A stretch of DNA of 58,498 nt, the filler included, from Dugesia japonica (Eukaryota), in the NCBI GenBank assembly GCA_001938525.1. It is 6 parts of 6 records of this genome, joined end to end, with 100 filler letters (N's around TTAATTAATTAA, not from the genome) between each part and the next. Parts side by side here need not be neighbours in the genome. Positions count along the whole stretch, not along the records: positions 9,559 to 18,434 come from MQRL01612045.1; 5 more parts are not named here. One strand, given 5' to 3'. Under the pieces are notes generated by a model. That model made no database searches and was not told the origin of the DNA. It saw nothing but the letters and a program-made list of their open reading frames with translations. Positions 1-58,498 of this stretch are shown here, one piece after another (position 1 is the first letter of the stretch; each line of letters opens with the position of its first letter). The position numbers and the translations under genes are program-made.

Positions 1-1582
1 CTCGGAATTTAGCTCGTGAAGAACTTCTATGATATGAGATTTAACTCTCAAAAAAATTTCTATCATATTTTGCATAGAATTCATCGTGTTTTGACATCTA
101 ATATTAACTCCAATTCATTCCCTAAGTCGGCTTTAATTTTTCTTGCAAAATTCCGTTTTTAATAGTAGACTTTTTGAAAGATTTTATAATTTTTCGAAAG
201 TTTGTAACATTTTCATGAATACCAAATGACTTTAGTTCTAATTCAATTGATTCACTCTCATTTGAACATATTANNNNNNNNNNNNNNNNNNNNNNNNNNN
301 NNNNNNNNNNNNNNNNNNNNNNNNNNNNNNNNNNNNNNNNNNNNNNNNNNNNNNNNNNNNNNNNNNNNNNNNNNNNNNNNNNNNNNNNNNNNNNNNNNNN
401 NNNNNNNNNNNNNNNNNNNNNNNNNNNNNNNNNNNNNNNNNNNNNNNNNNNNNNNNNATCGTTAGTAGATGAAACTACATCTTTTTCAAAATTAATATTG
501 AAAGTATTTAGATGGTTTGTTACCAATTCAAATAAAGCGGAAGCAGAACATGAGTCATATATTCTAATTAAGCCAAGATTAAAAGTTTTAAATTCATTAT
601 CATGTAAGTTAATGTTTACAACCCGTTTCATAGCAACACTAGTCCATTCGTCTAAAATTATACTGAATCTTTTATTTTTTAAAATTTTATCTTGAAGTTC
701 ATTTATCATTATTTATTTTTTTTTCGAAATCTTTGTAAATAAGTTTCACTACATCAGGCTCATTTTTTGGCAAAACATAACCACATATTCATAATTGATT
801 CGCGAATAAATCCAGATCTAATAATGGCCCTAATTGATATGCCATCTACTGTTGCTAACCTAGATACAATTTCATCCAAGCTTCTCTTAACAACGATAGT
901 AATCTAAAATTGTTTTATTTGTTTTCTTGCTAGATTCATCTTCTGACATTTCTAGACAATTTTTTTGAATATTAACTTCATGTTTCACATTTAAGTGTTT
1001 GGTCATTGTTGTGGTACATCCATCAATATTTGATAAAACTGCTTTACGTTTATTGCAAATAGCTTTTCCTTTGCTGGAGTCTTGCGGAGTATAATAATCC
1101 CATATTTTTGATTTTTTGGTTTTCAACAGCATATATAAGGTCTAAAATTTTTATTAGTACTTTTCTAAAAATAAAACAGAATTCGTATTTATCTCTTATT
1201 TATTCTTATTTATTTGAAAATCAACACAATTTTAAAAATCAAATTCCAAAAATTTGAAATATTATATTACGTTAAACAAAATCCANNNNNNNNNNNNNNN
1301 NNNNNNNNNNNNNNNNNNNNNNNNNNNNNNNNNNNNNNNNNNNNNNNNNNNNNNNNNATGACAACTAAAATAAAATAAATTTTTCATAACGAAAAGACTC
1401 GAAATTTTTTATAAAAAATCGTATTTAGAGATGAGACTCGAATTTTTTTGTAAAAATCCATCCGATCATTGTCAACATAACAAATCGAAAATTTTAGCAA
1501 ATATTCGAACGAATCCAAATATCTTTATTTTAGGAATGATTCGGTCGAATCCGAATCCGAATTATTTGTTTCAGAAACCCTA
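1..1582 (-). mobile_element. Decayed hAT DNA transposon (Ac/hobo-like, zf-BED), 5' part; continues off the left edge
   Basis: Minus-strand terminus TAGGGTTTCTGAAAC at 1582 followed by GGATTCGGATTCG subterminal repeats. ORF 887-1132 is a BED finger (IWDYY...AICNKRK...TTTMTKHLNVKH). ORF 122-709 has the first catalytic Asp motif RFSIILDEWTS. Confidence 0.85.
122..1132 (-). pseudogene. hAT transposase pseudogene (BED zinc finger + N-terminal part of catalytic domain)
   Basis: Two ORF pieces broken by stops/frameshifts and an N gap; motifs as above. Confidence 0.85.
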
Positions 1583-1607
1583 GGTCCGATATATCGGTAG
1601 ACCCCTA
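1583..1607 (-). mobile_element. Orphan terminus of a second hAT-like element
   Basis: Minus strand reads TAGGGGTCTACCGATATATCGG, resembling TAGGG/TAGAG-GTCGACCGATATATCGG hAT ends; directly abuts the terminus at 1582. Confidence 0.45.
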
Positions 1608-1959
1608 ATATTTATAAAGAAGAGAAATTTTTTTAATATGCAATAACTACTGACGTTCTAAAATCACTTCAGCCGTCCATTAATTATAACAATAAAATAT
1701 GGTATTAAAAAGTGCTTTTTCTTGAGTTCAATAGATATACGTTCAAATTAAATCCGATTAGTATATAAATAAGACAAAATACACTCCAAATCATTATTCT
1801 TTTTTAAGAGAATAATAGGGAAAAGCCACATAATATATAAAAAATATACATGAATAATGAACCTTTTATTAAAGTATATAAAATCGAAATAAATTAATTA
1901 ATTTATTAAAATCTAGTAACTCCCCAGACAAGGTTGAACCAAGGTTCATTTGCGCTGGG

Positions 1960-3086
1960 ATGCCAGGTAAACGTCTTAATTAATTTTTTATTAATTTAAG
2001 CTTAGAAAACTTCTTTCACAAAAGCCACTGTCACAGGTATTTTCAAAAATGTTTTTGATGCAATTGTGATATTTAGAAACATTGGAGAAAGATCATTGAA
2101 AAATATGCTAATGCATTCATACCGGGTTTAATGTATGTTAAAAGGATTTCAATTTCATCACATAAATCTAATTCATTTATATCAGATTTATTTCGCTCAT
2201 TATCGGACAATTTAAGTTGCAAATCCATACCATAATAAATTTTAGTATCTTTATTCAATTCTAGCTACGTATACATGTCATTTAGAAAATGAAAAGTTTC
2301 TTTATGAACTGTTATTTGCTCAAATCTTTCCTCTATTTTTGATATTGCTGTGTCTAAAATAGTGAAATAAAAATTTTAACAATGTTAACAAAACTATATT
2401 AAATAAATTAATTTCAAAATACGATTTATAAACTATATCTAATATTTTGTTTCATAAAGAAATGCAGTTAGCAGAAAACAATACTAAGGTAAAATTGAAA
2501 TTTTTTGAAGTAATAATAATAGAAAACTTCATACCAAATTTCAACAAGATTTACTGTTTAGTTTACAAGATAGAGATTTAAAGTTAAAAGATTTTAACAT
2601 TGGTTCTTATGTGTGAAGCTAAGAAACTCGGACATTAATGTAGGTTACAAATGTTTTAACCCAAAAATTTCGACGAAACTTACCATGCATAATATTTGTT
2701 ATTTTATAAATATGTGTGCACAGCCCAGATATTATTGACTGTAAAATTATAGAAATTACTCCAAATATGTATATTAACCATCGTTTTAATATGTTTTATC
2801 ATTTTACATATGTAGGAGAAACGTTTGTCAAGTAATATTTTAACATTAACAATGTTACGAATGACGTCGTTTTGTAGTATTTATTCACATGCATTTAATA
2901 TATTATAAATAATATACTTACAAATTTTACCTATTTAATTAATTAGCAGTAATTAATTAAATAATCATGAACATAATAAATATTGGACAACTAGTATTTC
3001 TCCACTAAACTATTTTTCACCTACCACCTCAAAACGTGCTGCCCAAGTGCGGTGCACCCCATGAACCCCTGCTTAGTGCGGCCCTG
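1960..3086 (-). mobile_element. Decayed hAT element of Tip100/ZMYM1-like type
   Basis: Terminus CAGGGCCGCACTAAGCAGGGG at 3086 (minus). Transposase remnants FYFTILDTAISKIEERFEQ (~2310-2375), ELDLCDEIE (2073-2258) and the dimerisation-domain motif IPVTVA....SFSKLKLIK (~1985-2045, frameshifted). Confidence 0.75.
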
Positions 3087-5116
3087 TTCACAGTATTATA
3101 AACAAATGAAATCAAGGTGCTTTACTTAGTAATTATTTGAAAGAATTAGCGTGGTGTGACTCTTGTTGTCACTTGTCAATATTAGAACCATTAATTTATA
3201 TGATTAAGATTACCTTTCCTTGAGTGATGTTAGAATCTCATGGGAGTAGCATTCATTCCATTAATCTTGTACTTGTATTGTACTCATACTGTACATGTAA
3301 TGTATTCGTACTATGTAAGTAATACATTAGAATATACTTTTATTGCATATGATTAAAAGGTTTATGTAAATTTTAGCTAGTTTTAGAAAGATTTGTATCA
3401 TTTTTCAAGGATGATTAAAAGGTTTTGTATAAATTTAGTTGTTACTTTATTTACTTACATTTGTAAAAATAAATAAGTTAAATTTTAAAAATGACTGTCT
3501 CATTTGTAAAAACCATAGATTAGTATAGGAAAGTATTTAGATGAATGAATGATTAATGATGGATATTATCACATAATAGATTTAGATGGTTCAATAAGAT
3601 GATTGATAATGAATAAGACACAGATGAATTAAACGAATATTTATTATAGGTTATTTAGTAGTTTAAGTTGGTGTGTATATTAAGTAAGTGATTGTGAGAA
3701 TATTTGGACGAATATATGATTAATGGGTGGATTTAATTGGTTATGAAGAGTACTGAGTGAGTGAATGAGTATTAAGCAGATAAATTATATAAATTTAGTT
3801 TTTTATAATACATTTAATGTACTAGAATTCATTAGATGTAACAGAGATATTGAATTCGTTAGCTTCATTGCATGTATTGCCTTTAGTTTTTTATATTTAT
3901 TGATTGAATTTGATGCATAAGATGTAATAAATGGTTTAACGTTATTGAACGAACTTATCACACAAATTTAATGATTTAATTAAGTGATCCATTGTATTAA
4001 ATGAATGACTTAGGTGAATAAATTTTATTAAAAGATTAAGTAAGTGGGTCGTATATATGTGATTATATACGTTAAAGAAAGAAATTTAATACATATGCTA
4101 ATTAAACAAAAGAATGCAACACGGATGCAAGTACTGAAATAATATGAGTTATATTTTTGCAATATAGGTGCAATTTTTTAACATTAAATCTGCCCGGGGA
4201 TATTAATATTAAGTCTTTCAGTAGATATTAGATATTTAATCTATAAGTTTTATCATTATTTTCTAAAAAATGAATAATTATTTTTTAAATTTCCCACGTT
4301 ACTACCTTCCTATTGGTGAATACCTAGCCGCTATAAAAAATTGCTGTTTTCTGTTTGGCGAAGACATCACTACTTTTTAAAAATTCGTGCATTCTGATTG
4401 ATAAGTACTAAAACAGTCGCGCATTTTCACGTAATTTGATTGGTCGATACTAAAACACTTCTGTGTGTAAAAACAAAATCTTTACTTAAGTTCATACCTC
4501 CCGAGCACGTTTTCACCAACCAAAGTCCAAACCGAAAATTATTTTTATAAATGTGTCGACGGAATCAAATTTCTAAAACACTTTGCCAACAGAGGGCAGG
4601 TGCTCCAATGCGTTACTATCTATCTGCTTTATCATTACTTTTAATAACAATCATATTATTATAAATAATTTATTTATTATAATTAGCAAATATTTCAACA
4701 CATTCCAGCCTATTGTTTTTGGAATTAAAAATTTATGATCAGATCATTTTTTTAATCTGAATCAGATTTTTTTGATCCTGAGTGTGTGTGAATTTTTAAC
4801 TTTTAAAATTTGTGGATGTTTGGAAAGTTGTGTGTGTGTGTTAATTTAGAGTAGTTCAAGTTGAGGTGGTGTGTGTTGGTGTGAAATTGAACTCGAAAGA
4901 TGTGGGGAGATTTTGGAAATAATCTCTTTGGGAATTTTATGATATGAGTGTGTTAGTACTAAATTCCTGTCAATACATTGTCTAAAGTACTTATAAGGTA
5001 GGATGGATGGTTGGTCCTAGAAGTGTGGTAATGCACGGGCACAGGTGTATGAGTTATCATTGGTTGATTTTTGGGATGGTGTAGGTTTGTTGGTAGTTGT
5101 TGGATTTTGGTGGTCT

Positions 5117-6030
5117 AAAATTTCTCAGGCACGAGTTGCTATGTTGCAATGATACTGCGAGCCCATTGCATTTTTTTAAAAATTCTCAGGCATGTGCTGA
5201 TGTGTTGCGTAACTATTGTATGTCTATTGCATTTATATATGCAACTATTTTTTTTTCTTCTTTTTTATTTATTTTTTTATTTTTGGCGGGAAATTAAATA
5301 TTTTCCTTCTTTTATAATTATCTTTTTATCTTAATTAATTAACTAATTAATAACTTTAAATTATTAATAATTAATAATTATTTTCATGCATTGTTTCAGT
5401 CACAGTCTTGTTTTCTTTCCATACCATTGTATTACCTCCTCTGCCATACAACAGTCCAACAGAACGAATCCATTAAGGTCAGATAGCCATCGATTGAGTC
5501 CGTTATTAATTGAATGTATCGATCAGCTTGGGTAGTTCTAATTAGGCTAAGCTCGATTTACGATAAGTACATTCAAACATAAATTGAGCCAAGCTACAAT
5601 TGTTTAAAAACAATTATTCATCATCTTTAATAATTGACTAGACTCAGATCTGGAAAATGGTAAGGACTTCCATCGCAACTATTACTTATTCAATACATGA
5701 CATATTTTATATTATTTAGTACATATTAGTCATCTTTGACACATTTTTGACCAAATAATTATGGAAGCTTTAAATAGCATTACCATATTAATGAAACCTT
5801 TAAACATCTTAGACCATATTACTATGGAACCTTAATAACATTTACCTAAATTTCAATTTATATTTTGCATTTATTAAAATTCCGAGGCACGTCCCGATAT
5901 GTTGCATCAAAATCGTATTTCTATTGCATTTATTATTACAACTATTTTTCTTTTCTTCTCTTTTATTTATTATTTTATTTTTGGCGCGAAATCTAAAAAT
6001 TTCTTTTTTGGCGGGAAGTTAAAATATTTT
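5117..6030 (+). repeat. Imperfect direct repeat (~130 bp; ~5180-5300 and ~5875-6025, partial copy at ~5117), each full copy ending in E2F-like sites
   Basis: AAAATTC(T/C)(C/G)AGGCA.GT...GAT.TGTTGC...TCTATTGCATTTAT...CAACTATTTTT...TTTTTGGCG(G/C)GAAA in both copies. Confidence 0.75.
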
Positions 6031-6597
6031 TTTACAAATGTATTTGAAATTAAAAATACTAATTCATATTACCATAATTATAATAATTACAATTATAAAT
6101 GCATTGAACTTTTTCATAAAAACAAACTCATTAAGTATGAAACTTTTCCATATATAACTAATAAGTCTATATAAAAAACTTATCATTAAATATTTTCTAT
6201 GAATTTATAGTGTTTATGAGTGTTATGTTTNNNNNNNNNNNNNNNNNNNNNNNNNNNNNNATATATATATATATATATATATAATTTAAAATTTATGTAT
6301 AAATACCTTATAAGTAAATATTTTTATGATTGTAAAGGGTTTGTGAAGTTTATGAGTTTAAATTATTTACATAGTTAACTTATATTATTACATAGAAATA
6401 GTGTAATATAGTTTCGTCCGGCAAATACATGATCCCGTCATGTAAAATGCATGCTCGCGTCATGTTCATGACATATTTATAGAAAACTAAAAATAAATAT
6501 TTTTATTAATAATTTCAAATAATAAAAAATTTTCTTAATGACATTTTCTTACGTCAGCACTAGTACACTTGCATTTGTCTTGTCCGGGGGGTCTGGA

Positions 6598-6720
6598 TCT
6601 TCAATTTTTGTTCTTCAATTTTTGTTCTTCAATTTTTGTTCTTCAATTTTTGTTCTTCAATTTTTGTTCTTCAATTTTTGTTCTTCAATTTTTGTTCTTC
6701 AATTTTTGTTCTTAAATTTT
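6598..6720. repeat. 14-bp minisatellite (TCTTCAATTTTTGT) x ~8.5, with degenerate copies to ~6790
   Basis: Read directly from the sequence. Confidence 0.95.
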
Positions 6721-6909
6721 GTGTGGTTAAAATATTTTATTCTTCAATTTTTTGTGGTTCAAAATTTTTGTTATATATGTTCATTTTTATAATAAAAAAG
6801 TTATTTTGTTAATATTTATTGTTTTCTTTTGTATTAATTTTATCAAAATAAGCCAGTATTCAAATACATATATTTAAGCATATTAAAAAAATTATAATAA
6901 ATAATAAAG

Positions 6910-7292
6910 TCAACATTTTTCTTTACAAGACTTTTCAATCGAAATTTGCGGTCCTCAAGAGAACCGATTTTTCAAAGCTTCTTTGCATTTTCTTTTAAAA
7001 TCCTCAATGTCAATGTTATAAAGAGACCTGAATTTTACTGAGATAATTCCATATAAAATTATCAAAATTTATCTCCATTAGGATTGACATATTCTTCCTG
7101 TAGTTGTACCGCCAGATGTCTGTTGAAGCCTTTAATGAAAGTAATAGATCCTCCAAAATCGTTTTAAGGATAACTAAAATAACAAAGTAAAATAAAAATC
7201 AAATCATTGTTACCTTTTTCTTACTAAAATAAATCATCTTTTTCTTTTATTTTAATTAAATTCATTTTTTCTGCATTAAAATTTTGCGACAT
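6910..7292 (-). pseudogene. Small two-exon gene remnant (40-nt GT-AG intron at 7174-7213); helical protein, possibly BEN-like
   Basis: ATG at 7292. Splicing joins MSQNFNAEKMNLIKIKEKDDLF**EK in frame to VILKTILEDLLLSLKASTDIWRYNYRKNMSILMEINFDNFIWNYLSKIQVSYNIDIEDFKRKCKEALKNRFS*GPQISIEKSCKEKC*. Confidence 0.5.
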
Positions 7293-8203
7293 AATTAATT
7301 TTAAAGTAAATAATAATGAAATGCAATATATGCATAATAAAAGTCCACAACGTAATATATTAATTATTTGACAATTAAATATCTAAATTTAAATTGATAT
7401 AATTTTTACTTGAATTGTACTTATATTGCATCTGTGTCGGGAAATTTCTGAATTTTTCAATCAAATTGAGTAAATCTGATTTAATGTTAACCGCATATCC
7501 TTGAAAATTCAAATTTTTAAGTCCACGTATTACTAGTTTTCCTAATGAGAACATATTTATAAACAAGACTATATTTATCATGTTTTAAGACAGAAAATAA
7601 TTCTGACTCAAACCAACAGTTATATGTTATTGTTAATGTCATCAAATTTATGTCAACTTGCATATATCAATTATCCTAAATTTTTGTCATTCAAAGTTTT
7701 ATAGTAATCGTTTACATATCGCTTTTCTGTATATTTAATTAATAATATATCAGTCATTATAGATTTCAGATATTACAAAATTGTATAGTATACAAAATTG
7801 TATACATACTTATCCTTTTTTCTGAATAATTACTTAAGATATCAGTCAACCTAAATTTTAAAAATTCAAAATAATATAGTAATTGTATACTTTAACCTTG
7901 GATTGACAATGTTTACCTATTTGAAAGCTCATTTTTCTTTCATCACTTCATCTCTGTTACTTATATGGGTTTTATAAGTTTATTAGGAATTAATGGGGTT
8001 TTGATGAAATTAATTTATCCGATAAAACAAATTATGTATATATTTATGTCTATTTATTAAGTTTATAAGTGTATAGGATTTTTTAACTTTTATTAACATT
8101 TTAGTTTTATTTGTTTTACAAATTTTTATTACGATTAAAGAAATAAGAAAAAATAATTAACATAAAAATATATGTATTAAACAACAAAATAACATAAAGT
8201 TTA

Positions 8204-9036
8204 TCAATAATCAAATTCAATCTTCTTTTCTATGCTTTTGATTTTCCAGATGATACCTGTAGTATAAATCGATATTTTATAACCTTTTATCTCCACCTGT
8301 ATCATCCATTTTGTTATATCACCATAATGATTTTCATCTCGTTCTTTGGAATTGATGTAAACTGATTCAGTAAAATTTAAATCCTTGCTCAGTCTTGAGA
8401 ATAGAGCTTCAAATATGCTCTTATATTTTTCATTAATTCGTAATATCAACACACAATCAATTAAACAAGTGTCTCAACTGTATCTGTTTCGTCGAATGGT
8501 GCAAGCATCTGTTGTAGCACTGTTTCAACTTTGTTCGTTAGCCTCTCAGAAAGTTTAGTATACTCCTTAGCATTTAGCTGCGTTGCTTGCATTGCTTAAA
8601 TGAAATGTTGCTGCTGTGATGCTAGTTCAGTTGACATTATTAACAGTGACACTAACTCCTTTTCTCTTTCTTGTTGCCACTTGGTGATTTCTGCGATTTG
8701 CAATTGATGTTGTGATTCTTGCTTATCGATTCAGATCTGCAGTTTGTTTATCCGTTGAAGCTGCTCAGAAAACGGTTGTCGCTGCCAAATTATCTCCGTT
8801 TGCAATTCCTTGATCTCCTCATTCTTAGTTCGTAGCTGATCTTGAAAGATCCACCAGGGATCGGTATCCGTTCCTTCAGTGCCTACAAAATCCCATAGTG
8901 GTGTATAATAATAAATGTAGTAAATGTACATCACGCTCTAGCGATTGCATGGATTTACATTAAGTAATCTGTTTGGTCATATGGATGAAATATAGATCAC
9001 GATACATGACTATGTTATCTCATAATACAATGGCAT
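8204..9036 (-). pseudogene. Decayed coiled-coil protein gene of unknown family
   Basis: ATG at 9036 is in frame with ORF 8731-8934. A Q/E-rich heptad stretch (QDQLRTKNEEIKELQTE...QEREKELVSLL) runs through several stops to ~8460, then ORF 8204-8452 follows. Confidence 0.4.
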
Positions 9037-9458
9037 TTATATAACTAAAAAATAATATTTAAAATTATCTATTATAATTAATTTAATATTGTAAAGAAAG
9101 AATTAAATGTTACTATGAGCTATAACCGATCAATGATCACTCGTCATTGTGAATGGAGTTGGATTCTCTTTATTAACAATTCATTTGTATAAACAATTCA
9201 TATCCCTTTCATAAAATCTTTGTTGAACTAAATTTCCTTTTGATAATCAATTCATGTTGTCTATTCATAGAGACCCATCTCCTTCCAATTGATTCATTTG
9301 CCAGCTTCATTATCATTATCATATAAACCATTAATCCTTTATTATTGACTATTAGTAACCATCTAGAATAAGAACTAACAAATGTTAACTGTATTAGGGA
9401 TATAATTAATTAACTAATTAATTTAAATAATATATGTATTTATATTTATATATGTATT

Positions 9459-9558
9459 NNNNNNNNNNNNNNNNNNNNNNNNNNNNNNNNNNNNNNNNNN
9501 NNTTAATTAATTAANNNNNNNNNNNNNNNNNNNNNNNNNNNNNNNNNNNNNNNNNNNN
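9459..9558. other. Artificial contig spacer (44N-TTAATTAATTAA-44N)
   Basis: Exactly 100 nt; identical structure occurs five times; gives stops in all six frames. Confidence 0.97.
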
Positions 9559-9989
9559 AATTTCCATTGGTAGTTGGTCACTAAAAAATAAAGAATAATT
9601 TGCGAAATGATGTTAGATAAATGCAATCATAATAGATAGTTCAAATTAATGTTTATTTAACAACAACAGAATAGTAAAATCATGTTTAATGTTCCTGGGT
9701 GGGTTCTTCTAATGACAACAGATCAGCGAGATCAGCTCTCCTTGAGACTAGTGAATTTAAAGAGGTCAGCGCTTTTAAAACCATACACTTGCACGGCAGG
9801 TACTATAGTAATAATCAAAAACATGCGGTTAACTATAATACTAGTGAAATCATAATCACACCAATACACTGATGACCATTAGGAAAAACATTAATTGCTA
9901 AACATTTACAGCATTTCACGATAATAGTCCTCACTATTACCAGTAAAAGGGGTTAGAATAAAATTTCCTAACGATGTTCAGTGACTCAT

Positions 9990-10230
9990 ACAATTATTAT
10001 AACATCAGTAATCAATGTAGTTTTAGTGGTGACAATCGTAATATTCATTTTAATAATATCAATAATAATAGCCATTATAATAATAATAGTAGTGCATAAT
10101 AACAATATCAACGTTAACAATAACAATAACAATAATAATAATGAGAATAATAACAATAATTATNNNNNNNATTAATAACAATAATAATAATGATAATAAT
10201 ACAATAATATTAAGAATCATAATATTAATA
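9990..10230. repeat. Degenerate (AAT/AAC)n low-complexity tract
   Basis: Runs of AATAATAAC; produces spurious poly-N/poly-I ORFs. Confidence 0.85.
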
Positions 10231-12709
10231 GATATCATAACACAAAGGGTGATACTAAGGAAGATAGAAGAAGTGACAACATCGATGAGAGTAACCATAA
10301 GCAGTAATGTATGCTGATGATGACGCTACTCATGGTGTTAATGGTAATGATGATAACGAAAGTCACCACGGGAATGAATAAGGCTAGCTAGTATAGTAGT
10401 GGAGTAAATCTAACTACGATCCGAGTATCGTTAAGTAACTGAAAAATTAAAGGGGAATTTATATCAGGCATAAAATGAACCAATAAATCTTCATTTTAGG
10501 CTAATCACAATCTCATAATCAGGCAACTAATAATAATAATCGAGCATGTGAATTGTCTGTGTCGTATGACATCGACATCGCTCATAATAAGCAATCATGT
10601 TACTGAATGTTTTTTGGAATCGCTAGTTATTTCAGCACAGCGATATTACTGTGATGACAAACGTTGCCTGACCAACAATAGTCCTGACCATAATTGCTTC
10701 ACAACTAACTATCTGTCGAGCTGAAATCAATACCATATCTAACAATTTCGAAAATATTCTAACTATGCACACAAAAAGTACGAGCAAAAGATGTGTAATC
10801 GCAAAAAGATTTTACTTGTCGCCTATTTACATTAGATAATCATAACTCACTTTTTGCACATGAGGGGGAGAATACTTTTTGAAAGTTTTAAAATAAGTAA
10901 GAATACTATCATCAAAGTCACGAAACTTAATTTTGACTTCGAAAAAGTAAAAAAACATGGTCAAAAATCTTAAAGATGCTTAACCGACACCAATAAAAAA
11001 TTTTTTTTTTATAATTTTGATACAAATTTATTGATTCAAGTACTATTTGATGCAGAATATTTTGTAATTGTAAATTGTAATAAATTAATTGTATTTATAA
11101 AATAAATGCTCCAAAGTTTAATTCGTCATTAAGTTAAAGTTAGCAAATTAATTGTAAATGAAGCAATAAAATTATAATTAAATTCGAATTTCTCAAGTTA
11201 AATTATATTAAAAGCATACATTATTAATAATGTAAGTGTCTCACTTGGAGTTTATGTTTTAATTCTAGGACCGCGGGGTCGGTCACCCAGTGGAATCCAA
11301 CTAAAAATTTAATCTAGCGTCACAGGACTAAAAACCCTTAATTGGAGTGCTGGTCTGCATTTCTTTAGTTTCGGTCATATAAATTCCTTCTATTATTAGA
11401 ATTTGTAAAAAGATGAATATAATAAAACGATTGAAATGCTTATGTTTATTCAGAATCATTCAGACAGTTTATCTTATACTGGATGTTCGGATTTAATATA
11501 GAATGCTGTCGCATCATCTTGATCGTCCTAATAATTGATCGTTAGTGTGCTGTGCCTGTCGGTCAGATCCGCGATATATTGCGTTAAGAACGCTATTTTA
11601 CGGAATAGTCTATGTGTGGTGGAGTTGGCAATGGTCAATTGCTTCTCGATTTCGAGTTGCTTAATGATTTTCTTCTTTCGCTCTGAGCAATATATACTCG
11701 CGTTGCGTATGATTATGGCGTTCTACCCAAAGCCCGTGCAATATTCAGTGTATGTATGTATGTAGACTGTGTGGTGACCGATTTGTAGAAACTATAAATT
11801 AATAAGATGAACCAATGATACTAACAAAATTATACTTTTAGTTTAAACAAGAGAAAATACACGAGACGAGATATTTAACTTTCTTTACAGTGTAAGGAAT
11901 TAGTTCAGCGTTTAGTTTGCCTTGTCTTATCCATTAAAAATAGGTTCTAGGGGTATCCGTGCCGTCAATTTTAGAATATCTTTGACTAGTTGATTTTTTC
12001 GATCATACAATTGCTTTATCAGTGTGACGAACGAGTCCAGTTGAGCTTTCCAGAGCCGTTCTTATGCATTGGAGCACTCTGTTTCTTCCATATATTCCCA
12101 GCAGCCTTTTTTATAAAGCGGCTTTTTACTTTATGTGGCGCAACAAGATTCGTTTGAATCTTTTAGCATAATAACGTTTTAATAGAAGTCCGCGCAATAA
12201 CTTGTGACAGTGACGTAGTCTCCGTGGTAGTTGAATTCGAGACACTAAAAGGAACAAGATTAATTGTGTAACAGTGACAAGCTTTAATTATGCGAAAACA
12301 CGAATTAATAAATCAGCACAAAAAGGAAAGTTTTATTTATAAAATAAACCATCAATTCCGTGTTGGTGTTACTTTATCTAATAATAAGGGTTTTAACGGC
12401 ACTCGTTTCTGAAATTCTAACACGGCAGTAGGTAGAGAATAAGGACATGAAGCCTAGTTTTTTTAACCTTTTTATAATATTAAAAATGAAAATTTTCTAA
12501 TGTGCCATTTTCTANNNNNNNNNNNNNNNNNNNNNNNNNNNNNNNNNNNNNNNNNNNATTTTCTACAAAAAACTAGAATTGCGAAATTTTTCATTTTCTA
12601 TAAAAAAAATTCCTCTTAAAGAGGATACCCTCATTTTTTATCTTTTTTCATGGCTTTAAAAAAAGGCTTCAAAAATTTTATAAATATAATTAAAATTTAT
12701 ATTTAATAA

Positions 12710-15700
12710 ATGACAGCAATAATAATCAAATGTAACATTTGTAATAAAATATTTAAACGACAATCGGGTCTTGCAACCCATATAAAAAATTGTGGTAAAA
12801 GAAATTATAGATACAAGTGTGTAAGATGTAAGGATAGATTTTTAACACAAGCCGATCACGACCAACATGTAAACGCAAATGTTTGTGTGAATTTATATTG
12901 TTACATTTGTTAGAAAAAATTCCTAATCAAGAAAAAGCGAAAAAACATTATAATAAACCAATCCATCGAAAAATTGAAGAGGATTATACTTATGATTTAT
13001 TTCAAGAACTTCCTCATGAAATAATCGATAAAAAAAATAGAAGATTTTTTTTCTGGTCCTGAATATAAAGATTATAGTATTGAGTTATTAGATGATTCAG
13101 GAATTTCTTTAAAAAGATATGTTGATTCTCCTAATTTAAAAAGTAAAGAATTTTATTATCGAAAAAAGATTGAAAAAATTATTACTAAATTTTTTAATTT
13201 TGGAAAAAGAACTCATGTTGATATTGCAGTTGAGGCTAATTATACAAAAATTTCGGGAGGTGCTAAAAGCGAAAGAAATTATAGATCAAATTCAGATAAT
13301 AAAAAAATATCAGTAAAAGAAAACATTCCTGAGATTACAAAAGATTTAATAACAGATTTAAAAACACAAATTAATGGAGAAAAAACAGAAAGTATTTGGA
13401 CATTAGAATTTATAGTTTATCATAGAGTAAGACTTGGAATTTATAAATCATTAGCCGGGGAACATGTGAAAAATTACCATTTATTAAAAAAGGAATTATA
13501 AATATTGAAAACCATGATAATAAATGTTTTCTTTGGTCAGTTTTAGCACACAAGCATGAATTTGAACATCCAACACGAGTAAGTCAATATAAAAAACATA
13601 TAAACGAATTTGATTTAACAGGTGTAAATTTTCCACCAACAATTGATGATATAAAAAGATTTAAAAAAAATAATGGTTGGCAAGTTAATGTTTTTAAAAT
13701 TGAAGATAACAATAAAATTCCTGAATCTTTACACATTTCTCATTTTCTTTTTAAACCATCACGTAATGAAAAAAAATGTAATTTATTACTTTATAATAAT
13801 CATTATGTCCTTTGTAGAAATTTAAATACACTTGTTAGTTATCACGGAAGCGAAAAAAGTATGTGTTTAAATTGTATGAATGCTTATTCCTCGGAAAATA
13901 AAGTTTATAGACATCAAGAAGAGTGTGTTCATCACAAACCAGCAAAAACTAATTTTGAAAAAAAGAATTTCATGAATTTATAGATTATAATTTTATGATA
14001 AAAAATCCATTTGCAATTTATGTAGATTTTGAGGCATTCACCGACACTAAAGATAATAAACAAAAACCAATTGCACTTGGTATTTATTTTGTAAGTAATC
14101 AACAAGATTTAATAGAAACTTATTATATAAAATTCACAGGTAACAATGTGATAAATGATTTTTTAAAATATTTAGAAGATTTAAGTGAAAAAATTGAAGA
14201 GCTTCTTGAAACAAATTTTGTTGAAAAATATCCTAAAATTTTAAAAGATGAATGTTTTTACTGTAAGAAAACACTAGGCGAAAATACAGAAGAAGTTTAT
14301 AATTTTTTCAGTGGAGAATTTATTGGAGGAGCTCNNNNNNNNNNNNNNNNNNNNNNNNNNNNNNNNNNNNNNNNNNNNNNNNNNNNNNNNNNTTTTCATA
14401 ACGCATCTGGTTATGACAATCATTTATTTTTTCGAGAACTTATAGAAAAACATCAAGATCTAATAAAAGGAATTATACCACACACCGATGAAGAATATAT
14501 TTCATTTTTATTTAAAAAAATTCGATTTTTAGATTCTTACAGGATGTGTAGCCCAGGCACATCAGTAGAAAAAATGGGTGAAACCTTAAAAAAAACTGGT
14601 AAATTTTCTCATTTAAAATCCATTAATTTAAAACCAAAAAAAATTCCATTTCCTTATGAATATTTAAAAAGAAACAATGCGAAAGAAGTTGAGCTATTAT
14701 TAAAAGGTAATTTAATACCCACAAAGGAAGATTTCTACTCTACATTAAGACAGAAAAAAAATAACTTTTAAAGATTATAAAGAATTTTTAAAAGAGTTTT
14801 TAAAGGAAAAAATATGTGGGATCACATGAAACCTTATTTAAAACTTGATGTTTTAATTCTTGCAGATTTCATGGAAAATCTTCGTGAAATTTCTATGGAA
14901 TATTATGGGATTGATTCATGCTTTTGCTACTCAGCTCCAGGACTTTCTTGGGTAACAGGAATAAAATTTACAGGAGCCAAATTAAGATATCCTAAAAAAG
15001 AAAGTTATGAATATTGTTTAAAAAATCAATGAGCAAGTCGAGGCGGAGTTTCTGCAGTAACTGGCGAAAGACAAGTTTTTCCATATAATAAAAATATAAC
15101 AGAAAGGAAATTTACAAAAGCACAAAAAGAAGAAATTGAAAAATGTTTAGAGCGAAGAGAAGAAATTCCAGAGAAATTTTTCAAAGAAACATTTTTAAAA
15201 TATTTAGATCAAAATTCTTTATATGCAACTTGCATGATAAGACCTCTTCCAATGGGTGACTGCATAGAATGTGAAGATTTAAGATATGAAAAATCAACAC
15301 AAGAGTATAATTTCATGTATGAGGTGGATTTAGGATACTATAAATCCACCTCATACATGAAATTATACTCTTATACCTGAAATTCACGAGAAAACGAGGT
15401 ATTTTCCTTTTGGACCAGAGAGCTTAAATATTCAAAAAAATATGGAAGCACCCTATCAACGAAAATTTAATAAAAACATTCAAAAGATAATACAAAATTA
15501 GTACTTTCACAATTTAATAAACTTCATTATTATCTGAAAGGAAGTACATTAGATTTTCATTTTTCTCAAGGAATGAAGTTGAAAAAAATTGATTATAAAG
15601 CAAAAGTTCCAACATCTTCATGGTTAAGACCATATATTCTTTTTAACATTGAAAAGAGAAATAAAGCAAAAAGAAATGGAGATGATTTTGCATCTGATTT

Positions 15701-16438
15701 TTTCAAGTTATTAAATAATTCATTTTTTGGAAAAACTCTTGAAGATGTTTTTAAAAGACAGTCTATAATATTTGTTACAAATGATGAAGAATTTCAAAGA
15801 ACATCAGCAAAATTATCATTTAGATATTTTAAAATATTTTCAAGACATTTAGCAGCAATGCACATGCAGCAAACTAATATTAAATATAATAAATTTCCAA
15901 TGATTGGTTTTGCTATTTTAGAATATGCGAAAGAGATTATGTATAATTTTGTATATGTTCAAATGCAACCATTAATTAGAACAGAAAATTATAAAATTCA
16001 CTACACAGACACAGATTCCCTTTTCGTGGAAATAACCGGGCAAGAAAATTTAGACAAGTTGTCAACACTATTTGGTAGCGAACTCCTTCAAATGAAGGAT
16101 GAAATGTAAAATGGTGAAATTACACATGCAGATTTTATAAGAGCAAACTGTTATGCTTTTAATTATATAGTAAATCATTTAATTGACTATTACAACAAAA
16201 GGGCGCATCAAAAACTAACGATGTGCAAATGGTGGATTATGATAAAATTTTAGAAGAGGCGCAACAAGTGATTTCAGGAATAAATTATAGTTTAAAATCC
16301 GATAGGCATGAAATAGAATTAACTTCTCAAGCAAAAATAATAATGACTGCTTATGATNATAAAGTTTTAATAGAGGATAATGGTATAATAACTTGGCCAC
16401 ACGGAAATCAATTTTACTGTTTTAGATGTGAAGCATGA
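12710..16438 (+). pseudogene. polB: Protein-primed family B DNA polymerase with N-terminal zinc fingers and OTU-like region (frameshifted)
   Basis: CxxC..H fingers at 12710-12970. IINIENHDNKCFLWSVLA and LLLYNNHYV at 13490-13815. ExoI PFAIYVDFEA; ExoII FHNASGYD; RFLDSYR; FPYEY; ExoIII YLKLDVLILADF; SAPGLSW; RGGVS; motif A YLDQNSLY; motif B KLLNNSFFGK; motif C YTDTDS. Confidence 0.95.
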
Positions 16439-16476
16439 CACTTTAGATTACATTTATTATGGGATGTTTTAGATTG

Positions 16477-17089
16477 TTAACCTGTTAATTTATTTAATTT
16501 AAATTTCGGATTTTCAATTTTTGATTTTAAAATTATTTCGTGAACTTCCCGAATCATATTTTTACNNNNNNNNNNNNNNNNNNNNNNNNNNNNNNNNNNN
16601 NNNNNNNNNNNNNNNTGTAGTAATTTCCTCGTCAGTTAAAATATTATCATTCAAGGCCTTTTGTTGAAATAGAAAAAGTTTATATTTAACCGTCTCTAAT
16701 TTTACAATAACATTGCTGTACTTCTTTTTCTTCTTTTGAATTAAAGATGAATTTAATGCACCAGTAATTGGAATTGAAGATCCTATTCCAGTTATTATGT
16801 GAAGATCAATTGTAGTATTTCTTATTCCAATAGGAGTTGCAAAAATTACACCAACAATGGCCACGCCGATTCCAATTATAATTTGAGCAACTTTTATGCC
16901 GTCATCGGCGGCGGTCCATTTTGATTAATATTTTCGATTATGTTTTATTTTATCATTTATAAAGTAAAGGTCATTTTCGAAATCTTTAATTCTTAAGGAT
17001 GAGAGTTTTGATTATAAGTCTTCAAGTGTATAATTACTAATTTCTTGCTGATAATTTTTTAAATCTGGGTACAATGTTTCGTCTGCCAT
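16477..17089 (-). pseudogene. Polinton/adintovirus two-hydrophobic-segment membrane protein (two internal TAA stops)
   Basis: MADETLYPDLKNY...; hydrophobic hairpin QIIIGIGVAIVGVIFATPIG...IITGIGSSIPITGALNSSLI; KKKKKY; C-terminal KALNDNILTDEE. I recognise this pattern from Polinton accessory membrane proteins. Confidence 0.7.
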
Positions 17090-17106
17090 TTTTCATAGTA
17101 AAATTT

Positions 17107-18283
17107 TCATAGTTCATCGAATATTTTTTTTCTTTCTTCTTTTGGACAACAATGAAGAATAATAAGGTTGTTAATATAAAGATTCGGTGGTAAAATTAAA
17201 TGAAAATTTTTTATCGATATGCTCGCCATTAAATTTCTCGTAAAAGTATCTTCTCCCAAAGAAGGATATTCACGCCCGCTTCTACCATCCGTTAAATTTA
17301 AAGAGTTTATTTCTAATTTAAATTTCCCAGGTTTAAAAGTAAAATCTACAATCTCATCAGAACCGACAAAATTAAAAATAATACTAATTTTAGGTGTTTT
17401 CGTATATCCTGAAATAAAAATGCATATTGGACCGGTAGCGATTTTTAATGAAAGATAACGTCTTAAAGGACCTTGAAGAAAAAAATATAATATTTTTTCA
17501 TTAGAATATTTCCAAAAACCATTTATTATTACTTTTTCTAAACATCCGCGATCTGAGTGTTCTGTATAATAGGGAAATTTATTATTATCTTTAATGAAAA
17601 AAAAACATTTTAAAAAATATAAATCCAACGATGGAAATATCACACCAAAATAAATAATTATTAAGTAATTCTTTTATTTTTTCTAATGGCAGCAGAGATT
17701 TTGTTTTTTTATATATTTCTAAATTTTCATTAATTTTAATTTTATGTTTTTCACTAAGATGTGCTTTATCTTTTCAAATTCATCTAGTAAAGGAAATAAT
17801 GGATCATTTTGTTTTTTTATAATAGAAATTTCTTCACCACTAGTTTTTTTTTAAAAGTTCAATTTTGTTTTTTAAACCTTTAACATCGTTTTTTAATTCT
17901 GGATTAATTTGTTTTTTTAAATTTTCAACATCATCTTTTATTTGGAAGAAAAACTTGAAAATAAATTTTTTGAGAAATTTAAAATTTACTAGATTTTCTT
18001 CTTCTTTAGGGTCACTAACCAATTTAAATTTATCAATTTGATTTTTTAAAAATTTTAAATTTTCTTCATTATTAGATTTAAATTTATTTTTGAGAAATTT
18101 TAAATTGACTGCATCCAGGTCATCTTTAGGCTCGTCTAGAATTTTTAAGGATTGAATAGCATCACCAGTTTCATTTACAAATCTTTTTTCATTGGTAGAA
18201 TCTTGTATTCTTAGTTTACTAGAAATTATATTTAAGAGTTTGGTGTTATTCATCGTTTGTGGGCTTTCTCCAAATATATTCAT
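17107..18283 (-). pseudogene. Putative virion fibre/spike gene (shaft ORF 17840-18283 and beta-rich ORF 17107-17643, probably one frameshifted gene)
   Basis: MNIFG start; FVNETGD; two neck-like repeats EPKDDLDAVNLKFL and DPKEEENLVNFKFL followed by coiled coil. The ATG is separated from the protease stop by 4 nt. Confidence 0.55.
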
Positions 18284-18287
18284 TTAT

Positions 18288-18434
18288 TTAAGCAATAATA
18301 TCATCAAAAGATTTTTCTGGAAAACTATAAAGAAAATAAATACAAAGCACACCACAAATACTTGTTTCAAAAAGTTGAACCTGAATTACATTAAATTTTT
18401 CAACATGGTGATCAAGATCTTTATGAAATGGTTT
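18288..18434 (-). CDS. C-terminal part of adenain/Ulp1-like capsid maturation cysteine protease (5' end lost at contig break)
   Basis: Manual translation KPFHKDLDHHVENFNVIQVQLFETSICGVLCIYFLYSFPEKSFDDIIA* contains the Q-x5-6-CG-x2-C oxyanion/catalytic Cys motif. Confidence 0.85.
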   Translation of the reverse strand, partial: KPFHKDLDHHVEKFNVIQVQLFETSICGVLCIYFLYSFPEKSFDDIIA

Positions 18435-18534
18435 NNNNNNNNNNNNNNNNNNNNNNNNNNNNNNNNNNNNNNNNNNNNTTAATTAATTAANNNNNNNNNN
18501 NNNNNNNNNNNNNNNNNNNNNNNNNNNNNNNNNN
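18435..18534. other. Artificial contig spacer
   Basis: 44N-TTAATTAATTAA-44N. Confidence 0.97.
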
Positions 18535-20147
18535 TTATTTGTCCGTAAGTTTTTTTATAATCATAGTATTTGTTTAAATAATTTTACAATTACAATTATT
18601 ACTATAAGAATTGTTGAACTTTTTTTTATTTATTAATTAATTATTAATTATTATTAATTTATTAAACATAATCCAAAGAGTTCAAAGCTTTTAAAATAAT
18701 TTTTTTAATTCAATTTTTACTTATAATATTTTATAATTATAATTATTAAAATATTTCAATACAATGTATTCATCAAATGAATTGTTTTTATTTAAAGAAT
18801 AAAACAGATTAAAACAATAAATAAATTGGATTCAAGCTTTTTAGTAAAATATATTTATTTTCTATCAAATATTGACTATTTCAATAATTTGCTACATATA
18901 CTGAATGTAATATTTATATATCAGATATCATGTTTTAGTCTATGTAAACAAATCATGAGATAATGTAGACAAATTACTTCAGTTGATTGTATATATTAAG
19001 ATATTTCATTTTATTTTCTTAACGTTGCAAGCTCTTCAAATGCATTCAAATTCATTATTTCTAATCAGGAATATTCAATTTTTGAAAAAAAGTAGGATTT
19101 TATTTTTCTTTTCAGATGTTAAAGTATTTAATTAAAATATTTGTTTTATATTAATCGTTTTGAAAAGTCGACTTTACACTTAAAATTTAATTTTTATTAA
19201 TATTCACGATTATTGAAATTATTAATTCTTAATTTTATTTTATCTATATTTTCACAAATATTTTATAAGAAACCTAATATTAAATTATTTTTTGAAAATA
19301 GCTTAACAAACCTCCTAATTTTCAATATTCTCTGTATAGAACATTTGAAATTTTTTGAAAGTAAATCAAAACTTTTGTTTTTTTGCAGTAAATGTTTTCT
19401 ATTATATGACAACTTTTTCTCAAGTTGTTTGAAAATTTAGATTGTGTAAAATAATTATGTTTAATTAACTAACAGAACAGTTCAGCAAAACATTTCTACA
19501 TATATATAGCATTAAATTTTCATCTTTCCAAGTTAATGTGTGTTAAAAATTATTTCTCTAGCCAAGCCGAAGAAAACGTATAGATTGTCTTCAAATTTAA
19601 ATTGGTAATAAAATTCATTTAATTCTAATGAAAATTGTATTGCAAAACATTAATTAAATAATATGCTTCGTAAAATAAATACAGTTGATTTAAAATTTTC
19701 ATTGTCATTGATAAAATTTTATCAGTCATTCTGGTTGGCAATATCAACTTTAAAAGAACAATAATTCTGTTTTATTCACTCATGCTTTCTTCTCTTTTCT
19801 TTGCTTTGGTATGTATGCATTCGACATTTAATAATTGTGTTCTCTGTATATGCGGAACTTCTACAAATCGGATTTGCATATCTCCATCATTTTAAACACA
19901 GTGTATGAGTCGACTGGACAGTTCTCTAGAATTGAAACTGGAAAGGAAAAAATATCTAACCTTCTTTGTAAAAGAGAGATGCCTATTCAAATAGCCGAAA
20001 AGACAACATAATTTTTCACAAACAATCTAATCGGGTTAGAAGGAAAACTTGTTAGCCAGATTGAATGATGAAGTCAGTGAAATCAATTCGTACTTTGTAG
20101 TATTTATCCATCAGCTGATTGATGTAATATGTTCATATTTTTGATTT

Positions 20148-20680
20148 GATTTTCGTTTGTGGTGAGATTTTTACTTTCGTATCTTCATGTGAAATTTATA
20201 ACCGGATCAATTGATTTCAATAAGCGAATTACATCATATTATTGATGTAAATTTATCAACTTTTCAAAATGATGTTTTTTAAGCCGTTTATACGATGGAA
20301 AAAAGTTTGTTTTAATTTTAAGGATTTAATTTTTTCCTGATTTTAGTAAATTTCTATAAATATATTAATGTTTTAGGAGCTAGAATCAAAATCTTCGACA
20401 AAATGGTTATCTGAATTTCCTACAGACGATGTGATAATGGAAAGTGAAGGCAAAAGTAAACGAAATACGAATACTAAATTTACCGGATGTAGTATGCCCC
20501 ATATTCCTTCAAGCATTCCTATAGAAAATGAAAAAAATTATCGTGGTAAACTTTTTATTTTAAATTTATTTAAAATTATTTAATTGTTAAAACTTTTGCC
20601 TCTTTTGAAGAAAATTAAATATCTTATTATGATATATTATAAAAGCCTAAGAAACTTTTCACAGAAAAATATAATTATCC

Positions 20681-20743
<63 letters not shown>

Positions 20744-21256
20744 ATTAATTAATTAATCAAGTTTTTCCCCAAAATCGATTTGTTGATTAATACGAGAATC
20801 ATTAATAAATTAGTTCTATATCGTTATATGTTGCTTAATTTAATTAAATTATTTAATTTTTAATGACTTATAATTTATGAAAATAATCATATTTAAAGAG
20901 GATTAAATATCATCATAATTAGTTTCATGTTTTTTCTAATTTAAACTCTATATTTGTGAAATATTATATTATATTTTTTGAACTTTTGATCTTTTCTTTA
21001 GCTGTAAGTCAATATTTTTCTTATTTGTAAATACATTGATTTTATGTTTGCAATTATATAAATACACAAAATTTAAAATCTAACAAATAATCACTTTTTT
21101 GTGTCGTTCAGTATTCCAATTGTGGAATGTCATAATGTCAGCATTAGTTTAAGATAAATATTAATTTTCTATAATATTTTATTTTACATTCAATATAAAA
21201 AATAACAATTTATTCCTTCAGAAATTGAAGAATTTGGAATTTTACATAAAAATTGA
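20148..21256 (+). CDS. Probable 3' exons of a host gene or pseudogene (~20148-20304, 20377-20545, 21222-21256)
   Basis: GT-AG introns 20305-20376 (phase 0) and 20546-21221 (phase 1) give a continuous frame ...NDVFKPFIRWKK|ELESKSSTKWLSEFPTDD...NEKNYR|EIEEFGILHKN*. The upstream frame is interrupted by stops. Confidence 0.5.
20685..20745. repeat. (TTA)n microsatellite
   Basis: Read directly from the sequence. Confidence 0.95.
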
Positions 21257-21618
21257 ATTTCCTGATACTTCATTATTATCTCATATCATCCACAAAGTAA
21301 TGTTTTTTTGAGATTTTTTATTAAAAAACATAAATATCATTGTTTTTGGTGACATTTTTCGTTTTTTCAACATTAGTTTTCTTATTTTTGATTTGTATAA
21401 TTTGGTAATTTTATTTAATTTATTTTTTAAAATTTTTATTGATTGTGAATATTATTTGTAATGAATGTTTATCATTGATTTTATTAATAATATTTTTAAT
21501 TGGATTTATTTTTAATTAACATTTCTTTATGTTCTTTGTTTATGTAATATGTAAGTATAGTTTATGTTTATAGGGTTCTTGAATTATGATTAAGTATTGA
21601 TTTGCATATTATGTTTAA

Positions 21619-22549
21619 CTCTTTNNNNNNNNNNNTTTTTTTCTGTATGACATACCAGTAACCCCAGCGTATTTTTATGCGATTTCGAGAAAATATCCAA
21701 GATTTTAGACAACATTTAATTGAAAGAAAATATCAAGTTATTATGTAAATGGACATTTAAATGTTTAGTTATATGTATAAATTAAGTTATTTAGGCAAAA
21801 TAACAACAATTAGTGAATTTTTAAAATTTTAAAATCCCTTATAGTATGATAGCTGAAGAAACAATATCTCAAATAAAATATGTTCCAGGATTCAATGTTT
21901 TATGTATTTTCCTTTTTTCTTCCTCTGTAAGCACACCACACAAGCTCTTTTTGATTCTTTCCACAACACATGCATTTTGCCATCCAGTCGTACTTCAGAA
22001 GAAGAATTAGATGGCCTGCTTTGAGGATCACGAAAATCTCCAACTAGTTGATTTACCAGAAGTTTTACCAATTTCAAGTGATTCAAAGGATTTTCATTAT
22101 TTTCTAATTTCATAGTTTTGTATATGATGTAAACGTTAATTGAACACAATTATATCCCCCAAAAGAAAAGTTTTCTCCAACATTTCAAAGATTTTCGAAG
22201 GAAGCAGTATGTGGATGCATATTGGTCTGAACGATCCCCTCCGCCGATAATTTTTGTGTAGCTCAGTACTACGACTGGTTTCTCTGTTACCAGTTTGACG
22301 TAACTTTTGATTACTCGGGAAACAGTTGACATCATAGCATTTCTGGAATTGCTGAGCATTGTTATTATTCTTTCGTCCTTCTAAATTGTGTACTAAATTT
22401 AACAACTTAAATGCGTTTGAATGGTAACAATTACAGTATAAAACCACAAATCGTGTTTAAATCTGATTTTACAAGTACGCAGAATTGTTTTAATATAAAC
22501 AATTAACATTTATATTATGGTGAATTAGTCGCCAACGGAGTGCAAAGGG
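21619..22549 (-). mobile_element. Internally deleted piggyBac (PGBD4-like), 931 bp
   Basis: TTAA|CTCTTT left end and AAAGGG|TTAT right end. Transposase C-terminus EKPVVVLSYTKIIGGGDRSDQY...RKSLKCWRKLFFW and Cys-rich tail RACVVC. Confidence 0.9.
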
Positions 22550-23464
22550 TTATTATAATATGGTTACATTTCTCATTGGTAAGGGAGGAATTTTACAAAA
22601 ACAGTAGCTAGTGATTCGATTTATTATGATTTGTATTTAATTTTACGAATGTCAATTAGATTTTTAACTGGTAAAATAATTTGCTGATAATTATTGAGAA
22701 GATCAAAAAAATTCAACCTTATTTTATTAATAAAAATTAATTGAATTTTCAGAAAATTTGAGTAAGAAATATTCAACAATTTATTCCGGTAGTGTTTTCT
22801 TATAAGGTAAAATTCACCAAATTGTTTCTTATCTATAATTGGATTTAAATTGTTTGTTATTTATTATTTAATTCTGGAAATGAATCTGATAAAATATATT
22901 TTAGACATTGATAAATAAGCAATTTCGCAATGAACATCAATATTGAACAAATATGTGTGTATGCATAATGATTATGAATAGTTATAGTTATTTTGGTTTT
23001 CTGTTTTTCACATAAAATAAATGATTTAGAAAATAATAACAATTTATGAAATTTTAGTAAATAACTATGCAAAAGTAAAAAATTTAATAAAAAAAATATT
23101 CGTTTCTTTTAAACAAAATTTTTACGATTCATTAATTTGAGATTTTATATTTAATAATTTAATTTTATTCTAAATATTCGATTAAATTTATGGAATCATT
23201 TTATTTCAATTTTATTTTTAATTGAATTTTAAAGATACGAGTCTGAACCAAATTTTGATGCATATTCTTTATTATGTTTTTTAATTCTTAAATTCTTTAG
23301 TTATTTTCATTCTTTTATTTGAAATTAAAATAATTAATAAACAGAAAATCACACGAGAAACACTTATATTATCAAATCAGCTTTATGGTATACAAAACTT
23401 GGAATTAAACGAAATTAAAAGTGTAACAGGATATGCACTGAAACGATGAATACACCAATTAACT

Positions 23465-24650
23465 ATGTTAGTAAAATTCAAAAAATAACGGAAAAATCTA
23501 AATAAATAATTTAAGAATTTTCACTTTTAAAATGTAACTGTTTGATTCTGGTTCCACTGATATTTTGTTATAATTCCTTTTTATAAAAGTAAAAAAGTTA
23601 CTTTGAATGTTAAAAAAAACGTCCGGTCCCATTTCATTCTATGTGAGTGATGGCATGAGGTTCAATATGAACACGTTATATTTATTTGTAAGAGATTAGC
23701 TTTTCTTTTGTGGATACGTCATTCAATAATGAATGACTTTATTTAGAAATCAAGTCGATACTTTTAGGCGTGGTGATGGAAGCAAATTTTCTCGTTTTTC
23801 GTTCTTTTTGATGATTAAAGATATTACAGGGTTATTATGGAAGAGCTAATTAAAAGCAACATGTGTCTCGAAAAATTAAGGAAAATAATTAAAATTGCTA
23901 ATGTTTTTTTTTTAATTTGTAAACATAAAATTAGTAAAAAATGATTTTGTTTTTGTTTTATTATTAAATGTTTGTGAAAATTTTCAACATTATTTCATTT
24001 GATTTTTGCATGTTTTGAGATTTTTTTTTTGAAAAATTATTTGACAAAACTATTTCATGTTCTTTTATTATTTATCTTCGAGCACGATTTTTTCACGGTA
24101 GGCTTAAGTGCTTTACATAATTTTATTTTATGGTTTTGCCGCAAAATTTTTTTTGTGGTTTGGTGTGTGGCAATACGAAAAAAGTTGCCCGACACTGTTA
24201 TAAATCATATATGTTAAATACGTTTAAATTAAAATAAAAACTCACTTTCCAAATTAAATAAAATACAAAAAACATTCCAGTAGTCAACAAATACTTAATA
24301 TTTACTCTTAAAATTTTATGTTAAATGATATCAATAATACATTTTTATTTGTAGAAAATAGTAGCATAAATTATCCTTTGAAATTTATGAGATCATTACA
24401 GACAAATATTTTTTTTATTTATGCTTGTTTTCTCCTAATTTTTCTTAAAGTAATTAATGTCTTATTTATTTTCTGACTTTTATATACAAATAAAGAATGT
24501 TACATATTTTTATGACAGAATAAACATCAGTTGACAATGTTAGTAAAATTTAAAAAATAATGGACAAATCAAAATTAATAATTTAAGAATTTTCACTTTT
24601 TAAATGTAGCGGCTCGGCTCTTGTTCCCATGTTATTCTGTTATAATGCCT
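23465..24650 (+). repeat. ~115-bp imperfect direct repeat (23465-23580 and 24537-24650)
   Basis: ATGTTAGTAAAATT.AAAAAATAA.GGA.AAATC...TAATTTAAGAATTTTCACTTTT.AAATGTA...TGTTATAAT in both. Confidence 0.8.
24160..24197 (-). mobile_element. hAT-Charlie-type terminus (orphan)
   Basis: Minus strand CAGTGTCGGGCAACTTTTTT; partner end not found. Confidence 0.5.
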
Positions 24651-24887
24651 ATCATATTTTCATTTTTGCAGTATTATTATAGAAAATATTTTAATAAATG
24701 AATAACGGATTTTCATAAAATTAAATAATTATACTAAAATAAATTGTATATCAAATATCATGATCCTCTTCCTTTTAAAATTGAAAACAATTTTATTTAT
24801 TGTCTTTTCTAAGAAATTGAATGTCGGATTAATGTAGTGGTGGTTATTTAATGATTTTTATATCACTTTTATATCATGTATTTTAAG

Positions 24888-24936
24888 GAACCAAAGAGCC
24901 ACATGCGGCTCTGTAGCCGCACTTTGCCGACCACTG
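24888..24936 (-). mobile_element. hAT-Charlie-type terminus (orphan)
   Basis: Minus strand CAGTGGTCGGCAAAGTGCGGCTACAGAGCCGCATGTGGCTCTTTGG, with a GCGGCT/AGCCGC subterminal palindrome. Confidence 0.7.
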
Positions 24937-26939
24937 GCTTAGACAATTATGTATTATTTTAAGAATACAAAAATCGCTTACTTCATTTTTATATCAGCAG
25001 ACAGAACGGTGGAATGCATGGTAAGTGCAGCTATGGAAGAACGGAATATAAAATATTGGAGAAAAGTTTTATATAGTTTCGAATCATTGTTCATAAAACA
25101 ACAAAGTATCCATTATATTAAGTTATATTCGGTAGTAAACCAATGTTAAAACACTGATGCTGTTACAAGTTATAACAAGTTTGTATTTAACCTGCTAAGC
25201 AAATAAAAATTAATACACAAAAAGTGAAAAAGAAATTGGAAAAATTGAACCATAAAAGATCTGAAAAGTATGATAGAACCATTATGGAATTATAAACTAA
25301 ATGTAGGAAATTAAGTAATGGTGAGATGGATTTTGCTAAAAATATTTTATCCGACCCATTAATTATTATTATTTCAATTAAAAATTTGTGGACTTTTATT
25401 TTTAAGAGTTAAAAATGCCAACAAGTGATACAGAGAATTTATAATCAGATTAATTTAATTTGTATCTTGTTTGTCTATATTAAATGTTTAACACTTCTAT
25501 ATACATTTTGAGAATAATTTATTATTAATTTTAACAGGTCTCTTGTACATAATTTACATTGACTTGTAGATATATTAGTTTTGACTTCTATATTATTATT
25601 TTTCATTAAACTGTTACACCATTTACACCCAGTATTATTCTTATTTCTTTATCATCTAGTATACTATTTTTACTATTAGTTATACTATATGCTGTATTAT
25701 AATAACGAAACAATAATTCATAATTAAAGTTTTGATTTAATACTATTTATTTATCTTAAGTTCTGACTTATTACTTTGTGCATTTATACTTGCTGAAAAT
25801 TTACTACTTAACACTATTAATTAAATTTCCAGATCTGTTTAAGATACTATGTTTTCCATTTATTATTAATTTCATATACGTTAATTTTAATGAAAATTAC
25901 TGATATCTTTTTTGAGATTATTATTTCGTGCTTTTTGATGCTACTAATTTTCTTAATTCTTAAAATGAAAAGGTTGGTTTATATTTCGGACTTGAGTCCT
26001 CCTTTATATTTTTTTCATCGTCGATTTTGTATATAGAATGTTCACCTTAAATGTCAATAATTGATTTATTCTCATTTTCAGCATCAGATATAGTAAAAAT
26101 GAATTATGAATATGCTTTTAGCGAAATTTTATCCTGATTTTGATTAATAAATATTTTACTCAATTAACTAGTTTTTTTCAAATTTTTAAAAAATTTTCAA
26201 TCTAAAAATGAGAATAATTAGAGTAAATCTAAATTTGTTTTATCTAAAGTTTGTAGCTAGTAATTTAGCAGACTTTTTATAAGTTTTTTGGTTTTAATAA
26301 CTGCAATTTTAATCAGAATTTTAATATAAAACAATAATATAATATAACTAAAACTGAGATGTTTATTTTGTAATGTATTAATACATAAATTTAATATAAA
26401 AACTAAAAATAATTATAACAATTATTTTAAAATGAAATAATATACTACTTATATTTGTAAGCAGTTTGTGCGAGATTTCCAGAGTAGGTCAGTAAGTGAA
26501 TTGGGTGTTTATTTATTAAATCATTTGAATTACAGCTGATAAATGAAAGCTTTGATATCTACGAAAGATAGTTGCTTTATAATTGAAAATAACAACATTT
26601 GTTGCTTAAAAGATTTGATACACCTTCAGATGTAAAATAGTTAATTGGTTATTTTAATAAAAATACTGCTACATTAAATATTGAAAAGTTAATATTAAGA
26701 AAAATCTTGTTAGTTATGAAATTAACGAGAATACGCAAGAAATTCAAAGTTACTTTACGAGCAGTGACATAACAATTGTAATAAGACATTTCACAGACAT
26801 TGTAATTTCGAACAATTTCTATTAGGAATAATTATAATTGTTTTTTATTTTTCAAGTTAAATAAAAACGATAAAGATGAAATATTACGATTTATTTACTT
26901 AGGTTTTTCCAAATCGATTAATCTGTGGATACTTGATTA

Positions 26940-26970
<31 letters not shown>

Positions 26971-27437
26971 TATTGAATGAGTAAATCAAATCAAATCATC
27001 AGTACAATCTGATAGAAAATTAAAAGTTTAATGTATAATTATTACAGATATATAACAGAGAAGACATTTTTCTTTCCTATTCTGTCAGTGAACTAATATT
27101 TCAAAGATATTTTTAACTAACAATTTCATTTATTGATTTTTAAATCTAAATATGGTTTGTCTATTTTTATAAATGAAATTTTGAAAAAAAATTATTATTT
27201 TCAATTTATTTTAGATTAATATTTGCAATAGTTGTTATTATAATGGATATTTACATTTATTTTCAGTAGAATAATTCTTTATTATCTATTTAATTATTCA
27301 ATGCTTATTCTTCAAATTTAGAATTCAATAATATGATTTTGAATCGGTTTTTAAAAGAAAATTATCAAAAATCACATTGATTTATTTTTATTAAGATAAA
27401 TAAATTATATAAAAAGTAATAATAATAATAATAATAA

Positions 27438-27537
27438 NNNNNNNNNNNNNNNNNNNNNNNNNNNNNNNNNNNNNNNNNNNNTTAATTAATTAANNNNNNN
27501 NNNNNNNNNNNNNNNNNNNNNNNNNNNNNNNNNNNNN
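27438..27537. other. Artificial contig spacer
   Basis: 44N-TTAATTAATTAA-44N. Confidence 0.97.
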
Positions 27538-30500
27538 TTTCCTTATACCATTTGGCTTTGACTTTGATTGTTAATTTACCTTGGTTTATTTCGTAATCTG
27601 ATCAACGTTTGAGGCAATGTTTCGTGTCATGTTCTGTTTATTGTGATTGTTCGCAGACTTTGTTTTAACGTTTTGTGCAACCTCTCTATCTTCTCGTAAC
27701 ATTGTGGGCTGTATTCACTAGTTATGCTCTTTTTAATGTCATATTTGTTGCACAGATTCTTGAGCAGTTGTGACTCGAATTGTGTACCCTGATCGGTTAA
27801 AGTTTTTGGTTGCTCGTTGCTTGCGAACCAATTTAATTCTATGTTTTTGCAAATATTTTAATGGTATAACTTCAAACCAGTTTGTTTTTCTGTCACTCAT
27901 TGTTAACAAATATTTATATCCGTCATTTGGTGGTAATGGTAAATTCCTTAATTTCTTGTCTCATTTTTGGTCAGATGTATTTATTATGAATCATCTCGTA
28001 TGTCAATTTGTTTCCAGGGTGTTGTTTGTTGTGAATCCGGGTTTTCTATTAACTTCTAGATTCTTTTAGTAGAAGGATTCTTATGTTTCCTTCGTTTTGC
28101 ATGTCGCACCAGACATTGTTTATTTTTGTTAGTTTTAGCGAGGATTTTGACGGCATTTTGTTTATTGTTTCAAATTGTTTTTGCCTGATTTCTTCAATAT
28201 TGAAACAGTTAGTAAATTCAATCAAATTGACTTCACTTTCAACTCTTGATAGTGTATCTGCTGCTACGTTTGATGCTCCGGCTATATAATTCATTTTGCA
28301 TTGAATTGTGAGATAAAATTCAATTGATGTATTTCCCTGAGAGAGGTAATTTCATATCTATTGCATGTACAAGAGGTTTGTGGTCTGTGTATATTTCGAA
28401 CATTCTTCCTTCTAACAAGTATAAGGAGTGATTTATTGCCTCTTGTATTGCGAGAAGTTTTCTGTCAAACATTGAGTAGCGTGTTTGTTGCTTTTTTATT
28501 TCTTGGAGAAGAATTCTAGTGGTAGTTTTCGGTTTTTATTCTCCTGAAATAATTTGGCTCCCATTGCAATTCTTGATCAATTCGTTGTTAGAATGTATTC
28601 TCTGTTTGAATCAGCGTATCCTTATAGTATTGCTTTGAATGGACTGTTAATAGCATTTTCAAAACCTTCAGTATATTCTTTTGTCCAACTTATTTTCACA
28701 TTTGATTTTGTTCAGGTCGATCAATGGAGCTAAACATTTAATGCATTTCGGGATATAAGAGTGGTAAAAGTTTACCATTCGCAAATATCTTCCAAATTCC
28801 CTTGTTGTTTTTGGCAGTTCATATTTCTTTATATTGCTTGTTTTGTTTTCTATTGGATTGATTCCAAAATGATTTAGTGTGTGTCCTAGAAAATCAATTT
28901 TTTGTTTGAGGAATTAATATTTTTTTTACGTTTAATTTTAAGTTATTGTTGCCTAGCGTTTTGCAAACTTACTAGAGTGGGAGCCATTTTATTTCAGGAT
29001 AATAAAAACGGAAAAAACAACTATTAAGTGTTGTTTCTTTGAGGGACTCGCAATTAAAATATCATCTAGCTTTTTTATTTTCTTTTAGGATCTGACCTAT
29101 GAATCTTTGAAAAGTAGACGCTGCATTTCTGAGTCCGAAAGGCATCATGTTGTACTTGAACATCTTTACTGGTGTGATGATAGGTGTTTTAGCTATGTCT
29201 TCTTTCCTGATTGAGATGTGATGATATGCGTTTTGCAAATCATTTATTGAAAAGACCGTAGCCACATTTACTCTGTTTATGATATCTTTGATAATTGGTA
29301 ATTGGTAATTGTCCGATGGCGTTATTTTGTTAAACATTCTGTAATCACCCCAGGCTCTCTATTCTCCGTTTCTTTCTGTTTGAAGATTAGTGTGAATGAC
29401 CAGTTTGATTTCGATCGTTTGACGATATTGTTTTTCTCCAAGTTTGAAAATATTGTTTCCGTAATTTCTGTTTTATAAGGATCGAGTTTCCTAACTTTCG
29501 GCTGAACTGTATCACAATTAGTTATGATAGCGTGCTCTGTTATGCACTAATAATTTCCTGTTATTTGTAATTCTTCGGTGATGTGCTTATATTTATTTAA
29601 TAAACTGTTTATTTCATCGGGATTATTTTGCTTCTATGGTTGTCTATTAGGGTAATGTTTACCACTCCAATATCAATTTTATTTTGCGCTCTTCTGTTGA
29701 ACTACGCAGTATTTGTTGTACTATCTTTGTTTTTGTTTTCAATGTATTTCCTATTGTCACAATTAACCTGCAATTCGTGGGATGTCAGGAAATCGGTTCC
29801 TATTATTGCCTTTTGGACTTCAGCAATTGTGAAGGTCCATTTGTAGGTTATGTTATTGACGGTGATTTCTATTTGGTTGTCTCCGAATGTTATGTTAATG
29901 TTTTGTTTGTTTTGGAGTTGTTTTTGAATATGAAGTGAGGGAGAAGTGAAATCACTGAGATAGTATCTATTAAAAATTCAGTATTGTTTGAATGCAATGT
30001 GAAAGTGTGATGGTTGTCACCGAATGTAGGTGCTATCACTAGTGACTTTTTTAGTTTCCTTTATTGGGATTTTATGAGCATGGCTTGATGCACTTGTATG
30101 CTTTGTTCCCAAATTTGTTATAGAAGTAGCATAAATCTGTTCTTCTGTTTTCATGGTTATTAAATAACGGTCGAGGGGTTTCGATTTCTTTAGTTGGATC
30201 TGTTTTGGGAGAATGCCTTTGAATGTGGTCTACTGTTGTAGTTCCTGTGCAAGATGTGTTCTCGTGGATGAGAATTCGTTATTTCGTTTAGTTCATCCCT
30301 GATTTTCTGGTTTTCAGTGAACAATTCTTTCATTTTGGACATCAAGGATTTCACTAACATTTCCATGTTATTGTTTTTTGAAGAGTTTTGTTCCACACTT
30401 TCGTTCTTGTGGTAATTATTATATTTCTTAGTACTGAAAATTGTAGGAAAAGTCTCTTCGTTAATTTTATCGACGATTTCCGCCAGTGTATTGAGATTAT

Positions 30501-32123
30501 AAGTATTGCTTGCTGCCAGGATTCTTCTTATTTCGGGGGTCATCGTTAGCATAAAAATTTCTTTAAGCAGCTCATTTGATCCGCGATTCGTGATATTTGG
30601 CTGCAGGTATTCGAGTTTTTGTTTTAACAGGCGTAGAAATTCGATGGGTTTATTAGTCCTTAGTATGGTATTGTTAAGGCAAGCTTCTAGCATTTGCCTC
30701 CTGTTTATTTTATTTTTATTTATTAATAGTGTCAAATGAGTTTTGAGAACTCGGATTATCAACATCAAAATTAACCTCTATAAAATTTATTTCAAAATAA
30801 AAACTATACACATAATTTGTTTTTTTCCAAACAAATTTAATAATTCATATTTAAAAACGGAAAATATTAAATTCTTAAATTTTATTAATATCTCATTTTA
30901 AAACACTAAAATAAACATATTCCATTCATTTAATTTAAAATTTATTATATTTAAAATATATTTATATTCTTAAATTTTATTAAAATCTAATTTTAAAACA
31001 CTAAAATAATAATATTTCATTCATTTAATTTATTCATTTATTTTATAAATTATTTTCCTGATACAAATTTAAATATACTTTTGATTTTAATAAATTACGT
31101 TTTAAAAATACAAAAAAATTTAAGTCTGTTTTTAAAAGAACTATTTTATAAATATGCTGCATAATGTTTTAAATCGTTCATCTTCTTTTGCGAGTGAACC
31201 GATTTAGTGTGAAATTTAATTTAGAACATTGCTAAGGAGTGCCAACAATGTGCGTGAGAACAATGTTTTGGATGATTTGGTTCCAGATAGTGTCAAGGTT
31301 AGCTTAACGAAATCCAGCCACTTTTGTGGAGTTCCATTTTCGTCGTTGAAGTAGTTAGGGATGCTTATTTTTCGATTTAAAACTAATTTAATGTTCAGCT
31401 CTTCATTTATTTTTGGATCGCTTTCGCCGTTAGATACATTCATTTCTTTGACTTCAAATTTTATATTTTTATTTCTTTCTTTATTCAAATTTCTTGTTGT
31501 TTTTATGTCTGCAAAGAAATTTAGTCAGATTTAGAATATGGCATACTGTGTTCAGCCAAAAGAGTTGTTGAACCTTTATTAACAATTCTAAATTGTCAAC
31601 GTTTGAAGAACAAATTTTTTATCTGTTTTCAATTTACAGGTTTTAGTTTAGGGGTTTATTTTTTCCTTTTGACACCAATTTGTAAAGTTTAGTCGAGCGC
31701 AATAAGCTGGTTGGGGCTTGATTAATTTCATTTCTATGAATGTCTTAACTTTTTTAAATTTGATGATTTTATTTATTTATTTTTGTTTAGGCTGTTGTAC
31801 TTGTGTGGAGAATTCTGTAGGGTCTAAGAGAGTCACCAGAAAATGTGTAGGGACACTTTTGGTGTATGTTGTGTTAGATAATTTATTTTACAAATCCTCC
31901 ACTCAAATAAAATAACTTAGATTAATAATAATAATAAAAATAAATTATATAGGCTAGAGTAAATATAGGGAATTAGAATAAATAAATACATTTCTAATTG
32001 TATAAAATAATTATTATTTAAATAAAGCTACCATAATAATATTTAAACAAACAAGTACGAACAAAGTTCGATCCAGTTAAACGACTAATAAAATAACTAA
32101 GCAAATAATTTTTCTATCATACA
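27538..32123 (-). mobile_element. Decayed Ty3/Gypsy LTR retrotransposon (5' LTR-PBS-gag-PR-RT-RNaseH-IN)
   Basis: Gag at 31488-30190 with CYFYNKFGNKAYKCIKPC knuckle (~30080-30135). Protease FLIDTISVISLLP. RT GDYR...DLQNAYHHI...MPFGLRNAASTFQR and LDDILIAS. RNase H YTDHKPL and NVAADTLSR. Integrase GYKYLLTMSDRKTNWFEVIPL and TDQGTQFES. Confidence 0.93.
31832..32123 (-). repeat. Putative 5' LTR (~31846-32123, TGTA...TACA) and primer-binding site TGGTGAC (31832-31838)
   Basis: TG...CA ends, AATAAA on the minus strand, and TGG a few nt past the LTR end. The second LTR is not in the contig. Confidence 0.55.
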
Positions 32124-32239
32124 TTTAGTTAATCACAATCTTGAAATTTCATCAACAATAAGCTATGTTATCTATAAGTTGTTGTAAATGGATCTTGTTA
32201 TGGAATTATATTATACTCTATTGGGTGTCATAAATTTGA

Positions 32240-34513
32240 TGATACAAAACCAATATTGTCAGATAAAAAAAACCATTTCTACAAGCTACGCAAGAAATGC
32301 TAATTCCGAAGCCTACATTTTTTGTGGTTCTTCAGATACTGAAGAAGATTGGATGCAAACCACTAAGTAATTTGACATATTTAATCAAATGAGGATTACT
32401 TTTGCATTTGATATGTTATTACGAGGCAATGCCAAGGAATTGTGACAAGAAACTAACACAAACGAGAATTTCAATTCAAATGAAAAGTGTAAAAATTGGT
32501 TTCGATTAACATGTATTAACGATAAATCTCTGGTTGACAAAATTACAGATCCATCATGAGTTAAACAAACCATTGATGAAAAACATCGGAATTTCGAAAT
32601 AAGAGTAAAAAAGCTTGTTCACGATATATTTGAAAGCAAAAGATCACNAGAAGAAATATCAAGAGTTTTTATTCTGAATGGTTTAAGAAGAGAGANACTT
32701 AAAGAATCCTTTGCACTCCAACCAGAATTAAATGACGAAAAACGCCGAGAATCGGCTGCAAACCTTGATAAATTTGTAGCGAAAAGTAATGTAAATGTTG
32801 TCAACGAAAGCTTTGCAAGTGCAGTTAAGAAATCAGCTATCAAACCAAAATTTAATAAAATGGGAAATGATTACATAGGACCATATTTTCACCACAAATA
32901 AAATACTCCAAAATATTCTAAAATTTCTAGAAAACCGACAAACGATTCAAGAATTGGTAATAATATACAACAATTAAAAGATATAAATAAAGAACAAAGA
33001 AGACAATTTCCAAAACATTCTCTGAAATATGTAACAACAAAAATTTATAATAGATGCCATGGTAAAAATAGGTGTGTAATATGCGGTAAAGAAGGTCAGG
33101 CTTTCAGAAATTGTGCATTATTATAAAGAGGACACAATAATCAAAGAATATTATGTAGAGCGAAACAAGAAAGGGAAGAATCCTTAAATAAATGTAACTC
33201 GTTAATTGATTTTGAACATGATGCAATAAATATCTTAGAAAATAATGAAAACAATGTGTCTATCTTGTCAGGGAGGTTGCATTAAAGAATTTTAAACAGA
33301 AAAATTGGGATATTGATAGGAGACCTGATGTTAAACTGATGTATCAAAAACAAAATGGTAGAAATTGGAGCAGTGTAAATTGTAATGGAATTAGTGTAGA
33401 GATCTTGTAGAAAGCTCAAGTTATGATAAGTTATGAAAGTATCATAAAAATTCAAAAAATCAAATTACCAAAGAGATAATTGAATATATTAAAGATCAAA
33501 GCTTCCAAGTTAGTAAAAATTTAAATAAAATTAAATAATTCAGAGATATTGATAAATTGGTGGAAGAAGATATATTGCTGTTTCTTGATAAAAATTTTAA
33601 GATGATTGTTTTAGCAGGTAAATCAGTGGTTGATTTAATAAATTACATTCATGAAGAAGTATGTCACTTGGGAACGAGAAAATGAACTGAATATATTCAA
33701 ACAACTTATTTTTAGCCTGATATGTTCAGAAAAATTGAACATGAGTTTTAAAAAATGCTTAATTGGCAATCAAAGGAAACATATACAGGCAAAACAAAAG
33801 AATTATTTTTAACTCGAACCGAATTTGGAGCATTAGAACAGATTTTCATTGATATAGCTTATTTTGATAAATCAAAGTTAAAAAAGAAATATATTTTAGT
33901 CATTATATATCAATACGGCAAACTTGTTAGCCTGCCAGCCATGGCAAAACAAGACAAAAAAGCTGTAGTTGAATCAATAAAAGAGAATTGGATATATAGA
34001 TTCGGCAAGCCCAAATCCATACTGACAGATAGAGGCAAGATATTCGAAGGAAAATTGATGCAAGGATTGACTCAGAAATTTGGAAGAATTTTCGTCTCCA
34101 TACCAACATCAATCAAACAAATTGGTAGAAAGAACGATCAGGACACTACGTGATATGATTGTCACTACAATAAAAAGGGGATGTGAAGACGTTAGTTTAG
34201 ATAAGCTATTACCTCGAATTCAATTTTCAATTATTGCAACCCAAAAAAAGGCAAATGGAGTATCACCGTTTGAAATAATTTATGGAAGAAAACTTAAGAT
34301 TCAGAGACCATTACTAAATGATAATACAAGCAGTGGAGAAGTTAGATAATTAGTTGATAAAAATTTGAAAAATGCTGCACTGAAATTAAATAAATATGAA
34401 TCAGATAAAAAATTACATCGGAATCTTGTTGAAGTGGAAGAAGTTCTAGTAAAGGTAGAACATCACAATTTAAAGAAAATGGATACATATATGAAGATCC
34501 TTTTGAAATAGTA
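32240..34513 (+). mobile_element. Decayed Ty3/Gypsy element: gag + integrase, RT/RNase H not recognisable (deleted)
   Basis: Knuckle CVICGKEGQAFRNC (~33073). IN zinc-binding IHEEVCHLG; EQIFIDIAYF; ILTDRGKIFEG; SSPYQHQSNKLVERTIRT; GVSPFEIIYG; GPY/F-like YEDPFEIV. Confidence 0.88.
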
Positions 34514-34517
34514 GGTA

Positions 34518-34883
34518 GATTGGTCAGCATGACCCAATCATTTTGATCGGTCAATTCAAAAAAATTCTCTTACCCCGCTACCCCTTCATCCGTCGCGAAA
34601 ATAAATTAAAGTGGGGTCTGCGATCGTATGAGTTATCGCGGTTATATCGATTATTGATTATCGATCATTGATTATCGATTTTTGATCTGATTGATTATTG
34701 ATTATCGATTTTCGAAATGAATATTGATTTTTAAAGTGATTTTTGATTTTTAAGTGTTTTTTAATGTGAAAGTTCGTTTTAGAGTGCTCGGAAGAGAGGG
34801 AGGGAAGGTCGAGGAGATCAGCAAAGGCGGCATAAGCGTCTTGGAATTCACCAATCAAAATAATGAGGTCATGCTGACCAATC
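34518..34883. promoter_or_regulatory. 366-bp cassette bounded by 43-bp inverted repeats with double CCAAT boxes; internal TATCGAT tandem array
   Basis: 34518-34560 GATTGGTCAGCATGACCCAATCATTTTGATCGGTCAATTCAAA vs reverse complement of 34841-34883 GATTGGTCAGCATGACCTCATTATTTTGATTGGTGAATTCCAA; four TATCGAT at ~34645-34710. Confidence 0.7.
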
Positions 34884-35764
34884 CAACTCGGAATTGTCTT
34901 AATTAAGTCTTATTGTTGAAATTTCATATTTTTTGTTTTAATGAACAAATAAATTAAGCGGGAAATTCAAGTTTTAAAATAATTTGGAGAGAAATTCAAA
35001 TTTTATGCAAAACTTTTTTACAAGTTATTTTTTTCAAAAAATTTTTTGGCGCCAAATTTAAAATTTTTTCTTCTTTTTGTGTCTTCTATCTTTTTTTTAA
35101 TATTTTGTTTAATCTTTTTTTATTTTTTTTATTTTTTATAAGGTTTCGATGATGTATTTCAATAGACTTTTTAAGTCTGTATGTAATGAAATAGACAAAT
35201 TTTTACAAAAATGTTCCTGTTGGTTACAGTGACGCGTTTTTCGATTTCAGTTAATAGGTTCTAGTTTCGCGGTTTTTTGTTGGATTTGGATGAACTTTGC
35301 TTTGATTGAAAGAGGAACATGGGTGACAAGTGATGGTAAAAAGGTTTAGTAATTCATATGTGACGGTGCTTGTGTTTGTGTAAAAATGCGTTTTTTTATA
35401 TGAAAATCGCGACAGAATGGGTAACGGGTGATAATTTTCGTGTTTTGAAGGTATATTTGAGTTTGACATCAAAATCAATCTATAGATTGTCAAAGGTAAC
35501 TATGAGCTAAAATGTTTGTGTGTTGCATGAATCCCGCTTTTGTGTTGCAAAAATGACTTTCAAGTATATTTATTGGTTTTATGAGATAAACAATTATTAA
35601 AAATTATTTCACATGTGATTTTGAGTGATTTTGTGTTGCTTATTTGTTGAACCAGAGTTGCATCCTTAATGCATTATTTTTTTTTACTCATTAAAATTAT
35701 TTACATTAATTCAATAAAAAAAACAATTTTCAAAATAACATTTATTAATAAAACAATCCTTTAA

Positions 35765-36120
35765 AATTTCATAAAATATAACTATCAAAAAACTTCAACT
35801 TTGTGATATTTTCATGATAAAATATAACTCTTAAAATATAACCAAAGAGTTGAATCCATAGATATTTACATGTTTTATTATGGAATATAATTAAAATTAC
35901 ACAAAGAGCGGAGTCCATGGGTAATTGCATGATAAAATAAATGAAATGTATATTCAAAATGACCAAAGAGTTTAGTCCATAGATATGCTTTATTATAGAA
36001 TATAATTAAATTATTCAAATGAGTGAAGTCTATGTGATATTTACATGAAAAAATATAACTATTAAAATATAACCAAAGAGCAAAGTCGTTGTGATATGTA
36101 CATGATAAAATATTCAAATT
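35765..36120. repeat. Degenerate tandem array, ~55-60-bp units (with ~115-bp higher-order period)
   Basis: Recurrent AATATAA...CAAAGAG....TCCATAGATAT...CATGATAAAAT. Confidence 0.8.
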
Positions 36121-36756
36121 AAAACATTTCTTTACAAGATGATAAGAAACATAGAACGTTTTTCATATAACCATATTACTAGTGACACTTTTCTTTAAAC
36201 ATCCTATTACTAGTTACAATATTCTAAAAATTAACATATTAATCATGCAATTTTTAATAGAAAACATATTAGCTGAGAACATTGCTGAGAACAATATGAT
36301 AAAAGCGTAGAACGTTTTTTCTTAAAAATCATAAATTCATGGAACCTTTCCATATATAACTAATAAGTCTATATAAAAAATTAAAAGAAAATCTTTTTAT
36401 GATTGTATAGGATTAATGAGTATAGGGTTTATGAGTATATTATTTACATAGTTACCTTGTATTATTTACATATTAACCATGTATTATAAAGGTTTATGAC
36501 TATATTATTTAATATAATATATAATTTACATAGTAACCTTGTATTATAAGGTTTATGAGTATATTATTTACATATTAACGATGTAATAAGAGGTCACCNT
36601 GCAANATGTATGTTCATAAAATTAATTATCGTACATTAATTTATTCAAAATATTGTATAACTTAGTATTTAAAAAACCCTTCTTAATTTATTAATTATAA
36701 AATAAAAATAAAAGAAAACAATAATCCAATAAAATATTTATTAATATAACATTTAT

Positions 36757-37266
36757 TAACACGACATTTTTTTAGCATATTCATCAGCCATCTTCAAAAT
36801 CATTTCTTTTAAGATTTCATAATGGTTCTTGTTTTCATTGAAAGTGTAATCCTATTGAAATTCTGTTGAAATATTGTTCATAACTTGAAACATGTATATT
36901 GCTTTTGTCAGCAATAAATGTTTAAAATATCCATTAATCATCAACAACATATATTTATGAAGAAATTCTGGAAATCTTTATGTAATTTCTCAAAAGCTAA
37001 TTCTAAAAAAACAATCAAATAAAATAACAATATAATAAACTCTTACCATAATAATTTTCATAATTTCTGCCATCAATTGCAGTATAACAACTATCATCAT
37101 CATCATCATGACATGTATCTTCCATCTTTTCATCTTCAATAGTTTTTTCTTCATTAATATTGATTTTTCCGTAATCATTGGCTTCCATTATATTTTCTAT
37201 TTCTTCATTTTCAAGTCCTTCTTCTCCTTGGACAGTGTTTTCAAAAAATATTTCACAAGTATTCAT
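36757..37266 (-). pseudogene. Small acidic accessory gene remnant with a probable 44-nt intron (37003-37046)
   Basis: ORF 37015-37266 is E/D-rich. G|GTAAGA donor and TTTTTAG acceptor join YY to ELAFEKLHKDFQ in frame; the downstream part is frameshifted. Confidence 0.35.
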
Positions 37267-37531
37267 TTTGTAAAAATTGAATTTATTTTAAAAACAAGTC
37301 CTATGTATATAAACCCGGTAACCAATCATAACTGTTAAAACAAATATTAACAAATCATATCAATTTTAGCAAACAACAACTAATCGGAATCGTTAAAATA
37401 AATATAAACGAATCATATCAATTATAGCAAATAATATCCAATAGGAACTCATAAATAACGAGTATGTGTGTATCATAGCAAGTATATAAACAGCAGGTTT
37501 TGTAAAATAAGTCACTTTTACAATTATTATA

Positions 37532-37844
37532 ATGAACCAAGTCGAAAGAGGAATTAAGCAAATTACTGATGCAATTACGATTGGATCCGTTGACGAAATG
37601 AATCAACTAGAAAGAGATTAAAAAATTGGCAGATGAAATTACCAGTGGATCCATTGATCACATTCAATTCCTAAGCAGGATCAACAATAGTCTATTGAGA
37701 AAACATGAATATGTTGAACTCATTGTACGATCAATATTCATGGACAAAATTAAGGAAGAATTGAAGATCCAAAAGAGAAATAAATTTATTGCTGTAACGT
37801 TATTGTCATCCATTGTGATATTTTATTTGTTTGGTTGTAATTAA
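37532..37844 (+). pseudogene. ~104-aa tail-anchored protein with a 22-aa tandem repeat and BH3-like motif (one frameshift at ~37615)
   Basis: TATATAAA at ~37483, ATG at 37532, AATAAA at ~37872. MNQVERGIKQITDAITIGSVDE / MNQLER(E)IKKLADEITSGSIDH ... KRNKFIAVTLLSSIVIFYLFGCN*. Confidence 0.55.
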
Positions 37845-38076
37845 TGTAATTATTATTATTTTTGTTGTTTAATAAATAGATTTGAATAATAATTTTGTTT
37901 CTTTCTTGTATTATTTATATAAAAAACTTATAAGTAAATAGTTTCTTTGAACTACAATTGGTTTATGAGTGTATTATTTACATAGTAACCGTGTATTATA
38001 GGGTTTATTTACATAGTAACCATGTAAAAATTAAATATATAATAACAAACTTAATAAATAGAGTACTTTTTTAGTA

Positions 38077-38270
38077 TTACTTTAGAAAATTAACAATAAT
38101 TTTGTCAACAAAACATACATTTCGTATACTACAAATACAAGCAAGTAAAAATGTAATCTGTAATGTTGCTTCTTTATTATAAACAGTGTTTTCTCTCAAG
38201 TAAACAGCTATATAATATTCTCCACATAGATTTTTGTATGAGTATCCTCGACTAAGGCAATGTTTACTGA
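38077..38270 (-). pseudogene. Possible remnant of Polinton cysteine protease downstream of the capsid gene
   Basis: Manual translation HCLSRGYSYKNLCGEYYIAVYLR...DKIIVNFLK* has a CG(E)Y motif; position next to the MCP fits. Heavily eroded. Confidence 0.3.
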
Positions 38271-38363
38271 AAGGTACTTACCCAAGTAACTTTGATGCAC
38301 TCCGTTCAATCTGAATAGAATTAAAAAATAAATTAAACAATAACTCTTACTTTATTGCAATTT

Positions 38364-39300
38364 CTAAACCAATACCGTTCCATTTTCTTTAATCTGAATT
38401 TCATTTTCAAATACTCCATAAAAATATAACATAAGCCGATGTTGTTAAAGCTTTGGCAAACTTGATATCCAATCTCAAATTTCCTTGTTGAGGTAATTGA
38501 CTCTGATTTATATCGAAATCTGGAGCAAGAACAAATGCAAAGAAGGGATAATTATACTTAAAATCTTGAAGTGTTATTCCACAATTCATATTCTTATCGA
38601 AAAATCCTATATTTCTTACTATAGATTGCATATATGTTGTGGTATAATTATCGTCTGTAAAATCCTGAGTATATATTTCTCGATAATCACTGTTTTTTAT
38701 CAAGGAAACGGAAACAGGATCTTAACTTTTAAATGTTGAACTCGAGCTTTTATAACTACCATTATATTGTTCAACACTTTTAAATGTAACCAAAATAAAG
38801 CTAGGTAATCGATGATCACCAAAGATTTGTTCCTTATAAAACGATGAACTATCTTTACTAATTGCAAATGCAACGAGTTCTTTGGTTCTTATTGGATGAA
38901 CAGCATTTTGCTTTTTTAACCCCATTTAGTGAGCAACTAGTACTGAGGGTTCAATGCGTACACGTCTAATCATTAATTTGGCATCTAGTAATACATATTT
39001 AGGTTCATTAGCTGCAGATTCCAAACAAATCTTAGAAGATGATCGTTTCAATCGAATTTGAACATTGACACCCGGAATAAGGTATTTCGGATGATCCATG
39101 AAATCGAGTTGCAAAGAATCACATAGACAATTGTTTAGATTTTGCAATAGACCTTTTTTATCTGCTTCTGATCCATATCCCATTGCTGCAAGACATATAT
39201 TCTTACTATCGCCGTTATAGTTCAAAGTAATTCTCAGATTTGTTGATTTAATTTTCAAATTATTAACTGTTAATATTACAAAACAAGTCAAAAATTTCAA
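38364..39300 (-). pseudogene. Polinton major capsid protein (double jelly-roll, F54H12.2-like), C-terminal two-thirds
   Basis: LQLDFMDHPKYLIPGVNVQIRLKRS; DAKLMIRRVRIEPSVLVAH; RLPSFILVTFKSVEQYNGSYK; PFFAFVLAPD; GNLRLDIKFAKAL; frameshifted tail YGVFENEIQIKENGTVLV*. Confidence 0.88.
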
Positions 39301-39647
39301 AGAAAAGTTTGATCTTTCACTTTTATTAACCTAATTCTATGATCAATAGCTAGGTCGAATTATTTTTTTAGAAATAATTTATACAGGGCTGTTAGATAAT
39401 TTTAAAAATTTGCAAATATTTTAAAATTTAATGCAATGTTATTAGTTTAAATTTTTTAATGTAAATAATTAGTAAAAAATTTTAATCATGAAGATTTGTT
39501 GCTTTATTTTTTAAGTTACTGAAAATTCGAAGTTTTAGATTTCAAAAATATATTTTTAATAAATATGATAAAATTGTTTAAATTTATTATTTATTCAAAA
39601 ATATAAATTGGGAAAGGCAAGTTTTGAAAGAAGCGTTCAAAAAGAAA

Positions 39648-39747
39648 NNNNNNNNNNNNNNNNNNNNNNNNNNNNNNNNNNNNNNNNNNNNTTAATTAAT
39701 TAANNNNNNNNNNNNNNNNNNNNNNNNNNNNNNNNNNNNNNNNNNNN
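39648..39747. other. Artificial contig spacer
   Basis: 44N-TTAATTAATTAA-44N. Confidence 0.97.
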
Positions 39748-39949
39748 ACACTTATTGTATCTGTTAGGATGTTTTAATATCCAACATGAAAAGTTTATGA
39801 AAAGTTTCATAGGTTTATGTAATAATAATAGAAGAAATTTCAAATAAAAAAAGAAAATAATTAAAACAATTAATTGTTTTAATATGGCTTTTTTGTATTA
39901 GAATAAATTTTTAACTGGATTTACTTATAACTTATTAATAAATATTTAC

Positions 39950-42663
39950 CAATGGAAACTGGATAAAGAATAGCTGCGACTAACATGGCGTTCCACGCAA
40001 GTGTGACAAAGAACCTGCTCGTACAAGCTTTGAGTCTGAGAACATAGAAAGGGAGATGACGTTGAGAAATTTATAGTCAAATGCCAAAAGTATTTCGATG
40101 CAGCAAACGTAACCAAGAGTACCAAAAAACTTGTAATTATGGGTCTACTGGACGATAAATTGAGAAGAAGATTCGAAAAGACCGATGATAGACATGGTTA
40201 CGAAGATAGACTAAGACATTTAGTCGTCAAAAAAAAGTCATTAGTAAAGGATAATGGAAGCATATTGTCATACAGACGACAAAAATAGGATGTTGACAGC
40301 ATCGTGGAAGAAATTAACAAGATGGTGGAGTTACTGATGATAAGAAAGAAATGCGAAAATAACTTCTTATGCATTGTGTTGTATGCAACAGCGGCGAAAG
40401 AAAAATGTGGCAATCCAAAAAATTAAAGATTCTGAGGTAATTATTACGCTGATACGAAGTCTTGATAGAATTGAGGATAAAGAACCGATAAATGCAATGC
40501 GTCCCAGTTACAGAGGAGCCCTGATGAACAATAACCAACAATATAATACATTCAAACATCAAGAGAACTACCAGACAAACAGAAATCCAAAGCCGATGGA
40601 CAACAAACAAAAGGAGATATTATGTTACGGTTGCAATAAGCCGGGGCATATTGAAAAGACTGCCCATCGACACCCATAAAATATTTCGGATGCGGATTTA
40701 CCAAACACATAAGGCGTTTTTGCACGGAGATAAAATGCCAAAAGTGTACACTTAACAAACATCAAGCAAATGAATGTAGAACGTCAGATGGAAAAGACTG
40801 TCCGAGTATGATAGAGGAAAATGGGGTGGTAAAATGGGTCAAACGATAAAAGTTCAATACAAAACGAAATATCAATGGGTGAAATATCATAGACACAGTC
40901 AGAGACGAATCACCTAACAGAGAAATAAATGAAATCAAATACGATGATGACGACAGATCAGGAAAAGGATAAAGCAAAAATAGGCACCCAAATAGAAGGG
41001 CTCCGTCAGAAGACGAGATGATAGGAGCCTTATAATAAACATAACGGAAAGTGTTACTCGAAACGGAGGTCAATCGGTGTGTATCGAGATGGAAATTCAA
41101 GATAAGCCCTTTGGTTGTTTGCTGGACACAGTAGCAAAAATTAACGTCATGAGTGACAGAAATCTTAAGGAACTGAGCAATATTGTAATACAGAAAGCAG
41201 ATGTAAAATTACGATATGCTAACAATATGATACTGGAAACGCTAGGGCAGATGGTGGTTGAGATATGTATCAGACAACAAAGAGAAATGGTTAAATATAC
41301 GATAGAAAAACCGGTGTGTCCAGACATTATAGGAAAAACAGATCTACAACAGCAATCCGGCTTTCAGTCACAAAGAAGATCAATCGAAGAGAATGAAATA
41401 CACATTGGTATTTTAGAAGTAAAATTTGGAAGAATTATATCAAACGAAGAACNGGAGCAGCAAGATATAAAAATAATTCAACCAAACAAAGAAGCACGAA
41501 AAATAAAAGCAGCTAATAGACCAGCGTTCATGGCTGACGATTGGGATATTGGATGTACCATGCTAGTGAAGCATAAAATTATAACGGAAAAAAAGCCAAT
41601 AAACATAATACCATGGCGTTAACCGATGAACTTAGAAGACGAGATTAAAACAACACTACAGAACTTAGAAGAAAACGGTATCAGGAAATGTAATTTAAGA
41701 TGGAATATGCCACTTGTTTGCATATGGAATAAAGAAAAGAAAAAGCTGAGATTATGTTTAGACTTTCGCCAGCTGAACCAAATATCGGAGAGACAGGATA
41801 TCCAATGCTACACACGAAAGAACTGCTAGATAGATTAAATGGAGCCCGTTCTGTCAGCACAATTGATCTAGGCAATGTGTATTATCAGGTTAAATTGGAG
41901 GAATTCTCGCAGGAGAAAACCGCTTTATTCACCAAAAAAGGTCAATACTGGATATTCAATACAGTAAAGGCAAAGCACATTCCAATGCAGACATGCTATG
42001 AAGAATGGAGTGCGAAACTTGTGTACAATGTGAAATGCAACACAAAGAAGCAATGTCATGTAAGATTAAAACATGAAGACTATGTACGATGACAACGGAT
42101 ATGGAGTTCAAATGGTAGAAGAAGAATGTTGAAATAAAAGATTTAAAAAGGATCATCGACGAAGGCAGGTGTTCAGAATTCACAATAAAAAAGGGATAGT
42201 TAAAACAAAAAGCGACAAAATATAGATTCCAAAAGAGAAACAGTCAGAATGGATGCACGCGAGTGAAGAAAAGATGTTACATTATATTACAAGTGGATAT
42301 GATATGATAAATATGCTCGAAATAGTAACAGAGACAACACGAACATGTAGAGATTACCAAAGGAATAAAGTGAACACATCAATAACGAAAGAAGAGAAAA
42401 TAACACTGGAAGCTAACCATGTATTTGAAAAGATCCATATCGACGTATGTGGACCGTTCAAAGAAACACTACGGAGAAAGAAATATATTCTAGCCATAAT
42501 AGATCACTATAGTAAATATATATCATTGTCGGCCAGAGGAAGACAGGATGAGGAAACCATATGCAAGGTAACCATGGAAAAATGGATCTTACGGTTTGGA
42601 GCACCAAAAGAAATACATAGTGATTGCGGGAAGACCTTCAAATTAAAGGCGTTTATATATTGA
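39950..42663 (+). mobile_element. Decayed Ty3/Gypsy element: gag (three CCHC-like knuckles)-PR-partial RT-IN
   Basis: CYGCNKPGHIEK(DC), YFGCGFTKHIRRFC, CQKCTLNKHQANEC; PR LLDTVAKIN; RT LRLCLDFRQLN...IDLGNVYYQV...KTALFT; IN FEKIHIDVCGPF...IIDHYSK...RFGAPKEIHSDCG. The RT YxDD motif and most of RNase H are missing. Confidence 0.92.
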
Positions 42664-44064
42664 AAATTTATTTTGGAGTATTACATATTTATTTTNGAAA
42701 TATTTAATATTAAATTTTATCGTAATATTGTAAAATAAATTTTTAATTGATTTTTCCAATTGTTTATCTCTGTATGAAATATTAATTTTGTTTAAATGAA
42801 CAAAACAATTAAAATATTTCTTTTATTTTGATTAAATCATGGATTTAAATTCGAAATAGTCGATGAATGTCTTTGACGTTAATCAACAATTTGTTGCCTA
42901 ATTGAATTTCTGCGTTATTACTTTGTTTTCAAAACTTGTTCTTCATTATTAAATAGAAAAATTTTGTTTCAAATATTATACTAGATTATACTGAACAATT
43001 TTTACAACAAATAAAATCAAAATGCTATGTAGATATTGTAATCGCTATGTTATATTGTATTATTATACTTACATAACAATTATTTCACACATTAGTCATC
43101 CTTATAGGACAGATTGACAGCAATTATAGATACTATTAGAAACAAATGGAAAAAAAATAATTCCGTTGTCTCGACATCGGCTAATTAATAATCGCATGAT
43201 TGTAGCTTATTAATCGATATTATTAAAATTTAAAAAACAAACATTCTTTTAAAATATAATTATTGCTAAACTAAGAAATATTATTCGCTGCTTATAATGA
43301 AATTCAGAATTGATTTTGTTAGTTCTTTTTATACTTTACAACTAACTAATAATTGAAAGATTTGAAGCGTTAATAAATACAACATATATTTACGGATATG
43401 CATATTTATCGAATTTAATAAGCGTTAAAATTCGTAAATGTCAAATATATTTACATTGATTTATTTGTGCAATTAGTGAATTTGAAAATCATTAAAATTA
43501 ATTAAATTGATATAGCTAGTTTTATGATAAAATATTGAAAACTATTGATTTTTATTATTTAGTTTATTTTATTCAATTTTCCGATAGAAATTCAATAAAT
43601 TGATTAAATTTGATTTGATTTACATTAATTAATCATTAATCGACTCCATATTGCGAAGTGTTTAAACCTGCTACAAATCTTATGTTTGATTGATTGAATT
43701 GATTTATTCATAATTTGTACTAATAAATATTTTTAAAATATTCTATATTGATATTTATCGATTTATATTTAATCGTCCAAATTATTACAAAGATCAATTT
43801 TAATGTTTTTTTAATAATTTTTTTTGGTTTATTTATTTCCCTTTTTTCATATTTTTACTTTTGAATGTTTAATTTGTTTAAATTTTTCTATTGAAATGTT
43901 AAAAGTATTGTTCAGATTAATTTTCATTATAGAACGAAATTTATTATTTATAAGTGTAAGTAATATTTGATATGGATGGTTTACGACAAATAATATAAAA
44001 TAATCGAGAATAATGCCAAATAATATTTAATTATTTATGATTGATCTTTTGAAATTTAAAATAT

Positions 44065-44334
44065 TTTCTATTAATTATGCCAACAATTTTCAGACAATTG
44101 TTAATTTCCCGCCCGCCTTTGTCAACAACTTTCATACTTTCAGTCTCTTCCCTAATAGAATTATGTGAACAAATGTTTATCTCTCCGCACAAATTAAAAA
44201 TATTTTTAATAATTGCTTTGATTTATTTAATTTTATCGTGTAAAAATTATTGACCTTTCTCCCCTTTGTCAACAAGTGAAAAACTTCTTCAGCTCCCTCT
44301 CAATATTTTGTGGACATAATTTATGAACGGCTCC
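44065..44334. mobile_element. Probable MITE (PIF/Harbinger-like ends)
   Basis: Right end reads GGAGCCGTTCATAAATTATGTCCAC on the minus strand; eroded left end ATTAATTATGCCAAC; internal repeat CCTTTGTCAACAA twice. Confidence 0.45.
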
Positions 44335-45205
44335 ATACATACATTATCTATTATAATCTTATTTTTCCCCATTCACTAGATTTGTATTTTACATCCACAT
44401 TCAGTACACTCATGAATTTATGAATACTTTCACTAGATTCTTTCACACATTCTATGCAAAGTTTTATTTAAAGCTTAAAGGTTAAAAATTAACCTTTAAT
44501 TTCCACTAAAAGAAGTTAAAAATATAAATTTATTAAATTTTAACATGTGTGGTTATTTTGTTATACTTTATCTAAAATTCTCGTTAATGTATAATATATA
44601 TATAGCTTATTAACAATTATTTCTTTGTCATTTTATTCCTAGACCCTCATATTTATTATTAAATTTACTCTTTTGCAAAGATTCACAAATTTAATCTAAC
44701 TGTTAGCGTGTTAATGCACGTCTAAATAAATATTCTATTGATAATATAGTCATAAGGATTTCCCTTGATAAAACACTTAATCCTTTTTTCTTATAAATAA
44801 GTAAATAAATTTTCAATAAAATAAGTCGTATTTTTTTTTAACTTGCCTGTTTATTAAAACAATATTGTCAGGCATAAAATGAACGAATGTTACTTTTTAG
44901 AGAAAGGTTTAAATACATTTAATAAAATATATTAAATCCATAAATCCATCTTAAATTATTTAATAATTTGTATCAAATAGTTCAGATTTTTACACACACT
45001 ATTTTAATAATTATTCAGTTAAAATCAAATTCTCTAAGCTTTTCCTAAGGAAAAAGATGTTTAATATTTTTATATTAAGTATAATTGAGAAATATGTATT
45101 TGTTTCTAAATTAAATTTATTAATGGAATTTCTTTATATCAATCGATTAATTTTTTTATTAGTTTTTCCGATTTTCATAAATATTTTTTAAATTTTGTTA
45201 TTTAA

Positions 45206-45496
45206 CACGTTGAATACGATAACACACCGTTTGAGTATTTTTGTAATGAAACCAATCATGTAGCATATGTGTAGTATGTTGCGTTTTCTTCAAAGTTGAA
45301 ATCTCGCGTCGGGTGGGCTGGTAATCAATTTGTCTTGTGTTTACATTGTGATAGCGTTGTTAGAAAGCGATATTCGGTAGCAGTTTCAAGAAAACAAAAA
45401 CTATCTTGTTGATCACTATTTGTCGAAATAATTAATAACTATACAAAATAGTAGACCTTTTAGCTTCTTTCAAAAATTATATTGGCAGTCAATGTG
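45206..45496. mobile_element. piggyBac-derived MITE, 291 bp, TTAA TSD
   Basis: TTAA|CACGTTGAATAC ... GCAGTCAATGTG|TTAA. Confidence 0.8.
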
Positions 45497-45670
45497 TTAA
45501 GCGGGTATAATTAAATATTTTTTTATTTGAGATTTACGTAATGGATTGTATCATAGTATGCTATAACTCGAAGAAAATCCTTTTTTTCAAAAAAATTAGT
45601 ATGAAATTAAGTAATGGTGAATAATTCTTGAAATTTAACAGCTGACATTTGTTGTCATTAAATATTATGT

Positions 45671-45772
45671 TTCGACNCACATACTAGTTTGGGTACACCC
45701 AATCTCGTTCGATATTGGAAGTTAAGTAGCTCTCGACTTCGTTAGTACTTCTAACGTGAGCAGTGTCGACTT
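45671..45772 (+). pseudogene. 5S rRNA pseudogene or 5S-derived SINE head (102 nt, deletion in 3' domain)
   Basis: CATACT...CACCCAATCTCGTTCGAT..TGGAAGTTAAG (box A)...GTTAGTACTT; terminal helix TCGAC/GTCGA; no oligo-T terminator follows. Confidence 0.85.
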
Positions 45773-47081
45773 AGCTTGGCTGGTGTTTGGCTAGAGATAA
45801 CCTTACGCATTTTTCAGTGCAAATAAGAGTCCACCGTCTTGTGTTTCATGTCTTGAGTGTTCAAGTATTCTCGATTAAGTTCTTTCAACTTATTTTTAAA
45901 GAAATTACCTATGGAGAATTTCACCATTAGATCCACAAAGGGATACTGAAAATCACCTAACATATAAATTCGATTGTTGGTTGGCTCGGGTGTGAAACAT
46001 CTTCACTTATTGGCCAGATTGAAGTCCTGGATGCTGATTTCCCTGCGACATCCGAACTGCGGTGTCCGGCAATGGAATCTTCAGTTTGAAAATGGCTATT
46101 TTATTCGCAGCGTATTAATACGTGTAGTTCTATCTTGTAGACATTAAGAATATTGCTTCTTGTTTACACTNNNNNNNNNNNNNNNNNNNNNNNNNNNNNN
46201 NNNNNNNNNNNNNNNNNNNNNNNNNNNNNNNNNNNNNNNNNNNNNNNNNNNNNNACAGAAATGTTGATAAATAAAAAAATTAGAACTTCATTTCGTTGAA
46301 AATGATAATTCAAACATGGATTGCAAAATTTAAAGAAAATGACAAAATCTCTTATGGAGTTATTGTGGAAAAAATATTAAACTAAATTACATTTAAAACA
46401 AAAATTAAAATCAATGACGACATTTCTTTCATTAAAAAAATGTTAATAGAGCGTTTGATTTCAAACTCNNNNNNNNNNNNNNATGTTGGAAAATAGATTT
46501 TTAATTTATATTTCATTTGGTTTTCTTTATCTACGAACTCTTACTTTCATTAAAATTAATTTCAAATACGTAAATATTTTTTATTGTTTTCAATTTAAAC
46601 CAATGGAAATAATTTCAAATAATTAATTAATTTAAATCGATTTATCAAAAAAAGTTTCACGATGTAAACAATTATTTGATTTTATTGATTTATCGTCCAT
46701 TAAAAATTAATACATTTAACCATGCACTTGTCTGACTTATCAATTTCTGTTTTATCATTAAATTTATTCACTTATGCAAAATATTGGAAAAAAAACTAAT
46801 TTAATTAAAGTTCGGTATCTGTTTTTGATTTATTATGCATGAAAATATAAGATTAAATTTGATTGGTTGTCTGACAATAATATTGAAATAATGCTAATTA
46901 TTATTTTAAACAATTTTGATATTTCTTTATATTTTATTTGAGAAAATTTATTTTGACACTTTCAATTCTATTATTAAATTATAAACTTCCAAAAATGCAT
47001 ATCTTTAAAATATGAACATTGATATTTCAACAAATATGAATCTTTGATTTTTATTACTTTGCTTGGGAGTTATTATTATAC

Positions 47082-47082
<1 letters not shown>

Positions 47083-47143
<61 letters not shown>

Positions 47144-47193
47144 NNNNNNNNNNNNNNNNNNNNNNNNNNNNNNNNNNNNNNNNNNNNNNNNNN

Positions 47194-47233
<40 letters not shown>
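47083..47233. repeat. (TAT)n microsatellite spanning a gap
   Basis: Read directly from the sequence. Confidence 0.95.
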
Positions 47234-47255
<22 letters not shown>

Positions 47256-47885
47256 ATCATTATTATATTACATTTTTAGTTTTACGATTTCTATTGGTTA
47301 AAATAATTTAATAAAATATTTAATAATTTAAAATCGTTTATATATAACTAATTACATTGATAATCTAATTAATATTCTTTTTATTTTACATATCTTATCA
47401 TTTACATAATTCTATATCTGATCGATGAATTCCCATTAAGAAAAATGTCATTTGGGCATTTATTTATTGCAATGTATCTCGACAAATTCCAGCAATGCTT
47501 GACAATAATTTTGTGAAATTTTTATACTAATTTTATATTAATTCCATTTTAACTTAGGGTAATATTCTTTCCTAAATGCCGTATTTGACTCTAAAGTGAT
47601 GATACACTTAAACAAATATAATTATCTAGATATTTAATGAAAATTATCAACATTTTAAAATATTCACAAATTTAGAAAAACAGTGTGAACATTTTGCAGT
47701 TTTAGGGAAAGTCAAAGAAATTCAAAATTATTAGCTAATTTTATCAAATTTAACAAAATACCGAAAACAAATACTAACCCTAGAAATAATCTATTTTTTA
47801 AAAAGTTTATTTTTCTTGTCATTATATTTATTTCTTATTATAAATAATATTAACTTTGTTTGCAGTGAATTTTTTATTCTACAAA

Positions 47886-48400
47886 CAGTGGTTCTTAATC
47901 TTTGTAATTCCGCAGACTTCTTTGGTAGTACAAAAAAAACCATGGACTCCGTTTTTAGAATAATATTTTTAAATGCTTAAAGCAAGACTACAAGAGTTAA
48001 TTTTCATTGAAATAAATAAGGGATATTTACAGGAATATGTAATAATAAGAGATTAACTGTTAGATTTTATTTCGAACTTTTGATAAGGCTTATTTTATAC
48101 TTATTACATTATTATATTTACATATCACTTGTTTAAAAAACAAGTCTCGATCAAAATTTGTCTTATTCTGGTTTTTGATAACAATTCAATATTTCGACTT
48201 CGTCTTCGTCAGGAATTGACTTTTTACTGACTTAATTTTAAAAAGCGGACTTTAATTAAGCGAATATTAAATTAATAATTAACTTTAAGACTTTAATTTA
48301 TATTGAAAATTTTGAAAAGATTTACGTATTGCCACATATTGAAAATAATTGGCAAAACTAATATATTTCTTTATCCTTATGGCTACCGAAACCTATCTAT
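47886..48400. mobile_element. hAT-Charlie remnant
   Basis: Terminus CAGTGGTTCTTAATCT at 47886. TTCGACTT.GTCTTCGTC.GGAATTGACTTTT (~48193-48225) recurs at ~57555-57587. Confidence 0.5.
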
Positions 48401-48663
48401 TGGTTTTTTATGTTTTAATATTAAAATTTCTTTTTTTGTGTAATTTATTGAAAATGAAATTTTAAAAATGTAAGCATGTTTTCAAAAGCTTATCGAAATT
48501 TTTGTGTTTTGGTTGGAAAACTTTTTTTCAAAAATCTTTTGCGTAGTAGTATAAAAATTACGTGGTAAGAAATTTAGTTGTTAAAAATATGAATAAAGAA
48601 TATTAAATTTTTAGACAAAAATTAAGAATCAGTCTAAATATTTATAAATATTTATATTTGATT

Positions 48664-48763
48664 NNNNNNNNNNNNNNNNNNNNNNNNNNNNNNNNNNNNN
48701 NNNNNNNTTAATTAATTAANNNNNNNNNNNNNNNNNNNNNNNNNNNNNNNNNNNNNNNNNNNN
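48664..48763. other. Artificial contig spacer
   Basis: 44N-TTAATTAATTAA-44N. Confidence 0.97.
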
Positions 48764-49794
48764 AACATTGAAATTAAATTTTATTTAAAGAAAAATTAAT
48801 AATTTAAATAAACCAATAAAGTTTTAATAAAATATTAACAATTTTGTATTAATGTTCTCATGTCGTTTAAATCTATCAAAAAGTCATCATATATTCCTGA
48901 AAAAGACAATTGTCGAAAAATTGAATATGTATAAAACAACAATTTAATTTAATCGAAGCTATTACTTTATTTAATGAAATTTCAAATGCGATCAATGGTT
49001 AAGTCCAACAATTATTCTTGGAATAATTGCAATTATAAAATTTACATTAATTTAACAACTACATTTAATAGAATAACACATTCTTCGGATGAATGTATTT
49101 GTAAGTTTGCACGAATAGATAATAAAATATTTTTTCATAAAACGGAGAAGAAATGCATAATATTGTTAAAATAAGCAAAATAATTATTATTAAACACCGT
49201 AATAACAAATACTATCAATTTATTAAAATCGCAAAATTTTCATTTACAAAAATTAACAGAAATATGTTAATTTTTTATTTCATTTAATTTCAGAAAAATA
49301 TAAAATTTGACGATAACTTTTTATCACAGATAACTTATCAAATGAACATATTTTAACGACTAATGAAATGAAATTTTATACCCTTTCTGACCGTAATAAG
49401 TTAATTTAATCCATTAATATAAAAAATATGTTCTTTAAGAGAGGCAAATATGACTCGGCTGAATTAGAATGATCACGAACCAAATAATATTGGCAACTTG
49501 ATGATAAATGTCATATTTTTTCACCAGTTATTTAATATAAAAAATTATGACATTAAATAAAATTAATTTTAATATTTTGAAAAGAATTTCTAAATATAAA
49601 AACTTTTAAAAGATGATTACAGAGATATTTTCAAAATTTCATGGCAAATTTCATGTGTATTTCAAATTGATAAAATTAATAATTCTGAGAATGTAGTCTG
49701 TGTGGAAACCATTTACTGAATCTAAACAATGTAAAATCATGTTTTATCACACATTTAGTTTATTATTGCAAAAGTACAAATATTCATTTTTATA

Positions 49795-49992
49795 CTCCCT
49801 ATGTTCCACAATAATAGTAGCAAAAGAAAATTAATATAAAACGCAACATTTATTATCAAAAAACTATAATACATTAAATAATGAATTTAAAATATTACTC
49901 CTAATTTTTATTTTATGTATTCAGATAGCTACATTAACCAATAATCCCTCTTTAAATATTCATTTGCCACTATTATTATGGGAAAGAGAGAG
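49795..49992. mobile_element. Stowaway-like Tc1/mariner MITE, 198 bp, TA TSD
   Basis: TA|CTCCCTATGTTCCACAATAATAGTAGCAAAAGA vs right-end reverse complement CTCTCTCTTTCCCATAATAATAGTGGCAAATGA, with TA outside. Confidence 0.8.
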
Positions 49993-50121
49993 TATTTTGT
50001 AATATGAAGCATTTAATTTGTTTTATCTGTTACGTAATATTTTGTGTTAATTAAATGTAAATATTGCATATTCTCATTTATATGAATTTCTTTTATCCAA
50101 ATTTTTCTCTGTTATATAAAG

Positions 50122-52487
50122 CAGTGTTTTTCAAACAGTGTTCCGCGGAACCTTGGAGTTCCGTAAAAAAAATTGGGAGTTTCGCGATAAAACCCATAGA
50201 AATTTTGTTTTTCTAAACGTTTCAGTTAGAATTTTATATAGAATAAATATATTTCAGTATTGGAGAAATTCCATAGAATTTTTTTAAATTTCAGTTTAAA
50301 AGTGTGGAAACAATTTTGTTACAATTTTCATTGAAAAAAATTCTATGAAAAATAAATACATAATTGTATACTGCTATTTTTATATTAATTCTATGACATT
50401 AATTTGTTTTATTTGTTTCTTTCAGACCGCAAAATATTTTGTATTTCATTAAACGTTCTCACTCCAAACTTTTAAGATTTGTATTTTTAATATATAATAA
50501 TCTTTTGTTATAAAAATTGAGGTAAGTAAAAAGATATCTACAGTTAAAAATGAATATTTTTATTTTATTAAGTTTCTAGAATTTGTTAAAAAACAATTAA
50601 AGAAATAACGGTTCCGGCTTTTAGTTGAAGTTACATCACCATATTTAATAATTCACAATTTATTACAACTATTATTTATTTAATTAAATAAATATCATTA
50701 TGAGTGAGCAAAGTATATTAGATTTTTTTTAATAATACTGAGAATGTTAAGGAACGTTATCCATCAACAATTGCTGTAACAGCGACTCAAACTAGTGCTA
50801 CTCAAAGTGCTTAACAGAAACGGAGTGAAGAATGAATAACTAATTTAAGTGCGAACGTTTCTATTTCTCAATATAACGTCAATGTAATCTCTTTAACGGA
50901 AAATAAAAGAAAGCTTCAAAAATATAATCCTTTATGCTTAAAAAATTATGCTCACAAAAATTGACAATTGTCTATAATATGTGGTTTTTTCAGAGGTTTT
51001 GACTAATAGTGTCATGCCTTCGTCAAAACCTGAAAGAAAGGAAACATTCACAATATCAATATAAGCCAAAGGAAGTTTTTAAAAGAAAAGAAAATGAACT
51101 AAAATCTCAGAAAACAGTCATTCAACATATATCACTCAGAACTGAAAATGAGATAGCTCTCTAAGCTTCTTTTTTATATCACTTTAAATTGTGAAATCGA
51201 AAGAAAATTTCACTATTGTAGAAAAACTGATTATGGCTTACATGATCGGAGCCTGTCAAATAATGTTTGGTTATAAATTTGCAAATAAAATAAAATAGAA
51301 ACAGAAATAGAAGGACAAAAAAATTAATTTATGCATCCAGAGAATTGAAAACAACCGTTTTGATATGTTCAGCAGCTCAACGGATAAAATTATTGAAGCT
51401 GAAAATAGAAACGAATATTAAAATTCCGCTAAATTAATTATGAGTATAGTTAATCATTTAAAAATTTTTCAATCAAATTTGAGGAATATTTTCCAGTTAG
51501 CCAAGACCCAAGAACAGATATATTATGGGTTTTGGATCCATTCAATTTCACAAATACAAGGAATGCCCTATCTATAATTAAAGAAAATTTATTAGCTGAT
51601 CTTTGAAAAATATAAAAGAAAATATGTCAATTGCCAAATTTTTTATCCAAGTTAATAGTGAGTATAAATTTTTAAGTGATAAGACAATTCAAATCATTCT
51701 TCCATTTTATTCCACTTATTTATGCGATAGAGAGTTTTCAACAGTCACTTTAACCAAGAATAAACGACGAAAGAGATTGAGTTTGATATCGATTTTAAGA
51801 TTATCTTTGTTAGACTTGGATCTAGAATTAAGCATAAAATATATATTTAAAGCACAAAATGACACTATCAAATATATGTAGCTTTTGAGGAATTGGTTAT
51901 GTAATAATGTCTGAGCACTCAAATCATACACATATACAAACAGTCAATCACGCATTCACTTATTATAACATACATATATCAATTTACTTATATAATATCA
52001 ATATGAAAATATCATATTATTCTTAGTCATATCTCACAATCTGTAACAAATATTCCATAAATTTAAAAACATTTTACAAGTCAACGCAATCTCACCCTTC
52101 ACATTGATAAATTTATTAATTAATAGTTACGTTTTATTAATGTTTGTGGGTTACATGAATTAGTAATACATAGATACATAGGCTGTCTTTTAATTTTAAA
52201 TAATTTTTCATTTGCTATATTTTCTTAAATAAAAACAATTGTGTAAAATTTTATTTTCGTCCTTTTCTTTTTTTACAGTTTTTTTAATAAATTTCTGACA
52301 TACTATGAAAGTTCGTGAAAATGAAAGTTTTTCTATCTTAAAATTGGCTATTATCTAATCTATAAATACGCCAAATAAGGGGATGTCGATAAAAACTCTT
52401 TTGGTAATAAATATTTTTGATAGGGTTTCGCGAAAACCAAAATAAATTAATAGGTTTCCGTTATGCCAAAATGTTTGAGAAACACTA
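50122..52487 (+). mobile_element. Internally deleted hAT-Charlie/Buster element (~2.37 kb)
   Basis: Ends CAGTGTTTTTCAAACAGTGTTCCGCGGAACC and TGTTTGAGAAACACT. Transposase remnants FTIVEKLIMAYMIGACQIMFG and EYKFLSDKTIQIILPFYSTYLCDREFS...KNKRRKRL. Confidence 0.85.
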
Positions 52488-52988
52488 AAGTCATTAATAA
52501 TTTTCTTTTATTTATGTTAGGAGAGTTTGGAAAACTCATCGAATCATTAACATCAGAATTCAACTCCATAAATTTATTTAAATAAAAACTATAACTACAC
52601 TAATTGTATTTTTAAACAAATTAAATTCCTGTTTTAAATTGGTGAATGTTTCTTAAGAATTTTTTAAAATCTATTTTAAGTCATTTGATTTTTTAAATCA
52701 GATTTTAAAATAAATTTTCAATTTATTTATTAAAACTTTTTATTAAAACATAAGATGTTTTATTCAGATTTTTAAAATAAATTTTCATTTTACTTATTAC
52801 AATTTAATTTCAGAATTTAAAACAATTACTTATTAGTCATTTAATTTTTCATTTCAATTTAAATCTTTTTCAAAAAAGATTTCAAGAAAAACGATCACGA
52901 ACCACACAAATATTTCAACTCGCTTAAAACATACTCACAGTTTATATTGATAAAAATGTGATTATGCAAATGTTTTGATTATCTAAAT

Positions 52989-54790
<1,802 letters not shown>

Positions 54791-55735
54791 ATCTAAATTA
54801 AAAATTAAAGAATTCATATAATCAAAAACTATCTATTTATATCATTATTTCATTGAATTATGGGAAATATTAATTTCTGCATAGTAATATAGAATTTTTA
54901 TTATATTTAATTTTAAAACAATTTGGATATATTCGTTGTATCATTCCATTATAAACGAATAATTAAAATACAGAAAACATACCTAAATAAATAATTTAAA
55001 AACAACTCCATGAAGGAAAGAATTGTACTAACATAAAATTGAAATTTTATATTAAATTCAAAGNNNNGTATTGACACAAAAAAGAATAACGATGAACTAT
55101 AGAGCAACTGAGGGAGTAATAATAAATAAAAAGTAAAATCAAGCTATAATTATGTAATTAATTATAAATAAAATATTTAAAATTATTAGGCGTATCTCAT
55201 AGACAAAATGAAGTAATTAGCTAATAATAGTACTTTTGTAATCGGCACCTAAATAGAATTACATAATACAAAACAATAGTGTCATCTCAATTATTTATTC
55301 GATTATTAATCAAATATATTAATAGATTGTATTAGCCAAACTGAGTTTATTTACCATATAAATTAATAAAATACGAAATTTTCAGTGATATTTCCACAAC
55401 AAATAATGTCATAATCATTAATAAAACATGCATTGCTGTGGAAATAAAAAATCATTATAAATGATTCTTTAAGAGAGGCAAATATGACTCAGCTTTGAAA
55501 AAATGGTATTAGATTGCATTTAAAACATTTTTCAAAGCTGCATTTTAGCCATTAATTAAAAATAAATAAAATTAAAATTAGCAAATAAATCATATAAATC
55601 TCATCAAGCGTGATAAAATTCAGATATCACCATAAAAAAGTTAATTATCAAATTCATAATTTCACGCATGCAATTGTTGATGACAACATATTCAAAATAT
55701 GTTCATTTATTTGTCAAAAAACAATAATTATTATA

Positions 55736-56780
55736 TTAAGGTAGTCGGAAAGTCTTTAGACTATTTATTAGTAACTTTATTTTGGTCAATTATATAGTTT
55801 CATTAATAAATTTTTAACGTTTAACTGGTTTAAAAAATTTTAAAATGGTCGATTTGATCTTGATGACCAACCACGTACNGGACGTCCGTTATCGATTGAT
55901 CCCGAAGTTATACATCAAGCTGCAGAAACCAAACCCATTATAAGTCAAGATGACTTTCAGGAGAACTCAATTTGCCCAAAACAACGGTCCATGATCATTT
56001 GCATAGGCTGAAAAAAGTCAACAAAAGATGTAGGGAAATTCATCATGAACTAACCTATAAACAACAAAAAAGAAGGATCGAAATTTGTCAAAAACCTCTT
56101 ACAAAACCCATGTGATGAACGGTTTTTTAAACGAATCATCACTTGCGATGAAATATTGATTTATTTTAGCAACTATAACAGGCAAAATCAGTGACTCGAT
56201 CCAAATCATCAAGCTCTTGCTGTACTATGAAAAGAAAGGTTCTTCTCATCGTATGGTAGAATTACGAGGGAATAGTCTATTTCGAGCTTCTTCCAAGCGG
56301 ACAAACCAATAATGCTGAACTCAATTCCATGCAATTAGAACATGTACATGAAGCTTTGAGTTCCTGTTATCATTCCTTAGTCAATCGTAGATGCGTTATT
56401 CTTCAACAGGATAATCCCAAACCGCATACTTCGAAGGTAACGCACCAAAAGATTGAAGAGCTACAGTATGATCTTCTACCTCATCCAGCCTACGGTCCAG
56501 ACTTAGCGTCTTCAGATTACCACTTTTTCAGGTCAATGACACATTCTCTACGGGGACGCTTCTTTGCTTCAGTGGACGAGGTAGAAAATGCCTGCCGAGA
56601 ATTTTTCGATTTCAAAGAAAGTGCATGGTACGCCAGAAGAATCTATCTGCTTGCAGAAATATGGCAGAAGACTATTGAGCATAATGGTCTGTATTTTAAA
56701 GAATAAAATTTTGTTTAATGTATTTTATTAAGTTTTTATATTTTGTTTTAATTAGTCTAAAGACTTTCCGACCACCCTAA
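55736..56780 (+). mobile_element. mariner (DD34D) element, 1045 bp, TA TSD, 5' part of transposase deleted
   Basis: 28-bp TIRs TTA(A/G)GGT(A/G)GTCGGAAAGTCTTTAGACTA with TA on both sides. RIITCDE; QQDNPKPH...HPAYGPDLASSD with 34 residues between the two Asp. Confidence 0.96.
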
Positions 56781-57180
56781 TATTATCAGATTTATAACAT
56801 GTCTACTTTAACATTATAATTGAATATTTAGAAATTTATCAGGAACAACTTTAGATTGAATAATTTGTGTTAATAAATTAAATATTCTATGCAGCGTATG
56901 TAGTAATTATTAAATTAATTTGTTGAAATAGAGACAATTATTCTTCTAATAAATCGGGCTTTTCTTTTCAGAAATTTCAATTGGTATTAATAGATATAAA
57001 ATCTACTGTTTTAATTATACCAATTATACAATATTAACTGACCAAACTAATACAAATACTTCCATTTATGTTTTTAAACTATTTTAAATTAACATAATTT
57101 ATTTTTAAATACAATTTCCTGGGTTTTCTAATTCTTGCTAAGTAAAAATCATCGGATCATCTTTTTTTTGACCAAGTTGT

Positions 57181-57260
57181 TCAAATTAAAAACATGATAT
57201 AATGGATTGCTCAAAATAAAAACATGATGTATTGGATTGATCAAATTAAAAATATAATAA
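57181..57260. repeat. 30-bp tandem repeat x ~2.5
   Basis: TCAAA(T/A)TAAAAACATGAT.TA.TGGATTG. Confidence 0.8.
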
Positions 57261-57439
57261 AAATTTAAATTAAAAAACACGATAGAAAATCTATAAATTT
57301 ATTAAACAAAAAATTGCTTGAGGACTTTTCATTTGGTAGATATAATCTTATTTTGCTCTTTGCGCACTGTTGGTGTATCTGTTTTTTTACCATTTTGTAA
57401 GTTATACTAAGACAAGAAATAATACACTTTACAATAAAA

Positions 57440-57610
57440 TATTTTTACAATTACAATTATTGCGAGAATAATTGTTGGATGTAACCATTGTTCATTTTTG
57501 AAATTTCATTAAAATAAAATCTTTGATCAAATCATTTTTGTTTTTAATATTACTTCGACTTTGTCTTCGTCGGGAATTGACTTTTGGCCTGACGAAAATT
57601 CAAAATAANN
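57440..57610 (-). repeat. Fragment of the same Charlie family as 52989-54790 and 47886-48400
   Basis: ATTACAATTATTG.GAGAATAATTGTTGGA.TAACCATTG...ATTTCATTAAAATAA matches ~54505-54575. Confidence 0.7.
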
Positions 57611-58498
57611 NNNNNNNNNNNNNNNNNNNNNNNNNNNNNNNNNNNNNNNNNNNNNNNNNNNNNNNNNNNNNNNNNNNNNNNNNNNNNNNNNNNNNNNNNN
57701 NNNNNNNNNNNNNNNNNNNNNNNNNNNNNNNNNNNNNNNNNNNNNNNNNNNNNNNNNNNNNNNNNNNATAGTGTTAAAACAAAAGAAATAATTGATAAAT
57801 TTATTATTAGCAAAAGTTGAAACAATTAAAAACTTCAGAGATTTTCCCAAAAAAATGAAATTTTTTACAAATAACTATGACTAAAATATTTTTGAACAAT
57901 TTTTTTCTTTGAGCAATAATAATTTTATTATTATTTTTATTTTTTTTTTATTTATTCGAAGTATTAATACAATTTGTAATTATGTTATGATTTTTTAAAA
58001 TATTAATAATTAATAATTTTATTTATTAATTAAGCCTTTAGGAAATAGTTTGAATAAATGAAAGGCCATTTTTAACAAACTAAATTGTATAACTATTAAA
58101 TTTAAATTATTTATCTAAGATAGTTTTTTAAAGCCGATTTGAATTTTTTGTGTTCTGAGCAGAATTTATTGAAATCAGTTTTTTTTAATATTTAAATTTT
58201 TATTATAAACATAATTTATAAATAAATAAATTATCATTTTCATTTTTTATAAAAATAACTAAATATGTATTGAGCTTTTTTGAATTTTGTTAATATTCTT
58301 AAAATTTTCAAATTTCGNNNNNNNNNNNNNNNNNNNNNNNNNNNNNNNNNNNNNNNTTAAAATTTTAAATAAAATAAAAGAAATTATATAAAATTTTAAA
58401 TTAAATAGAGAATAAAATATTATGAGTGAAATGTGTTTTTTTACTGTATAATAAAATTTGACATTAATAAAATTTTAAATTGGAATATTTTACAAAAT

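Follow-up and report, generated by a model that had tools for sequence, protein, structure and literature searches.

The locus at 12710–18434 of the window (the whole stretch of 58,498 nt that was analysed, six contigs of Dugesia japonica joined end to end by filler) raises the question of what kind of element left it, and whether that element was a virus. A polymerase gene (pPolB) lies on the plus strand at 12710–16438, and three minus-strand coding regions converge on it: the end of a protease gene, an ORF rich in repeats and an ORF for a hydrophobic hairpin. The first-pass annotation took this arrangement for a dead, adintovirus-like Polinton with a complete pPolB motif set and a compact block of virion genes.

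The pPolB gene is broken by about seven frame changes and four stops. Its stop-to-stop pieces (13025–13501, 13447–13983, 13959–14771, 14781–15032, 15033–15380, 15361–15498, 15474–16109 and 16187–16438) are collinear with a profile of 12 relatives, with E-values from 7e-54 to 5e-5 and only 0.21 for the first piece. All exonuclease and polymerase motifs are present. All eight motif blocks examined align with the relatives, and the relative P0001 matches the window in tblastn with an E-value of 7e-119, which bears out the claim of a complete motif set.

C2H2-type zinc fingers mark the N-terminus and the putative gene start at 12710–12913 (Pfam zf-C2H2, E 1.6e-5, 25.5 bits versus a cutoff of 25.2). 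Two fingers were found by pattern in this part; among the 12 relatives, 10 show one or more fingers within the first 90 aa. The motif at 13447–13983 is one that we take to be of OTU type. This piece (profile E 6e-41) is probably a vOTU-like protease region; its Cys and His are invariant in all 12 relatives and both present in the window, while the region had no OTU match in the libraries or the PDB. The piece before it (13025–13501) is probably the terminal-protein (D1) region, with a weak profile match in the correct position. The OTU label was taken from PMC11161782 and the D1 label from the domain order given there. The exonuclease, an endonuclease VII-like zinc-ribbon insert and the polymerase palm follow at 13959–16109, with stops and frame changes. 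The insert is partly covered by a run of Ns (relatives carry PF02945), and the motif C region matches NCBIfam DNA polymerase II (E 2e-5). The C-terminal piece at 16187–16438 covers profile positions 1147–1213 of 1221 (E 6.5e-7). All these parts are on the plus strand.

A perfect 32-bp inverted repeat with an 8-nt loop lies inside pPolB, at a frame change (15301–15372, no strand). Its DNA fold has −35 kcal/mol (z −13.3, 0 of 200 shuffles), and it is the only perfect short-loop inverted repeat of more than 14 bp in the window. It is either a fold-back lesion or a library artefact.

The polymerase looks like a divergent Beta-adintovirus or group-1 type, judged by the endonuclease VII-like insert and an almost absent PF03175 score. 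The best window piece reached an E-value of 0.024 against PF03175, below the cutoff. The nearest relatives, P0001 and P0003, had no PF03175 match, and P0002 and P0012 had matches of 1e-11 and 1e-17. The phi29 polymerase was not detected in the PDB by the relatives' profile at E ≤ 1. Hence the window pPolB is not the archetypal pfam03175 PolB of Alpha adintoviruses and group 2, and its divergence from that archetype is the mark of Beta and group 1, as read from Pfam scores rather than from a labelled reference. If the "A" of the earlier label "Polinton A" stood for Alpha, it does not fit this polymerase.

FastTree trees were built from 27 of 63 relatives of 700 aa or more, then from eight of these plus the polymerase of a Polinton contig described below (L001). 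P0001 and P0003 were nearest to the window pPolB and the L001 polymerase sat in another subclade, in trees whose rows are unlabelled (no Alpha, Beta, plasmid or adenovirus rows) and which carry a long-branch warning. Among 5.8 billion proteins, the best pPolB match was 44% identical over a 211-aa piece, and the core is ~35% identical to the nearest protein found.

On the minus strand, positions 18288–18434 hold what is, by its motif, probably the 3' end (48 codons) of an adenain / vUlp1-type cysteine protease gene. The Q..CG..C..F motif has no second copy in the window, and 1 of 100 shuffled sequences contained it. In a pairwise alignment (E 0.025) the tail shares the Cys with the L001 adenain, which is itself a PF00770 protein (E 1e-7). 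The 48 aa had no match in Pfam, PHROG, NCBIfam or the PDB. The fragment lacks the His/Asp region, and the remainder is cut off at the linker.

The protease stop (18288–18290) is separated by 4 nt from the next ATG at 18283. The ORFs from 18283 to 17107 were joined as one gene across frame changes, and may be two. The first of them, a fibre-like ORF at 17840–18283 (minus strand), contains short coiled-coil repeats and two copies of P-x-x-x-D/N-A/L-V-N-x-K-F-L (repeats D6 and D8), a motif that is presumably fibre-associated. These are its only two copies in the window, and at least one copy arose in 3 of 100 shuffles. Atlas scores were 0.88 to unnamed viral clusters and 0.80 to T4 gp36, all below the threshold of 0.9, and no significant match for a fibre came from Pfam, PHROGs, NCBIfam or tblastn against phages. 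The repeat motif and the sub-threshold atlas leads weakly suggest a fibre. The beta-rich ORF at 17107–17673 (minus strand) may be the head domain of this gene or a separate gene. Its atlas score is 0.84. The single-sequence AlphaFold model (pLDDT 47.7; best Foldseek E 0.015, best VIA Z 5.0) is too poor to assign a fold, be it known or new.

The repeat-rich ORF ends at 17107, and the membrane ORF begins 17 nt further on with an ATG at 17089. It runs to 16616 (minus strand), with two in-frame stops and its 3' end under a run of Ns. It has 43 relatives at E ≤ 0.001 (best 4e-24, 45% identical). The aligned relatives matched SLATT_1 (13 of 38) and SLATT_4 (8 of 38) at E ≤ 0.2, with a best value of 1.1e-4, and also other hairpin families (LeoBC, 11 of 38; MAG1210, 5 of 38). 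The Kyte-Doolittle peak of the window ORF is 2.26; at a threshold of ≥ 1.6, two hydrophobic segments were seen in 8 of the 38 relatives and one in 30. The protein may thus be called SLATT-like, a putative member of a two-helix family, on weak profile matches of its relatives. The window ORF itself had no Pfam or NCBIfam match, a word-index search with its unbroken 103-aa piece found nothing among 32 candidates, the family profile had no meaningful PDB match, and the relative P0130 had no match in phages. GasderminX was rejected as its identity: a GG-type motif near the C-terminus occurs in only 1 of 38 relatives, and the match to an L001 ORF that appears pX-like had a probability of only 1.2%.

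The claimed block of protease, fibre-like and membrane genes therefore holds in its spacing (4 and 17 nt) and in the reality of the membrane ORF; its protease is a 48-aa motif assignment, and its fibre lacks homology support. The use of fibre and membrane genes as a sign of a virus rather than a transposon fares worse, with a weak fibre call and a membrane protein that is a SLATT-like accessory of putative function. Capsid genes, whether intact or split, are in any case present in more than 80% of Polintons (PMC4028283).

The contig ends at an artificial 100-nt linker (18435–18534, no strand; N44, TTAATTAATTAA, N44), one of five in the window. The break after 18434 is this linker, set between contigs that are probably unlinked, and the DNA past it is probably not true neighbouring DNA. 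The truncation and the absence of core genes from the contig were seen correctly before; what lies past the break in the window is probably not the element's continuation. No terminal repeat, target duplication, integrase, ATPase or penton was detected on the polymerase contig, nor a GasderminX or Cupiennin gene, which could lie beyond the break. With (AG)3 / (AGT)2 ends sought, 9559–12710 contained AGTAGT twice and AGAGAG not at all; no terminus was identified, and only one arm is present. Neither a TIR nor Polinton DNA common to several contigs was found in the window. Its rve matches sit in retroelement contexts on other contigs, and an Rfam search found only a 5S rRNA relic.

A broken, 5'-truncated major capsid gene lies on a different contig (38364–39330, minus strand), linked to the polymerase copy only by the shared window. 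Two in-frame stops interrupt it, and its alignment with P0066 spans 98% of the query at 70% identity. The P0066 model (pLDDT 87) resembles the capsids of iridovirus, PBCV-1 and Sputnik (E 4e-16). By sequence, the family (A1) had no PDB match, and DJR-like Pfam matches in only 2 of 55 members; its double-jelly-roll identity is settled by comparison of the predicted fold.

L001 (contig JANOGQ010000345.1) is filed in a bacterial MAG, where it is probably a contaminant. It joins a polymerase of the same class (profile E 8e-303, with the endonuclease VII insert) to an A32-type ATPase, an rve-chromo integrase, an adenain and a capsid of family A1, 37% identical to the window fossil. The L001 ATPase and putative penton had no window match at E ≤ 0.05. 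L001 differs in that its pPolB points away from the other genes (towards them in the window), no SLATT-like or fibre-like gene was detected, and the polymerases are 25–30% identical.

Taken together, the contig very probably carries a single arm of a Polinton (polintovirus) that had integrated and is now dead through mutation, with a Beta-adintovirus / group-1 polymerase on a divergent branch. For this speak the pPolB motifs and homology, relatives with PF02945 and weak or absent PF03175, the close gene packing, the A1 capsid fossil elsewhere in the window and the gene set of L001. Against it, this copy comes with no linked integrase, ATPase or penton and no TIR or TSD, the incomplete protease and the membrane ORF have no library match, and L001 differs in gene content, gene order and polymerase subclade. 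The Polinton/adintovirus identity of the first-pass annotation is upheld by the pPolB motifs and homology, and its verdict of a dead copy by the pPolB lesions and the two membrane-ORF stops: the window copy now codes for nothing functional. Such fossils make up 96% of vertebrate Maverick loci (PMC8097293).

It is quite unlikely that many of the breaks are sequencing or assembly errors and that the source copy is in better condition than it seems. Of the seven frame-change zones examined, three contain A/T runs of unusual length (background fraction 0.01–0.09), and the 32-bp fold-back arms match perfectly, like library chimeras. However, the other four zones are unremarkable, in-frame stops occur in pPolB, the membrane gene (two) and the capsid gene (two), and other transposon relics of the window are just as broken up. 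The repeated stops and frame changes indicate a long stay in the host genome, the element shares the window's GC content (0.26), and its contig runs on into microsatellite-bearing DNA; these observations, and the integrase beside the same polymerase class on L001, make it very unlikely that an integrase-less Polinton-like or MELD virus with a fibre and SLATT entry kit, as in protist PLVs, was passively captured, or co-assembled from a contaminant or symbiont. That proposal draws on the absence of a visible integrase, the short contigs (5–6 kb) of the two nearest polymerases, integrase-less MELD viruses in Hydra and spider data (PMC8502044), and SLATT and fibre genes typical of cryptophyte PLVs (PMC12220804).

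An inserted linear plasmid polymerase (mitochondrial or cytoplasmic type) beside unrelated ORFs is extremely improbable. Beta-type PolBs were once binned with mitochondrial plasmid polymerases (PMC8502044), and the trees contain no such sequences. The window, however, has the vOTU-like region with its Cys and His, a domain absent from mitochondrial plasmid pPolBs (PMC11161782), and an adenain-type tail adjoins the polymerase gene. A search with P0002 found nothing among 72,556 bacterial plasmids, and in 50,697 phage records it matched endonuclease VII only.

As a dead Polinton, the copy would descend from an intact ancestor whose family suggests a linear genome replicated from a protein primer: the terminal-protein domain would have served as that primer and been released by the vOTU domain. 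The ancestor would have integrated through an RVE integrase; an FtsK-type ATPase would have filled its double-jelly-roll particles, and the protease would have matured them. More speculatively, the repeat ORF may have been an attachment fibre, for which the chances appear about equal either way. We are evenly divided on whether the SLATT-like hairpin breached a membrane on entry or on exit, a role proposed for the SLATT genes in Polinton-like viruses.

One of the closest described groups, the Beta adintoviruses / group-1 Polintons (Polintoviricetes; Starrett et al. 2021, PMC8502044), shares a divergent pPolB that scores poorly against PF03175 and has an OTU-like region at its N-terminus, the adenain-type protease, tightly packed ORFs and degraded germline copies. 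In contrast, the window contig has no GasderminX or Cupiennin, and its membrane gene is SLATT-like. Adintovirus maps in the PMC8502044 supplement bear SLATT and Fiber labels; those visible in its text show no flatworm example. Cryptophyte PLVs (PMC12220804) have both accessory gene types (both labels are weak in the window), hypothesised there for attachment and endosomal escape; they infect protists, whereas the window polymerase and protease are of animal Polinton type.

The supposed poorly described flatworm lineage is only partly so. Flatworm Polintons have been counted and studied: those of Schmidtea are piRNA targets (PMC8532177), and 748 pPolB1 genes are spread over 8 of the 73 Platyhelminthes genomes counted (PMC10748475, Supplementary Table 2). 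They are of the same element class, but the counted pPolB1 genes are group 2, and the window pPolB looks like group 1. No description of its branch was found in the literature searched.

The element is a dead, divergent new member of the known Polinton (Maverick) class and no new kind of biology. As it stands it carries little weight, since animal genomes commonly contain dead Polinton fragments. It is useful in marking a divergent group-1 branch, and it adds a case of an animal Polinton in which a SLATT-like gene is packed next to the protease and fibre-like genes. Intact, expressed copies would matter because animal Maverick particles were unobserved as of 2021 (PMC8097293). We regard as unlikely the bolder proposal of an undescribed deep Beta-type polintovirus branch (with P0001 and P0003) of an AT-rich invertebrate, possibly a flatworm, in which a PLV-style entry kit (fibre plus SLATT pore) replaces the GasderminX/Cupiennin kit and intact, particle-making copies lie elsewhere in the genome. 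If it is true, this planarian would be a tractable animal for seeking natural Polinton virions.

The Polinton/adintovirus fossil proposed by the first-pass annotation proved to be correct: the polymerase (pPolB) showed in-order profile matches together with its motifs, and the copy is a dead fragment. The annotation's inference of a flatworm host was pressed too far. A 211-aa pPolB piece led to 63 proteins out of 710 candidates (top E 1e-35, 44% identity). Using a profile built from 12 of the 63 relatives, eight pieces over 13025-16438 (plus strand) were matched in order. ExoI-III, YLDQNSLY, YEVDL, KLLNNSFFGK and YTDTDS lined up with the relatives. The reading frame was broken by ~7 frame changes, the first two of them placed without firm homology, and by four in-frame stops.

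Two C2H2 fingers were present upstream of the main pPolB pieces. A weakly matching region occupied the place of the terminal-protein (TP) domain, and a Cys and a His of a further region were invariant in 12 of 12 relatives. No library assigned the name TP or vOTU (OTU-type protease) to the corresponding domains of the window pPolB; the order fits the TP-vOTU-Exo-Pol layout outlined in PMC11161782. At one frame change inside pPolB, the sequence forms an inverted repeat whose 32-bp arms match perfectly around a loop of 8 nt (15301-15372); it is unique in the window and may be a template-switch lesion or a library chimera.

In PMC8502044, Alpha PolB is by definition the archetypal pfam03175 form, and Beta PolB is the divergent form, binned with Polinton group 1. 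The window pPolB is, on indirect grounds, putatively of the Beta/group 1 type, because its PF03175 score was poor (E 0.024), its two nearest relatives had no PF03175 score, and endonuclease VII was present in several relatives. In a FastTree analysis with unlabelled rows and a long-branch warning, it grouped with two protein relatives, P0001 and P0003 (support 100, 35% identity).

The minus-strand block of protease, fibre-like and membrane genes was confirmed in its tight spacing (4-17 nt claimed, gaps of 4 and 17 nt found); the fibre had been over-read, and the surviving protease is just a 48-aa tail. The Gln...Cys-Gly motif of this tail occurred nowhere else in the window and arose in 1 of 100 shuffles. 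The tail aligned weakly with the catalytic Cys region of the Pfam-confirmed adenain of a comparison Polinton contig (L001), and had no match in four libraries. The next ORF contained two P-x-x-x-D/N-A/L-V-N motifs, known from fibre-like viral proteins, and short coiled-coil repeats. Its atlas leads were viral (all <0.9). The predicted model of a beta-rich ORF at 17673-17107 was not interpretable.

The membrane ORF (ATG at 17089, minus strand) carried two in-frame stops and had 43 relatives among 1.84 billion representatives, of which 38 were aligned (five short ones left out). SLATT_1 was matched by 13 of the 38, SLATT_4 by 8 (E<=0.2, best 1.1e-4) and LeoBC by 11; a pX-type GG motif was found in just one. 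GasderminX was therefore rejected, and the SLATT matches point to a SLATT-like hairpin protein. The resemblance may be one shared by hydrophobic hairpins in general, and the ORF in the window had no family match itself. The inference of a membrane-active gene went too far. SLATT labels already appear on maps of adintoviruses and MELD viruses (PMC8502044). In cryptophyte PLVs, SLATT genes are widespread, and an endosomal-escape pore is merely hypothesised (PMC12220804).

L001 (JANOGQ010000345.1, 1-12666) is a 12.7-kb element with a polymerase of the same class (E 8e-303). Because it combines this polymerase with ATPase, rve-chromo integrase, capsid and adenain, its gene content shows the class going with a full Polinton gene set; it does not follow that the window copy had one. 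A TBP-like gene (PF00352) was also present. Unlike in the window block, neither a SLATT-like nor a fibre-like gene was detectable on L001, and its gene order differed. Queries with its ATPase, integrase and putative penton brought up no Polinton equivalent in the window. L001 and L002 (1-4976) are eukaryotic Polinton contigs inside bacterial MAG records, probably due to binning contamination.

The element forms the right-hand portion of the 9559-18434 contig and is cut off at a linker, beyond which the polymerase, membrane and capsid family profiles had no match in the DNA. The five linkers (9459-9558, 18435-18534, 27438-27537, 39648-39747 and 48664-48763) are identical, artificial and 100 nt each (N44 + TTAATTAATTAA + N44), and every one of the six frames contains stops. 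Of the four complete pieces that they enclose, three measured 8.88-8.92 kb, which points to concatenated unplaced contigs. The window is more than a single locus: a string of contigs, probably unlinked. No terminus of the element was identified on the contig. Upstream of pPolB, 11200-12500 was non-coding with raised GC (mostly 0.30-0.41) and no CpG depletion, possibly an element terminus or an unrelated insertion.

A broken double-jelly-roll Polinton capsid gene was found on another contig (~38364-39330, minus strand), without the first ~80 residues and with two stops and one frame change. It had 63 relatives (33-76% identity) on short contigs and was 70% identical to one of them, P0066. The P0066 model (alignment of 55 of the 63, pLDDT 87) matched capsids of iridovirus, PBCV-1 and Sputnik in structure comparison, as well as a Cotesia bracovirus protein and adomavirus LO7. 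A GTDB genome scan with the capsid family reduced 44 pattern matches to two loci. No protease motif was found after the capsid fossil, which therefore need not share a family with the pPolB element. Downstream, clusters of 44-57 nt dispersed repeats (families D7, D9 and D17; 35799-37998) may represent the sub-terminal repeats of some mobile element.

The remainder of the window was AT-rich (GC 0.26), with microsatellites and relics of retroelements and DDE-transposases. Relics of LTR retroelements, all in fragments and showing RVT_1 and rve matches (27654-30777, minus; 32560-34349 and 40344-42663, plus), are of Gypsy type in our reading of the gene order. A Mariner-type transposase fragment was located at 56260-56706 (plus). 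ORFs at 122-712, 21892-22456, 51600-51881 and 54103-54387, without Pfam support, are presumably hAT or piggyBac relics by motif. A 5S rRNA match just over the gathering threshold (45671-45771, plus) is probably a pseudogene, and 6570-6751 is a tandem array of ~10 copies of a 14-nt unit.

An intact ancestor would, by analogy with its family, have replicated a linear genome by protein priming, integrated with a 6-bp duplication and assembled particles later matured by the protease. Attachment via the fibre and a SLATT-type pore would be speculative additions.

Capsid genes, intact or split, are reported in >80% of 72 Polintons (PMC4028283), and virus-like character is therefore the norm. Of vertebrate loci, 96% are degraded (PMC8097293). 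In planarians, Polintons are known to be targeted by piRNAs (PMC8532177, PMC10558129), Orthopolintovirales insertions are on record for Rhabditophora (10.1101/2025.04.19.649669), and 748 integrase-linked pPolB1 genes, all group 2, are listed for 8 of 73 flatworm genomes (PMC10748475). Literature searches, Repbase, subscription journals and bioRxiv supplements aside, yielded no account of a flatworm Polinton of group 1 with this gene block. The window element adds to a known class, the Polinton/adintovirus fossils.

What the first reader, a model, noticed from the sequence alone, without database searches (positions are those of the whole stretch)
37532..37844. Candidate virus-encoded BH3-motif, tail-anchored apoptosis modulator
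Seen: a gene with TATA, ATG and polyA signal. Restoring 2 nt in a GA run (~37615) gives two 22-aa repeats, the second reading LEREIKKLADEI, plus a C-terminal KRNK-FIAVTLLSSIVIFYLF membrane anchor. Known: BH3 motifs (BIM IAQELRRIGDEF, PUMA IGAQLRRMADDL) share this hydrophobic-x3-hydrophobic-x2-hydrophobic-small-D-E-hydrophobic spacing. Bcl-2 family proteins are tail-anchored, and adenoviruses encode a Bcl-2 mimic (E1B-19K). Inference: a Polinton accessory protein acting on the host Bcl-2 network; I know of no described example. Caveats: the motif is short and has Ile at the conserved Leu position.
Basis: partly seen in the sequence, partly recalled or inferred. Interest (0 to 1): 0.7.

Follow-up and report, generated by a model that had tools for sequence, protein, structure and literature searches.

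The report
Polinton tail-anchored protein; BH3 look unconserved

Summary
The gene is real, but this copy is frameshifted near 37610-37620. A natural intact relative exists (P0001, 112 aa, 79% identical). It belongs to a family of 17 compared proteins of 78-112 aa, all ending in a hydrophobic anchor. The Polinton link holds: the gene lies beside a capsid-like remnant, and a distant member sits just upstream of an A32-type packaging ATPase.

Asp is kept in 4 of 17, Leu in 6, Gly before Asp in 0, and small residue + Asp in 2. The best-conserved residues (G40, Y61, R67, Q46, V66) lie outside the motif. The 22-aa duplication occurs only in this lineage. Models show two helices, not a Bcl-2 fold. 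Polinton-type viruses with Bcl2 homologues are already in print (PMC8502044). Related copies give strand-biased RNA (16:1) while the capsid remnant does not.

Verdict: a conserved Polinton membrane accessory protein for which I found no description; BH3 mimicry about 10%.

The parts
37483..37489 (+). TATA-like box, 49 nt before the ATG; initiator-like TCACTT at 37512-37517
   Evidence: such boxes occur 1.7 per kb on this scaffold, so position is the only support
37532..37621 (+). 5' piece of the broken gene (29 codons to a stop): first 22-codon unit and start of the second
   Evidence: family HMM built without window rows or P0001 hits it at E=0.0017
37532..37597 (+). Extra copy of helix 1 (66-nt tandem duplication), seen only here and in P0001
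   Evidence: 48 of 66 nt match the next unit; the other 16 of 17 members have one unit
37611..37844 (+). 3' piece of the broken gene (77 codons to the stop): rest of helix 1, loop, long helix, anchor
   Evidence: 79% identical to P0001; family HMM E=2.7e-26
37617..37640 (+). BH3-like stretch as encoded (IKKLADEI): end of amphipathic helix 1
   Evidence: hydrophobic stripe kept in 17 of 17, small + Asp in 2 of 17
37647..37730 (+). Conserved family core: Gly turn, I-Q-[YF]-L loop, E-Y-V-x-L-x-V-R start of the long helix
   Evidence: top five conserved columns G40, Y61, R67, Q46, V66 (P0001 numbering)
37773..37841 (+). Basic cluster KRNK followed by a predicted C-terminal membrane anchor with no charged tail
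   Evidence: KD 2.03; family range 1.28-2.57 in 17 of 17
37871..37876 (+). AATAAA polyadenylation-like signal
   Evidence: RNA strand bias ends in the bin 37824-37907
38336..39330 (-). Broken major-capsid-like remnant (two in-frame stops and a frameshift), convergent with the gene; repeat depth falls off after about 39250
   Evidence: Atlas feature scores 0.96-0.97 to clusters partly carrying Capsid_NCLDV (10%) or DJR-like (12%) families, recognition value below the tool's bar; breaks; depth
37018..37287 (-). Divergent acidic ORF remnant of the same repeat, no family found
   Evidence: high repeat depth
39648..39747 (.). Artificial scaffold linker closing the scaffold (27538-39647) that holds the gene

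Best explanation
This is a frameshifted copy of a conserved small Polinton-type accessory gene whose intact product is predicted to be tail-anchored in an organelle membrane and likely binds a host partner through its conserved loop and long helix rather than through a BH3 motif. The product would be inserted by its C-terminal helix into ER or outer mitochondrial membrane, leaving a two-helix hairpin in the cytosol. The hydrophobic stripe of helix 1 likely packs on the long helix or on a second subunit. The invariant Gly, Arg and near-invariant Tyr, Val, Gln likely form the working surface. Related copies appear to be transcribed without the capsid gene, so an early or latent host-facing role is more likely than a late structural one. 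Shown: gene, break, family, anchor hydrophobicity, neighbours, conservation pattern, strand-biased reads. Predicted: two-helix fold, tail insertion. Inferred: organelle, partner, timing.
For: Family of 17 proteins, 78-112 aa, 23-48% identical to P0002. All have a C-terminal hydrophobic 19-mer (KD 1.28-2.57) with 0-8 residues after it and no comparable N-terminal segment. Conservation peaks outside the BH3-like stretch. Two AlphaFold models give helix-loop-long helix (pLDDT 74/pTM 0.40 and 80/0.57). Polinton-type context in two lineages: capsid-like remnant here and a Pox_A32 ATPase (E=1.4e-7) plus TBP-like gene beside P0011. In oligo-dT run X22, first mates lie 16:1 on the minus strand over the gene (28.0 v 1.7), which in most stranded libraries means sense RNA; over the capsid remnant the ratio is 1.09:1.
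Against: No partner, location or activity was measured. Only one outside virus gave gene context (three contigs of the same virus), and there the gene abuts the packaging ATPase, which fits a virion role as well. The RNA evidence is one run of unrecorded strandedness; 593 of its 806 laid reads are under 90% alike, so they come from other copies; the bias begins upstream of the TATA box (from about 37236); X21 gave only 45 reads. The loop is the least confident part of both models. Organelle cannot be told: anchor KD and tail charge (+1 to +3 in the last 8 residues) span ER-like and mitochondria-like values by the rules in PMC5450235 (passages).
Confidence: 0.5

Rival explanations
1. Virion-module membrane protein: a small anchor that tethers the packaging ATPase or capsids to a membrane, or a viroporin-like exit factor, as small membrane proteins do in PRD1-type phages or as adenovirus death protein does (both recalled, not tested).
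For: In L002-L004 the gene lies 67 nt upstream of an A32-type ATPase on the same strand, followed by a small basic protein. In the window it flanks the capsid gene. The conserved length and a long helix running into the anchor fit an oligomeric membrane stalk.
Against: Gene order differs between the two contexts. Related copies give stranded RNA while the capsid remnant does not. It has its own TATA and polyA-like signals.
Confidence: 0.3
2. BH3-only mimic: helix 1 inserts in the groove of host Bcl-2 proteins from a mitochondrial tail anchor, in the whole family or only in lineages such as P0001 and P0030.
For: The four hydrophobic positions are kept (h2, h3, h4 in 17 of 17). P0030 reads IEQELKRLSDEI, with Leu, Ser and Asp in place. 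If Asn, Gln and Glu are allowed at the acidic place, as PMC9171138 section 8 says can be tolerated, 13 of 17 pass. A tail anchor is present. Adintoviruses do carry anti-apoptotic genes.
Against: Asp 4 of 17, Leu 6 of 17, Gly before Asp 0 of 17, Leu + small + Asp together 1 of 17. The relaxed acidic test is not special: neighbouring exposed positions score 17 of 17 and 15 of 17 on the same letters. The position after h1, small in known BH3 ligands (recalled), is E/N/D/Q in 17 of 17. The hydrophobic stripe alone appears in 77% of shuffles. The strongest conservation is elsewhere. The first repeat lacks the Asp in P0001. PMC9171138 says such patterns have little predictive value. This copy's tail has no charge after the anchor.
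Confidence: 0.1
3. Not a gene: chance frames in AT-rich repeat DNA joined by the reader.
For: The frame is broken; TATA and AATAAA are frequent here; no Pfam, PHROG or PDB family.
Against: Intact natural relative at 79%; 17-member family with shared length and anchor; stranded RNA from related copies.
Confidence: 0.01

Closest known systems
Adintovirus/Polinton accessory genes (Adintoc, Oncoid, Bcl2 and IAP homologues; PMC8502044)
   Same: Small accessory gene beside capsid and FtsK/A32 ATPase genes of a Polinton-type element; no hit in standard libraries, as for the Adintoc groups. TBP-like genes are also listed for some related MELD viruses.
   Different: Not a Bcl2, IAP, PLA2X or GasderminX homologue by any search here. 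Whether it equals one of the numbered Adintoc groups could not be checked: their sequences were not in the supplement text that could be read.
BH3-only proteins (BIM, PUMA, BAD type)
   Same: Amphipathic helix with i, i+4, i+7, i+11 hydrophobic spacing and a C-terminal anchor.
   Different: Leu and Asp are not conserved across the family; Gly is absent; the rest of the protein is conserved and predicted helical, whereas BH3-only proteins are largely disordered with little conservation outside BH3 (PMC8998228 passages).
Viral Bcl-2 homologues (adenovirus E1B-19K, poxvirus M11L type)
   Same: Virus-encoded, membrane-associated.
   Different: These are pro-survival proteins; the solved poxvirus ones have a seven-helix Bcl-2 fold with a groove. 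This family is 78-112 aa with two predicted helices, one of which includes the anchor.

Membership tests
BH3-only / BH3-motif proteins | Four hydrophobic residues on one helix face (h1-h4) | tested here: met
   h2, h3, h4 hydrophobic in 17 of 17 and h1 I/L/V/Y in 17 of 17; but the spacing alone occurs in 77% of shuffles
BH3-only / BH3-motif proteins | Leu at h2 (almost invariant) | tested here: not met
   Ile in the window and P0001; Leu in 6 of 17, or 3 of 12 below 60% identity
BH3-only / BH3-motif proteins | Conserved Asp between h3 and h4 | tested here: not met
   Present in this lineage, but 4 of 17 (3 of 12) in the family, rank 61 of 79 columns; D/E/N/Q 13 of 17, no higher than other exposed positions
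BH3-only / BH3-motif proteins | Gly or other small residue before the Asp | tested here: not met
   Ala here; Gly 0 of 17, G/A/S 6 of 17; small + Asp 2 of 17
BH3-only / BH3-motif proteins | Conservation concentrated in the motif, rest disordered | tested here: not met
   Top-ranked columns lie 3-30 residues after the motif; models helical at pLDDT 74-80
BH3-only / BH3-motif proteins | Binding in the groove of Bcl-2 proteins | not testable with these tools
   Needs a binding assay or a complex model with a host Bcl-2 protein
Bcl-2-fold proteins (viral Bcl-2, E1B-19K-like) | Multi-helix Bcl-2 fold with BH1/BH2 groove | tested here: not met
   78-112 aa; both models have two helices; no Bcl-2 Pfam among hits to E=1 for 12 of 12 members scanned
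Tail-anchored membrane proteins | Single hydrophobic segment at the C-terminus, short tail, no N-terminal signal | tested here: met
   17 of 17: KD 1.28-2.57, 0-8 residues after it; best N-terminal 15-mer KD at most 1.15. Sequence test only
Tail-anchored membrane proteins | Mitochondrial targeting signature (lower hydrophobicity, basic tail) | tested here: inconclusive
   Mixed values; the window copy has KD 2.03 and no charged tail, P0001 1.73 and +1
Polinton/adintovirus accessory gene | Linked to capsid or packaging ATPase genes | tested here: met
   Capsid-like remnant on the same scaffold; Pox_A32 ATPase next to P0011 in 3 of 3 contigs of one virus. Context unknown for the other 15 members, and P0001's own contig was not seen
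Polinton/adintovirus accessory gene | Same element carries pPolB, integrase and terminal inverted repeats | tested here: inconclusive
   Scaffold is 12 kb and the remnant is truncated; the polymerase-like gene is on another scaffold; no whole genome held

The most novel reading that the evidence does not exclude
Helix 1 is a degenerate BH3 ligand in at least some lineages (P0001, P0030), making this a tail-anchored viral BH3-only mimic that integrated Polintons express in host tissue, duplicated in this lineage.
Probability: 0.1. Interest if true: 0.65.

Novelty: new member of a known kind. Interest (0 to 1): 0.25.

Why it matters
It defines a conserved Polinton-type membrane protein family with no Pfam, PHROG or PDB match, useful as a marker and as a testable host-interaction candidate that appears to be transcribed from integrated copies. 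If BH3 mimicry held it would be a rare viral BH3-only protein, but the family data make that unlikely, and Polinton interference with Bcl-2 pathways is already suggested in print.

Tried and rejected
Whole genome: none held, so paralogues could not be read whole.

Viral-contig scans: P0001, P0013, P0008, P0031, the L003 ATPase and the capsid piece found no relative. P0006 and P0009 each gave one weak hit, L001 and L005, rejected as chance matches in phage contigs. Metagenome scan with alignment A4 found none.

Dropped rows: P0004 and P0005 are long repetitive proteins, dropped as chance hits. Near-duplicate cluster members P0015-P0018 and P0020-P0027 were left out of the counts.

Longer or fused forms: none among 8000 candidates scored, weak evidence.

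Libraries: Pfam, PHROGs and PDB sequences gave no family shared by the members. Atlas gave no usable feature hit for P0001. Fold searches gave no match at E<=0.001 and best Z about 6, typical of generic helices; a BAK chain at Z 4.9, 4% identity, rank 18 is within that background.

SHOCT-like and half-CARD readings of the loop were considered from memory; no Pfam hit supported them.

No RNA holder was listed by the index. Reads could not give the share of intact copies: depth dips at the break and no piece spans the stretch. Earlier scan notes: none.

Paper searches (listings only) for Polinton + Bcl-2, adintovirus + apoptosis, Polinton + TBP and viral BH3-like mimics showed no description of this family; subscription papers are not covered.

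Full report
Setting. The window is about 25% GC and holds remnants of mariner, BED-finger, Gypsy-like and Polinton-like elements; an animal host is my inference, and the species was not identified. It is not one contig: five 100-nt N/TTAATTAATTAA linkers join separate scaffolds. The gene lies on the scaffold 27538-39647. The polymerase-like gene at 13025-16435 lies on another and cannot be counted as linked. No whole genome is held.

The observation. The frame from ATG 37532 stops after 29 codons; the remaining 77 codons lie in another frame and end at 37844. A natural, intact protein of 112 aa (P0001) is 79% identical to the second piece and continues into the first. A read-through with X at the break matches it at 81 of 104 columns. 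The 66-nt duplication is real (48 of 66; score 70 against a shuffled maximum of 38). TATA-like, initiator-like and AATAAA signals are well placed, though common here. The neighbouring capsid-like gene is broken too, so this copy is a relic.

The family. A full HMMER scan with P0001 gave 14 proteins at E<=0.001, of which 2 long repetitive ones were dropped. A profile search added 4, and one cluster member was included, giving 17 natural whole proteins of 78-112 aa; 12 remain below 60% identity. Sixteen of 17 have a single helix-1 unit, so the duplication is particular to this lineage. All 17 end in a hydrophobic segment with at most 8 residues after it. Pfam, PHROGs, PDB sequences and the Atlas name no family. 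Two AlphaFold models, of P0002 and P0030, show a short helix, an 18-19-residue loop and one long helix that runs into the anchor. Fold searches returned only generic helical matches.

Polinton link. The minus-strand remnant at 38336-39330 scores 0.96-0.97 by Atlas features to clusters that partly carry double-jelly-roll capsid families (10-12% of members; recognition value below the bar, so a strong lead rather than proof). Independently, P0011 was found on 3 metagenome contigs of one virus, 67 nt upstream of a Pox_A32-type ATPase and near a TBP-like gene. A TBP-like remnant also lies on another scaffold of the window (E=1.4e-5). Reads show a very high-copy repeat: 17,818 and 13,650 contigs laid in two runs, ending near 39250. 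Context is thus known for the window copy and for 1 of 17 members only.

The BH3 test. PMC9171138 (passages and section 8) and PMC11209288 (passages) define BH3 by four hydrophobic residues, a near-invariant Leu, an Asp and usually a Gly before it, and warn that such patterns predict poorly. In the family the hydrophobic stripe is kept (17 of 17), but that spacing occurs in 77% of shuffles. Leu is in 6 of 17, Gly in 0, a small residue in 6, Asp in 4, small + Asp in 2 (P0001, P0030), and Leu + small + Asp in 1. The Asp column ranks 61 of 79. The top five are G40, Y61, R67, Q46 and V66, all after the motif. But other exposed positions of the same helix reach 17 and 15 of 17 on those letters, so this is the make-up of a charged amphipathic helix. 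The position after h1, small in known BH3 ligands (recalled, no call), is never small. With two helices the protein cannot be a Bcl-2-fold protein like the solved viral ones. Binding was not tested, so a lineage-specific BH3 is lowered, not excluded.

Expression. In the oligo-dT run X22, first mates over the gene lie 16:1 on the minus strand (28.0 v 1.7), which in most stranded libraries means sense RNA, and the bias ends near the AATAAA. Over the capsid remnant the ratio is 1.09:1, as DNA carry-over or read-through would give. Most reads (593 of 806) are under 90% alike, so they come from other copies; some differ from the window by an indel at the break (5 of 15 reads). Limits: one run, strandedness not on record, bias starting upstream of the TATA box, and only 45 reads in X21.

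Mechanism. Most likely (0.5): a tail-anchored accessory protein in ER or outer mitochondrial membrane that shows a helical hairpin to the cytosol and binds a partner through the conserved Gly/Gln/Tyr/Val/Arg surface, acting early or in latency. The anchor values are mixed between ER-like and mitochondria-like by the rules in PMC5450235 (passages). Rival (0.3): a membrane tether or exit factor of the virion module, from its place beside the ATPase. Rival (0.1): BH3-only mimic.

What is known. PMC8502044 (passages, sections 3.2 and 3.4, text of Fig. S2) reports Bcl2 and IAP homologues in adintoviruses and gives numbered Adintoc names to conserved unknown genes. Fig. S1 (slides) could not be read and Table S1 was not seen, so this family may be one of the Adintoc groups. 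PMC8998228 (passages) notes that some animals have lost Bcl-2 genes; the host's state was not tested. PMC11161782 (one passage) added nothing. Seven listing searches showed no description of this family.

Verdict. New member of a known kind; interest 0.25.

Noticed in passing
window 9459, 18435, 27438, 39648, 48664: The window is six scaffolds joined by 100-nt linkers (N44-TTAATTAATTAA-N44); neighbours across these points are not real neighbours.
   Followed up: yes
window 7459-7651 (-) and L002 1281-1718 (-): Broken TBP-like remnant in the window matches a TBP-like gene (Pfam TBP E=4.8e-16) on the contig that carries family member P0011, pointing to a TBP-bearing Polinton-type lineage. TBP-like genes are mentioned for MELD viruses in PMC8502044 Fig. 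5.
   Followed up: partly
window 12838-16435 (+), 16565-18283 (-): Broken protein-primed DNA polymerase B-like gene (weak Pfam DNA_pol_B_2 hit, E=0.024, motifs seen by eye) with converging small ORFs on a separate scaffold.
   Followed up: no
window 5282-6020, 34958, 35045: Clusters of E2F-like sites (TTTGGCGC/GGAAA; label recalled) in the Polinton-like stretches of two scaffolds.
   Followed up: no
window 6344-6396, 36421-36590, 37955-38038: A 20-45-nt repeat unit (TTATTTACATAGTAACC core) recurs in Polinton-like intergenic DNA, has very high genome depth and varies in copy number among reads.
   Followed up: no
L003 586-1646: After the family gene come an A32-type ATPase, a 61-aa Lys-rich protein and a small ORF of no known family: a compact virion-module-like run.
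   Followed up: partly
window 37525 (reads of run X1): 34 laid records leave the window sequence just before the ATG and continue with a different start, so related copies have another 5' end.
   Followed up: no
window 27630-34350 and 40040-42660: Several decayed Gypsy-like retrotransposon pieces (integrase rve hits E=8e-8 and 3e-11); mariner-like transposase at 56260-56703.
   Followed up: no
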